Assembly (NCBI RefSeq): GCF_006345805.1
Contig: NC_043008.1
Span: 68,138,001-68,202,000 of the forward strand
DNA: 64,000 nt
DNA from: Octopus sinensis
Lineage: Eukaryota
Direction: 5' to 3'
The translations under genes and the position numbers were made by a program. The notes beneath the pieces were generated by a model. It was not told the origin of the DNA and did no database searches. It saw nothing but the letters and a program-made list of their open reading frames with translations. This document shows positions 1-64,000 of the stretch, piece after piece; position 1 is the stretch's first letter; each line of letters starts with the position of its first letter.

Positions 1-621
1 CCTGAAATTGTCGGGTGTCCTAACTATGTCCGTTACATGGATTTTGTTTACTCTCTAACGTCGTTATATAAATGCCAAGTAATAATAATCCCATGTTCCC
101 ACTTCTAGGGTCTACATAGGCAGCACCATTGATTTCAAGCGCCGCTACCGGGTTCACTTGAAGTTATTCTTAAATAGAGCCTCTAAACTCTCTACCTCTT
201 TAGCTGTATATGTACACCACCTCGAGTCCCAGAGCATTCCCTGCACCTTACCCTATCTGTAGTTTGTAGGGCTCCCCGTACAACACTAACCATCGTGTTT
301 GTAAGTTATGTTGCAGGAAATCCCTCGCTGGTCTTTGCAATCATAATACCTCGTTACTCAGTAGATTTTCTGATATAATCTTCACGTGTAAATACAAATT
401 TTATTTCACATTTGCTCATTACATAAAGTCTATGATTTGTCCTATTTGCAAATAAAACTCTACTTATTATTTAGCACCATTTTCTTTCTCTTTTTCTCCT
501 TGTACCATATGCTCATTATTTCAACATACTTTATTCCTCCGCTACTCCCACACTTACTATTCACCTTCCTTGCTTATTTCTTCTAGCCCTTCTGTCTGGT
601 CAGCTGCCATTTTATTTTCGT

Positions 622-918
622 TATTAACTGTCCTCGCGACCCCCTTCGTATCTACGATGGGGCCATGAACTATACGGTGAAAATCCAGAGTTACTAGTGG
701 TCAGTGAATTTTTAATAAAAATGCGAAGGTGGTTTATCAATTCAAAAATCGATATCCACGAAATAATCATACTTTCTGATATTTCAATACTAAAAACCTC
801 CCTGACGATCGTCTTTGTAAACCCGAAAAATATCGTAATCACTGGTCCAGTCGTCTGGCCGAGAAGAGGCAACAGACAAAAAGACGAACAGACGGATATA
901 ACGCCCATTATAGTAAGA
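622..918 (-). mobile_element. Possible non-autonomous Helitron
   Basis: The - strand starts A|TCTTACTATAAT (Helitron-type 5' end) and has a GC-rich hairpin near the other end (cccc-ttcg...cga-gggg); no clean CTAG terminus. Confidence 0.3.
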
Positions 919-2195
919 TTATGATTATTACGTGACTCTGAGCTTCCTGAAACAGCTGTCGAGTTACGAAATTACATATTTTCATATTTTTCAGTATTTT
1001 TCTTTTGCCCTCTGTGTAAATATGTTTGTGTATTAATAAATGTAGATGCATGTATTTGTGTGTGTGTGTGTGTGTGTGAAGCCTAATTGTTTATCTGTAT
1101 TGCTCCCTCTATATCAGCCCATTTGGGATTTCTTTTACGGCCACTCTTGAAACCTTGGGTTTCGCCCTGAATGAAGAATTCGCAAGTTCAAATTTATTTG
1201 ATCACTACGATGTCTTTTCTAAATTGAGCTTATGTAGCTCTCGTCTATTGTGTGTACACATTCACATAAGTAGATAGATAGATATAGCAATCTTAATTCA
1301 TCTAATTGAGACATTTAATTACTGAGAATGGACGAATCAACAGGTAGTATGCGTGTTTTTATACTTATGAAAGAGATGAGAAATAACGTCGACAAGTTAT
1401 TTATAACTTAATATAACTTGTTTGCGCGTGGATGTATGTATCTATTTGTCTGTTTGGGAATTTGTATGTGTGTGTGTGTGTATGAAAGGGAGAGGGAGTA
1501 CGGTTTGAGTTATATCTAAGTACAACTTTTATATAAATATATACATAAATGTAGGTATATATGTGTACATTTTCCTTTATTTCGTTCGCTATTTAAGTCT
1601 ATGTAAGCATAGTAATGTTTAGCCATACGTAATTAAAGTGAGCGTAACTTGAATTATTATGGCCATTATAATACGTTCAATTAATCTAGACTAGATCCGT
1701 TTCGAGGAAAGGTAAACATCGTCGAACAATTATACAATTACCTACACACTACATAATACACAACTGTTTCATTTTTAAAAGTCCGTCCTGCTCCACTTCG
1801 CAGACATAAACAGCAACATTTTTAAAAGTTCGTTGCTTTCTTACTAATCTCTCTCCACCACCAACATTCTCCTATAGTCACCACTAAAACTTATTTCTAG
1901 ACACACAGAGACAATACAATGGAGAAAATGTGACGTCCCGACGGCCACACTACATTAAATATTATGGTAAACTATAGCATGTTTGTGTGTGTAGTGAGGT
2001 GTTCATTATGGATTTTTAAGATATCATCTACTGGCCGTCTCTGTGAGGACTGACCTGAGGGTAAAACGACTACATGCCTCATTAACGAGTGTGTTTTGAG
2101 TGTTTTCACGTTAATATATGCTTACGTAAATGCACACGTGGAACATAGCTATAGCTATATGCATGTGCGTATGTATGTATGTATGTATGTATCTA

Positions 2196-2234
<39 letters not shown>

Positions 2235-2668
2235 CTGTAGATATAATATGTGACAATTATTCGGTAGCCATGATAAAACTCCGAGTTTCACAACTTGTTC
2301 TTATTTTCAGAATTTTCAGAAAACATTTGCGAATTTGCCTTCTTCACACGGGAATTCATAGGATTATGAAAAAATAAAAAATTATGCGTGATTTAAGGAC
2401 AATTTAGCTGTTATTCTTAGCACATCCCACGACCACCTGATACCGCCCTCATTTCTTTGTCACTCTGATACGTATTGATGTTTTTTCAATATTTTTCTCT
2501 CGATTAACCCATTTAATGGAGTGGTGATGCACCCAAGGGTGATCGACTACTTAAACCAGAATTCCGCCTATTTATATATACATGTACCATCTAATTCAAT
2601 TCCCGAGCCATGGTTTCTGACTTATTTCAGTAAAATAAAATTTACTGAGGCCGTCTTCTTCATATTTA

Positions 2669-2899
2669 GATGGCGAGCTGGCAGAAACGTTAGCACGCCG
2701 GGCGAAATGCTTAGCCGCATTTCGTCTGCCGTTACGTTCTGGGTTCAAATTCCGCTGAGGTCGACTTTGCCTTTCATCCTTTCGGGGTCGATAAATTAAG
2801 TACCAGTTACGCACTGGGGTCGATGAAATCGACTTAATCTGTTTGTCTGTCCTTGTTTGTCCTCTCTGTGTTTAGCCCCTTGTGGATAGTAAAGAAATA
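2669..2899 (+). mobile_element. SINE family II (ggcgagctggcagaaacgttagcacg...), near full length
   Basis: Near-identical copy at 28254-28485; many degraded copies elsewhere in the window. Confidence 0.8.
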
Positions 2900-3459
2900 T
2901 ATATATGCACACACACATATGCTTGTATGTATGAATGTATGTATAGCACACCTACTACTTTGTTTCCTCATAACTTTCAGAAAAATCAATATTTTTTAAT
3001 GAAAATTTCGACGGAATTTAATGTGGAAAACAAAAACATGATGAACACGCACACATACACATTGACATGGTGGTCGTACACACACAAATACTGACATGCA
3101 TCACATATATATGTGATGCATATCAGTATTTGTGTGTGTGCGACGTCCATTTTTTATTCTACCAAATTAAATTCCGACATAATCGCAATCTATGTCATCT
3201 GTAAAGTTTCTGTAGAATATTTCACTGAATATTTCGTTTTTGGATTTGGTTTGCAAGATTCTTTATGTGAGTTCGTGTGTTGAAGCATATTCTGTTGTGT
3301 CTGGGTGGAGTCATTTTCTTTCTGTGCCTTATAATTTAACACACTCACGGGTAAAATTTCCAATTATTCCTTATTTTTCTTTTCCTAAAATTTTCGTTGC
3401 GTCTTGCAAACCTTTTCAATAGTCTTGACTCTGTCCGTTATTTACACTTTTTGTTTGTG

Positions 3460-3830
3460 CGCCTGTGTGGGGGTCAGTGTGTGTGTGCCTATGCATGCAT
3501 GCATGTATGTGTGTGTGTGTGCCTATGCATGCATGCATGTATGTATATTTGTATATATATGTGTGTGTGTGTGCATATGTATATATGTATGTATGTGTGC
3601 ATCTGTATGTGTGTATTCTGCATATTCATGTGCTTACATGTCCGTGTTTGTGTATTTTTATGTATATGTGTGTGTGTGTGTGAGTGTGTGTTTGTATATG
3701 TATGCACCTCTGTCTCCTCGTGTGTGCATGTCTGTGTGTGTGTGTTTTGCAACTACGTACCATGTTTGTATGTATGGATGTGCATCTCCATATGTGTGGA
3801 CACGTGTCTCCATATGTGTCCTTGTGTAAA
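3460..3830. repeat. Degenerate (TG/TATG)n microsatellite tract
   Basis: Directly visible; source of spurious C/V/M-rich ORFs. Confidence 0.9.
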
Positions 3831-4059
3831 ATAAAGTCTGTGTATATATGGTCATGTGTTTCAGTCTCCATTTGCGTATGTGTACTTGTCTGTTCATATA
3901 ACCTATGTACCTATCCGTCTGTATGTCGATCTGTTTATTTTCATATCCATATGCTTACATACATGTGCATATACACATATATACCCACACACACACACAT
4001 ACATGCATCTATCTACATAACAGCCCACTAACTATTCTACTCTACCTGTTGTAAACTGT

Positions 4060-5470
4060 GGGTATGGGGGTATGATATCTACTATGTATATTTCCTATTT
4101 AGTATTGGGGAAGTTTCATTTATAAGGACGTACTCCCGTATTTGTCTGAGTGTTGGGTCTTTTGGATGCTTGGATAAGATGCGGATGTCAAGTTGGTTCA
4201 AGTTGCCTCCATGGTGGTCTTTGGCATGTTGGTAGAGTATGGAGGACTGTTTTTTGTCGTCATATTGTCTCAGATGTTTATTTATCCGTTCCGCAATGCT
4301 CCTAGATGTCTCCCCTATGTATGTCATGTTCATGTCTTTACAAGCACCTCCTATGCATCTTATGCTGTAAACTACATTTCGAGTTCTACAGTTAATGTCA
4401 GGGCTAATCCTAAATACCATGCAGTTATCATTGGTGCATACGGTATTCTCAAAGGGGTACGTCCTACATAGTTGTGATCTGACGGAGTTCCTTGGCTTTT
4501 CAACAATCTTAATGTTGAGTTTGGTCTCCTTCAGAGCTTTTCTAAATCTACGGGCTAGTTCTCTATTGGTTGTGGCCTCTACAAACATCACTCCTTCATA
4601 TTTGTCGGTTTTATACTACGTGTTCGCCCTGTTTGCTTTGTCACAAGTTCTTTGTATCCTATTCTATTCCTTGTTTCTCTATCTATGGCAGGTACCACTT
4701 GTACCATTACGTAAATATTGTCTAATTTCTTTCTAGCTCCCCTGTATACTCGAACCCTATCTTTCTGATCATATCCAGAGAACTGCATGCGGTGCACGAA
4801 GTTCTGTATGTGTTTTTTCGTTTCATAGGGTTCGCATAGTGAAGGCACATTGTTCATTATTCTAACCAAGTCTGCTCAGTATGTTAATTTTCATGTGTGA
4901 CAAGAACTTAGCTTTGATGCACTCTGTTGTTCACAGTCTCTAACCAAAGTTCAGTATCAAGTACAGGGAGTCTATTGTTGGGGTGCTTAGTGGGGTAATT
5001 TATAGTTACCTTGATACTTTGGTGGATGGAGTTAGCTATTTGCTGGATGCTCTCCATTACGTTCTACTCAGGTTCTACATTACCGTCACTAGAGTTGGTC
5101 CTATGATATTAATGACATCTACATATCTACTGTAGAGTAGAAGAGTTGTGGACTGTTCTGCTAACATTTGTTAAGTTTTCTGTCCCTCGAGGTCATGAAG
5201 AGGCCAGCCACATCTCCAGCTATACCTACACCAATGGCTGCACCTTGAACCTGCATGTATAGTTTTTTTGTTAAACTTTACTATGTGGTTTTACACTAGC
5301 TCGTATTGCATGTGCAATCATTTCTTTCATCTGATTGTTGTTCTCGGAGTTTTGGGTGGGTGCGATCCATCCACTCCAGCGCTCTGTGGTGCTTTTCTTC
5401 ACTGCTGAAGTGATGGTGGGTGGTCTTCCCCTCTGTGACCTGTTGGGGCAGAATCTACTGAGGTCATGGT
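4060..5470 (-). mobile_element. Decayed Penelope-like retroelement (RT + GIY-YIG endonuclease)
   Basis: ORF 4082-4591 has VVYSIRC...YIGETSRS..R..H (GIY-YIG). Upstream frames give KLYMQVQGAAIGVGIAGDVAGLFM and LYSRYVDV (RT, YxDD mutated). Frameshifts and stops are present. Confidence 0.85.
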
Positions 5471-5616
5471 CATCTAAATAGTTACTGAATAATATCCCTT
5501 ACTCTGAAAGTTACGAGGAAACAAAGTCGGGAGCACTCGTATGCAGGCAATCTCTTCACCCTGAAGACGAGGCCTGATTTACCGTAATGTTTATATGCAT
5601 TCACTACTCGTCGCAT

Positions 5617-6000
5617 GTGGAGGCGCAATGGCCCAGTGGTTAGGGCAGCGGACTCGCGGTCATAGGATCGCGGTTTCGATTCCCAGACCGGGCGTTGTGA
5701 GTGTTTATTGAGCGAAAACACCTAAAGCTCCACGAGGCTCCGGCAGGGGATGGTGGTGATCCCTGTTGTACTCTTTCACCACAACTTTCTCTCACTCTTA
5801 CTTCCTGTTTCTGTTGTACCTGTATTTCAAAGGGCCGGCCTTGTCACTTTCTGTGTCACGCTGAATATCCCCGAGAACTACGTTAAGGGTACACGTGTCT
5901 GTGGAGTGCTCAGCCACTTACACGTTAATTTCACGAGCAGGCTGTTCCGTTGATTCGGATCAACCGGAACCCTCGTCGTCGTAACCGACGGAGTGCTTCC
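5617..6000 (+). mobile_element. tRNA-derived SINE with 11-bp TSD
   Basis: A/B-box-like head (tggcccagtggttagg...ggtttcgattcc); ACTCGTCGCAT on both sides (5606-5616, 6001-6011). Confidence 0.85.
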
Positions 6001-6552
6001 ACTCGTCGCATACTCTTGACTTTGTGCGAACTCCATCTGCCAACAATGCGTAATTCCGAGCCCCATCCCACCAAAAAAAAAAAAAAAAAAAAACAGCTTG
6101 TCGGATTTGTAATACTATACCTTCTCCCCTTAATTTTCTGTGTCTTTGTACTCTGTGTAAATCTATTCTGTTACTATAGAAATATCTATATATTTATACA
6201 CGAGTGTTCATTGTCTGAATATTTTAAGTCTTTGTTTCTTTCTATTTGCATGTGTGCATATTTTATTTATCAAGTCCAAGCTTGTTTATTTGTTTACTTG
6301 CATCATTATCTCTATATCAACTCACCTGGAGTCTTCTTGTAGCCACACGGACTTAGTTCTCGGTAAAGATTTCGGAGTGTAAGTTCAAATCATTTGAGCG
6401 CTACTGTGGTCTATATCAAGGTTTTCAACTTTGGGCTTGAGGCCCACTAGTGGGTCTGGGAAAATTATAAGAGTGCCTGAGAAAATTTTGAGAGGGCCTT
6501 ACAAATTTTCTGGATTAGAAACAAGCTGTTTTTAGTATTTAATCTGTAGATT

Positions 6553-7410
6553 GTTGAGGGAGCTGAGAAACCTCTCTAATGGCTATTGAGGTACGCTTGC
6601 AGCGTTGCCGCGGCTATGGTGAGGCTGATGCGTTGGAACAGTGAAGCGCCCTCACGAGCCTCACTAGTTACCTCTGCAAGGTGAGTTGCCAGTGAAGACA
6701 GGAATCTCGCAGTTAGTGGTCTGATACCACCAAACGTCTCGAACGCCACAGGATGGACAATGTAGTTGGCCGACAGATCGCGGTATTTCAGGATTTTGTT
6801 CCGCTCGGCCGCAGAAGCTGTGTATCTCTCCCTGACCGCAGCATCCAGGATGTGAGAAGCAAAGGAATCGCTGTGACATCCCAAACAAGGCATCTGCCTT
6901 GCGGCCAGGAGCACAGGGTGGGGCCGTCAGGTCTCTTCCCATCACATCTGGACAGTCCAGATGGTTCCAAGATGGAGGGGATGTTTGCCCGGGCCAAGCT
7001 CCTCTTGAGTATCAGGTTCAACTCCGTATGACGCGCGAAGCGACCAGTATTCAAGCGGCAAGAATGGAGGCCTGTGGAGTCGAGGAGCCTACCACAACGA
7101 CAGATCAAACCCGTGCAATGGAGACACGAAGTTCGTCCAAGCTGAGTAGGCCACAGGGATGGCATAAATTCAGTCACCTGAGTATTTAGCGCTAGCAGAC
7201 AGTAAGCGGTACTTTGAAAACTGGCCCGACTGGAGTCGAAGGTGGCCTTCGAAATTATGCTGTCCCAGGAAGGATGAAATCGCCTTTCTGATGTTATCAG
7301 AGGTGAAGACGGGTCTCAAGTGTTCTAGGGGATCGGGCCAGTTTAGCTGATTATCAGGGAGCGCCGGTGGGTGCTTCTCTTTCAGACGTCTAAGAGACTC
7401 AGTCACACGG
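6553..7410 (-). mobile_element. Internally deleted CRE-clade non-LTR retrotransposon (RLE end plus pre-RT fragment)
   Basis: CRCG..GLH.SC..GRFARH zinc knuckle, KRPDG..WD RLE motif, PVAFETFG, LFQRISL. 7190-7410 encodes the LKEKHP...AISSF segment that precedes RT in this family; the RT itself is absent. Confidence 0.8.
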
Positions 7411-7413
7411 AGT

Positions 7414-7870
7414 GGACGCAGCGGTCAGGACGAGATACACAGCTTCTGCGACCGAGCGGAACAAAATCCTGAAATACCGCGATCTGTCGGCCAACTACAT
7501 TTTCCATCCTGTGGCGTTCCGTTCGAGACGTTTGGTGGGATCAGACCACTAACTGCGAGATTCTTGTCTTCACTGGCAACTCGCCTTGCAGAGGTAACTA
7601 GTGAGGCTCGTGAGGGCGCTTCACTGTTCCAACGCATCAGCCTCGCCATCACCTGCGGCAACGCTGCAAGCGTGCCTCAATAGTCATTAAAGAGGTTTCC
7701 CAGTGCCCCCAACTTTTCAACTCAAGGTGTGAATTGTTTGTTTTTTTTTTTAATCTTGTTTCTCTCTTTTTTCTTTTCTCTTTTTAATTCTTTTCAATTG
7801 TGTTCTCTGTTTTGTCCAATTTTCTAATTTAATGTTGTAAAACGATAAACACTGTGAAGGCAATAAAATT
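7414..7870 (+). mobile_element. Second CRE 3' end in opposite orientation, with 3'UTR
   Basis: 7414-7713 is the reverse complement of 6553-6846 with few mismatches; followed by a T-rich UTR and AATAAA near 7862. Confidence 0.8.
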
Positions 7871-9452
7871 TATTTCTCTGTATTATTATGTAAAAAAAAA
7901 ATTTGTATTCGAAAACGTAACAAATGTTTATCTCGAAACGTTACAAACGTAACAACGCATAAATTTTGTCAAACGCGTACGTGTCCACCACGAACATAAC
8001 AATTTTGACAACGCTGGTCTTGACTGAATATTTTTCTCTGATAAACGCCACTACAGTTATCAGATGATTTGCAGTTTGCCCTAATGCTCAATATAGAATC
8101 TATATTGAGCATCTCTGGATCTCATCTGTTAATTCTCTCTATCTCTCTCCCTCCCTCTCTCTACATACCTATACATGTATCCCCTTCCCTCATTACGTCT
8201 AGAAAAAAAGGAATAGTTTTTAATGAAATGTTCTACAAATACGCTCCAGATGGTGCAGATCACGAATATATCGACATTTAATATGTAACACAAAATTGGT
8301 GGACACATACATATTCATACTGACACACATCACAGTCTGTTTTCGAAATTTCAAGTTTCATTTTATAGATAGGTGATGCGTGTCAGTATGTATGTTGTGC
8401 GAGCTCGCCTAATTTTATATACACACACTAAATTCCGATATAATCGTTATCTGCACACCCTGAAGGGTACTCTTTGAAAATTTCATAAAAAATTACTCAT
8501 TATTCTGAAAGTTATGAGGAAATAAAGCCGACTCGTGTCCAAAACCCACCCTTGGGGGGAAAAAATTTGTTTTTCACCACAAATTTCGATATAATCGAAT
8601 CTACACCATCTGAAACGTATTTGTAGAAAATTTCTAATATTGATATATAAGGCCAACAGTTTTGGATGGAGGGGCCAAATTAATACCATCTATCTGAGCA
8701 CTTGATTGGGATTTTATTGATTCCGTGGGGATGAAAAACAATATTGACCTCAGTGAGATTTGAACCCAGGATGTAAAAAAATAAAAAAACTGTTTGAAAT
8801 ATCCCATGGTGTATTTTCCGATGCGCAAAAGCTCCAGCCACCTCGCTAAGAGTAATAATGATATCTATTATTTCTCTCTTCTGTATAAGGCCCTATATGT
8901 TCTTTTTGTAGGAGGGGTATTGTTAATAAAATTGGCGCTAATACTTCACTGATATCTTATTTTATCGGCGTCCGAAGGATGAAGAGCAAAGTGAACCCGA
9001 ATGTGATTTGAATTCAAAACATTAAGTAGCTCAGGTAAATTCGACGAAGCAGTTTGAGTTGCTCTTTCCACTTTCTGCCTTCTTAACAATTTATGTAGTC
9101 AGCAAGCGAGCTATGGAAATTGTAGTCGATTAACATCGATCGACATTGTATTATTGAGATGCTGATACTCGGAAAGGATGAAATAAGTTCATTTTGATCG
9201 TTATTAGAGTTAGAGGAGAAGTAGAAAGGTACAAAAGAATAATAAACTGCAAGATAGTTCAGTCTTATTTTCATATATGGCGGTGTAACGAAAGTTTTGG
9301 TTCAAGCAGCTTATAAACACACACACAAACGTAGTTGCACAGAGTACATCATCATTAGGCTTATCATCAAAAAGTACATAACAAATGTTCATATGAATTA
9401 ATGAATTAGTAGACTTTAGTCTATCAGTATTCTGATATGCATATATATATAT

Positions 9453-10077
9453 AGGTACTACTTAAGATGAGTGGTCCCGGTGCGCGTACTCCCGCATCCG
9501 CGCTGGCTAGTCGTGACTAGTCGATCTTACAACGTCTACCGAGCAAAATAAAACACAAAATAAATAATTTTTGGATCTTTTCGGTTTGAACGGCAGTTTT
9601 TAACATAATTTCTAGGTAACTAAAAAATTTTAAACGTCGTATACTGGTAGAATCTGTTTATAAAACATCATTTTCTCTTGGCCTTCTTGAGAAAATTCGA
9701 TAGTTTGTAACATATTTCGTCTTTAATTTCTTGCATTTCGGCAGTTTTAATCAATCACTGGCGTCCATTGAGGTAAACAACATTCTGTGCCGTATGAATA
9801 TGTCCCTCGTTTAAGAAACACATTGGGTTTATTTACATTTATGAAGAAAAAAAGATACCCTTCCCCCACCCCTAACCCTAACTCTAAAACAGATTGAAAT
9901 GCAATAGATCGATTCTAGGGTCATAATTATGGGTGACAATTTCATATGACACCGCTAGAAAAAATGGCAATTTTTTTACACAAAGTAAATAAAACAAAAA
10001 CACAAAGTAAGGATTGACTAGTCACTACTAGCTTGTGCGAGTGCGCGCACCGGGACCACTCTTTTTAAGTAGAACCT
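9453..10077. mobile_element. MITE with about 70-bp TIRs inserted in (TA)n
   Basis: aggtactacttaagatgagtggtcccggtgcgcg... pairs with ...cgcgcaccgggaccactctttttaagtagaacct; TA repeats on both sides. Confidence 0.75.
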
Positions 10078-10662
10078 ATATATATATATATGCGCATATT
10101 TATTTTATAGAAACAAGAAGCTATGACAGAATAACTCAATACAATATATTTATCATATTTATATCGACAGTAACTTCGAAATTAAACGTATATGTGACTT
10201 ATTTCTGAAATCTGTATGTCCTGTGTAACTTTGAAGGTACTCATTTGATAATCAAAAATTAAAAATTTGCAAAAAACAAACCACTTTTTTTTTTTTACCA
10301 GAGACGGTTTAGTTTAAAGGATCAGAACTGCTGTATCCCTTGGTCTCTTCCTATATCTATCTATCTATCTATGGTAGACGGAAACTGAAAGAAGCCTGCT
10401 ACACATGTATATATGTATATGTGCTTTTGTTCCTTCTTGTATGTGTGTGTAGGTATGTGAATGTATTTGCATATGTATCTGTAATATATATATATATAAA
10501 TATATATATATATGGATGAATGAATTATCCTTTGTTTACAGTTACCACGGAAACTTCAGTAAACAGTTCCCAGGGTAGCAAAATTCACACAAGTAACAAA
10601 GATGTAGCGACCTATTCAAAGGTAGAAACCTCGGGTCAATATGCAGTAATTTGTATAGTATA

Positions 10663-10835
10663 AGTAAATAAATGGAGTTGAACGCAAGTGTTATTCAAAT
10701 TCTTTTACTTTTGACATATGTTTAAAAGACAACATTAGTTTTATTCTTTTGGAATAAAATCAATATTGTCTTCGAAACATATGTCAAAAGTAAAAGAATT
10801 TGAATAACACCTGCGTTCAAGTCCATTTATTTACT
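10663..10835. repeat. Foldback palindrome, about 85-bp arms
   Basis: agtaaataaatggagttgaacgc...gacatatgttt versus aaacatatgtc...gcgttcaagtccatttatttact. Confidence 0.85.
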
Positions 10836-10928
10836 CATATATATATATATATATATATATATTGATAAAATGGTAAGATAACAAAAGAAAGAAAGAGACC
10901 TCAATATTATGTAAATAGAGGAAATTTA

Positions 10929-11973
10929 TCTACACAATATGTTACATTACTCGGTAGTCAAGATAAAACTCAGTTTCAGATGCCGAAGTGGAAATCCACA
11001 ACACCATCTCTTCGGTTATCTGGCTATTTGAAAACGTTATGAAAAAATACCGTTAAAAATTTACGCCCCCTTACTCACCCAAGGTGGCCTTCAATATAGG
11101 TAAATATTTCCTAGCACTGATAGATAGACATTTTCCAGTTAACCATGCTTATAGGAAACTCTTCAATAGACACAATTTAAAAATTAGTTTTAGTTCAACT
11201 ACCAATTTTAAAAACATAATCAATCATAACATACAAAAAACACAAGAAGAAAACAGCTGTTCATGCAGGAATAAAGAATTGTGCCCGCTAAATGGAGCTT
11301 GCATGTCCAAGACCATCATATATGAAGCTACCGTAAACTCTATAACCACTAAAGACACCGTTTCGACGAAATACGTGGGCCTGACCGAGGTTCAATAACC
11401 ACACTTTGAGCTTTAGGCACTGGAACAAAAGAAAAGCGACACAATTATCCAATCATATTTGGTCTTTAAGAGATAAAGGTGTCGATTATAACATACAATG
11501 GAAGATTTTGGCCAGATGTAAGCCCTATACTAACGGCAGCGGAAGGTGCGGTTTATGCGACATGGAGAGATGGCTTATCTGGAAAAGCAGCTTAGACCCT
11601 ACCACATGTCTAAATACAAGGACAGAGCTTTTCGGATCATGCCCACATGTGACTAAATTTCTGTTACGTTTTTGGTCCCCTAAAGAAAACGGATAGAACA
11701 TGCTTTCTGTGTTATGTCCCAAGAAGATTTTATATATTTTTATATTTTTATGTATTTTTATATAATTTTTATGACGAAAAAATGCGAGCGATGTATAAGT
11801 ACGCAGGCAAAGCAGAGTTATAACAGAGTAATTTCCCTTCATTTTTAACGGTATTTTTTCATAACGTTTTCAAATAGCCAGATAACCGAAGAGATGGTGT
11901 TGTGGATTTCCACTTCGGCATCTGAAACTCAGAGTTTTATCTTGACTACCGAGTAATGTAACATATTGTATAG

Positions 11974-11974
<1 letters not shown>
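10929..11974 (+). mobile_element. Penelope-like GIY-YIG fragment bracketed by about 130-bp inverted repeats
   Basis: CSCRNKELCPLNGAC..IIYEATV..YVGLTE and CGLC motifs in 11084-11696; arms 10929-11060 and 11841-11974 are near-perfect reverse complements. Confidence 0.85.
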
Positions 11975-12008
<34 letters not shown>

Positions 12009-12009
12009 T

Positions 12010-12141
12010 ATGAGAGGGATGACCAATATGTGGACAACCCTTATGCTAGAAGTAGATCCGCTATGGTCTTACCACTAAGAAATGTTCTCAAGGAAAATTT
12101 AACATAAGGGTTGTCCACATAGAGGTCATCCCTCTCATATG
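12010..12141. mobile_element. Small mariner-like MITE, about 38-bp TIRs
   Basis: atatgagagggatgacc..tatgtggacaacccttatg / cataagggttgtccacata..ggtcatccctctcatat; TA context. Confidence 0.65.
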
Positions 12142-12267
12142 TATATAATACAATTTACTGAACTTTCAGATTTTAATATGCTAGACCACTGGTGTTAAAT
12201 TGATGTTAATTAAATTAATATCCAATTTCTCACCCTCATTTTAAATTTTATATATATATATTCTAAA

Positions 12268-12588
12268 GACTCCGCCGGTTACGACGACGAGGGTCCCAGC
12301 TGATACGATCAACGGAACAGCCTGCTCGTGAAATTAACGTGCAAATGGCTGAGCATTCCACAGACACGTGTACCCTTAACTTAGTTCTCGGGGATAATCA
12401 GCGTGACACAGAGAGTGACAAGGCTGACCCTTTGAAATACAAGTACAACTCATTTTTGCCAGCTGAGTGGACTGGAGCAACGTGAAATAAAGTGTCTTGC
12501 TCAAGGACACAACGCGTCGCCGGGAATCGAACTCACAACCTTACGATCATGAGCCGAATGCCCTAACCACTAAGCCACACGCCCTCAC
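12268..12588 (-). mobile_element. tRNA-derived SINE with CORE-like centre; shares 3' tail with 5617-6000
   Basis: A/B boxes, gtgtccttgagcaagacac...ctccagtccactcagctg block, and a tail matching ~5826-5993. Confidence 0.8.
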
Positions 12589-12602
12589 ATATATATATAT
12601 AT

Positions 12603-12925
12603 ATCATCATCGTTTAACATCTGCTTTCCATGCTAGCATGGGTTGGACGGTTCAACTGGGGTCTGGGAAGCCAGAAAGCTGCACCAGGCCCAGTCTGATC
12701 TGGCAATGTTTCTACAGCTGGATGCCCTTCCTAACGCCACTCTGTGAGTGTAGTGGGTGCTTTTTACGTGCCACCGGTACAGGTGCCAGACGAGGCTGGC
12801 AAACGGCCACGATCAGATGGTGCTTATTACGTTCCACCGGCATGGAGGCCAGACGAGGCTGGCAATGGCCACGATCAGATGGTGCTTTTTACGTGCCACC
12901 GGCACGGAGGCCAGTCAGGGCGATG
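12603..12925 (-). mobile_element. (GAT)n-tailed retroposon family III with internal ~63-bp tandem repeats
   Basis: Same family recurs at ~20115, ~25900, ~41440, ~43900, 46388, ~48240, ~48440, ~61960 and ~63595. Confidence 0.7.
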
Positions 12926-15507
12926 CATTGTTTTTCATTTTCGAAATATTAAGGATGAAAATACGTAATTACAAATACAATATATATTTCTACTCTTCAA
13001 ATGTAAATGAAACATATACACAAAAAAAAATATGACTGAAAATACCACTAACTTATTCCTGACTTCGAAAGAATCATTTTAATTTGTGCTGTATTTTAGC
13101 CATTTAGTGGTTTGTCATTGAAAGGATCTAAGGTATATTAGCTGCATTGTTTTGATGGACACAATTTTTTATAAGACTACATTATCCAATGTATCCTTCC
13201 TTTTATTAGATGATAAGGGATGATTCAGCTGCTATTTCTAACAACCATCTAAAAGATCCTTCACAGAAAGGGAGATAAATACCATTAATTAACTCGGGCT
13301 TTATTTTTGCTACATTTGTTAACATCTCATTCACCAATTCCTCTCCTGGGCCTTCCATTTCATTTCAGTCAGAGCCTAACATGGAAAAAAATTAATTAAT
13401 ATTAAGAAGGCACTGTAATGAAATGTATCTTTTTCACTAGGAAAGGGCCTGAATAACTCCTAATCATGTGTGTATATATATACTCATTTGTTGCCCTAAG
13501 CTTCATGTATAATCCTCTAGATAATCCAACATCTTTCTGTCCTCCATTCATCAGATCTCTTTTGCTTCCCTCACCTATTACCCTTAGGAAAGGCATGAAT
13601 CTCTCATCTTTTACTTGTTTTAGTCCTTGAGCTGTGGCCATGCTGGGCCACTGTCTTCAAGGGTTTAGTCTTTTGCTGAACTGCTAAATGACTGTAAACA
13701 AACCCACACAGATTTTCAAACAGAGTGGACAAACACAAATGTGTGCATGCACACGCGTACACACACATGTACACTATTTCAAGTAATAATGTTGTAGCAT
13801 GCATTTAAGAGCTTTTATATTGTTATTTGGCTACTGCGTTATTCCAAAACAAGATGTTTTCCAGGGCTTGATTACATTCCACCCGATGAAACACCCACAT
13901 ACAGTTGTTGCTGAAAAATATTCACTTATATAGAAATAATATGATGGTGTATGAATGTAAACTCAGCAACTTCAAGCTAGTATCTTCCATCCTCATGTTA
14001 TATTATTTGTGTGTGTGTGTGTGTGTACATCTTGAGCTTTCAAATAGTTTCTGTCTACCATATTCATTTACGTGGTGCCTTTTGGGAGAGGAGAGAAGAA
14101 ATGGGTAATTGTGGGCTGACAGAAAGACAGAGACTGCAAGAGAGAGAAGAAGTACCATATATAGAAAAAAACAGTAGGACAAATTGAAAAAAAGGAATAG
14201 GTAGAAAGTTAGAGCTAAACAGATATGAAGAAAGAATGGATACAGAATGAAACAATAATAGAAAGATAAAAAAAAGGGACAAGCATGGAAAGAGCTTGTG
14301 AACAGGGGTAAAAATAGAAACAAATATTAAGTGAAAATGGCTGACAGACAAAGAAATAGAAAGGTAAGCAAAAAAAATTAAGAAGGGACAGACAGAGAGG
14401 TAGAAATGTAAATAAATAGAATGATAGATAGAATGGCAGGAGATATAGAGAAAAAGATAGAGATAGTTAAGTGAAAAGGGTTGATGGGAAAAAGCAACAG
14501 AAAGGTAAGTGTAAAGAAAAAGAAGATAGATAGATAGATCTAGAAGCCACTGGTAATGGCAGGTGGAGGGGGGGGGGGGTAATGGTTTGTCAGGATCCAC
14601 TGAGCCTGAGGACTACTAGGCAGGTAGAGTGAAGGTCAATAAATTTGTATCAGATGAAATGTAGGGGTGTGTAGATGATGACTGGAGATTGAGAAGGGTA
14701 TGGAATGCATGTAATGAATGGTGGAGGAGTAATCAATGATACATCAGTTGGGAAGGTTAAGGGGGAGTAGGTGCTGATTGGCAGTACAATAGGGTGAAGA
14801 GCAGCAAGAGAATAATAATAATAATACAGTAGGCAGGAGAATGATGGGAGAAATGACATGTGTAGGTAGGTTGCAAGAGTATGAGTTGAGAGAAAGACAT
14901 AATGCATAAAGAGAACAAGAAATGTTTGGTGATATGGGCTTACTTTCTTGGACAAGTTACTTTTGGAATACACTCTGGTTCCTCATCCTTTTCCCTAAGA
15001 TTTTTATTTCTCTCTTACACATCACTCCTTCTGCCTTACCCATGTATAATTTAAGGCTCCACTGAATCTTGATCTTCTCAATCCACCCCACCATCCTTTT
15101 CATTCTCTGACTCGCTTCCTCCTATTACTCCTTTCTCTAATACTATATCTCTTAGTCTCTCCACAACTACCCTTGCCCTATCATACTTTAATCTCTTACC
15201 CTTTCTCCTGTTTTCCCTGTCAGTCTTGAGGAGAGTTACTAGGCAACCTTACAAGTGCCCAATACCATGATAAATACATCCAGTGTAATATGTAAGGCAC
15301 TTGGTAAACCAATCCAACAACTTTAAGAAGACCTTTTAATATTTCCCTCTACAAAATTAAACAGTCTTTTCAATCTTACATTCACCAGCCCTTCCCAGAA
15401 CAATTTTTCAAACTGTTTCTCATATTGAACTAAAATAAATATGAAGTTTTTATTTTTTATTTTTTTATATTTAAAACTGATGTGTTGAAATTTTGTCTCA
15501 TTTGCAG

Positions 15508-15895
15508 TACTGTCGAAGATGTTTGCTTGCTCGACTCTACAGAATTCAACCAAGAAGACTCTGCTCTCCTACAAGATGACAAGGTGTTTGAGGACACGGG
15601 CAGTGAATTACCACTGCTTCTCCCGTCTGAAACAACAAACGCAGAAGATGAGCAAAACAATACCACAGATACATACGTGAAATTTAACTTAGGAGAAGAA
15701 GCTGGGCAAGGAGATGGAGTTGGAGGAGGAGGAGAAGGCCAAGGTGAAAATGACTTGACAGCGAATTGCAACTTTGTTCCCACCACAAAATGCAGTTCTC
15801 AGTATGCCACAGTTGACTCGACTGATAGCGTTCGGTTTGCAGAACACACAACAGTATTTACAGTTCCACGCGTGAAATCACGACCAAAGAAAAGT
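15508..15895 (+). CDS. Internal coding exon, most likely the cytosolic N-terminal tail of the MYORG-like gene
   Basis: Acceptor ttttgtctcatttgcag|T and consensus donor AGT|GTAAGT bound 388 nt of open, acidic, non-repetitive frame. The phase-0 donor matches the phase-0 acceptor at 34146 (RPKKS|TPSKENSK...TM). There is no in-frame ATG, so a further upstream exon is required. Confidence 0.7.
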
Positions 15896-15912
15896 GTAAG
15901 TTGTTTCTTAGC

Positions 15913-15955
<43 letters not shown>

Positions 15956-17055
15956 TTCACTCTCTCTGTCTCTGCTGCTCTCTCTCTTTTGATATATATA
16001 TATATACTTAAAGATTGTTTTATGTTTGTTACATTGAATGACTTTTATAAAATATTACAGGTTTCAATGTGTATGTCTGTCTTATACTAGCTTAAAAGCT
16101 GCAATCCATGCAGCTTCTGCAGTGGGCTAATTGGGCCTGTGGCCCAAAAGTAATGAGAGCTAAATAGCATGATTATAATACGTCTATAATGACTATATGC
16201 CCCAGTGATGTTTGACCAGGAGTTAAGGATGGATGAGATTTAATTCTGTAATGTAACCACTAGTTGAATTCCAACTGTTGGAACTGTTCCCAAAGTCGTT
16301 ATCTCTACATAAAATTAATGAAGCGAATGTCATTTATCTCCCTCTTGAGCTGTAGTGTCATCTGACAAATTCCAACCAAGATGGCATGAATCAGCCAAGC
16401 TTTACTTGCTAGAAATAGCAACCCAAATGCAAAATTAGATCCCAATGTTGGATGTTCAAGGACCAATTGAAAGGCAGATTTTCAATCCCTAGATCATCCT
16501 GATTCCAAAAAGGCATAATATGTCTGTGTAGATGCAGGGGTCCCAGATGGACAGGCAGAATTTCGCCTTTATTAATATAGATTAAGAAATGAAAGTCAAA
16601 AATTAGGGAATAAGAAAGAATTGGAAATCAAAAACAGTTTGTTCTCATGTTTTGTGAGAACAAACTGTTACCTTAATTTTTGACTTTCAGTTCTTAATAT
16701 TTGATATGGTAGACATAGACATTGAAACTGGTAATGTTTTATAAAAGTCACACAATGTAACAAATATAAAACAATATTCAAACATACGTTCGTGCCAATT
16801 CTACCTTTATTTTTTAACTACAACATTTGATTTGTATGGATTCTTAACCCCTTTTCAATTACATATAGATGTGGTGACTGGCTTTAAATATATATATATA
16901 TCATCATCATTGTCATATACATGTGCCTATATGCATATGCTCACTCACCCACATATATTTGCAACCATACACATTTACATGTACATGTAATCATGTAATA
17001 TATACATACCCACAAACATGCACGCATCCATGGGGAGACAAACACAGACACACAA

Positions 17056-17120
<65 letters not shown>

Positions 17121-17289
17121 AAATATCACGTGATCACGTGACCGACCAGACCATCAGATGGTGTTACACATCGCTGGTCACAATGCGTTCGCATTGTTTT
17201 AGCCTTCAAATGACGCCACCCTGCTGGCTAAGCAAGCAGGCTAATATATATATATATATATATAGATATATATACATATACATGTACCT

Positions 17290-18185
17290 CATGTCGGGCT
17301 GTTGGTTCATCTGGTATTGTGGAGAGGAGGATGTCGAGTTCCTTTTTGAAGACATCTATTTCCACCTTATGCAGATTTCTTAATTTTTGCAGTAGGGCAT
17401 TGAAGAGCTGTGGGCCTTTGAACCCTTGACTATTGCAACATCTGGTACTGAATTTAGATGGAGTGGATGGTACTTTTGGTACAATAAAATGACGGCCAGT
17501 TCTGGCATTTGTATAACACTCAATGTCAAAGTAAAGTACTAGCCCTTCTACGATTTTCCATATGTATATTATTGCATATTTCTCACGCCTTCATTCCAGA
17601 GAGTAAAGTTGCAGTTTTCTCAGCCTATCCCTGTAGCTCATCCACTGTAATGTTTCAACCTTTTTAGTGTAGTGGCATTGGACTGCTTCAAGCTCTGCTG
17701 TTAGTTTGGCCCTATGTGGTGACCACAACTGGGAGCAGCAGTCCAAGTGACTGAGAACAAAGGTTCTCCACAGGGTCAACATAGTTTCTTGGTCTCTTAT
17801 CTTGAAGGGCCTCAGTATCCACCCTGCTAGTTGTCTGCTCTTTGCTGCCATCTTGGTAATGTGCATATGAAATGATGCCTCATTGCACATACTGATCCCC
17901 AAGTCTTTCACTGCTTGTGGATCTGGGAGTGTAGTGCCTTCAGGTCCTATAAATGTAGATTGTACTGTATTTGTGAGTTGATAGTGCAGTGCTTGAAATT
18001 TTCCAGCATTAAACCGCATATTGTTTATTTTGGCCCACTTGTATATTGAATTTAGGTCCCGCTGTAAGCTTGTGACACCATCTTGGTTTTTTATCGCTTG
18101 TGATATAATTTTGTATCATCGGCATAGCTAGTGACAGTGGCTGTCTGAGTGACTGTGGGCATGTCTAAGTATTATGAACAGTAAT
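17290..18185 (-). mobile_element. 5'-truncated CR1/L2-superfamily LINE fragment
   Basis: SYADDTKLY near 18110; ORF 17591-18019 has FNAGKF, KDLGI, LDCCSQLWSP, LRKLQLYSLE. Confidence 0.85.
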
Positions 18186-18194
18186 GGCCTCAGA

Positions 18195-18248
18195 ACAGTT
18201 ATATATTTATATTATATGTGTATGTGTGTGTGTATGTATATGCATATA

Positions 18249-18327
<79 letters not shown>

Positions 18328-18339
18328 TGTGTGTATATA

Positions 18340-18396
<57 letters not shown>

Positions 18397-18410
18397 ATAT
18401 ATGTATGTAC
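18195..18410. repeat. Long (TA)n microsatellite
   Basis: Directly visible. Confidence 0.95.
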
Positions 18411-18810
18411 AGGCGCAGGAGTGGCTGTGTGGTAAGTAGCTTGCTAACCAACTACATGGTTCTGGGTTCAGTCCCCCTGCGTGGCATCTTGGGCAAGTAT
18501 CTTCTGCTATAGCCCCGGGCTGACCAATGCCTTGTGAGTGGATTTGGTAGACGGAAACTGAAAGAAACCCGTCGTATATATGTATATATATGTATGTGTG
18601 TTTGTGTGTCTGTGTTTGTCCCCCTAGCATTGCTTGACAACCGATGCTGGTGTGTTTACGTCCCCGTCACTTAGCGGTTCGGCAAAAGAGACCGATAGAA
18701 TAAGTACTGGGCTTACAAAGAATAAGTCCCGGGGTCGATTTGCTTGACTAAAGGCGGTGCTCCAGCATGGCCGCAGTCGAATGACTGAAACAAGTAAAAG
18801 AGTAAAGAGT
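18411..18810 (+). mobile_element. SINE family I (aggcgcaggagtggctgtgtggtaag...), full length
   Basis: tRNA-like head, internal TA/TG tract, conserved 3' half; many copies in the window. Confidence 0.85.
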
Positions 18811-19601
18811 ATGTGTATATATATATATAGCTGGCCTGGGGCTATAACAGTAGACGCTTGTCCAAGGTACCACACAGTGGAACTGAACCAAGAACCACTT
18901 GGCTGTAAATTGAATTTCTTAACTACACAACCATTCATGCGATCACAATATATTATTATCTATCTTTGATGGTCATACTTGTTAAATGAGAGGACAGCCA
19001 TTGTATTTGTATTTTGATGAACTCTATGTTGTTACAGATATTGTATTATGTCAATGGAGAGGACATTTAATACTCAGTCATAGATTTCGCGCCTTTCTGT
19101 AAATAGGTTCTTACACATCCGGGTATAATTCACTACTATAAACTGTAGCAGTGGTGTTGTAGAATTCACATAATCCTGTGTTTAATTTTCCACATGTGTA
19201 AAGAAATATCTTTTTTCAGGAGAAAGAACATTCAGTATGTGTTTGGTGAACAAAGCCTCACCATTCACTACCTCTAACACTCCCCACACAGACACTTTTA
19301 CAGAAGCCTTTCTGACATATGATATTATATATAGGTCAGGTATGGTGCCAGGTGTTTAGTGGATGGAAATTGGATGTCTGTGCATGTGTTTGTCATTGTG
19401 TGTGCATGTGTGTGTGTCTATGTGTAAGGAGTGATGCCTGGTACCTCAAGACAGAGCATGCAGTTTTTTAATATTAAAGTTATATAATTGATGTAAAACA
19501 CATCTGTTATGCAACTAATATAAGTTTTATATTAAAATTTGATTGTTATTAATTCCACTGATAAGTATGTATGAATGAGTATAGATATGTATGTGTATGT
19601 A

Positions 19602-19667
<66 letters not shown>

Positions 19668-19669
<2 letters not shown>

Positions 19670-20053
19670 GCGCAGGAGTGGCTGTATGGTAAGTAGCTTG
19701 TTTACCAACCACATGGTTCTGGGTTCAGTCCCACTGCGTGGCACCTTGGGCAAGTGTCTTCTACTATAGCCTCGGGCCAACCAAAGCCTTGTGAGTGGAT
19801 TTGGTAGACGGAAACTGAAAGAAGCCTGTCATATATATGTATATATATATGTGTGTGTGTCTGTGTTTGTCCCCCTAGCATTGCTTGACAACCAATGCTG
19901 GTGTGTTTATGTCCCTGTTACTTAGCGGTTCGGCAAAAGAGACCGATAGAATAAGTACTGGGCTTACAAAAGAATAAGTCCCGGGGTCGAGTTGCTCGAT
20001 TAAAGGTGGTGCTCTAGCATGGCCACAGTCAAATGACTGAAACAAGTAAAAGA

Positions 20054-20055
<2 letters not shown>
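19668..20055 (+). mobile_element. SINE family I copy
   Basis: Colinear with 18411-18810. Confidence 0.85.
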
Positions 20056-20095
<40 letters not shown>

Positions 20096-21268
20096 TCACA
20101 CACACATTATTATCATCATCATTTAATGTCCTTTCTCCCATGCTGGCATGAGTTGGATGGTTTGACAAGAGGAGACTTGCCAGAGGATTCTGCCAGGTTC
20201 TGTCTATTTTGGCATGGTTTCTCGAGGTGGATACCCTTCCAATGCCAGCCACTCACCAGAGTGTACTGGCTACATTTTATATCACTGGGGAAGTTTGCAG
20301 GTACCCCCAATATAAGACTCCTCAACTGAGTGGGGCATAGACTAGAGTTAAAAGAAACTGTTGGTGATGATGATAATGATATTAGTGAAAGCATATGGCC
20401 TAGAGGTTAGGGTGTTGCACTCATGATCACTAGCTCATGGTTTCAGTTTCCAGATTGGGCAGTGCATTGTGTTCTTGAGCAGAACACTTCATTTCATGTT
20501 GCTCTGCAATCATTTCAAAACCTGATGTGTAGCACACTTATTCATCCGTACAGGCAATGTTGATCTGATGTGGAAAAGAGCAGAACAAGTTTCTTGCAGC
20601 ATGTATTACAGTTGTGCCAGATCTGTTGTGTTTGCTGGAAGTTTTGATGGGAATTTCCCACCAAAATTCCCTGTGATGAAACTTGTGAAAGTATTCAAAG
20701 ACAGAAGTATTTTGTCTTTCCTGTGTGTGGTGTTGTATACTGTTTTAGTAAGAATGTTATGCTGTATAAGAAGATAATACTGTGACCATCACATTTGTGG
20801 GAAGCCACTGATCACTTTTTAGTTGATGTTTGAAATTTAGGGATTTATTTAATGGCTTGGTCTTAAACACCAGACTCATTTATTCAATGGCTGTTTTGTA
20901 ACTTGGTGTGTAAGAAAGTGCCCACAGCCTCTTTCATTTAATGGCAGTTTAATAGCTTGGCATTTAAGGGTTCGTAGCCTATTTTGTTCAATGGTTATTT
21001 AGTAGCAGGGCTGGCACTAGGTGTGGGGCCTGATCAGCTTTCTACTCCACAAAAGCTGAAGATTGATGTTATATGCTTCATATAGTATACCAATCCCAGC
21101 CAAGAAAGCATTGAGGGCTCAAGGCTCCACCATTAGCCGCAATGATATACTATAAATTCATCATAGCATCCTTTACTCGAGTGTGTGCACAGGACCCGAT
21201 TTGAACAAATCTGTCTATTATGCTTAAAACCAGCCCTGTTTATCAATATTTTGTTAAGAAGTGTTCAC

Positions 21269-21655
21269 AGGCGTAGGAGTGGCTGTGTGGTAAGTAGCTT
21301 GCTTACCAACCACATGGTTCCGGGTTCAGTCCCACTGTGTGGCACCTTGGGCCAACTAAAGTCTTGTGAATGGATTTGGTAGACGGAAACGAAGCCCATC
21401 GTATATATGTATGTATATATATATATGTGTATGTGTGTGTGTATATGTTTGTGTGTCTGTGTTTGTCCCCCCAACATCGCTTGACAGCTGATGCTGATGC
21501 GTTTACGTCCCCATAACTTAGCGGTTCAGCAAGAAACCGATAGAATAAGTACTAAGCTTACTAAGAATAAGTCCTGGGGTCGATTTGCTCGACTAAAAGC
21601 GGTGCTCCAGCATGGCCACGGTCAAATGACTGAAACAAGTAAAGAGATAAAGAGT
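21269..21655 (+). mobile_element. SINE family I copy
   Basis: Colinear with 18411-18810, small internal deletion. Confidence 0.85.
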
Positions 21656-22552
21656 ATCTCTCTCTCTCTATTTTTTAAAGCTTTGTATACTACTTTTTGA
21701 CCACTGCATCTTTGTTCATAGCACCTTTATATGATTACATTTTTTACGGTAACAAGGTATTTGTATCACTACTTGTATGTCATGGACAAAATACAAAAAA
21801 AAACATTGATATATAAAGTTTTGATTTCTCAGTTTTCCAGCATTCAGGTATCAAGTGTCACCATTTCTTTTCACTAAATTCAATTTTTATAGCAAATGAA
21901 AATACTTTTAAACTTGGCTGTTTTTCAACATTATAGATACACGTTCAGAATAGATTTTTCAATCACTAACATTGTAGGTAGCATTGGTGTGCATGTGTGT
22001 GTGTAGTATTATGACTCAGTTAAGTCTTTGGTGGTGTCAAAGTTGTGGCTGTCCTGTTTTGTACTGGTGCTGTGATAAAATGGACCTAATACACTATGTT
22101 TATTATGTGTTGGGGCTAAGAGGACCTCTTACTTGTCAGAGATGTGAACAACCTCTCTGGTATGGTGTTATGATAAAATGTACCCAATGCACTCTGTAGA
22201 ACCTCCGGGTGTTAGGGAAAACATCTAGCTGTAGAAACTGCCAAGAATAAAGTGAAACTTACAAACTTGATCCTAATTCTGTGATTCACTTAGAGAGCAG
22301 CTATGACCCATCAACCTATGCCAGTATGGAAGATAGATGTAAATTGGTGGTGATGACAGCAGTAGTGGCTGCTTGTGCTGTTGCTGCTGCTGTTGTTGTT
22401 GTTGTTCATGTCAAATTTTACTAAAGTCATTGTGTTGCTTACTCTACTTTACCTGACTGAACAAAAACCATGCTCTATTTCCCTGTTTCACAGTTGAGTG
22501 GTTAGTGGTATGAAGGAGCATCCATCCAGCTGTGAAAAAGAAATAATTGTTA

Positions 22553-23859
22553 TGAGAGGCGTTCAATAAGTAATGCCCCTGACCCACTTCCCATAGCAGT
22601 AGAGCAACGAAACTTGGCATAGTTATTAGTCTTTTTCTACATAGGAACCACCCAGAGTTACGCATTTCTCCCATTGTTTGATGCAGCTCTGGAGACCGTT
22701 TTTGTAGAAGACCCCAGCTTGGTCCTCCAACCTGAACGTGACTTCAGAAATCAAGGCTGCATCATCTGGGAAACGCTTTCCTTTCAAAAACAACTTCATG
22801 ACTGGGAAGAGGTGAAAATCAGAGGGTGCAAGGTCAGGAAAGTAGGGGGATGGGGGAGGAGTTCATAGCCATACGCCTGTGCTTCTGATCTGGCGACAAG
22901 TGAGTTGTGGACCGGAGCGTTGTCCTGCAGGAGGAGGATGCCTTTGCTGATCTTGCCCCGCCTCTTGATTTTGATAACTTCTCTTAATTTCCTCAAAAGT
23001 GAAGCATAATAGGCTCCTGCAATTGTGGTACCCTTTGCCAGGAAATCTGTCATCACTACTCCGTCCTGGTCCCAGAATACTGTGAGTATGACCTTGCCAG
23101 TGGAGGGCTGCACCCTTGCCTTCTTTGGAGGGGGTGAGTCACGGTGCTTCCACTGCATTGACTGGGCTTTGGTCTCTGGATCATCGTGATGGACCCAGGT
23201 TTCATCCTGTGTAATCAGTCTTTTGAAAAATTTTGACTCATCTTCTTGGCACATCTCCAAATTCACCCTCGAGCACTCGACGCGTTCTTGCTTCTGGAAA
23301 GGCGTGAGCAACCTGGGAATCCATCTGGCAGACACCTTTTGCATATGCAAATGGTCATGAATGATAGTTTCCACAGACCTGGTACTAATCTTGACCTCAT
23401 GGGCTATTTGGCGAATAATTATGCGTTGATCTTCCAAAATGGCAGCCTCAACTTGACGGACAGATGCCTCATCAATGGCAGAAGGGGCGACCAGATCTGG
23501 GAGCTGTTTCCACAGAGTTCCGACCATGTTTGAATTCACGATGCCAGCGTTTTACAAGGTCATATGATGGGGCATCATCACCATAAGTTACTTTCATTTC
23601 ATCAAAAGTCTCCCGTGGTGTGCGTCCTTTCAAATACAAAAACCGGATCACTGCTCGACACTCAACAGGCTCCATTTCACACTTGACTCGGTTCAAACAC
23701 CTGTAAATCAGAAACCACAATTAATTCAGAGCTGTAATTTGCCACTTACTCTATAGAGATATAAATGATTGCACATGCAATCAGCTAGATCAAACATGCA
23801 ATCAGCTAGATCAAACAACTGCAAGTGGGTCAGAGGTATTACTTATTGAACGTCCCTCG
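22553..23859 (-). mobile_element. Full-length mariner (D,D34D) with frameshifted transposase
   Basis: About 33-bp TIRs, TA on both sides, 1307 bp. MEPVECRAVIRFLYLKG start, QDETWVH, QDNAPVH and DLAPSDFHLF motifs; frameshifts near 23485 and 22850. Confidence 0.92.
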
Positions 23860-23868
23860 TACAACAAA

Positions 23869-24809
23869 GGGATCTGTTCAATTTGGTGTACAGATTTTTA
23901 AATTAATTTTTTTTTAACCAAACAGTAAGAAGCTTCATATATTGGTGGAATTTCTCACCCAGAACATGGTTTATTTTGAACATTTTTGACAAAATTTCGT
24001 ATTTTAGAAGTTATTTTGTGTTAAAGCTGTTATATTTGGGTAATTTTAGCCAATCAACAACGTATATTCAGTTGAAGAAAGCTACTGCTGTTTGTGATGG
24101 TAATCAAAGAGGAACAACTTCCAGGTCATCTCTACTAAATGTCACTACTCTGTTCTATTCATATGTTGAACAAAGACAATGCCACCTTTATCCTTTCTTC
24201 CTTTCTAGTTCGCACCCTGCATTCCTTACTCTTTCTCTCCCTACTGATGTGTCTGGAAGAAAACAAAGCATATTTGTTTCATTTTACCTTCATGTTTTGA
24301 TAATGTTATTTTTAATCTAATAAAGACTTTTATATTGAAGAAATGTGTTTAACAATAACAATACATCTCATAGTTGTAAAATAAAGCATTTTGAAACTAC
24401 ATACACATCAGCAACATAAAAACCTAGCTGTGGACCTGTAGCTCTATATGGTCACTGGTTACTCCGACACGAGAACCAAGAAAAATAAAAAGCTTGTAAT
24501 ATGCAACACAGACAGTAAACAAAAAATAAAATAGAACTGAGTGGTGACATTTAGTAGAGATGACCCGGAAGTTGTTCTTCGATTACTATCGCAAACAGCA
24601 GTAGCTTTCTTCAACTGAATACATGTCATTGATTACCCAAATATGACAACTTTAACATGAAATAACTTCTAAAATACGAAATTTTGTCAAAAATGTTCAA
24701 AGCAAACTGTGTTCTGGGTGAGAAATTCCACCAGTATACGAAGTTTCAAACTGTTTGGTTAAAAAAAAAATTAATTAAAAAAATTTGTAAGCCAAATTGA
24801 ACAGATCCC
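23869..24809. mobile_element. Non-autonomous DNA element with about 290-bp TIRs
   Basis: GGGATCTGTTCAATTTGG... / ...CCAAATTGAACAGATCCC; arms ~23869-24160 and ~24531-24809; AAA on both sides. Confidence 0.8.
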
Positions 24810-26269
24810 AAATAAGTAACTCCCTTGATGTAATCAAAGGGGGAAAAAATTTAGGTAAACAATAATGAAAACAAAAAATATATATTTTCATCATACCTGT
24901 ATGTAGAAATAAATCTTGTTTAGCCTAGGGTGGTCATGGTTGAGCAGACCTATGATCAGCATAATGGTATGTAAAAGTATATATTGTTTAACCTCAGATC
25001 AGCCCTGCTTGCTCTGAGCTATGATCAGCATGTTGTTTATCCCCAGGCTGGCCCTAGTTACACAGACCTTTGACCAAAGACATTTTGGTTGTGATCATTC
25101 CTGTTTTCTTTAAACAATCAAAGACTGTATAATCCAGTGTGTTGGCATGGTGTGATTTAAGGGAGATTGGCTGCTATTTCTAGCAGGTTGATCTATTCCA
25201 TAAATATTCCTTCTTAGACTTGTAGAATTAGTTGGAAATGCTGATAGAGAAACAACAATCTGCTGGTGTAAAAGCAGCCATTATTTCCTTAACTTGTTCC
25301 AGTTTATCATGCTCTTATATCCAAGATTCAGCCCACTTAAACCTACTACCTTTTAGTTCTGCTTCTGTCTAATTTCCTTGTTTCTATAGTTTCCTGTTCT
25401 CTACCAGGAACTGTTGTACCAAACTGACTTCTCTTCTAGAATCTATGTCAAATGATTTCCGCTTGAATCTTTTTGCTAGATAGGAGGATGACAATTGGCT
25501 GGTAACAAGAATTTGGATTCTAGCTGTAAACAGATTCATTATTAGCACTATCAATGTCTTGACTATTGCCACTATCATCATCATCACCATCGTCATCATA
25601 ATACAGTAGATGACTATTTGTTTTAGTCCCCATGTTATCTCATCTGGAAGGTGCTGACATTTTGAGATCTAACCCTACCACATCTGTAACATGTCTTTCT
25701 TGATCTTGCCCAGATGCTACTACATGCTAGACTGTTTTCAGAAAAGAGCCATCTGATTGATTAGCAGAAAGTGGTTCCGAGATAGAATATTCTTTAACAC
25801 GTTCTCCTGTTAATTGAATTAAGGAAGTTATTTTAAGAAAATTCTTATTCTCTCTTCTCCATTATCTCTTATTCTTTCTCTCTCGTGGTGTTTATGGTAA
25901 CAAGTCTTGGCTCCAGTTGTCTTTTTGGGCAGAAGCCATACCAAAACAAACAGTTGATGCCTGGATAACTCTTTGGCTGACCAGCTCCTGTCAAACCAAC
26001 CAACCCATGCTAGCTTAGAAAAATGGTCATAAAATAAATGAACAAATGTATTGTGTATGTGTGTAAGTGTTTGCCCATTACACTCTGTAAAGTGTTTAAT
26101 ACTGGGAAGGGCTTTTTGTTTCAGAGATCTTATCAAAAATGGAATGTTTGAGTGACACTTAGTTCCCAACCTGTCTAGGAGGACAGTAACTTTTGAATAA
26201 GAACTGTCGTGAACCATGATGATCCATCTAATTGATGCTGATGTGGAAAGCAAACATAAAAACTACACT

Positions 26270-26495
26270 GGTAAAGGTAATGGTGGTAGTGGTGGCAGTG
26301 GTGATGGCAGTGAAGGTTTTGATGATGAGGAGGATGATGACCAACAGTGGTGGTCATAGCAGTGACGAAGATGGTGGTGGTGGTGGTTGCAATTGTGACA
26401 GTGGTGTTGGTGGTGGTGGTTGTGGTGATGATGATGATGATGATGGTTGTGGTGGTGGTGGTGGTGGTGGTCATCATGGTTGTGGTGGTGATGAT
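26270..26495. repeat. (GGT/GAT)n trinucleotide tract
   Basis: Directly visible. Confidence 0.9.
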
Positions 26496-28253
26496 AAAGT
26501 CTGGTAGTGTACAAACACAAAAGGCAGAAACTTGTTTATGCTTGTGTGTATGCACATACATTATTACTTATATAACTGTTTGTGTTACGTGCATACAAAT
26601 AAATTTTATAACCAGTTACACAAGACTTTACACCAAATTCAGAAAAACAACAGGTTCAAGTTTCTTTCAGATAAACAAGCTTATATAATATCAGTGTGTG
26701 TGTGTATGTGTGTGTGCGTGTAGATGTATATTGTCTTCTATATCTGTGTTCAACATTACTGTTGAAATAAATCTTTTGCTGAACCCAAGAGTATATAACA
26801 CTATGCATTATATAACATTGTATTATATAACATTATATGTATTTAATATTATAATGCATTGCATAACATTCCCCTAACTGTGTTTTGATAATTGCATTAA
26901 GCTTCATTTTTTAACTAAAGTTCAAATGTCAACTCCTTTCAAGAAAGGTTAAAGGTTACTCCTTAAAATTCTTTTTTGGATTCCGACTAACATTTAACTG
27001 ACCTGTTTTTTATTAGTGTTTTCATTATTTTTCATTTATTTTTTGTTAAGTTTGTATCATTTATTTATTATTTTTCGTGCTCGCTGTCTTCAATTTATTT
27101 TTCTCCAACTTTAGGAAAATGTAATTTTCTTTTCACATCTGCTTAAATTATTATTATTATTATTTGTTGTTGCTGTTTGTGAGTGAGGTTTTTGTGGAAT
27201 ATGTCACTTGTCATCTTTTTCTCATCATCATCATCATCTCTTTTCCTTTTCTGTCTTATTTTACAACATCCACTTCCAATAGCTCAGTGATGAGGTATAG
27301 AGTGTATGCAGGGCGAGAGGGGTGTCAACAAAGAGAAATATAAGTGGTGGGACTGAGAAAAAAAAAGTGGCTTGAATCCCAAATCTCAAGGTCCAAAGGT
27401 TTGGTACTACCATGATGAAAAAAAAAACCTAGAAGGCTTGGGAAAATATACAAACCAGTCGACAACAATAAGAACCACAACAACAACAAGAGACACAATA
27501 ATAAATACTAGAGCAACAGGTGACAACAACATACAGATGCAGCTCTCAAAGACTGTTTTCTGCAAAGAAAATAAAAAGAAATTGACAAAATGTGTGCAAT
27601 GAAAGGTAAAATATTTATGGTGTATGAAAGCTTTGATGCCTTTTCTTTGATGAATACACCAAAAGAGAGGTTTTTGTTGAGAAGTCATTTCAGAGGTTTT
27701 ACCACATATTTGTAGGTAGAACAACTAGATTGTGATTCCCTCTTTGAAAAATTCCTGTAGTAAAAGAGGAAGGTGTGCAAAGAAATGGTGAGATGAGATG
27801 AGATGAGATCTCAGAGCTCTGAGTTGCAATCTCTCCTCCTCTTCCTCCTCCTTTATCATCATCATCATCACCATCGCTCTCATTATCGTTGTTGTCACAT
27901 CTACATTTCCATGCTTGTCTGAGTCAAGGGAGAGTATGTTACCAGCTCTCATTTGTTTCCAAGCAAAATAATAATAATCTCCCTGTCTATTGACTAATGA
28001 ACAACCTGGAAATGTTTTTGCAGTGAAGTGGTAACAACTGATACTAAAACAAGACATGACAAGAAGCACTGTGGTGGAGTCAGCACCAGTGGCTGCTGCT
28101 CAAAATACATAATCCAATTAAGTGACAGTTTCAATGTGATGTTCTCATCTAAAAGTTGACACTCATAGGTTTTGTTTCATTTTACTCTTGTCAAGTGTCC
28201 TGTGTCAAAATTTCTTCCTCAGACTAAAAATTAACAATATTAGCATTTACTAA

Positions 28254-28485
28254 TGGCGGCAAGTTGGCAGAATCGTTAGCACGCCGGGCGAAATGCTTAG
28301 CAATATTTCGTCTGCCGTTATGTTTTGAGTTCAAATTCCGCCGAGGTCAACTTTGCTTTTCATCCTTTCAAGATCGATTAAATAAGTACCAGTTACACAC
28401 TGGGGTCGATGTAATCGACTTAATCCCTTTGTCTGTCCTTGTTTGTCCCCTCCATGTTTAGCTCCTTGTGGGCAATAAAGAAATA
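28254..28485 (+). mobile_element. SINE family II copy
   Basis: Colinear with 2669-2899. Confidence 0.85.
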
Positions 28486-28642
28486 AAATATTAGAATTTA
28501 CTGTGGCCTTCTCTTTTTCCCAATGACTCAAGCAACCATTGCCATCACTGCCGCCATACCCAATCTATATTTTACTACTTTGGTTTGTTTTTAATTTTTG
28601 TTCTATTATAAATAATACTTGTTTTGTCTGGCTAGATTAGTC

Positions 28643-29112
28643 TTGATTAAGTTAACTTATGATTGAATGCATTCCAGCCATGACCATGCCATCATTTTAA
28701 GGATATCTAGGACTACAGTATCCAATATATCTGCCATGCCCATCACTAAGGGGGTGCACTGGACAGCAGTACCCCCTCTCCAGGAGATTGCTTAAGCTAC
28801 TAGAAATAATAACCTCTAAGTTTTTTCCCCTCAATTCACAGTTCAATGTCTTCTTAGAAAGGGCAGACATCAGGCCCATCACCAGACTTTGGGATATTCT
28901 GGGTGGCTACTAATTTGTAATAATGCTAAAGTGGGCTTTCGAAATAAGTAAATCTGAGGGTACACCATTGAATAGAAAGGGGGCAGTGCTGTCTAGTGAA
29001 CCCACTTAGCAATGGGCATGGTAGACATTGGTTACTATAGTCTTAAATATCCCTAAAAAGATGGTATGGTCGTGGTTGGAATGCCTTCAATCATAATTTT
29101 ACTTTAAGCAAG
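28643..29112. mobile_element. Old MITE with about 140-bp diverged TIRs
   Basis: gcattccagccatgaccatgccatc...gggggtgcactggacagcagtacccc versus ggggcagtgctgtctagtgaaccc...gatggtatggtcgtggttggaatgc. Confidence 0.65.
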
Positions 29113-29149
29113 ACTAAACATCTACCACTAAACAAATCAAATATTGTTT

Positions 29150-29525
29150 ATATTCTTTTACACGTTTCTGTCATTTGACTGTGGCCATCCTGGAGCACCA
29201 CCTTAAAGGGTTTTAGTCAAAGTAATCAACCCCAGGACTTTATTCTTTGTAAGCCTAGTATGTATTCTATTGGTCTCTTTTGCTGACAACATTGGTTGTC
29301 GAGCGATGGTGGAAGGACAAACAAAGGCACCACACATAAATACATATAAATATATATATATATATATATATATGTCAGGCTTCTTTCAGTTTCCATCTAT
29401 CAAATTCACTGACAAGGCTTTGGTTCGCCTAAGGTTATAGTAGAAGACACTTGCTGGTGTCATGCAGTGGGACTAAACCCAGAACCATGTGATTGGGAAG
29501 CAAGCTTCTTACCACACAGCCACAA
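29150..29525 (-). mobile_element. SINE family I copy
   Basis: Reverse complement of family I, diverged. Confidence 0.75.
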
Positions 29526-29899
29526 CAAAAATTAAAAACAAACAGAACTAGAAAAATATAGATTGGGTATGATGGCAGGGGTAGCAGTGATTGCTTGAGG
29601 CAATGGAGAAAAGAGAAGGCCACAGTAAACACTAAGATTGCTTAGTTATTTTCTTGTTTTGTAGAAAAAAGAAAATAGAAAAAGAAAATTTACTGTCCAC
29701 ACCCAGCCTGTGATATAAAACAGCAAAACATCACGAAAGTGTCAGCTCTCTCTTATTTATTAACATGTCATAGAATTCTAAAGAAAATCTAAAACTGATG
29801 AATGATTGTGTTTTCAACATACGCACACACACACAATGCACACACATGTTACATTAGAAGTAATCCTCAAACAGAGTAAGTCTGTCGCATGGCCTCAGT

Positions 29900-30520
29900 T
29901 CCCTGTATGAGCTAATTCACTTACTCTCGCGACATGCAGACTGATGAAACTCTTCTACACACTCTCATCCAGTGCCCAAGCATTGCTCACTTGTGGATTT
30001 ATGTCAAACACCTGCTGTTGCATGTAGGATGGCTCCAGCTATCAGCTGAGTCCATCATGAAGATCGCCCCACTGCCTTCCTTTAGGCAGAGAGTGTTTCT
30101 TTGTCTGGTGGACTTAGCAAAAGAAGCGTGGTGGACTAGGTTGAAAGGGCTGAAGACAGACACTTTCCTTTTGGCTAAACCCTCATCAACTTTTTCAAGT
30201 TTCACTTGAAAAGTGAGGGTAGAGAGGGAAATGCTGCCTCCCAGCAATTTTGTCAAAAGATGTGTGGATAGCCCAAGTGAGCAGGCCTACTCTAAGCATG
30301 CACCTTTATATCAAGGGTAGATGAAGTGGAGAGAGCACTTACTTTAGAGATCAGGGCAATCATGGTTTTTGTAGGGTTTCCATGAGTATCCTTTGGAAGC
30401 CTCCCTCTTTTGGAGATTTATTTGTTATAATTTTTATTGTTGTTACCTTTTTACACAATTAAATCCCACACTTTTGTGTGGCATTGGCCTGTGCTGTTGC
30501 CAATCTTCTATATAAACCCT
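29900..30520 (+). mobile_element. Tx1/L1-like LINE 3' fragment
   Basis: DETLLHTLIQCPSIAHLW zinc-knuckle motif; homologous to 31480-32100. Confidence 0.7.
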
Positions 30521-30684
30521 CAGTGGTGAATAAAGAAAAGATTGAAATTCCACCCAGGTTGACTTTGCCTTTCATTGATTCAGGGTCGATAAATTAAGTA
30601 CCAGTGAAAAACTGGGGTCAGTGTGATTGACTGGTCCCCTCCCCCAAAATTTCAGGCCTTGTGCTGTTAGTAGAAAGGATTATT

Positions 30685-30706
30685 ATTGTTGTTGTGGTTG
30701 TTGTTG

Positions 30707-30738
<32 letters not shown>

Positions 30739-30795
30739 GGTGGTGGTGGTGGTGGTGGTGGTGGTGGTGGTTGTGGTGCTGTTGTTGTTGTTGCT
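30685..30795. repeat. (GTT)n-(GGT)n compound trinucleotide repeat
   Basis: Directly visible. Confidence 0.95.
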
Positions 30796-31479
30796 GACAG
30801 AATTGTTAGTAGTTTGGGCAAAAAGCTTTGCTGCATCTCATCCATCTTTACATTCTGCCAAGGTTGACTTTGACTGTCATCCTTTCAAGGTCAGTAAAAT
30901 AAGTACCAGTCAAGCACTGGGTTGATGTAATCACCTTACCCCCTAGCAGTGGTGGCAGAGACAGTAGTAGTAGGGATAGTGTGTTCTTTAAAAATGCAAC
31001 AGATTTTAGCAGGAAAAAAAGTAATGCTAATATCGAAGGCAGAGAGGAGGAAAATAACGGTGACAGAGTGGCAACAGTGGAAATGACCACAATTCCACCA
31101 CCACTACCAACAGTAACAGCAGCAGCAGCAGTTGTAACAATAACAAAAATAAAAGGTTTGCTGATGTAATGAACACAAAGAAAGAGATGTTTGTCATACC
31201 ACTCAAAGATAAAACGCGTGGACTCAGAAAAGCAAAAGATATCCTTAAATTTGAAGATGATAAGGCTGCTGTGCTCACACATCCTGAAATAATAGAGGCA
31301 AAATAGAGGAAGAAGACTATTTTGGATGTGAATCATGCAAAACTTGGAGAGCTGAAATAGCATCCATCAGTCATTTGAGAAGGCCCTCAGAGAAATTTTA
31401 ATAGATGTGGCCCATATATAGAGAGGGATTCAGTTTGCCAGCATTGCAGTCCTCTTTAAAAGTGAGAACCTCACTCAAA

Positions 31480-32100
31480 GACACACAATGTCACCTCAGG
31501 GAGCTCTGCCAGTGCAAGACAAGTTCTACAGACACAGAAGTGCTGTCAGATGGACCTGTCCAAGGTGTGCGCAGGGCGATGAAACTGTCCTGCATGCACT
31601 CACCCAGTGTCCATGCATTACTGACCTGTGAAGCTTTGTCAAACAGCTGTTGTCATATGTAGGATGGATCCTGTTATGAACTAGTCCATTGTGAGGATTG
31701 CCCCACTGCTTTCTTTTGGCTGGGAAGAAAAGGCAGTTGTCCTCTGCCTGATGGCTATAGCAAATGAGGTAGTGTGGTGGACAAGGTTGAAAGGACTGAA
31801 GACAGACACTTTCCTCTTCAGCTGAGCCCTCATCAACATTTTCAAGTTCCACTTGAAAACGAAAGTGAGGGTAGAGAGGGAAGTACTGCCCCCAAGTAAG
31901 TTTGTTGAAAGGTAGATGACTGTTGCAAAAATGGCTTGTGTGAATCAGCCTACTCTGAATATTCGTCTGTAAGCTGGAGCAGTTGAGAGGACATGGTGTG
32001 CCTACATGGTGTGGCCTTGGAAGTTGGGGTGACCAGGATTTGCGGGGTGCCCTGGCTGGTCCTGGGTGAAACTACCCCCTATTGTGGAATTTTGTTGTCT
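31480..32100 (+). mobile_element. Tx1/L1-like LINE 3' fragment
   Basis: GALPVQDKFYRH..CPRC..DETVLHALTQCP in a + frame with stops. Confidence 0.75.
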
Positions 32101-32789
32101 AACACTTTTGTTAACTCAACTAAGGGCAGTGCTCCAGCATGGCCGCAGTCAAATGACTGAAACAGGTAAAAGAGTAAAGAGTAATCTTTTTACCTCTATG
32201 ACCAGGTCTTGACATTTCTATGGTATTCATTCTAATATCATTTGGTGTTGCAAAGTCTATGATCTTGCATTGTTTTTTTATGTCTTCTACAATCATATTT
32301 GTTTTGTTTTTGTTTTTTGCTTCTGTAATATGTTCTGTCTTTATGGAGAAATCCTATAAAATTCAACAATTATGATTCACCATTACAGCCTCTGGCTTGT
32401 GTTCATACCACCTTTCTGTTATTTTGAATCCACTTACACTTATAATGATACTCATCATCATCATCATCACCATCACCACTACTACCACCATTGCAATCAT
32501 CATCATCATGATTAAGGCTTAAGATGGTGAGTTGGCAGAATTGTAGCAGTATTTCATCTGTCTTTACATCCTGAGTTCAAATTCTACCAAAGTCAGTTAT
32601 GCCTTTCATCCTTCCAAGGTAGATAAAATAAGTACCAATTGAGTGCTAGGATCAATGTAACCTGGTTTCCCACCTCTCAAAATTGCTGACCTCATGCCAG
32701 AATAACAAAAGTGTTATTATTCCTTCATTCGCACAGTGATGATCTTGTTAACACTGGATTGTTTAATTGACTCCTAATCAAATTGTGTA

Positions 32790-32995
32790 ACAGATAGTAC
32801 ATTCTGCAGGATATTTACTGCTCCCAAAAGTGTTGCATTTTGCAATGTTGTAATGCTGAGACAGATTCCAGTTTTGCCGAGGTGTTTCTAAAGGTTTTTC
32901 ATCACTGACCCAAATACTCCACTCACAGTTGGTACCACTTTTGCTTTCATATTCTTCATTCTCTTGATATCTGTTCTCAAGTCTGTGCAGTAAGA
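32790..32995 (-). mobile_element. R4-clade LINE C-terminal fragment
   Basis: YCTDLRTDIKRMKNMKAKVVPTVSGVFG...LQNATLLGAVNILQNVL, parallel to the end of the element at 54035-55240. Confidence 0.65.
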
Positions 32996-33013
32996 CTTGA
33001 AAATAGATATTGA

Positions 33014-33290
33014 GAGAATGTGGATCATGAAAGTAAGAGTGTCAATGCTGATGATGTCACCATAGTGGTATCAGACAATAAACACATTGAGATAATTGAC
33101 ACTGCTTTCAGGGACAAGACGGTATCAGAAACAAAGCTTAACAAGGAAGAAAATCCATGCAGTCCAACTGTGTCATTGGGTATATGCCTGTAAACCAGAG
33201 ATAAGAAACTGAGAAAAGGTACCTTCACCAGAAGTCAGGATACCCGTGGTTTGGTAGATGGCCCTACAAACAGCCCTCAAATGTCTCCTC
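33014..33290 (+). mobile_element. L1/Tx1-like RT fragment
   Basis: NADDVTIVVSD..IEII..AFRD..SETKLNKE resembles the YADD...GAKLNxEK region of L1/Tx1 RTs; internal stops. Confidence 0.5.
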
Positions 33291-33464
33291 CCGATTGAGG
33301 ATTACACCTTCTTAAATTGTTTTTTCTTTTGTTTACACACAAAAGCCTTACAGCATATCATGTGCACACACATATTTAATATTTTTTTCTGTGCCGTCCA
33401 TAATGTTTTTCTTTATGCAAACACTCTGTGGTCAGTAAAGAAATCATCATCATTATTATTATTA

Positions 33465-33925
33465 TTAAGGTTGCAGAATTGTTAGCATGCCAGGCTAAAT
33501 GCTTAGTGGCATTTCATCAGTCACTATGTTCTGCTGGGGTCAACTTTGCCTTTCATCCTTTTGGGCGTCAATAAATTAAGTACCAGTTGAGTACTGGGGT
33601 TGATGTAATCAACTATTCCCCTTCCCCAAAATTTAAGACCTTGTGCCTTTAATAGAAAGGATTATTACTAAAATTAAGTACCAATGAAACACTGGGGTCG
33701 ATGTAATCAACTAGACGAGCTGGCAGAATCGTTGGCACACTAGGCAAATTGCTTAGCAGCATTTCATCCATTTTTACATTCTAAGTTCGAATTCCACCGA
33801 GGTCAACTTTGCCTTTAATCCTTTCAGAGTCAATAAAGCAAGTACTAGTTATGCACTGGGGTCGATGTAATTGACTATCTCCCTCACCCAAATTCTAGCC
33901 CTTGTGCCTATAGTAGAAATTGTTG
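33465..33925 (+). mobile_element. Cluster of two to three SINE family II copies just upstream of the MYORG-like terminal exon
   Basis: Repeated ttgcctttcatcctttt...aagtaccagt...ggggtcgatgtaatc blocks. Confidence 0.75.
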
Positions 33926-34145
33926 TTGTTGTTGTTGTTGTTGTTGCTGTTGCTGCTGCTGCTTTTGTTGTTGTTGTTTACGAAAGCCTCCTCAGATTAT
34001 TTAATGAGACCTCATTTGGTTTTATGAAAATGCTTTACCTCTTTAATATTTAATTACTTTGTATTAATTGTATTAAATGCTCCAGATTCAGACAGTCATT
34101 TTCTACCATGGCTAATTATATGTTTATATTTTATCTGTTCATTAG

Positions 34146-36080
34146 ACTCCAAGTAAAGAAAACTCCAAACTGCTTAAATACACTGTGGCCACACTCTTCA
34201 TATTGATTCTTGCTGGTTTCATATCTGTAAGAGTTCTTCATGCAAGACAAACCAATGCTATTTTGGTTGGCAGACTTATCCATTTCTCTGAAGCTGAACG
34301 GAAAGTACAACTGTTGAATAAATTTAAAGGAATAACTCTAACTGGATGGTTAGGAATCAACCTCACATCTAGCTTTCATTTTTGTCAACCGAAGATTAAA
34401 GAACAAAGCATTCAAGAATTATGTTACCAAAGTCAGCGCTCTACCAAGCTACAAATACTTCATGAAGAAAAAGGCGGTCTGTATTGCTATTCTATAAATT
34501 GGGAAATTTCACAGGTAGAAGAGTTCCTTGATTGTTACCAGATAAAATCTTCTAATTGGTATGGAATGAACATTGGTTCAAGGCAATCATGGCCACTGAA
34601 GAATTTTTCTACTGATCATATTCCATTTTCAACAGAATCATCAGATATATTGGGTTCTGTATTAGAACCACTTTGGATTAGTTCTGATGGTGTTGGAATC
34701 TTTGTAAATGACTCACATCCTTTTGAAATTAGCTGGAATTCTTCTGATGATGGATTATTTTGTCTTCTGCCAGACCTAAGACAGCCATATCCCGACCAAC
34801 AACTCCACTATTATCTGTGTCAAGGTAATGATATCAGAGATACTTATGTCAACATGAAAAAGATATTTTTACCTGTGAACCAAAATGAACTAGCAAAGAA
34901 CAATAAACTTTTAAAAACAATGATCTGGTCTTTTGAAGAAAATTCCAGGAATATTTCTATACAAAGTGCCATCCTTAATTTCATTAATAGTAAATATACT
35001 CACACTTATAATGATACTTACATCGAATTGAATAACAATTGGCAACAAAGTCAGGGAGATTTCACTTTTGATGCCAAACAGTTCCCAAATATCTCTGAAT
35101 TCCTTCGTCAAGTTGATTGTCATAATATTGGTATTATATATCCAATAAGTCCTTATTTCCATTTCACTTCCAAAGAATTCAATGTTGGAATGATGTCAGG
35201 ATATTTTATAAGGGATGATTTGAGTGACGTTACAAAACTTGTCAAATGGCAAAATAAACAGATGGCTATTATAGATGTTTCCAACCCAAATGCTTCAAAA
35301 TGGTATTTGGACAAATTGCTCCACCTTTCTACAAAGCCAGAATTCGGAGGATTCCGTAATTTAGCAATTGGACAGAGCTACATTCCAAAGAACATTCGCT
35401 TTTATAACACAAGTTACACTATAAAAGATTACGTTGATAAAATGGCGTCATTCTACAAAAACAGTTCAGAAATATTTTATTACGATTCCAAATTAAACAA
35501 ACATAAACTATTAGTGATCAATGTTAAATCTATGTTTGTGTCAAGAGGCAAGTATACCTGTATTAATAATGTCATTGATCAGGCACTAACTGTTAGTATG
35601 TTAGGCTATCCGTACATAACTCTTTCCCCTGTAAAATTTCCCAATATTACTCAAGAACTGTACATGAGATATATCACCTTGGCTTCTTTTATGCCAGTTG
35701 TCCGTTTATCATACAGCAGGTACTTATATAATCACACAACTTCATTACATTTACAAAGCCTTATCACTCTCCATCGAAAATTAGTGTACAAAACTGTTGA
35801 AGGCCTTTCTTCAGACATCAAAGCAGGCCTTCCAATTATTCGCCCCCTTTGGTGGGTCAACCCTAATGATAAAACAACTCTCAACATCTCAGACCAATTT
35901 CTTATTGGCAATAAGTTAATGGTTGCCCCCAATTTATGTGATAGCATCAAAAAGCGTGATATATACATTCCAGCTGGAAGATGGAAAGATCTTCAGTCTG
36001 AAGTAGAAATTCAGGGCAAAACTTGGTTATATAATTATCCAACTGAAACAAATTTTGTTGCAATATTTCAGCTCCTTTAA
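34146..36080 (+). CDS. MYORG-like: Terminal coding exon of a MYORG/KIAA1161-like GH31 glycosidase-family type II membrane protein (probably non-catalytic)
   Basis: Stop-free frame of 644 aa after a pyrimidine-rich acceptor (ttttatctgttcattag|ACT, phase 0; the in-frame TAG is part of the acceptor). It contains a TM helix (VATLFILILAGFISVRVL), MYORG-type motifs (EPLWISSDGVGIFV, GDFTFDAKQFPN, LTVSMLGYP, ELYMRY, PIIRPLWW, DQFLIG..LMVAP, YIPAGRWKD) and about 10 N-glycosylation sequons. Confidence 0.9.
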   Translation, partial: TPSKENSKLLKYTVATLFILILAGFISVRVLHARQTNAILVGRLIHFSEAERKVQLLNKFKGITLTGWLGINLTSSFHFCQPKIKEQSIQELCYQSQRSTKLQILHEEKGGLYCYSINWEISQVEEFLDCYQIKSSNWYGMNIGSRQSWPLKNFSTDHIPFSTESSDILGSVLEPLWISSDGVGIFVNDSHPFEISWNSSDDGLFCLLPDLRQPYPDQQLHYYLCQGNDIRDTYVNMKKIFLPVNQNELAKNNKLLKTMIWSFEENSRNISIQSAILNFINSKYTHTYNDTYIELNNNWQQSQGDFTFDAKQFPNISEFLRQVDCHNIGIIYPISPYFHFTSKEFNVGMMSGYFIRDDLSDVTKLVKWQNKQMAIIDVSNPNASKWYLDKLLHLSTKPEFGGFRNLAIGQSYIPKNIRFYNTSYTIKDYVDKMASFYKNSSEIFYYDSKLNKHKLLVINVKSMFVSRGKYTCINNVIDQALTVSMLGYPYITLSPVKFPNITQELYMRYITLASFMPVVRLSYSRYLYNHTTSLHLQSLITLHRKLVYKTVEGLSSDIKAGLPIIRPLWWVNPNDKTTLNISDQFLIGNKLMVAPNLCDSIKKRDIYIPAGRWKDLQSEVEIQGKTWLYNYPTETNFVAIFQLL

Positions 36081-36801
36081 AAAAAAGGGGTTTGGCAGGA
36101 AGAGTAAAAAAAAAAAACTGACTAAATACAATACAATATTTAGTTACATTTCCTCTGTGTTGTGAGCTCCAATCCAGCCAAATCTGATTTCATCTTTCAT
36201 TAAATTTCTGTTCAAGTCCCTGCCAAAAACAAAAGAACAAAATGAAATAATAATAATATTGATAAACACCAGTAATACTCTGGACTTGGATCATCCATCC
36301 CTTCCCTATCTTAAAAAGTTGAAATATATGACAATAAGGACTATTACTATTACTGTTGTCACTACTACTACTACCAGCACCAGCACCACCACTACTACTA
36401 CTACTACCACACCCACAACAACAACAACAACAACTACTACTACTACAAGGAACCATTTCCATTCCTCAGTGGCAGCTAGATAACTATCAATGCAATGAAA
36501 TTCTTTCACAGAATATTCTGGTATGAAATCCAAAAAAGAAAAAGCAAACTACAAGAAAAGATATTAGTTGGTACAGCCAAAAAAAAAAAAGAGAGATATT
36601 TTTTAAAATTATGAATGAGGGTATATTATGTCATCCTTAAAGCAAGCAGACTTATGATCAGGGGCACTTCACCTGTAACCATCGTATCTTGTGTATCTAA
36701 AACTTCTTATCTAGTGTGTCCTTATTTGTTATAAGATGCTAAGGTATGATTTGAAAAGAAATTTGGCTGCTGTTTCTAGCAAACTGAGCAACCACTTAGA
36801 C

Positions 36802-37309
36802 CAGTGGTTCTCAACCAGGATCCATATAAAATTGCGGGGGTCCACACTAAATAGTAAATTAGGGACCCACAGCAGTATATTAACCCCTTGACATTTAAAC
36901 CGACCACATCCAGCCGAAATATATTACCTGTTTTATGCTCAAATTGGCCAGATTTGGCCTCGTACAATATCTTACTATATCATACAAAAAATATACAATT
37001 ACATCATCAAAATTTCAAAGCTATGAGATAATGTTTGATTAATTCAAAACAATGTAAATAAAGAAGCATCACATTTGACAGAAGAATCTGACTACTAAAG
37101 AGTTAAGGGTTCACGAAAAAAGGTCGTTTTAGATGTGTATATTGCAAGGAACAGCAAGATTTCTCACTCTAACACTTTGCATAATTCAACCACGACAATT
37201 CAATGTGTGTAAAGCAAGTAGTTCTAAACATCGAATGGCTATGGGGGGTTCACCAGAGTAAAATAATAATCAAAGGGGTCCATAGGCGAAAAATAGTTGA
37301 AAACTGCTG
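36802..37309. mobile_element. hAT (Charlie-like) MITE containing a nested TTAA-flanked piggyBac-like MITE (36880-37106)
   Basis: CAGTGGTTCTCAAC TIR and degenerate right TIR; inner ttaaCCCCTT...AAAGAGttaa. Confidence 0.7.
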
Positions 37310-37418
37310 ACCAAGAGGCTGTTGAATTATCTCACCATTTCAACTGTCTGAAATATTAGATATTTCTTCACAACTCACACTAACATTTTGTTTTTCAAAC
37401 CATAACATATGTGTAGAT

Positions 37419-37725
37419 TTGTTGTTTGTTCCTTCTCAAGCCACGCCTGGCTCATAAGGGCCAGTTTCCTGGTTTCCTTGGTGTATAGGTTCCCCACCTG
37501 GATGGGTTGCTGGTCCGTCGTAGGTGAGCTGCAAGATGCAGGAGGAAAAAGTGAGAGAAAGTTGTGGCGAAAGAATCGGCAGAAGTTCGCCATTACCTTC
37601 TGCTGGAGTTGCGTGAAGCTTAGGTGTTTCGCTCATAAACACGCACATCGCCCGGTCTGCGATTCGAACTCGCGATCCCTCGACTGCGAATCTGCTGCTC
37701 TAACCACTAGGCCATCTGCCTCCAC
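37419..37725 (-). mobile_element. tRNA-derived SINE sharing its head with 5617-6000 but with a different tail
   Basis: The - strand head gtggaggcagatggcctagtggttag...ccacaactttctctcact aligns to ~5617-5797, then diverges. Confidence 0.8.
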
Positions 37726-37739
37726 ATATGTGTAGATAT

Positions 37740-37932
37740 AACTGTGTAAAATAATAAAGAAAGAAATCTGTTTCTTGCAATAAACACCATTACATACATT
37801 TAAAGCAACATTTTTTTCAGGGGCCCTTAAAATACTATTTTGGATCCTCAATTTACTATTTTGCTGCATGGAGCCCAACAAAATCTTATATGGGCCCTCA
37901 GGGGCCATATGGATCCCTGTTGAGAACCACTG
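37740..37932 (-). mobile_element. Partial second copy of the hAT MITE, inverted relative to 36802
   Basis: Ends gttgagaaccactg at 37932; internal blocks match ~36815-37150. Confidence 0.6.
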
Positions 37933-39020
37933 GTGTAGACCTAAATTTATAGTGGCTGAATAAAATGAGAGATTGTCCTATCTCGAATCCCTAGAACATT
38001 GACTTGGAGGCTAATCAACAACAACAACAACAATCTCATCAAAAAAAGATTATTTTTTCCTACATATTCACTCTCATAACAAATTTCTGTGAATTCCAAC
38101 ATTCATTTACAAAAATGGTTTATCACATGTGAAAAAATAATTTGTATGATGTCTTTTGAACAATTTTAATTCAGTATCAGTGTTTTCTTGTATTTTAATT
38201 CTCTTTATGTTTTTGGATTATTTTTTTTTAAGAGACAGAAAATCAAAAATGTGTTATTTTCTTAGCTGCCATATTTATTTTAGAGCATTATCATTTTTTT
38301 TTAAATCTAAAAATATTACCACCATAATTGCTCTTTTCAACTTAACTAATTGTAGAATACAGCAATTCTGACCGAAGAGGAAAACATTTCCAAATTTTCT
38401 ACAATATCTGCTGGAACTATATGTGTGTGTATATATATATATATATAAAAATTCACACACACATACACTTAATGCCTTACTTATTTTTGGACAAAAAATA
38501 GAAGTATTTTTGTTATAGAACCACCAAACATTCCAATCAGGACATATTTCCTGAATTTCAGTTGTACATTTACTAAAAAAGAAATTGTGAAACAAAATTT
38601 CCATTCTCCTTTGAGTTCAGAACATCATTTAGTGGCACAGTTTTTAGAGATTCATGGTATTGAATGGATGTTTGATAATTTCCCCTCTGTATATGAATTA
38701 TCTAAACCAGTAAATAACATTCCCTGGAAATTGAGGTCATGTGAAATAAAGTGCCTTGCCCCAAAAACTCAATGAAACACTTGCTGTAGATTTGAACTCA
38801 TGACCTACAAAATGGTTGTCCAATACCTAATAAATTCCTGTAACTTTTGTGTATTTTTTAAAATTTCTCTTGATCAAAAGACCAATATGTAAATTGATTT
38901 TTCTCTATGATTATGATCAATATATAATGATGTCTCATTACAGCTATGTATCCTGACTTATTTATGTTTTATACACACACACATACACAGATATATATAT
39001 ATATATATACACACACACAT

Positions 39021-39055
<35 letters not shown>

Positions 39056-39464
39056 AACACACACATCCATATATATATATATATACTTTATTTAAAGCAG
39101 CAGAAAATCCAACAAAACCTGTTACTCTGAGTTTCCCGTTGCCGTTCATCGGACAGTTTTTGCTAGAATGGAACCGATATGTCAATTCTATTCAGACTAT
39201 TACAAACGCTACACCTTTAAAAAAAATATATATATATATATATATCTAAAGTTAATCCAAACATGAAAACACAAAGAGAAAACACAACAACGCAAGGATG
39301 TGGAACAAGTATAGTGTTTTTGGACGCTCAGGAAAGGAAAGGAAGAAGGAGGATTTAACGTTTCGAGTGGAGCTCTTCATCAGAAACATAGGAAAAGGAA
39401 AGATCCAAGGAAGGGAAGACAGAGGGAAAAAATCGCCAATGGTACACACACGGTCACATTTTGA

Positions 39465-39503
<39 letters not shown>

Positions 39504-39527
39504 TAGATATAGATATATATATGTATG

Positions 39528-39597
<70 letters not shown>

Positions 39598-39990
39598 CCT
39601 GCAGGCACATGTATGACCATGTGGTAAGAAGCTTCCTTCTCGACCACATGGTTCCAGTTTCAGTACCACTGCATAGCACCTTGGGCAAGTGTCTTCTACT
39701 ATAGCCGTGGCCCAACCAAAGCCATGTGAGTGGATTTGGTAGACGGAAGTTGAGAGAAGCCTGTTGTATATGTATATATTTATGTGTATCTGTGTTTGTC
39801 CCCACCACCATTGCTTGACAAACGATGTTGGTGTGTTTACGTCCCCATTTCTTAGCAGTTCAGCAAAGGAGACTGATAGAATAAGCACTAGGCTTACAAA
39901 GAATAAGTCCTGGGATCAACTTTTTCAACTAAAATACTCTTTACGGTGGTAGTCCCATATGACCACAACCAAATGATTGAAACAAATAAA
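39598..39990 (+). mobile_element. SINE family I copy
   Basis: Colinear with the other family I copies. Confidence 0.8.
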
Positions 39991-39993
39991 AGA

Positions 39994-40025
<32 letters not shown>

Positions 40026-40041
40026 CTGTCCTTTACTCAGC

Positions 40042-40099
<58 letters not shown>

Positions 40100-40544
40100 G
40101 AACACTCACACACACACACATGTACATATTTATATGTATATATATACATGCGTGTGTATGTATGTTCATTTTATGTCTGTTTTTCCATGCTGACATGGTT
40201 GTGGGTTAGCGAATACAAGTATATTATTGAAGAAAATCCAGATGCCCTTCCTGTCACTAACTCTCACCTATCTTTTAAGCTAAAGCACCTCATATTTCAC
40301 ATTTCTTTGAAGGTGTAAAGTCAGTGAATGATCAGCTGGTAAGAGAAATGACAACAATATCACACTTGCACCTTTGTGATTTTGTTGAAGTGCAAATGTA
40401 AACAAACACATGGACACATGCATGTGCACTGACACGAATACACACATATACACAGTCTCCAGCCACTAAATACGCTGAAAAAGTTTTGGTTGGCCTAGGG
40501 TTATATAAAATGTGTGTGCATAATATCTAGTGTATGTATATTAC

Positions 40545-40885
40545 TCTTTTATTCTTTTACTTGTTTCAGTCATTTGACTGCGGCCATGCTGGAGCACCGC
40601 TTTTAATCGAGCAACTCGAACCCGGGACTTATTCTTTTGTAAGCCCAGTACTTATTCTATCAATCTCTTTTGCCGAACCGCTAAGTAACAGGGACATAAA
40701 CACACCAGCATCGGTTGTCAAGCAATGCTAGGGGGACAAACGCAGACACACAAACACACACACACATATATACGACAGGCTTCTTTCAGTTTCCATCTAC
40801 CAAATCTACTCACACGGTATTGGTCGGCCCGGGGCTATAGCAGAAGATGCCATGCAGTGGGACTGAACCCGGAACCATGTGGTTG
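40545..40885 (-). mobile_element. SINE family I copy
   Basis: Reverse complement of family I, with an internal deletion. Confidence 0.8.
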
Positions 40886-43800
40886 GTTAGCAAGCTATTT
40901 TACTTGTTTCTGTCATTATCTTTTACTTGTTTCAAGGTAGTGATGGGGCACCACCTTCAAGAATTTGTAGCCTAATGAATTGACCCTAGTCCTTTTTTTT
41001 TTTAATTGTGTGCAACAAAATGAGACCAATAGAATAAGTATTCCAAGATTTAAAATAATATCTGGAGTCAATTTTGTTCAACAAAATTAGTCATGACCAG
41101 TATGACCGCAGTCCTGTGAATGAAACAAGTAAGTAAATAAAGTTAAATTGGAGTTAAAGGATTGATGTATTGATTGCTGTTGACAAAAAAAAAATTCTCA
41201 ATTGTTTGAACTTTTCTCTTATTGAAAGAAAGAAAACAAAGGCCTAGAGGTATTTTTAGCAATGTTCATTGAAAAAGAGGAGATAATATTTTGCAAACTT
41301 CAAACACTGTTCCCTGTAGGATGTGCATTTATGTGTGGACACATCTTTCAACTAGTAAATTGGACATTTTAATTGAAGAAATTTGAGTGATAGTTTATCT
41401 CATGGATGCGCACATTGCATATTTTTGCATGTTAGGAAGGGCATCCAGCTGAAGAAAACATGTCAAAACAGACAAATGGTGCCTGGGTAGCCCTCCAGCT
41501 GGTCAATTCTTATCAAACTGTCCAACCCATACCAGCTTGGAGAATTGATATTAAAAGATGATGATGACACTGACAACAAAAAAATTAGAACATTGCTCTC
41601 AAAAATAATTTGCTTGATTTGTAGAAAATGTGATCTTTATTTACTATGGACATGTTCCTACTTTTTAGACCTTATTAACACTGTAGAGTCTACTTAGGTC
41701 ATTTTGATTCCTTGCCATAACTTTTGCACATAGAAAAAGAGTTACAAATAGTTTGCATGATTGAAAGTATAAGGAATCATTCGGTTGTGAGATCCCTTTA
41801 GTCCTCTCACTGAGAATTTATGAACCTTTCTAGTGATGGTGCCATCAGAAAATGAATGCAGAATATCCTATAAAGTGGCTGGCAATAGAAAAGACATCCA
41901 GCTTTAGAAGGCAAGTTAAAATGACATATTAACACCAGTCTATGAGAGCAGTGGCTTCCAGTAACTTGGACCGTGGATGATCCATCAACCTATTCTGGCA
42001 TGGAATGCAAATATAAGATGATGATGAACTAAAAGAAATGGACTGTAACTAAAAATTATTTGTAACCCTCTTTAAGATGTAAAAATTTTTGTCAACTGAT
42101 ACGGTAGGCAATTTAATGCTGATGAGATCTAAATAGACAGAAACATGTCTATAATTTGTTCCTTGTCCACAAACAAAAATAAGATTTTCCTTTCCTTGCC
42201 ACGTAAATTAACTTTGAGAGATTAATTCTTAATTGCCTACAATTTTCTCCTCTTTTTTGTTTGAGATTCACAAACAATTGCCATTGGGGTTTTGTTTTCT
42301 TTCTCCTACTAAAAGGTATATTTCAATTCAGATTTTTAGGGATACAGCATTCTATACATCAACCTGCTAACTTCTTGAATAGAGTACTTCTTGTACCTTG
42401 TTGGTGAAGTGTAATAGACTAAAAATATGCCCATAGTTATCCCTCTTGCATGCTCAAACTTTTTTCTGGGCATGTAAATTAACTTTGAAAAATTATTCTC
42501 AATTTCTTGAAATTTTTTTCCCTGTTCTTTGAGAGTCACAAGTAGAGTTTGATGCCTTATTCAGAGCTACAACTCCAGGTTGTAGTTGAGGTCGGAATTC
42601 ATGACCATATTATTGGTAGTTGACCAGCATTCTAATTCCGTTCAGAGAGACAAACTGGAGCTACACTAGAGCAGTAGGTGTCTTGTTTACAGCCACAAAA
42701 CAATTTTCCTCTGCTCATGTGTTAAGTCCATAGTGATAAGATTTGAATTTAACATAAGAAATTCTGGAGACAGTATAAATTGGCAATATGAAAAATATAC
42801 TTCAAAGTTGAGAAGCCAGTGAAGATTCCTTCAGCCAATAAACACTTCTAGAATTTTCTTCCAGTTTTTCTAACAGGAATTCTCTGTTCAGTCTTACATT
42901 TTTTCTAAAACTAAATTTATTTTTTTTAATTTTAAAATTTCACTTATATCAAAATAAAGTTTTATATATTTTAAATGCATGAATTAGTCGGAAGGTAGCA
43001 AAGTGGTAGAATTATTAGCACATTGGACAGAATCCTTAGAGCTATTTCATCTCTCTTTACATTCTGAGTTCAAATCTCACTAAGATCAATTTTGCTTTCA
43101 TCCTCTCAGGATCAATAAAATAAATACCAGCCACACACTAGTGTTGATATAATTTTCTAGCTCCCGCCTCTAAAATTTCAGGTGTTGTGCCTATAGTAAA
43201 AAGAACATTAATTAATTAGTTGGATAGTGTGCCTCCTGGCATTTGTTCTGATTCTTTATGCTCTGAAGTCAACTTTACCTTTCATCTTTAAAGATTTGAT
43301 AAACCTGTACCAATGAAGCAGGATGGATTGGTTGGACTATAAAAATGCTGAACCAGATTCCTTGTATTTGTTCCAGCCCTTTGCATTCCGAGTCAAAATC
43401 TTGCTGTGCTCTACTTGGCTGGTCAAATTTAATCCATCACCACCAATATTTTTATTGTTTTCCAGCTCCACACAGTTATACAGAGAAAGGGTTTAGCAGT
43501 CTCATATCATAAGGATTATCATTCTACGAGCAAATTTAGATGTGTTTGACACAATCATTAATACAAGCTAAATTTTAGTCAAATTCCTAGATATAATACT
43601 ATGTTTAAATACAAGGGATCAATGCATAAACTATCAATCAATATACATATCCAAAAATTTAATCTGGTCACCCCAGCAATATGATCGAATCATGCAACTG
43701 GAATAATTAGAAGAGTCTTCGGTGTTTCATAACAAATGTTCACAGTGAGTGGAACAGCAAGAATCCTGTTCTACTCTGGCCCCTTCTTTCATACTTTCAC

Positions 43801-44634
43801 CCTTCATTGTCTAGCATAAAACTTCCCCTTTAGAGGTCATAGTTATGAAAGCTGCATGGTGACCTCACTAGTGCTCATGGCACAGAAAAAGCATCCAGCC
43901 ATAGATACCATGCTAAAGCAGACACTGAGCATGATGCAGCCCTTGGGCCCATTGGATCCTGTCAAACCACCTAACTTATGCCAGCGTGGAACATAGATAG
44001 ATGGTGCTAATAATGATGATGACTTGGTGCCTTGGGTATCTTTAGTGCAAACTACTCTGTTAAAAATTTTCAAACCAGGTCTCTAGTTTGTCAGTACATT
44101 CTTGTCTCTCACACACATCTATCTCGGAGTCCCTGTGAAAGTTTTGGCCTCTACCTTCTCTTCTGATTAAAAGATAAAATAGAAATGAGTTCTATTTTAA
44201 AGTAATTTTGAAGTTATGACCTCTAGAAAAAAAAAAATCAGCGTGTGTGGGATAAACAAAACATTCCTTTTATGAAGTTAGATTTTTTCAACAGCTATAA
44301 TGTAACCAAGGTCAAACTGGTGAGGTCAGATTGCGTACAACTTGTAACAGTTATTTACTATTATTACTGTGTAATACATTGTTCTGTACAATAAATTTTA
44401 CTCTGTCGGAGTGTCAAATTAAACAGGTGGATAGAAATGCCAATGAGTTATTTGGGATGTTATAAATGTGTCAAGATATTTTTATGTCAAATTAGGTTTC
44501 CTTATAATATCCTTTGATTCGTAAAGTAATAAAAATAAAATTATTGTAATATTGTAAAGTTTAAGGCAAGCAAGAAATGTTAGCATACTAGGTGAAACAC
44601 TTAGTGGTATTTCGTCTGTCTTCACGTTCTGAGC

Positions 44635-45840
44635 AGGCTGACCAACCTCTGGTGAAATTCTTTAGACTCAGGTTATATACCAAAACGGCTCCTATCCCAG
44701 TTTTCAAACAGGGAAACAGATCCCTCACAGTCAACTGTCGCCCAATCTCACTCACCTCTCAAATCTTAAAAGTGTTTGAAAGAGTGGTAAGATCAAGGAT
44801 AGCTGCCTTCCTGGAGATCCACAAACTCCTAAATGCAAATCAGCATAGCTTTCACTGTGGCAGGGACTGTCCAACACAGCTCTTACACCTCATTGAGGAT
44901 ATACTAAAAGCCTTGGGAACAGGTTCGAACTCCGATGCCATATATCTTGACTTCAGTAAAGCATTCGACAGAGTTGACTATAATATCTTATTCTCAGAAC
45001 TAGCAAATGTTGGAATCTGTGGAAAACATCTACACTGGATTGAGTAGTTCCTGGTGAATAGAACACATGTTGTGGTCGATGGAGTCCACTCAAGCCCTGC
45101 AAAAGTCACCAGTGGTGTCCCTCAGGAAACTGTCTTGGGCCCACTCCTCTTTGTAATCTATATAAACGACCTTTCCAACATCGCAAAACACTGCAAAGTG
45201 AAAATATTTTATGACACTATGCTCCAGAAAATTATCGATGAAGAAGACCAAACTTAACTCGTCTGATCTATATGTGGTGTGTCAATGGGCGTACAAAAAC
45301 AAAATGCAACTAAACGAGGGAAAATATGAGCTGATCCATTTTGGAAGAAAGACTATACTAAAACAGCCATACATTCTTCCTTCTGGGGAGCCGCTCACAG
45401 CATCTGATAATATCAGAGACCTAGGAGTAATTGTTGTGATCTTGATTACTGGGACCACCTTAAAGCCTTAAAACTCCTCTCTCCAGCGTCACCACGAGCA
45501 GTACATCATTTGCATGATATGGAGAATATACCACCAGAATTGCCCAAACGACCTGAACATTAACTTCAAGGTTCATCCCTTGCCCAATTCAGGATCACAA
45601 CATATAGGTACACTGCGACACAATTTGTCCCGAAGCTGATCTAAGAGGAAAAGGATCTCATCACCTTTAAACGGAGCCTGGACATCACCTTTAAATGGAG
45701 TCTGGAGTGAGTTGTATCCATACCTGGATACAACTCGCTACTTGAATGGACCATAACACAAAACTTGACTTAAAAAGGATTTAGATAATCCTATCAGGTG
45801 GCGCTATTATGTCAGACATGGCCTGGACCAATCTTTGGTC
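44635..45840 (+). mobile_element. Decayed CR1/L2-superfamily LINE (RT and 3' end)
   Basis: PVFKQG..RPISLTS, NQHSF, YLDFSKAFDRV, GVPQETVLGPLLFVIYINDL; YADD lost; internal deletions. Confidence 0.85.
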
Positions 45841-45857
45841 AAAACATATCTAAGTTT

Positions 45858-46042
45858 ATATATATATTAAATTAGAGTTAAAACCACTATTAGGCAAATC
45901 AAACAGTGAAAATCATAAACCAATACATAGAATTAATTAATTAATAAAATTTATTTATTAATTAATTAATTCTATGTATTGGTTTATGATTTTCAGTTTG
46001 ATTTGCCTAATAGTGGTTTTATCTCTAATTTAATATATATAT
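45858..46042. repeat. Foldback palindrome, about 90-bp arms, flanked by (TA)n
   Basis: aaaaccactattaggcaaatcaaac...catagaattaattaattaataaa / tttattaattaattaattctatg...gtttgatttgcctaatagtggtttt. Confidence 0.85.
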
Positions 46043-46149
46043 TATATTTATACTATAAAATTAGATTTAATCCTAAATCTAATTTTTCCCTGTAAGTTTG
46101 GATTTACTCCCTAATATTATTATTATATATAAATATATATATCTTTTAT

Positions 46150-46705
46150 CTTTAACTTGTTTCAGTCAGACTGTGGCCATGCTGGGGCACCACTTTGAAG
46201 AAATTTTAGGTGAATGAATCAACCCCAGTACCTTTCTTTTTTATAAGCCTAGTACTTATTCTATCACTCTTGCCAAACTGGTAAGTTATGAGGAAATAAA
46301 CACACAAACACCAGCTGTTAAGTGATGGTAGAGGACAAAAACAGATGCAAAGACACACACACATACACAGATATATAAATATACATGTATTGGCGTTAGG
46401 AAGGGCATCCAGCCGTAGAAACACTGCCAGATCTGACTGGGCCTGACGAAGCCTTCCAGCTTCACAGACCCCAGTTGACCCGTCCAACCCATGCTAGCAT
46501 GGAAAACGGACGCTAAACGATGATGATGATGATGATGTATATAGTGGCTTTCTTTCAGTTTCCATCTACCAAATCCACTCACAAGGCTTTGGTTAGCCTG
46601 CAGCTATAGTAGAAGACACTTGCCCAAGATGCCACACTGTGGGACTAAACCCAGAACAATGTGGTTGGGAAGCTCACTCCTTACTACAGAGCCACATCTG
46701 CACAA
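46150..46705 (-). mobile_element. SINE family I copy interrupted by a family III insertion (46388-46535)
   Basis: The two halves of family I flank a (GAT)n-tailed element at the internal TA tract. Confidence 0.75.
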
Positions 46706-47042
46706 ATAATTTTATATATATATATATATAGTTCAAATTTACAGAAAACAAAAGACAACAGGTAAGGGAACAACTAGCAAGTGTATTAGTTTGATGCTCG
46801 AGAAGAACGGAGATGTTTTATATATTCTTTTACTTGTTTCAGTCATTTGACTGCAGCCATGCTGGAGTACTGCCTTAAAGGGTTTTAATCAAAGAAATCG
46901 ACCCTGGGACTTATTCTTTGTAAGCCTAGTACTTATACTATCAGACTCTTTTGCCAAACTGCTAATTTACAGACATAAACACACCAGCATTCGTTGTCAA
47001 GCAATGGCAGAGGAACAAATACACACACATATATATATAATA

Positions 47043-47366
47043 CTAGCAGTATAGCCTGGCTTTGCTCGGGATTAAGTTAGGATTATTAAGCTAATCAAGA
47101 TCTTTATTTCAAAGCAAACTAAGTAACATCGATGTCAAATTTGAGTGAAATCCGTTGAAATTGGTAAACTTTTGGCTGCAATTTTGCAGACAATTTGACT
47201 GGGAAATCCCATAAGGAATCGGTTTTTTCCACTCAATTGGTTTTTTTCATGTAACCCCACTTTGCCCATGGGTTGAGAACCCTTCCAGCAAGGAAAATAG
47301 AACGCCCAAAAGGGCTCATGATCCTCTGTGAGAAGCGGTTATGTTCAGGTCACAACTAAGTATAGA
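47043..47366 (-). mobile_element. Non-autonomous Helitron
   Basis: The - strand reads A|TCTATACTTAG ... cccgagcaaagccagg..CTAG|T, i.e. TC/CTAG termini at an AT site with a subterminal GC hairpin. Confidence 0.6.
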
Positions 47367-47544
47367 TATATGGGAAACACACACCTATTGCATACATGTT
47401 TTTGCATGCCTTTGCCCCTGCCACTGTCCCACCACCACCTCCTACCCGAGTAATACCATCAATCAAAGCAAATTTGGCACCCAGAGGTAAGTTTTGTAAC
47501 AGGAATAGAGAAACCTACCTTCTCCCGCAGAAATGTGAAAGTCC

Positions 47545-47760
47545 TCTCTCCTTTTGAAAACGTGAACAGTTTCGAAATATTGTTTACAAAATAATAGCGA
47601 AGGAGTGTGTCTACAGTCAACACGTAGGTCTTTTGCTCTGGTAATCTCTGCTCTCTCCCATGTTCACACACAACCAGCTATATATCGCTATGAGTAGAGC
47701 AACAGATTCAGCTAATTTGGAAATTAGTTGTCATGAAACAGTGAATATCATTTATATTGT
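47545..47760 (+). pseudogene. Helitron (PIF1-like) helicase C-terminal fragment
   Basis: KREQF...HVGLLL then PMFTHNQLYIAMSRATD..NLEI..TVNIIY, matching the FxHGQLYVALSR..NIVY motif; stops and frameshifts. Confidence 0.7.
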
Positions 47761-48999
47761 GTGTATATATATATATACGGGCAACACACACACACACCCA
47801 TTGCATACATGTTTTGTACGCATACATGCTCATGTGTATGTGACTGAAGCCATTCACACATACATAACAACACCTGTCTGTTTTTGCCAGTAAAAAGACG
47901 AAATTTTTAAAATCTGTTATCTCTCTCTTTACGCAGTCGCTAGGAGGGGACTTAACTCATGTTTGCTTTGTAAATAATGGTGGATTTCTCCGCCGTAAAT
48001 ATTTAGAAATTATGGCTCAAAATTATTTACCGCTATTCGCAGGTGCCTCAGGGGAAAATAATTTAGCGAAAATACAGCTAGGGTCGTGACGAATGTCCTC
48101 CTAAAATTTGAGCGACATGCGTGCTAATTTGTGGATGTGCATAAACTACTATCATGTACACACACACATCCTGCCTTATATATATACCTTCACTTTTTTC
48201 ATTCACTTGACTGTAGCCATGCTGAAGCACTGCTTTTAGATAAAAATATATGTTGGGAAGGACATCCAGCTGAAGAAACCATGCCACAACAATTGGAGTC
48301 TGGACAGCTCCCTGCAAGCCAGCCGTGTCAAACCATCCAAGCTGTGCCGGCATGGAAGGCAGATATTAAACGCTGATGATATATATATAAATGTTCCAAA
48401 CCTGTCCTTGCTTGTGCTGGTGGCATGTAAATAGCACTCAGCAGGATTTTTGGTGTTAGGGAAGGCATCCAGCTGTAAAAACCGTGTCAAAACAAACACT
48501 GAAATATGGTGCCGGCTTCTGCCTGATCAACTCGTCAAACTACTTAACCAATGCTTGCATGGAAGAACATTAAATGATGATATACATATAACTATATATA
48601 TATATATATACTTTATAATTAGGGTTCAGCAAAGATTTGCTTTACCACAAACCAAAGTTTAGAAATAGCAGCCAAAAAACCTTAGCTATTTCTTCTACTT
48701 TAAAAAGGGACTCCCAATATCAGATATTGATTGATTTTCGTTATTTTTCCTCTCTGCCTGTGTGGATTGTTTTGAAATATTTTGGTTTTTCTGAACCCTA
48801 ATTATAAAGTATTACTTAAGTTTATCGTGAAATGGTCCTTTTTCATGCCGAATTCTACTTGGTGAAATTATTGATTACTTCTTAATTTTACCCTTTGTTA
48901 TTATATATATATATATAATGCAAAATATATGGATTTAACCCAGTGGTAATCTCAAAAAAAGCTCCTTAAGTGGACCCGGCTACAAACCACGTAGTAAAT

Positions 49000-49400
49000 C
49001 AATACATCTTTTATTTGTTCAGTCATTAGACTGCATGTATTCTGGGGCACTACCTCAAAGAATTTTAGTCAAACTTATCAACCCCAGAATTTACTATCTT
49101 TTTTTTTTCTTTTATAAAGCTTGTCACTTATTCTATAGGGGTCTTTTGCTGAACTAAGTTACAGGTACTTATACACACCAACACTGGTTGTCAAGAAGAG
49201 GCGGGGGACAAATACATACAAACAGATATATATATATACACGTAACAGGCTTCTTTCAGTTTCTGCCAACAAAATCCACTCACATGGCTTTGGTCAGCCC
49301 AAGGCTATAGTAGAAGACACCCACTCAAGGTGCCATGCAGTGGGACTGAACCTGGAGCCATGTGGTTGGGAAGCGAATTTCTTACTGCACAGCCACGTCT
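49000..49400 (-). mobile_element. SINE family I copy
   Basis: Reverse complement of family I, diverged. Confidence 0.75.
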
Positions 49401-49431
49401 ACACCCATATAATATATATACTTGCACACAT

Positions 49432-49464
<33 letters not shown>

Positions 49465-49604
49465 CACACGTCTATAACCAGAGCATATTCTATGGAACCG
49501 CAGAAGGATGAAAAGCAAAGTTATAATTCACAAGATTTATACTTGGGTGAATACTTCTAAACATTTCATCTTGTGTTCTACCAATTGTGATCCACCATCT
49601 AAAG

Positions 49605-49829
49605 CAGTGGTTCTCAACCAGAGTCCATGTAAGATTTTGTCAAAATTTGTGAAATAATTTGGTTATATGCCTACAATACACAAAATATTTTCACTTTTTA
49701 AATACAATTTCTAATGAGATTTAATTATAAATAGGATTGTTTTTATATACATCAAATGGCTATAGAGGTCCAGTAGAGTAAAATAGAAATCAAAAAAGGT
49801 TCATGGGTAAGAATGGTTGAGAACCATTG
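49605..49829. mobile_element. hAT (Charlie-like) MITE with 8-bp TSD
   Basis: CAGTGGTTCTCAACC / GGTTGAGAACCATTG; flanks ATCTAAAG and ATCAAAAG (7/8 match). Confidence 0.8.
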
Positions 49830-52800
49830 ATCAAAAGTAACTTTAACTGAAACCACTTATATTGTGACTGTTGTGCCACAGACCTATGGGGAGGGCAAGG
49901 GCACTGGTTATGGCCCAATGTTCCACTGGAACTTGGCTGTTCATCCTTCTGAAATAGATCACTTTAAGTTGATCTCAGTGGGTGCATGGAAGCAGAATAT
50001 AGCAGCAGGATTGAACCAAATACTGAAGACCATTCAATTCTACAACTGTACTGCTTCAAACAACAATATTTACCATTTTCAAATGAAATCAAAGAACAGA
50101 TTATAACTGATGAATTTTATTTTTACTTCCAATACGATAGAAAGAGGTTTTCTACCAAAAATTGTGAGACAAAGATGTTTTTATCCACCCACCACCACTG
50201 AAAAGATGGTAGAAATGATGTTACATTACCAAAGCTAATAGAAATAGTTTGTTGCTTTTCTTACCAGACAGTAGAAATACATGATTTTACTATGAAAAAT
50301 GGTTATCAATAAATGATTTTCTATCAATAGATGAGCTTCTAATGGGATTTCTTCTTCATATTTACCAAACGTGGTAGGAATAACTTGGTTATTTTTCTAT
50401 CAAAGACAGCAGATTTTGATGTTCTTTTTTAACCAAGCATAGCAGAAATAACTGTTCACGTTTTTTGTTTTTTACAAAAGATTTTAGAAATAAATGGTTT
50501 TATACAAAAGATGATGGATTTTTCTGCTAAAGATGGCAGATCTAAAACATAGTTTTTAAATTTTAAATCAATTTAATTCTAATTTTCCAATTTCTTTTTC
50601 CACTTTACAAACCAGTGTTTCCCCAAAACATATTTTTTTCAGATGGTAACCCTGACATATATTCTCTTTGGAAATAGTTATCCAAATTTTTGTTGTTTTT
50701 ATTATTTTTGTAATTCATATTTAGAAATTAAATCATTTATAATCTTTATATATAAGTACTCGTCACAAAAGTTATAATTTGATCAATAATCAATCAGATA
50801 ATGAATTCAAAATAAAATTAATATGTGACATTCTAAAACATCCCAACATTTATGTAATTAATGACTTACAGAATATATGCCAAGAATTTATAATTTTTCA
50901 TATTGATTCAGACAGATGGTACAGAATTTGACACAATGAATTTTATTTTTTTTACTTTGGCAACAGGGCCAATTGTTGCATGGGACGGGTACACAGTTGA
51001 TTGAACCCACACCCCCAGTACATATGACTGGTACTTATTTTATCAACCTCCCCAGGAGGGCTGAAAGGCAAAGTTGGTTCTGGCGGGATTTAAAATCAGA
51101 ATGTAAAAGGGATGAAACTAAAAACCACATCTGTCAACTTACTGAGCTCTTTGACAAATAAAATATTCCTTTTTTTGAAAAGTAAAAAAAAAAGATAATG
51201 TTAAATTTTGAAGAAATGCAACTTCGAATGAGTGCTGCCTTTTTGATAATTAATTATTATTACTATTATTTATAGTAGAAGAAGTAATATTAGTAGTCCA
51301 AGATTTTGAGAGCATTTTTTTCTTTTCAGTTAAATAGAACTTAATGACGTAAAATGGTTTTGGTTACATTTAGGATGGTTTGAGATATTATCATACAAAA
51401 AAAATTTAAATTTATATAATTTAAAACATGTTTGAGAATAAATGAGAACTAAAAGAGATACAAAAAATGTTAAAAAGGAAAAAAAAGAAAATTAACACAC
51501 ACGCACACACACATCCTACTATGGAATTTGTCAATATCATCAAGATAACTTTGCAACTACAATACTAATTTGTTTTAATAACCATATAATACAAAATTAT
51601 TCTCTGAAATGCTCTAAAGAAATTTAAAGAGAGAGAGAGAGAGAGAGAGAGACAAAGTATAAAAGTAAGAGAATTATTTAGTGAATATTTTAAGAAAGGA
51701 AAATAAAATATACAATCGATTAGACCTCCACTAGTGTTTGCTGAGGTCTCCTGGACAAAGAAACATTCTTGAAATAACACTGGCTCTGCTGTCAGGCCTT
51801 TAGACTCACAGTGAAGACATAGTTGTCTATAATTTCCTGGGGGTAGTGAAATTAGCAGTTTCAAATTTCATAACCCAAGTGGGTCTAAGAAATGATGGAA
51901 GAGGGTATATATTTCTTACACATGGCCTCCATATTTCTTTCAGGTGTAGTCAGTTTCCAAGGCTGGAAACCCGTCTCAAAAACCACACAGCCACACATAC
52001 ATACACACCGTTATCTTATAACTTTTCTAATGTTTGCATTTTATCTTTATTAAACTTTGAACTTCAATTTTAATATTTGCAATAAACAGGTATATATTAT
52101 ATATTTCCTGGCACATTAAGAGTAACACTTTAGTTTGCAATAAACGTGCGTGTAGATAGATATATATAGACATATACACACAGAGGTTTATTGCAAACTA
52201 AAGTGTTACTCTCAATGTGACACAAAATATGGCACACATGTAATAATTATAAGCTAACTTTTATCAAATTTCTTGGTGCTTATACAAAATGATGAAATGA
52301 ATACTAATTTTCAAAAGAAAAATATTTACTTTAAAATGAAATAATAAAAAAACAAATTCTTATTCATATATAACTCCTTACATAACTAACTACCCAATCA
52401 TTTACTCTCTCTCTAGCCATGAAGCCTAGTATGTGCACTCATCCAACACCTTTTATATTAACTCTCTTTATATGATGTAATGTGTGACTGGAGAAATCAA
52501 TCAACATTTTTATCATCTATAATTATATAAGGATAGCAAGATAGGAATATCAATAGATTTGATATGTGCATTTCTCTCTCACACTTTACAATGTTGTTCC
52601 AACAACACCATTTTGAGGTGGAGGAAGTGAAAGTATGTTAGTTCTCGTTAATTCTGCAATATCTTTGTGCTACTTACTGCTTAATATTGGACTACAGAAT
52701 TGTCCTAAAATCTCAGAATTCCACTTCACATTATGATATTAGAAATAACTTTGCTAAGAGCATGGAAGTTCTCATATCTTGTCATTGCTACTGAAGTATG

Positions 52801-53460
52801 ACCATAGTCAAGACATTATGCAATGATTGGCCAGTTCATTTCATGTAAGCAGCAGCAGGACTATAAACTGGCATGGCAGTGTTCAAATCCTCTTGTAGGC
52901 CTAAAGAAATCAAATGGGAGGGGATATGGAGAAGAAGCAAACATTTGCAATTATTTCTTCCTGGAACTTCATTAAAGACAATGATCTAGTAGCGTTACTC
53001 ATCTAACTACTGCACTTAACAGAAACCTTACTAATCCTTACACACAAATCTTGGTTGTCTGACTATTGACAATCAAAATTCAAGAGAAACTTTTAAAAAA
53101 CAAAAAAAGTTTTCACCCCAATACCAACAGAAAATAAATTGTCAATAGAAAAAAGTAGATTTAAAAAAAGGAAAAACACAATAATCCATTTCAAATGCAA
53201 AACTGAAATTAGAAATTAAACATAAAAATATTTAAAAAAAAAAAACAAACAAAATCAACAAGAATCATAAATATTGTATGAATTATTTTAGTATTTTAAT
53301 AAAACTGCAAATGATAATGATTGCAGGAAGGGGGGAGAGAAAAAAATTTAAAATAATAAAAATGAATAGAAGATTTGATTTATGTTGTCATGAAGTTGTT
53401 GGAACAAATCTATGTTGAGATATATCAAGTAATGAACGTTAATGAGTGAAAAAATAATAT

Positions 53461-53790
53461 CTATTCTGTCCCAGCATTCTCTTCCTTGGAACTTTCTTCA
53501 TTAGCTTTCTCCTCTTCTTTCACTTCTTCATCAGCTTCCTCTGCTTTAGACTCATCATTTTCCTTCTCATGTTCATCATTTTCTTTCACTTCACCGTCAG
53601 CAGTTTCTTCCTTGACCTCATCTTCAGCAGCAGCTTCCTCCTTCTCAACAGGTTCTGCATCCTCAGCTTTTACTTCATCAGCCTTCTCACCATCAGCCTT
53701 TACTTCTTCATCAGCAACGGCAGGTGCAGCATCTCCTGCTGAGGCAGCTTTCTTCTCTTTCCGCCCTGGTTTGGCTGCAGGCTTTGTTTC
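53461..53790 (-). CDS. Terminal coding exon of the 148-aa protein (Glu/Asp/Ala/Lys-rich tail)
   Basis: Acceptor tttttgctttcag|GAA (phase 0), 109 codons plus TAG; 43 of 109 residues are acidic; an AT-rich UTR-like sequence follows. Confidence 0.85.
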   Translation of the reverse strand, partial: ETKPAAKPGRKEKKAASAGDAAPAVADEEVKADGEKADEVKAEDAEPVEKEEAAAEDEVKEETADGEVKENDEHEKENDESKAEEADEEVKEEEKANEESSKEENAGTE

Positions 53791-54034
53791 CTGAAAGCAA
53801 AAAGAAAACACAAAAACTGAATAATTTATACACATATATGTATAACACAAACACACACACATATGCAAAAGAGGTTTCAGTTTATGAACGAGAGGAAAAA
53901 GTAGCCAATATAAAAAGAAAAATATATCCTTTACTTGTTTCAGTCATTTGTCCGTGGCCATGCTGGAGTACTGCCCTTAGTCGAGCAAATCGAGCCTCAG
54001 GACTTATTCTTTGTAAGCCTAGTATGAGAAACGC

Positions 54035-55240
54035 CAATGTTTCTTTGAACAAAACAAACAGTTCAACTCCAACCCCAAAAGATCCTACCAAGAACTTAGC
54101 AAAAATAAAATAGACATCAATGCAGCGCCAACAGCTGAAGTGGAAGAATTTTGGAAAGAAATATGGTCGATGAAGGAACAACCACAGAAAAGGTCTATTA
54201 AAACAATGAACTCAACACCTGAACAACTCTGGACCCCTATAACAACTGAAGAGGTCACCCAGGTACTGCAAAAACTAAGCAACTAAAAGGCACCCAGGCA
54301 CGATAAGATCCCCAGCTTCTAGATAAAATATCTGACAGGAACACACAAAAAGCTGGCTGAGAAATAATATCACAGAGAATGAGCAAGCATCTGGAAGAAA
54401 ATAACCCGTTTCCAGAAGAGCAGAAGGGATGCTGCAAGGACTCATACGGCTGTAAAGATCAGCTACTGATCAATAAAGCCATAACTGAAGACAGCCGAAG
54501 AAAGAAGGGTCTATGTATGGCCTGGATCAATTACCGAAAGGCTTTTGATAGTATTCCCCACACATGGATCCTAGAAACACTAGCCATGAACAAGGTAGCA
54601 CCAATAATTATAAAATATATAAAACACTATGAATAAATGGCAGACAGTGCTAGAGCTCCAGACAAAAGAGGGACTCATGAAAACCGAAGCCATCCCCATT
54701 AGAAGAGGAATATTCCAAGGAGACACGCTCTCTCTCCAATCCTTTTCTGCTTGGTACTGAAACCTTTATCTGACATGCTAAACAGAACTGGATGTGGATA
54801 CAACTATTACAGCAAAACAATCAACCACCTCTTATATATGGATGATCTAAAGCTGTATGCTACAAATGATAAACAGCTGGAAACATTACTACAGACAGTA
54901 CATGGATTTACCAAAGAAATAAACATGAAACTTTCAAAATACAAAGACCTGGAAATAAAGGTAACTCGAATGTGGAGTCTAAAAGCAGAAACAATTCCTA
55001 TCACAGTGGGTGCATGAAAAAAAATTCAGACAAATACATAACAAAAACACCAGGACTAACAAATATATATAATATACAGAAAATGGCACTACTAGGCACT
55101 GTACACATCCTATGTAAAACACTTTCAATATAGTTACCATCACAACAAACCACAGCACATACCCAAGGCAGAGATGCGCTCATTAGTGCAGTGAAAGCAC
55201 GTTATGAAAATAAGACTACTGAACAATAATAATAATAAAA
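54035..55240 (+). mobile_element. Internally deleted R4/Dong-clade non-LTR retrotransposon in intron 2 of the 148-aa gene (antisense)
   Basis: [51 protein letters not shown], fused directly to KYKDLEI..MW..IPITVGA; (TAA)n-like tail. Confidence 0.85.
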
Positions 55241-55249
55241 ATAATAATC

Positions 55250-56010
55250 CTTTCTACTGGAAGCGCAAAGCCTCAAATTTGGGGGAAGGGATTAAATCTA
55301 TCACATAAAGGAATTTATACCAATGCTCTAATGATTCTGCCAGCTAAGTACAGGCACCAGACTTTTAGTAGACTAAACCGATCCTGATACTTGGGTGATA
55401 CATTAATTTATTGACCTTAGAGAGGGACAAAGGAAAGTTAGCTTTGACAGGATTTGAACTGAGAATATAGAAAGGTGGAATGAATACTGCAAAGCCTTTT
55501 TTCTAACAATCTAATGATACTGCCTATCTGCTTCTCATAAGAAGGACTTCTATTATTGGCTGGTTTCTAATTTAGTCCAGAAGAACAAAGGCAGACATCT
55601 TGAGGGGACAGGATTAGCTAAAAGCCATCAACCCCAGTACTTGACTAGTACCTTATTTTATCAATACTGAAAAGGGCAAAGTTGACCTCAGTGGGAATTG
55701 AATCGAAATACAGAGCCAGAAGAAATGCCACAAAGCAGTTTGTTCCAAGCTCTAACAATTCTGCTTTAGTATAATAATGCTTAAATTTCAAATGCGAAGG
55801 GACATAACTCAATATTGTGAAGTATTTCAATCTGTCACTACTAATTATAATACTACTTACTACTTAGATAAACACAAGGCAAGATATTTGTCGGAGACAA
55901 GGAACAGTTGTTTACATTGACCCCCAGTACTTGACTAACACTATATCTTATTGACCTCAGAAGGCTGAAAGGAAAGTTGACCTGGGTAAAATTTAAACTC
56001 AGAATACAAG
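55250..56010 (-). mobile_element. Three degraded SINE family II copies
   Basis: Repeated cccagtacttgact...aaagttgacct...ttgaact blocks. Confidence 0.6.
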
Positions 56011-56866
56011 GCAAGTAATAACAAATGAGACTTCTAGAAATTCTGTTTTATAAATGCTTTTATTCCTATTTTGATGCATAAATTAATAGATCTTCATATC
56101 AGCATTCCATTGTTAAAACCCTAACCTTAATAATAATATTAATAATGATTTCTTTTATTTGCCACCTGAGCGAAGAATGAAGGGACAAAACAAAGACAGG
56201 TAATAATAAAAATAATGATGATGATAATAATTAATAGAACTAGTTTCATTCCATAGTTAAGGTTGTGTAAAGTGTAGGTAAGCAGAATATATTTTCTAAA
56301 TTTGACAATTCTGAGAAGGTATAAAATTTTACCACAGAACGAGATTGATACTTTGGCAATTACATCAGGATTTGGATGCAAAATGATTCAACTTATCAGA
56401 GACCACTCTTGGTTCTAAGGTTTTTTTTCCTGTTTTTTTTTTTATTCAAAATCTTCTATAAAAATTTTGTGTTCATTTATGTCAAAACACCAATTTAATA
56501 AAAATTTGCGTAAAATAACCATGTCATTATCATTTTCAAAATTATTTGAAACAAAGGCATTCTATTTCAACAGAAATATAACAAATTGGTTGAAGGAACA
56601 ATAAAGGAACATAATGTAAAATGGGGGAACATAACAATTTGCAATTATCTAAATATTTAACCCTATTGATATCAACCCAACTGAGGCTGTCCCTGTTTCT
56701 ATGATATGAGCTTCCTGTCTTAAAGTGATCTAAGCTGCCTAATAGTTTAATGATCACAGTTATTTTACTAAAATTTTCATATTTTCAATACTGAAACAAA
56801 AGAAGTGTATTTCAAAAGAAATATAGTAACAAAAAGGTTAAAGAAAAAATGCTTTTGCTGCCTTAC

Positions 56867-56979
56867 TTTTGCAGGGGTCGCTAATTTTCTGCTACGAGTG
56901 CTCTGTTCAGGAGTCTGAACACGGGATCTTGAGCGGGTTCTTCGACCTCCATTTTCATCTGATTGCAAAATTTTCTCAG
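56867..56979 (-). CDS. Coding exon 2 of the 148-aa protein (EKILQSDENGGRRTRSRSRVQTPEQSTRSRKLATPAK)
   Basis: Acceptor ttttttgtttcattctag|CT and donor AAA|GTAAGG; phases 1 and 0 fit both neighbouring exons. Confidence 0.8.
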
Positions 56980-57055
56980 CTAGAATGAAACAAAAAACAA
57001 TAGATGTAAAATGACAAATATAAAAATAATTGTTTTATGGAAATAATTCCATAAG

Positions 57056-57283
57056 TTAATCCTTTTGATACCAACTCGGCTGAAACTGCCTCTGGCTCTG
57101 TAGTACAAATGTCTTCTTTAAAAAAGCTCTAAATTAAAATCTTCCACCAAACCTTAGTCACAATTTATGTTCCTAACAGTAACTTAATGATAACTAAGTT
57201 ATTTCACTAAATTTTTTGTTGTATTTAAAATTAATTGAATGAAACAGAGCATCTCAACAGAAGTACAGTAACGAAAGGGTTAA
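57056..57283. mobile_element. piggyBac-like MITE (TTAA TSD)
   Basis: ttaaTCCTTTTGATAC...GTAACGAAAGGGttaa. Confidence 0.7.
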
Positions 57284-57974
57284 ACAAAATATTTCATATT
57301 TTGAATTCAGTAGCTGTAACATTCCTGACAGAAAACTGAAAAAGAGATGTACATAATGGAATTGATGGAGATTTACAGGTTACAAAAACAAAAAAAAAAA
57401 AAAAAAAAAAAAAAAAGGGAATTCACTTCCCAAATTTCAACCAATTGTAAGATGTAGCTAATTCTACACTTATCAAAGACACCTAGAATTCACCTGCGAT
57501 ACTTATAATTCAGAGCTAAAACCATTACCAATGATAATCCATTCACTCTTAGGTGAACAATGCCAAAATTATATCCAGAAGTTAGGACTTTCCTTGAAGA
57601 TAACAGATAATTAACTGAGGGTCAGGTATCCATACCTCAATTATTTGGCCCTCAACAGCCCAGTCCACCAAGTCACAAATAGGTATCACAGTGTAGTATC
57701 TATTTTCAGTTCGGTGTACTGGGCTTGCCAATTACTTGAAGGGAAATGCACTTCTGACAGACTGATGTTCAATCTAGGAATTTTGTTTCAAGTGCAAATC
57801 TTGTATTTTCTTCACCAAGATCTGTGACAATACAGGTAACTGGTTAGAGTAAAGTGTCATGTAATATTTATCTGGTACCTATTTATAAACAAATGGATGG
57901 AGCAATTTATAGACAAATGGATGGTAAGTCAAATGAAAGATGACAGCATGACTACATATTTAGAAGCTTACTAT

Positions 57975-58295
57975 GCAACAGCATAGTTTCAAATTCAGTC
58001 CCACTGCACAGTACTTTGAGCAAGTGTCTTCTACTATAGGTCCTGGCCAACCAATATCAATGCCTTGTAAATTTGGGAAATGAAAACTGCAGAAACCCAT
58101 CACATATATTTGAGTGTCTTTCAATATCTCTCTCGTTGCTTAACAACTGGTGTTGGTTCATTTGTGTCCCTGTGATTTAGTGATTCAATATATAGTGACA
58201 ACAAAGTACCATACCTAAAACAAGTACTGTACTTGGTGTGAGCAACAATAAACCCTTCAAGACAGTGCCCCAGCACAACTGCAATCCAACAACCA
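57975..58295 (+). mobile_element. Old SINE family I copy
   Basis: Diverged but colinear with family I. Confidence 0.6.
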
Positions 58296-59739
58296 AAATA
58301 AAGAAAAAAAAATTTCAACTAGTTCATCTGCTTGTTCCATACAAGGCTGCTGGTGTATGTAGCTTCTTTTAGCCAGAAGAAGGTTCACCTCACACATAGT
58401 TAACGTGTTAACCCTTTCAATATCAACCCATCCATGCTCCTTTAATATTCTATTACATTTGCTTAAACCAAGTGTATTGAGTAAAAATGCCTTAAAAGAA
58501 AAGCTTTTATTCAAACAAAGTTCTGCTCGCTGTCTAATCTGATTGTGGCTGTTCACTGATGAAGACACGTCTTATATTAGATAAAGAGAGCATCCATCAA
58601 TCAACATTATTTGATGCTGTGCTGTGCTTTCACATTCAATACAAAATAGGATTTCTATTTTTATCTGCTATTGTAGAAAATAATTAACAGAATATTAAAA
58701 TTTGTAACAAAAAGCACTCATACTTACTCATTGAAAGAGACATTAAACCAGCCTAATAATTAAGTTTACATAGAGCAGTTCTTAAAGAATTATCTAAAAG
58801 ATATATGCTGCTTCAAACACCAACAGGTTAAACAGTTTCTTTCTACATTTTTTATTATGGACTGCCAATTCACCACCAACTGCAACCGAGTTAATGTGGA
58901 CCTCCAATCAAAAAGTCAATGGCTTTGATTTACTATTTAGTGTGCAGGGTCAATCTATTGCACTCCTATATGACTTAGTTTCAAAGGCCCCAACAGTTGC
59001 TGTACCAGAATTCCCTGGATTTAAAAATTAGTATTTTGCAAACTTGTAGTTTGAAGTTCAAGTATCTTCTACAAGTTTGAGAAAGCAACAGTGAGACTTC
59101 GTTGGATGTATTCTCCTTCAAGAACAAGGATGCTTGAAACTGACTGGATGTTGGCAGCAGTAGTTCACAATTCTACCTTCCATACAACAACCTTTAAATA
59201 GATATTTAACCTTCAACAGCTCAATCAATTTAGCAGTACATAGATGTCACACGAGAAGTCAAGCAAAGGTACAAGACACATCTGTAGGTAGCAGCAGTAC
59301 TAAAATATTTTCAGTGTTTCAAAAGTTACCTAAAAAAGACTAGTACCCAATCCTGCAAATGAGAGTTCTCTGTCATCTCTTTAACCTAAAGAAACACGAT
59401 TCATATCATCAGCTGCTATGGGTCCTAGTGATTTGGAAAAGTCAAAGGTTAGTGTGATTAATATTTCGCATTAATTGTGATGGAAGCTGATGTCTGAAGA
59501 ACTGGCTAAAGTGATGTGGCTTTTCAGGAATAATTCCTGGGTGTCAAATCTGGTTTTATTCAGGATTGGAAATATTACATTGCAAGTTTCCATTCAATAG
59601 CATACATTTTTCATTTCTTAAAATTCCAAAACACAGTACTAAAAAATTCATGTTCACATTAAAATAAAAATATTTTTTTAAATCCATTTATCCATAGAAC
59701 ATCTTTACACGTGGGAATTACCAGGTACACCAGCTGGTA

Positions 59740-60471
59740 TATACAAATATATCTAAACAATATATATATACAAAGATACATATACTTACATATATATGTA
59801 TACATACATATACATTTATGTATATACATATGTATATATACATATGTACATATATATATACTTATACATATATATATACATATGTATATTTACATATACA
59901 TATATACACATAAATATATATACATACATATATATATTTACATATACATATATACACATAAATATATATACATACATATATATATATGTATATTTACATA
60001 TACATATATACACATAAATATATATACATACATCTATATATACATACAAATATATATACATACATCTATATACATATACATATATATACATACATCTATA
60101 TACATATACATATATATACATACATCTATATACATATACATATATACATACATCTATATACATACATATATATATACATACATACATCTATATACATACA
60201 TATATATATACATACATACATCTATATACATACATATATATATACATACATACATCTATATACATACATATATATATATACATACATCTATATACATACA
60301 TCTATATACATACATCTATATATACATACATCTATATACATACATCTATATATACATACATCTATATACATACATCTATATACATACAAATATACACATA
60401 CAAATATATACATACATATAGATACATATACACACACACACACATATATACATATACTTATATACATACAT

Positions 60472-60515
<44 letters not shown>

Positions 60516-60580
60516 TATAGATATATATAAACATATATGTGTATACATATATATATATACACACACACATACATATGTAC
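59740..60580. repeat. About 840-bp TA/CA-rich minisatellite-like tract
   Basis: Directly visible, with sub-arrays of different period. Confidence 0.95.
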
Positions 60581-60583
60581 ATA

Positions 60584-61851
60584 TCAGGTCGTCTCATAAG
60601 TTGTGTCCGATTTTACCTATTTTAAAATTGAATATAAAATAAAATCGAATTTTAGAATGGCTAATGGAATTAAAAATTATTTTTATGCATTTGTATACAG
60701 CTAAACTAATTAAATATTTTACAGAATAATAGAAGTAAAATTTCTTTGATTAAAACCCTTTCTAACATGGAAGTATCCAAAGAGCATTTGAGGCACATAA
60801 TGCTTTATAAATACAAAAAAGGAAACTGTGCAGCCAAAGCGACTCAAAACACACACTCAGTTTATGGGAAAGAATGCCTGAATGAAAGAACTTGCAGAAG
60901 ATGGTTTGCAAAATACAGAGGTGGAGATCTCAGCCTTGAAGATCGAACAGAACGTCCAGTTAAGTTTGATAATAAGCTCCTTGAGGTATTACTTTAAGAA
61001 AATCTTGCATTATCAGTTGAAGAATTGGCAATAAAGCTTAGTTCAAACCATACAACTGTTCATTTCATCTTCAACAACTCAGAGAGGTTCCTAAACTTGG
61101 AAAATGGGTGCCTCATGAATTGTCCGAAAACAACCGCAAATCCAGAGTTGACATCTGCTCTTCTCTCCATTCTCGTTAACTCATTTCACCCTTTTTTTGG
61201 ATCGACTTGTGACTGGTGACGAAAAATGGATCTTCAATCGAAATGTTAAATATCGTAAACAGTGGCTTGGTAAAAGGAAAAAAACTCAACCACAACTGAG
61301 AAGGGAACTTCATGGGAAAAAGGTTCTTCTATTTGGTGGAACTGCAAAGGAGTAATTCACTTTGAATTGTTACCACCTAATGCATCAATCAATGCCCAAG
61401 TCTACTGTCAGGAATAAGAGCGTTTGAACCAAGCTTTGAAGAAAAAAGACCCGCTTTAGTGAATCGAAAAGGAGTGATGTTTCATCAGCACAATGCACAA
61501 CCCCACACTGCAAAGATCACATCACAGAAGATTGAAGAGCTTGGTTGGGAAAAAGTCCCCACCTACCTTATTCTCCCGACCTTGCTCCGACTACTATTTG
61601 TTTCATAGTTTACAAAATCATTTGGGGGATATAACTTTCGCGAGCCAGGAGGTTGAAACTGACATTTCAGAGTTCTTCACTTCGAAACCAAAAGAGTTTT
61701 ACATTGATGGGATTAAAAAGCTTGTAAATAGATGGGAGGAAGTCATAGATAATCAGGGAAAGTACATTGATGATTAAATTTCAATTAAATATAACATTTG
61801 ATCATAGTTTTCTTTATTCAATATTCGGACAGAACTTATGGGATGACCTGA
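60584..61851 (+). mobile_element. Full-length but decayed mariner (SETMAR/Hsmar1-like) in the first coding intron of the 148-aa gene
   Basis: TIRs tcaggtcgtctcataagttgtgtccga / tcggacagaacttatgggatgacctga; MEVSKEHLRHIMLY, VTGDEKWI, HNAQPH (second catalytic Asp lost), PYSPDLAP; several stops and frameshifts. Confidence 0.9.
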
Positions 61852-62639
61852 TGTATACATATATACGCAAATACATAAACACACACATATATATATATAT
61901 AGACATACATAAGCATATATATATATACACACACACACACAAACATATATATCTAGCACCCACTACACTCATGGAGTGGTTGGCATTAGGAAGGGCATCC
62001 AGCTGTAGAAACTCTGCCAGATCAGATTGGACCCTTGTGCAGCAATCTGGTTCGCCAGTCCTCAGTAAAATCGTCCAACCCATGCTAGCATGGAAAGCTG
62101 ATGTTAAATGATGATGATGATATATACTACATACGTAGAAAATTGGTGTGTATTTGTTTGTGGCGTTGTTAAGCTAACTCCTACATCATTTTATTGATTT
62201 TGATGAGACTTGACACGTGAGTAGAACTCATGTCTGGAAACTTCATGACATACTTAGATTGTTGAAAAAAATCAATACAGCCCTGGAAGGGACCTTTATA
62301 TCTACCTTATATAACTACTTTTCCTTTTTTAAGCACTGAATGGAAATAACCCATAACACCTGTACAATATTTTCTTTAAACACTCAAGGGAAATAAGCCA
62401 TTTTATTGATTATGCTCGATTACTTCGAATAATAATTTTCTTTTGGTGTCCTATTTCTAATTTTTGCAGACAATATTACTATCATAGTTTGACATGCAAG
62501 TAGAACTCACAACTGGAAACTTTGTGACATACGTCCATTGTTGAAAAAAACTGATAATAGGGCCCTTCCAATGGATCCTTCTATCTACTACATATTACTA
62601 ATATTTTATTTAAACAGCCCAAGGGAAACAACCCATACC

Positions 62640-62910
62640 ACATGCAGATTTTACCCATACATATATATATACACACACACATATATATGCATACTTATAT
62701 ATACATACACACACATATATATATGCATACTTATATATACATACACACACATATATATATGCATACTTATATATATATACACACACACATATATATACAT
62801 ACATACACATACATATATGTTGTAGATATTATATATATATACACACATATATATACATGTACACTTATACATATACATATGTATACACACACACACACAT
62901 ACATACATAC
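62640..62910. repeat. TA/CA tract with about three copies of a ~38-bp unit
   Basis: catacacacacatatatatatgcatacttatatata repeated. Confidence 0.85.
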
Positions 62911-63051
62911 ATTTACATGTGTCTCTAGTCATTTATTATTTGCAACTAGTACATGAAAACTTGAATAAAATATTCCATTCCTGAATCCCGTATAAATACC
63001 GGAAGCTGTGCTGTGCTGGCCTACATTGTATATCATGGTGTCACTACTTAC

Positions 63052-63127
63052 CCATGGTTCAACTGAACCGAAATAAACCTTCAGCGGCAAAAGTCATCAC
63101 TGACTAATGTTAGCAAAATACAGCTGG
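63052..63127 (-). CDS. Start-codon exon (72 nt 5'UTR + ATG G) of a 148-aa basic-head/acidic-tail protein
   Basis: On the - strand: acceptor ttttctttctgcag|, then aaccATGG|GTAAGT. CDS part is 63052-63055; its phase-1 end joins CT at 56979 to give Met-Ala. Confidence 0.75.
63059..63097 (-). promoter_or_regulatory. uORF (MTFAAEGLFRFS*) in frame with and ending one codon before the main ATG
   Basis: ATG at 63097-63095, TGA at 63061-63059, then ACC ATG. Confidence 0.55.
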
Positions 63128-63594
63128 CTGCAGAAAGAAAATATGTGCTTCATAGTATAGGTCAAACATTGTCAATTGGTCAGCATGAAAGCCATGAAAC
63201 TTAACATTGTAAAAACTCTGTCTTTGCAATGAGACATGACATTACAACAGGCACAGGTCTAAGTAGGAGCCTTTGACAACTCAAGTGTTTATTTTAGAAA
63301 GAACTACGTTACAATATTTAAAAAAAAAAGAAAAAACTTTGGAGATTACCAAGGAATTTCAAATTCTTGCTATTCAAAAGCAAACACTTCCCCCCTATCA
63401 CACTTCACTCCATACACACTCCCTCCACTCAGAGTAACAGCAACAATGAAAACCTTGGAACTCAATAAAGTTCCAGTGTATTGTGGAAAAGGACTGACAA
63501 TTCAACTGCTCTTATTATCAAAAGATAAGGACTTCTGATAGTTATCATCATCAGGTAAATAAGATAATGTGTGAGTGGGGGAGATAGATCATCA

Positions 63595-64000
63595 TTTAAC
63601 ATCCGTTTTCCATGATGGCATATATTGGACAATTTGACTTAAAACTAGTAAGCTGGGGAGCTACACCAGGTTCCAATCTGATATGGCATGGTTTCTACAG
63701 CTGGATGCCCTTCCTAACGCCAACCACTCCAAGAGTGTAGAGGGTGCCTTTCATGTGCCAGTTACAAAACACTGCCATGACTGCGACCTCACTTGGCTTG
63801 ACAGGTCTTCTCAAGCACAGTATATGTTGCCAAAGGTCTCGGTCACTTGCCACTGCCTTTGTGAGCCCCAAAGTTTGAAGGGTGCTTTTCATGTGCTGGT
63901 TACATGACAGTGACATTGGCCACAACTACGACTTCACTTAGTTTGACAGATATTCTCAAGTACAGCATATCCCCTAACATTCAAAGGGTGCTTATCACAT
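63595..64000 (-). mobile_element. Diverged family III retroposon with internal ~150-bp repeats, runs off the window
   Basis: catttaacatccgttttccatg...ggatgcccttcctaacgccaacc head, then repeated agggtgc(c/t)tttcatgtgc blocks. Confidence 0.6.

Follow-up and report, generated by a model that had tools for sequence, protein, structure and literature searches.

Gene structure and protein architecture

The window analysed here, 64,000 nt of forward-strand DNA from Octopus sinensis, contains two coding exons of a gene annotated as "myogenesis-regulating glycosidase". The gene consists of at least three coding exons, the last of which lies at positions 34146..36080 (+) and encodes residues 140–783 of the 783-aa protein plus the stop codon at 36078–36080. 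Its product of 644 codons is 100% identical to the annotated residues. As originally predicted, the frame is open over this entire length, from 34146 to the stop, in DNA of 34% GC. It lacks an ATG of its own and starts right after the splice acceptor cattAG/ACT. Equivalent 644-codon exons with an AG acceptor were found in Argonauta hians and in one decapod genomic contig.

Coding exon 2 is located at 15508..15895 (+). It contributes the last base of codon 10 and residues 11–139, which match the annotated protein at 100% identity (tblastn), and is bordered by the acceptor ttgcAG/T and the donor AGT/gtaagt. The exon carrying the ATG (MTEPRKNSS) precedes the window by ~18.5 kb. By their coordinates, exon 2 and the terminal exon are separated by an intron of 18.25 kb (15896..34145, +), which harbors, on its minus strand, the remnant of a mariner-type transposase (Transposase_1 match at 22796–23536).

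The terminal exon encodes, in this order, a transmembrane (TM) helix, a stalk, an N-terminal β-sandwich, a (β/α)8 barrel and a C-terminal β-sandwich. Matches to the Pfam profiles of the GH31 barrel (PF01055, 59.7 bits, cut-off 23.5) and of the C-terminal β-sandwich (PF21365, 63.3 bits, cut-off 24.4) were above threshold, the latter at 35826..36047 (+; exon residues 561–634, E 2.9e-17). The top PDB sequence match of the terminal exon in phmmer was human MYORG (E 8e-64). An AlphaFold2 (AF2) model of the exon product reached a pLDDT of 87.6 and a pTM of 0.86, and the top 50 Foldseek matches of this model were all GH31 proteins, the best being MYORG (7qqg/7qqh, TM 0.82–0.86). The octopus protein hence belongs to GH31 by its sequence profile and by its predicted three-dimensional architecture.

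A single TM helix, TVATLFILILAGFISVRVL, is encoded at 34182..34238 (+) with a Kyte-Doolittle maximum of 2.28. It corresponds to exon residues 13–31 (residues 152–170 of the full protein), within a modelled helix spanning exon residues 4–37. Its position ahead of the GH31 domains points to a type II topology. Nine sequons, all in the ectodomain, and eight cysteines are invariant among the cephalopod sequences, consistent with the initial observation of an intact TM helix and intact sequons.

Exon 2 encodes an acidic, low-complexity tail that would be cytoplasmic. It contains the acidic dileucine-type [DE]xxxL[LI] motif EDSALL (15554..15571, +), with an aligned motif of this type in all cephalopod sequences (EVDHLL in decapods), and such an N-terminal [DE]xxxLL motif is shared with three bivalve relatives (EWDKLL, EHEKLL and ENDKLL). 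Further downstream, the Yxx-hydrophobic motif YATV (15803..15814, +) is part of the conserved block SQYATVDSxDSVRFAEHTTVFTVPR and reads YATV, YGTV or YSTV in the cephalopod sequences. A role of these motifs in sorting is putative, as they are short, possibly fortuitous and missing in the gastropod relatives.

Replacement of the catalytic and sugar-contacting residues

The roles of the substrate-contacting residues of MYORG have been described for the human enzyme (PMC9491548). Its nucleophile Asp463 is replaced by Leu406 of the exon product (Leu545 of the full protein; 35361..35363, +) at the end of strand β4, for which the AF2 model gives residues 400–405. This assignment was obtained in phmmer, MAFFT and hmmalign alike, and the position is Leu in 5/5 cephalopod sequences. 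A misalignment masking the nucleophile can be ruled out, since the three aligners agree and no acidic residue in the aligned segment around Leu406 is shared by all five cephalopod sequences; Glu398, 8 residues upstream, is confined to octopods.

In the MAFFT and hmmalign alignments, N459-V-K-S462 (35520..35531, +) replaces R517-L-V-D520 of MYORG, which provides a ligand of the 2-OH group and the acid/base. The register is ambiguous by three residues here: D520 is paired with Asn459 by phmmer and with Ser462 by MAFFT and hmmalign. The AF2 strand boundaries (β6, residues 457–460) favor the Ser462 register, which was also that of the original prediction. O. sinensis has neither Asp nor Glu at the acid/base position under either register, while in Argonauta Asp459 and Glu461 adjoin it. 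Likewise, Asn296-Asn297 (35031..35036, +) replaces Asp353-Asp354, the ligands of the galactose 4-OH and 6-OH groups.

Altogether, 10/10 substrate contacts of human MYORG (residue list from PMC9491548) are substituted, namely D213 by S, W321 by E, D353 and D354 by N, W426 by Q, K461 by R, D463 by L, R504 by D, R517 by N and D520 by S in the MAFFT/hmmalign register. K461 to R is the sole conservative change among those in the −1 and +1 subsites. Loss of both catalytic aspartates had been predicted by comparison with reference MYORG motifs, and these motifs agree with PDB 7qqf/7qqh (FKFDAGE, LEIDDMY, LPDMVGG and RLVDRD). The octopus counterparts are found as reported, with GGFRNLAIGQ at 35346–35375, NVKS at 35520–35531 and IELNNNW at 35022–35042, and PDMxGG is indeed replaced, ITLSPVKF standing where MYORG has ILPDMVGG. 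The alignments thus bear out the loss of the two aspartates, to Leu406 and to Ser462 or Asn459, yet the prediction was too narrow, with all ten substrate contacts replaced. Since nothing is left of the nucleophile, the acid/base or the −1/+1 subsite, the sequence indicates that the protein is almost certainly non-enzymatic, as had been proposed.

Selection, expression and distribution in molluscs

Pairwise estimates of ω (NG86) were 0.102 between Octopus and Argonauta (95% CI 0.073–0.136), 0.077 between two decapods (95% CI 0.056–0.104) and 0.088 for the barrel only. Overall, dN/dS ranged from about 0.05 to 0.10 with upper confidence limits below 0.14. The exon is intact in Argonauta and in three decapods. 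Spliced transcripts were found in two decapod data sets, as intronless contigs of ~3 kb crossing exon junctions that are discontinuous in the genome; evidence for expression of the O. sinensis gene consists of the RefSeq model and these transcripts of its relatives. The expectation that the gene is under selection was therefore correct, and it has been kept by purifying selection since before the split of octopods and decapods. Loss of the catalytic residues, a GH31 fold retained in the model, purifying selection and transcripts in relatives together characterize the protein as a pseudoenzyme.

In neighbor-joining (NJ) trees, the cephalopod sequences grouped at 100% bootstrap support. They formed one clade with gastropod (Lottia, Gigantopelta, Plakobranchus, Batillaria) and bivalve (Mizuhopecten, Sinanodonta) sequences at 81.5%, a node that is only plausible, as is a single ancient loss of the nucleophile, because these trees are based on simple distances, are outgroup-free and contain long branches. 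Leu at the nucleophile position was also present in four gastropod proteins and one from a scallop (Mizuhopecten). This Leu-type clade and a second degenerate clade were split from canonical MYORG at 100% bootstrap support, and canonical MYORG occurs separately in a chiton, gastropods and bivalves. A further canonical-type MYORG clade sits inside the molluscs. The octopus protein is therefore a paralogue by its sequence, as had been predicted, which lies outside the canonical MYORG clade and is not the MYORG orthologue.

Both aspartates were kept in 61/155 listed proteins (with human MYORG added as reference), and roughly every second representative of the nearest MYORG-like clusters lacked the nucleophile. 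No cephalopod sequence was found among the best 120 of 952 matches to the canonical MYORG profile, with four annotated octopod proteomes in the database.

The second degenerate clade, sister to the one studied here, includes another Octopus gene (O. sinensis XP_029647573, O. bimaculoides XP_014773149), which codes for a type II protein resembling MYORG. This gene is located on a different chromosome, its product is ~27% identical to the studied protein, and it is also nucleophile-less, with Asp replaced by Thr in FHFTYDG. Its clade has Thr or Ser at the nucleophile position, in contrast to the Leu of the studied clade. NCBI names one of its scallop members 'SITS-binding protein-like', a name that points to a putative link with the SITS-binding protein of Torpedo electroplax.

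Judged by these sequence comparisons, the gene belongs to a mollusc-wide group and is not a cephalopod novelty. It very probably originated before cephalopods, gastropods and bivalves diverged, as one of the two MYORG-like lineages of molluscs that are both ancient and non-catalytic. Our literature search found no paper on MYORG pseudoenzymes of cephalopods or other molluscs. The protein is not peculiar to cephalopods, since the Asp-to-Leu change is shared with gastropods and a scallop, and there is a second degenerate gene in Octopus.

Comparison with human MYORG and other families

Human MYORG (NET37, KIAA1161; PDB 7QQF/7QQG/7QQH), a GH31 α-galactosidase specific for Gal-α1,4-Glc whose galactose and glucose ligands are all replaced in the octopus protein, is likewise a type II single-pass membrane glycoprotein with the same order of an N-terminal β-sandwich, a (β/α)8 barrel with insert and a C-terminal β-sandwich, and its ectodomain is also encoded in one large exon. 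However, the two proteins share only 23–28% identity, and the octopus tail of ~150 aa with its dileucine and YxxØ motifs differs from that of human MYORG. The nearest clade is formed by gastropod and bivalve proteins labelled MYORG-like or KIAA1161-like: Lottia XP_009056707, Gigantopelta XP_041366764, Plakobranchus GFN88622, Batillaria KAG5708576, Mizuhopecten XP_021346137 and Sinanodonta KAL3866781. They share cysteines with the octopus protein, including Cys611 and the Cys in VAPxLC(E/D), but are only 22–25% identical to it, and the tails of the gastropod members are short and basic, unlike that of the octopus protein. No experimental work on these relatives was found in the literature searched.

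Several glycosidase folds have been kept under selection without catalysis, with roles as receptors or scaffolds at membranes, such as CD98hc and rBAT (GH13), Klotho (GH1) and the chitinase-like lectins (GH18). CD98hc and rBAT are type II single-pass proteins like the octopus protein. All of these belong to unrelated GH families and serve as an analogy only. The juxtamembrane Cys that joins CD98hc to its transporter light chain by a disulfide has no counterpart: the region between the TM helix (exon residues 13–31) and Cys80 is devoid of Cys, the first ectodomain Cys being situated ~50 residues past the TM helix.

A described case comes from sandflies, where the paralogues LlGlyMyo1/2, type II proteins of the MYORG/NET37 family as well, were reported to lack hydrolytic activity owing to the substitution of a catalytic residue (PMC8063059). 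These proteins have Pro in place of the proton donor and retain the nucleophile, whereas the octopus protein lost both, and the sandfly loss is apparently independent of that in molluscs. Residue loss as such is thus not new, because NET37/MYORG paralogues without the proton donor had been published in that 2021 study.

Weighing the functional explanations

We estimate at roughly 80% the probability that the octopus protein is a non-catalytic, MYORG-derived type II membrane glycoprotein maintained by selection, most likely in a binding or scaffold role. Its ancestor would have been a MYORG-type GH31 α-galactosidase, whose descendant kept the architecture and dropped the enzyme site. The terminal exon would encode the TM helix and the lumenal or extracellular part, and this folded, glycosylated module may act as a membrane-anchored binder or scaffold. 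It would bind another protein or a ligand that is not a sugar, instead of α-galactose. The [DE]xxxLL and YxTV motifs of the acidic tail probably carry the protein out of the ER and on to endosomes, lysosomes or the plasma membrane.

Other explanations were considered. Pseudo-glycosidases from other families serve as lectins, and with its intact, confidently modelled barrel the octopus protein might hold an α-galactoside or another sugar uncut in the old pocket, similar to the chitinase-like lectins. In the phmmer register, the acid/base Asp is changed to Asn, the substitution that trapped the substrate in human MYORG (PMC9491548). However, beyond the catalytic pair, every residue that forms hydrogen bonds or stacks in the −1 and +1 subsites has been replaced, and the former pocket does not resemble a conserved ligand site because only 3/10 of its positions are invariant in five cephalopods, compared to 46% across the whole exon. 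We therefore regard a lectin, which was among the functions proposed initially, as quite unlikely, and the protein is probably not a galactose lectin: the selected, non-enzymatic part of that proposal stands, while its lectin option is weakened by the lost sugar-binding residues and by a pocket less conserved than the entire protein. Pseudoenzymes often regulate their active paralogues, and the protein could form a heterodimer with active MYORG via the conserved interface of the insert region, tuning the activity or the location of that enzyme. Human MYORG dimerises via hydrophobic residues of this insert region (PMC9491548), and the aligned positions are mostly hydrophobic in the octopus protein (F402 F, V406 M, L419 V, L422 L and Y397 F in phmmer); moreover, canonical MYORG co-occurs with the Leu-type clade in other molluscs. 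We nevertheless consider such a partnership improbable, given the interface changes I429 to Q and E407 to M, the missing cephalopod MYORG among the best 120 canonical-profile matches, and a long tail with sorting-type motifs that suggests another compartment than that of the ER-resident MYORG.

An enzyme acting on an unknown substrate with other catalytic residues or another chemistry would be compatible with the strong purifying selection on the barrel itself, with Asp447, which is invariant among cephalopods where MYORG has Arg504, and with the well conserved strand of the former nucleophile (FGGFRNLAIGQSYIP versus FGGLRSLAMGQSYIP). The β4 Asp is essential to the retaining chemistry of GH31 (PMC9491548) and Leu is no substitute for it, no acidic residue around Leu406 is kept in all cephalopods and the substrate-binding residues are gone too, making this explanation very unlikely. 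The exon could, finally, belong to a pseudogene in decay or result from an annotation error, its frame being open by chance, as the lack of an ATG and of the catalytic residues might suggest. We attach practically no weight to this: dN/dS values of 0.05–0.10, with confidence intervals far below 1, and spliced transcripts in two related species rule it out, and 644 stop-free codons at 34% GC, splice sites that join exactly with the upstream exon, and intact exons in Argonauta and three decapods speak against it as well.

A more far-reaching scenario is one that we consider rather unlikely. Coleoid cephalopods may have lost active MYORG altogether while keeping two ancient non-catalytic paralogues, and the gene in the window may have been turned into a receptor, or an ancillary subunit, of endosomes or the plasma membrane, equipped with a new cytoplasmic tail carrying dileucine and YxTV signals, a new cysteine pair and a hydrophobic former pocket. 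If true, this would be the GH31 counterpart of CD98hc or Klotho.

In kind, the result is unsurprising, as pseudo-glycosidases are common and insect NET37/MYORG paralogues with loss of a catalytic residue have already been reported (PMC8063059). The RefSeq glycosidase label is almost certainly wrong for the octopus protein, and likewise for a large share of the invertebrate 'MYORG-like' entries. Because many of these entries are non-catalytic, counts of GH31 'enzymes' in mollusc genomes are inflated, as is the transfer of human MYORG functions such as brain calcification and myogenesis. The sequences analysed here define a conserved, very old (pre-cephalopod) group of membrane-anchored GH31 pseudoenzymes, in which it is reasonable to look for a novel function of the fold apart from catalysis.

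Gene structure and evolutionary constraint

As originally predicted, the segment 34146-36080 (+) holds 644 uninterrupted codons, followed by a stop. This frame has no start codon, begins directly 3′ of a polypyrimidine tract and AG (…tttatctgttcattAG/ACT), and once translated matches residues 140-783 of P0001, the 783-aa RefSeq protein "myogenesis-regulating glycosidase [Octopus sinensis]", with 100% identity. Because the exon for residues 11-139 (15508-15895, +; acceptor ttgcAG/T, donor AGT/gtaagt) and an ATG exon (MTEPRKNSS) were both found upstream, the latter ~18.5 kb before the window start on chromosome CM016870.1 (GCA_006345805.1), 34146-36080 is the last exon of a gene whose coding exons number at least three, two of them inside the window. 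The last exon of Argonauta hians likewise comprises 644 codons, and its acceptor position is identical in a decapod genomic contig. Microsatellites lie just 5′ of the last exon ((GTT)n/(GCT)n, 33925-33975) and just past the exon 2 donor ((CT)n, 15925-15950).

The search brought up five cluster representatives from cephalopods: O. sinensis as the reference, A. hians with 79% identity and three decapod-type sequences with 55-57% identity. Two of the latter are located on ~3 kb intronless contigs from sequencing runs that read straight over the exon junctions and are therefore spliced mRNAs. For the last exon, Nei-Gojobori dN/dS with bootstrap confidence intervals was 0.102 (95% CI 0.073-0.136) between Octopus and Argonauta, 0.077 (0.056-0.104) between the two closest decapods and 0.088 for the barrel only; synonymous sites were saturated in octopod versus decapod pairs. 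All five cephalopod sequences keep the same nine N-glycosylation sequons and eight cysteines. The gene is functional and strongly constrained, in line with the selection that was originally predicted. A pseudogene was rejected on the grounds of the dN/dS values and the spliced mRNAs.

Several other elements were observed in the window. The 18-kb intron of the gene harbors a 246 aa ORF with a mariner-type Transposase_1 domain (22796-23536, -; E 2e-22), probably a transposon remnant. Downstream of the gene, an ORF fragment with the reverse-transcriptase domain RVT_1 (44592-45044, +; E 4.5e-10) looks like a non-LTR retroelement remnant. A 168 aa ORF with a GIY-YIG nuclease domain (4082-4588, -; E 4e-7) could be a Penelope-like element fragment, and a ~900 bp tract of TA/CA-rich simple repeats occupies 59711-60642.

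Fold and former active site

The octopus protein matches both the GH31 barrel and the C-terminal domains of Pfam above thresholds. Its best solved relative by far is human MYORG (E 8e-64 across residues 109-641), which was shown in 2022 to be an alpha-galactosidase (PMC9491548). An AlphaFold2 model computed from a 55-sequence alignment reached a mean pLDDT of 87.6 and a pTM of 0.86, and its top Foldseek matches were the MYORG crystal structures (TM 0.82-0.86). The GH31 fold is intact.

Residues were assigned by MAFFT on 55 sequences and by hmmalign against a profile HMM built from 120 canonical MYORGs, with the roles in the human pocket taken from the structure paper (PMC9491548). The nucleophile D463 corresponds to Leu406, counted within the terminal exon (Leu545 of the full protein), in phmmer, MAFFT and hmmalign alike, and is Leu in 5/5 cephalopods. 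The acid/base D520 falls on Ser462 (Ser in octopods, Pro in decapods); phmmer moved the beta6 segment by three residues, placing D520 on Asn459, and the position of beta6 in the model (residues 457-460) favours the Ser462 register of the original prediction. Further replacements affect W321 (galactose specificity; Glu in O. sinensis, Glu, Asp or Gly in cephalopods), D353 (4-OH; Asn, cephalopods Asn or Thr), D354 (6-OH; Asn, cephalopods Asn, Ser or Asp), W426 (6-OH and +1 stacking; Gln, cephalopods Gln, His or Arg), K461 (3-OH; Arg in 5/5), R504 (2-OH and +1; Asp in 5/5), R517 (2-OH; Asn, cephalopods Asn or Asp) and D213 (+1; Ser, cephalopods Ser or Thr). The LPDMxGG loop is shorter and its Asp is gone. 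Hence, the predicted loss of both catalytic aspartates was confirmed, and judging from the alignments the whole pocket appears dismantled beyond the catalytic pair. Every motif string quoted in the original prediction was found where it had been placed, and the human motifs given there match the PDB sequence.

From these replacements we infer that the protein would be incapable of retaining GH31 hydrolysis, and galactose binding as in MYORG is probably absent. Cryptic enzymatic activity was considered as a rival reading. Argonauta possesses Asp459 and Glu461 close to the acid/base position, and octopods alone have Glu398, eight residues upstream of Leu406. No acid was found at the D520 position of O. 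sinensis in either register, and no Asp or Glu in the aligned segment around Leu406 is conserved across cephalopods.

A probably old group of mollusc paralogues

HMMER, run in full against 1.84 billion cluster representatives, yielded 642 proteins at E < 1e-30, and a wide gap separates the cephalopod cluster (1394 bits) from all others (≤460 bits). Among the 155 matches listed (including the cephalopod and P0006 queries) plus human MYORG, the nucleophile Asp is kept in 81 of the 156 aligned sequences and both Asp in 61, so catalytic-residue loss is common in the MYORG-like subfamily. The alignment contains several separate degenerate clades, one with Pro at the acid/base position, the substitution reported for sandfly NET37 paralogues (PMC8063059).

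In neighbour-joining trees, the cephalopod proteins grouped with one further sequence and with two mollusc clades, one of gastropods (Lottia, Gigantopelta, Plakobranchus, Batillaria) and one of bivalves (Mizuhopecten, Sinanodonta/Potamilus), at 81.5% bootstrap. Leu at the nucleophile position is shared by the four gastropods and Mizuhopecten, which favours one old Asp-to-Leu event, since this change takes at least two nucleotide substitutions. The sister of this Leu-type group is a second, likewise degenerate clade, in which Thr or Ser occupies this position (O. sinensis XP_029647573, O. bimaculoides XP_014773149, Lottia, Nucella, Aplysia, Lymnaea, Tegillarca, Ylistrum, Sinanodonta). Its O. 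sinensis gene (P0023/P0165), on another chromosome, has the nucleophile motif FHFTYDG without Asp; both known octopus MYORG-like genes thus look non-catalytic.

Every bootstrap replicate (100%) separates both degenerate clades jointly from canonical MYORG. Canonical MYORG, with all ten pocket residues kept, was found in chiton, gastropods, bivalves, brachiopod, annelids, echinoderms, hemichordates, amphioxus and vertebrates; no cephalopod one was among the best 120 of 952 canonical profile matches in a database with four octopod proteomes. A further canonical clade nests inside the molluscs. Because intact canonical MYORG exists separately in molluscs and beyond, the octopus gene is a non-catalytic paralogue of ancient origin rather than an orthologue disabled in recent times; a selected non-enzymatic paralogue was what the original prediction had proposed. 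The gene's age is probable rather than proven, as the trees rest on simple distances, lack an outgroup and have long branches. ENA assemblies filed as metagenomes also carry long animal contigs with MYORG-family genes (L003, ERZ21867824 ctg117977l; L006, L008 and L009, ERZ250xxxxx), one clearly from a decapod cephalopod.

Topology, probable role and significance

The protein is single-pass, with a hydrophobic helix (residues 152-170) N-terminal to the glycosylated GH31 ectodomain. Its acidic-rich cytoplasmic tail measures ~150 aa, compared with 0-26 aa in canonical MYORG proteins. The tail contains an N-terminal [DE]xxxLL motif, EDSALL (15554-15571, +), aligning with decapod EVDHLL and bivalve EWDKLL, EHEKLL and ENDKLL, and a block conserved in cephalopods, SQYATVDSxDSVRFAEHTTVFTVPR, with a YxTV motif. 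Two cysteines, Cys611 and that of VAPxLC, are common to the whole Leu-type group. The long tail, both motifs and the shared cysteines are gains relative to canonical MYORG. Sorting signals of the classical adaptor-binding kind include acidic dileucine and Yxx-hydrophobic motifs, whose presence here suggests a post-ER itinerary.

The protein is best read as a glycoprotein that binds or scaffolds without catalysis, in the endomembrane system or at the cell surface, and that the sorting-type motifs may route beyond the ER. Alternatively, the protein could be a lectin using the old pocket; however, the five cephalopods agree at only 3/10 former pocket positions, versus 46% of all positions, which argues against a conserved ligand site there. 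A regulatory partner of active MYORG is a further rival, consistent with most hydrophobic dimer-interface residues being kept in the alignment with human MYORG. In function, CD98hc/rBAT, Klotho and chitinase-like lectins are the closest analogies, alike in kind and not members of the same family; unlike CD98hc, the octopus protein has no juxtamembrane cysteine.

A scallop member of the second degenerate clade (P0032, Ylistrum balloti XP_060062906) is named "SITS-binding protein-like" by NCBI. The name presumably goes back to a membrane glycoprotein of the Torpedo electroplax, cloned in 1989, which, going by this hint, may belong to the same pseudoenzyme assemblage. Our literature search found no papers on MYORG-like pseudoenzymes of cephalopods or other molluscs; MYORG-type genes were tallied with GH31 enzymes in a survey of glycoside hydrolase families across molluscs, catalytic residues not being considered (PMC7560691). 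In sandflies, a study of GH13 and GH31 genes published in 2021 described two NET37/MYORG paralogues that "seemed to lack hydrolytic activity" because Pro takes the place of the proton donor (PMC8063059), so catalytic loss has been described before in the same subfamily.

The octopus gene encodes a real, selected pseudo-glycosidase, as observed originally. It belongs to a mollusc group that is large, old and hitherto uncharacterised, and the phenomenon is not without precedent in this subfamily. From their sequences, many entries that databases call "myogenesis-regulating glycosidase(-like)" are probably not glycosidases. The chief immediate value of the finding is the correction of this annotation and a defined target for the role of a non-catalytic GH31 ectodomain.
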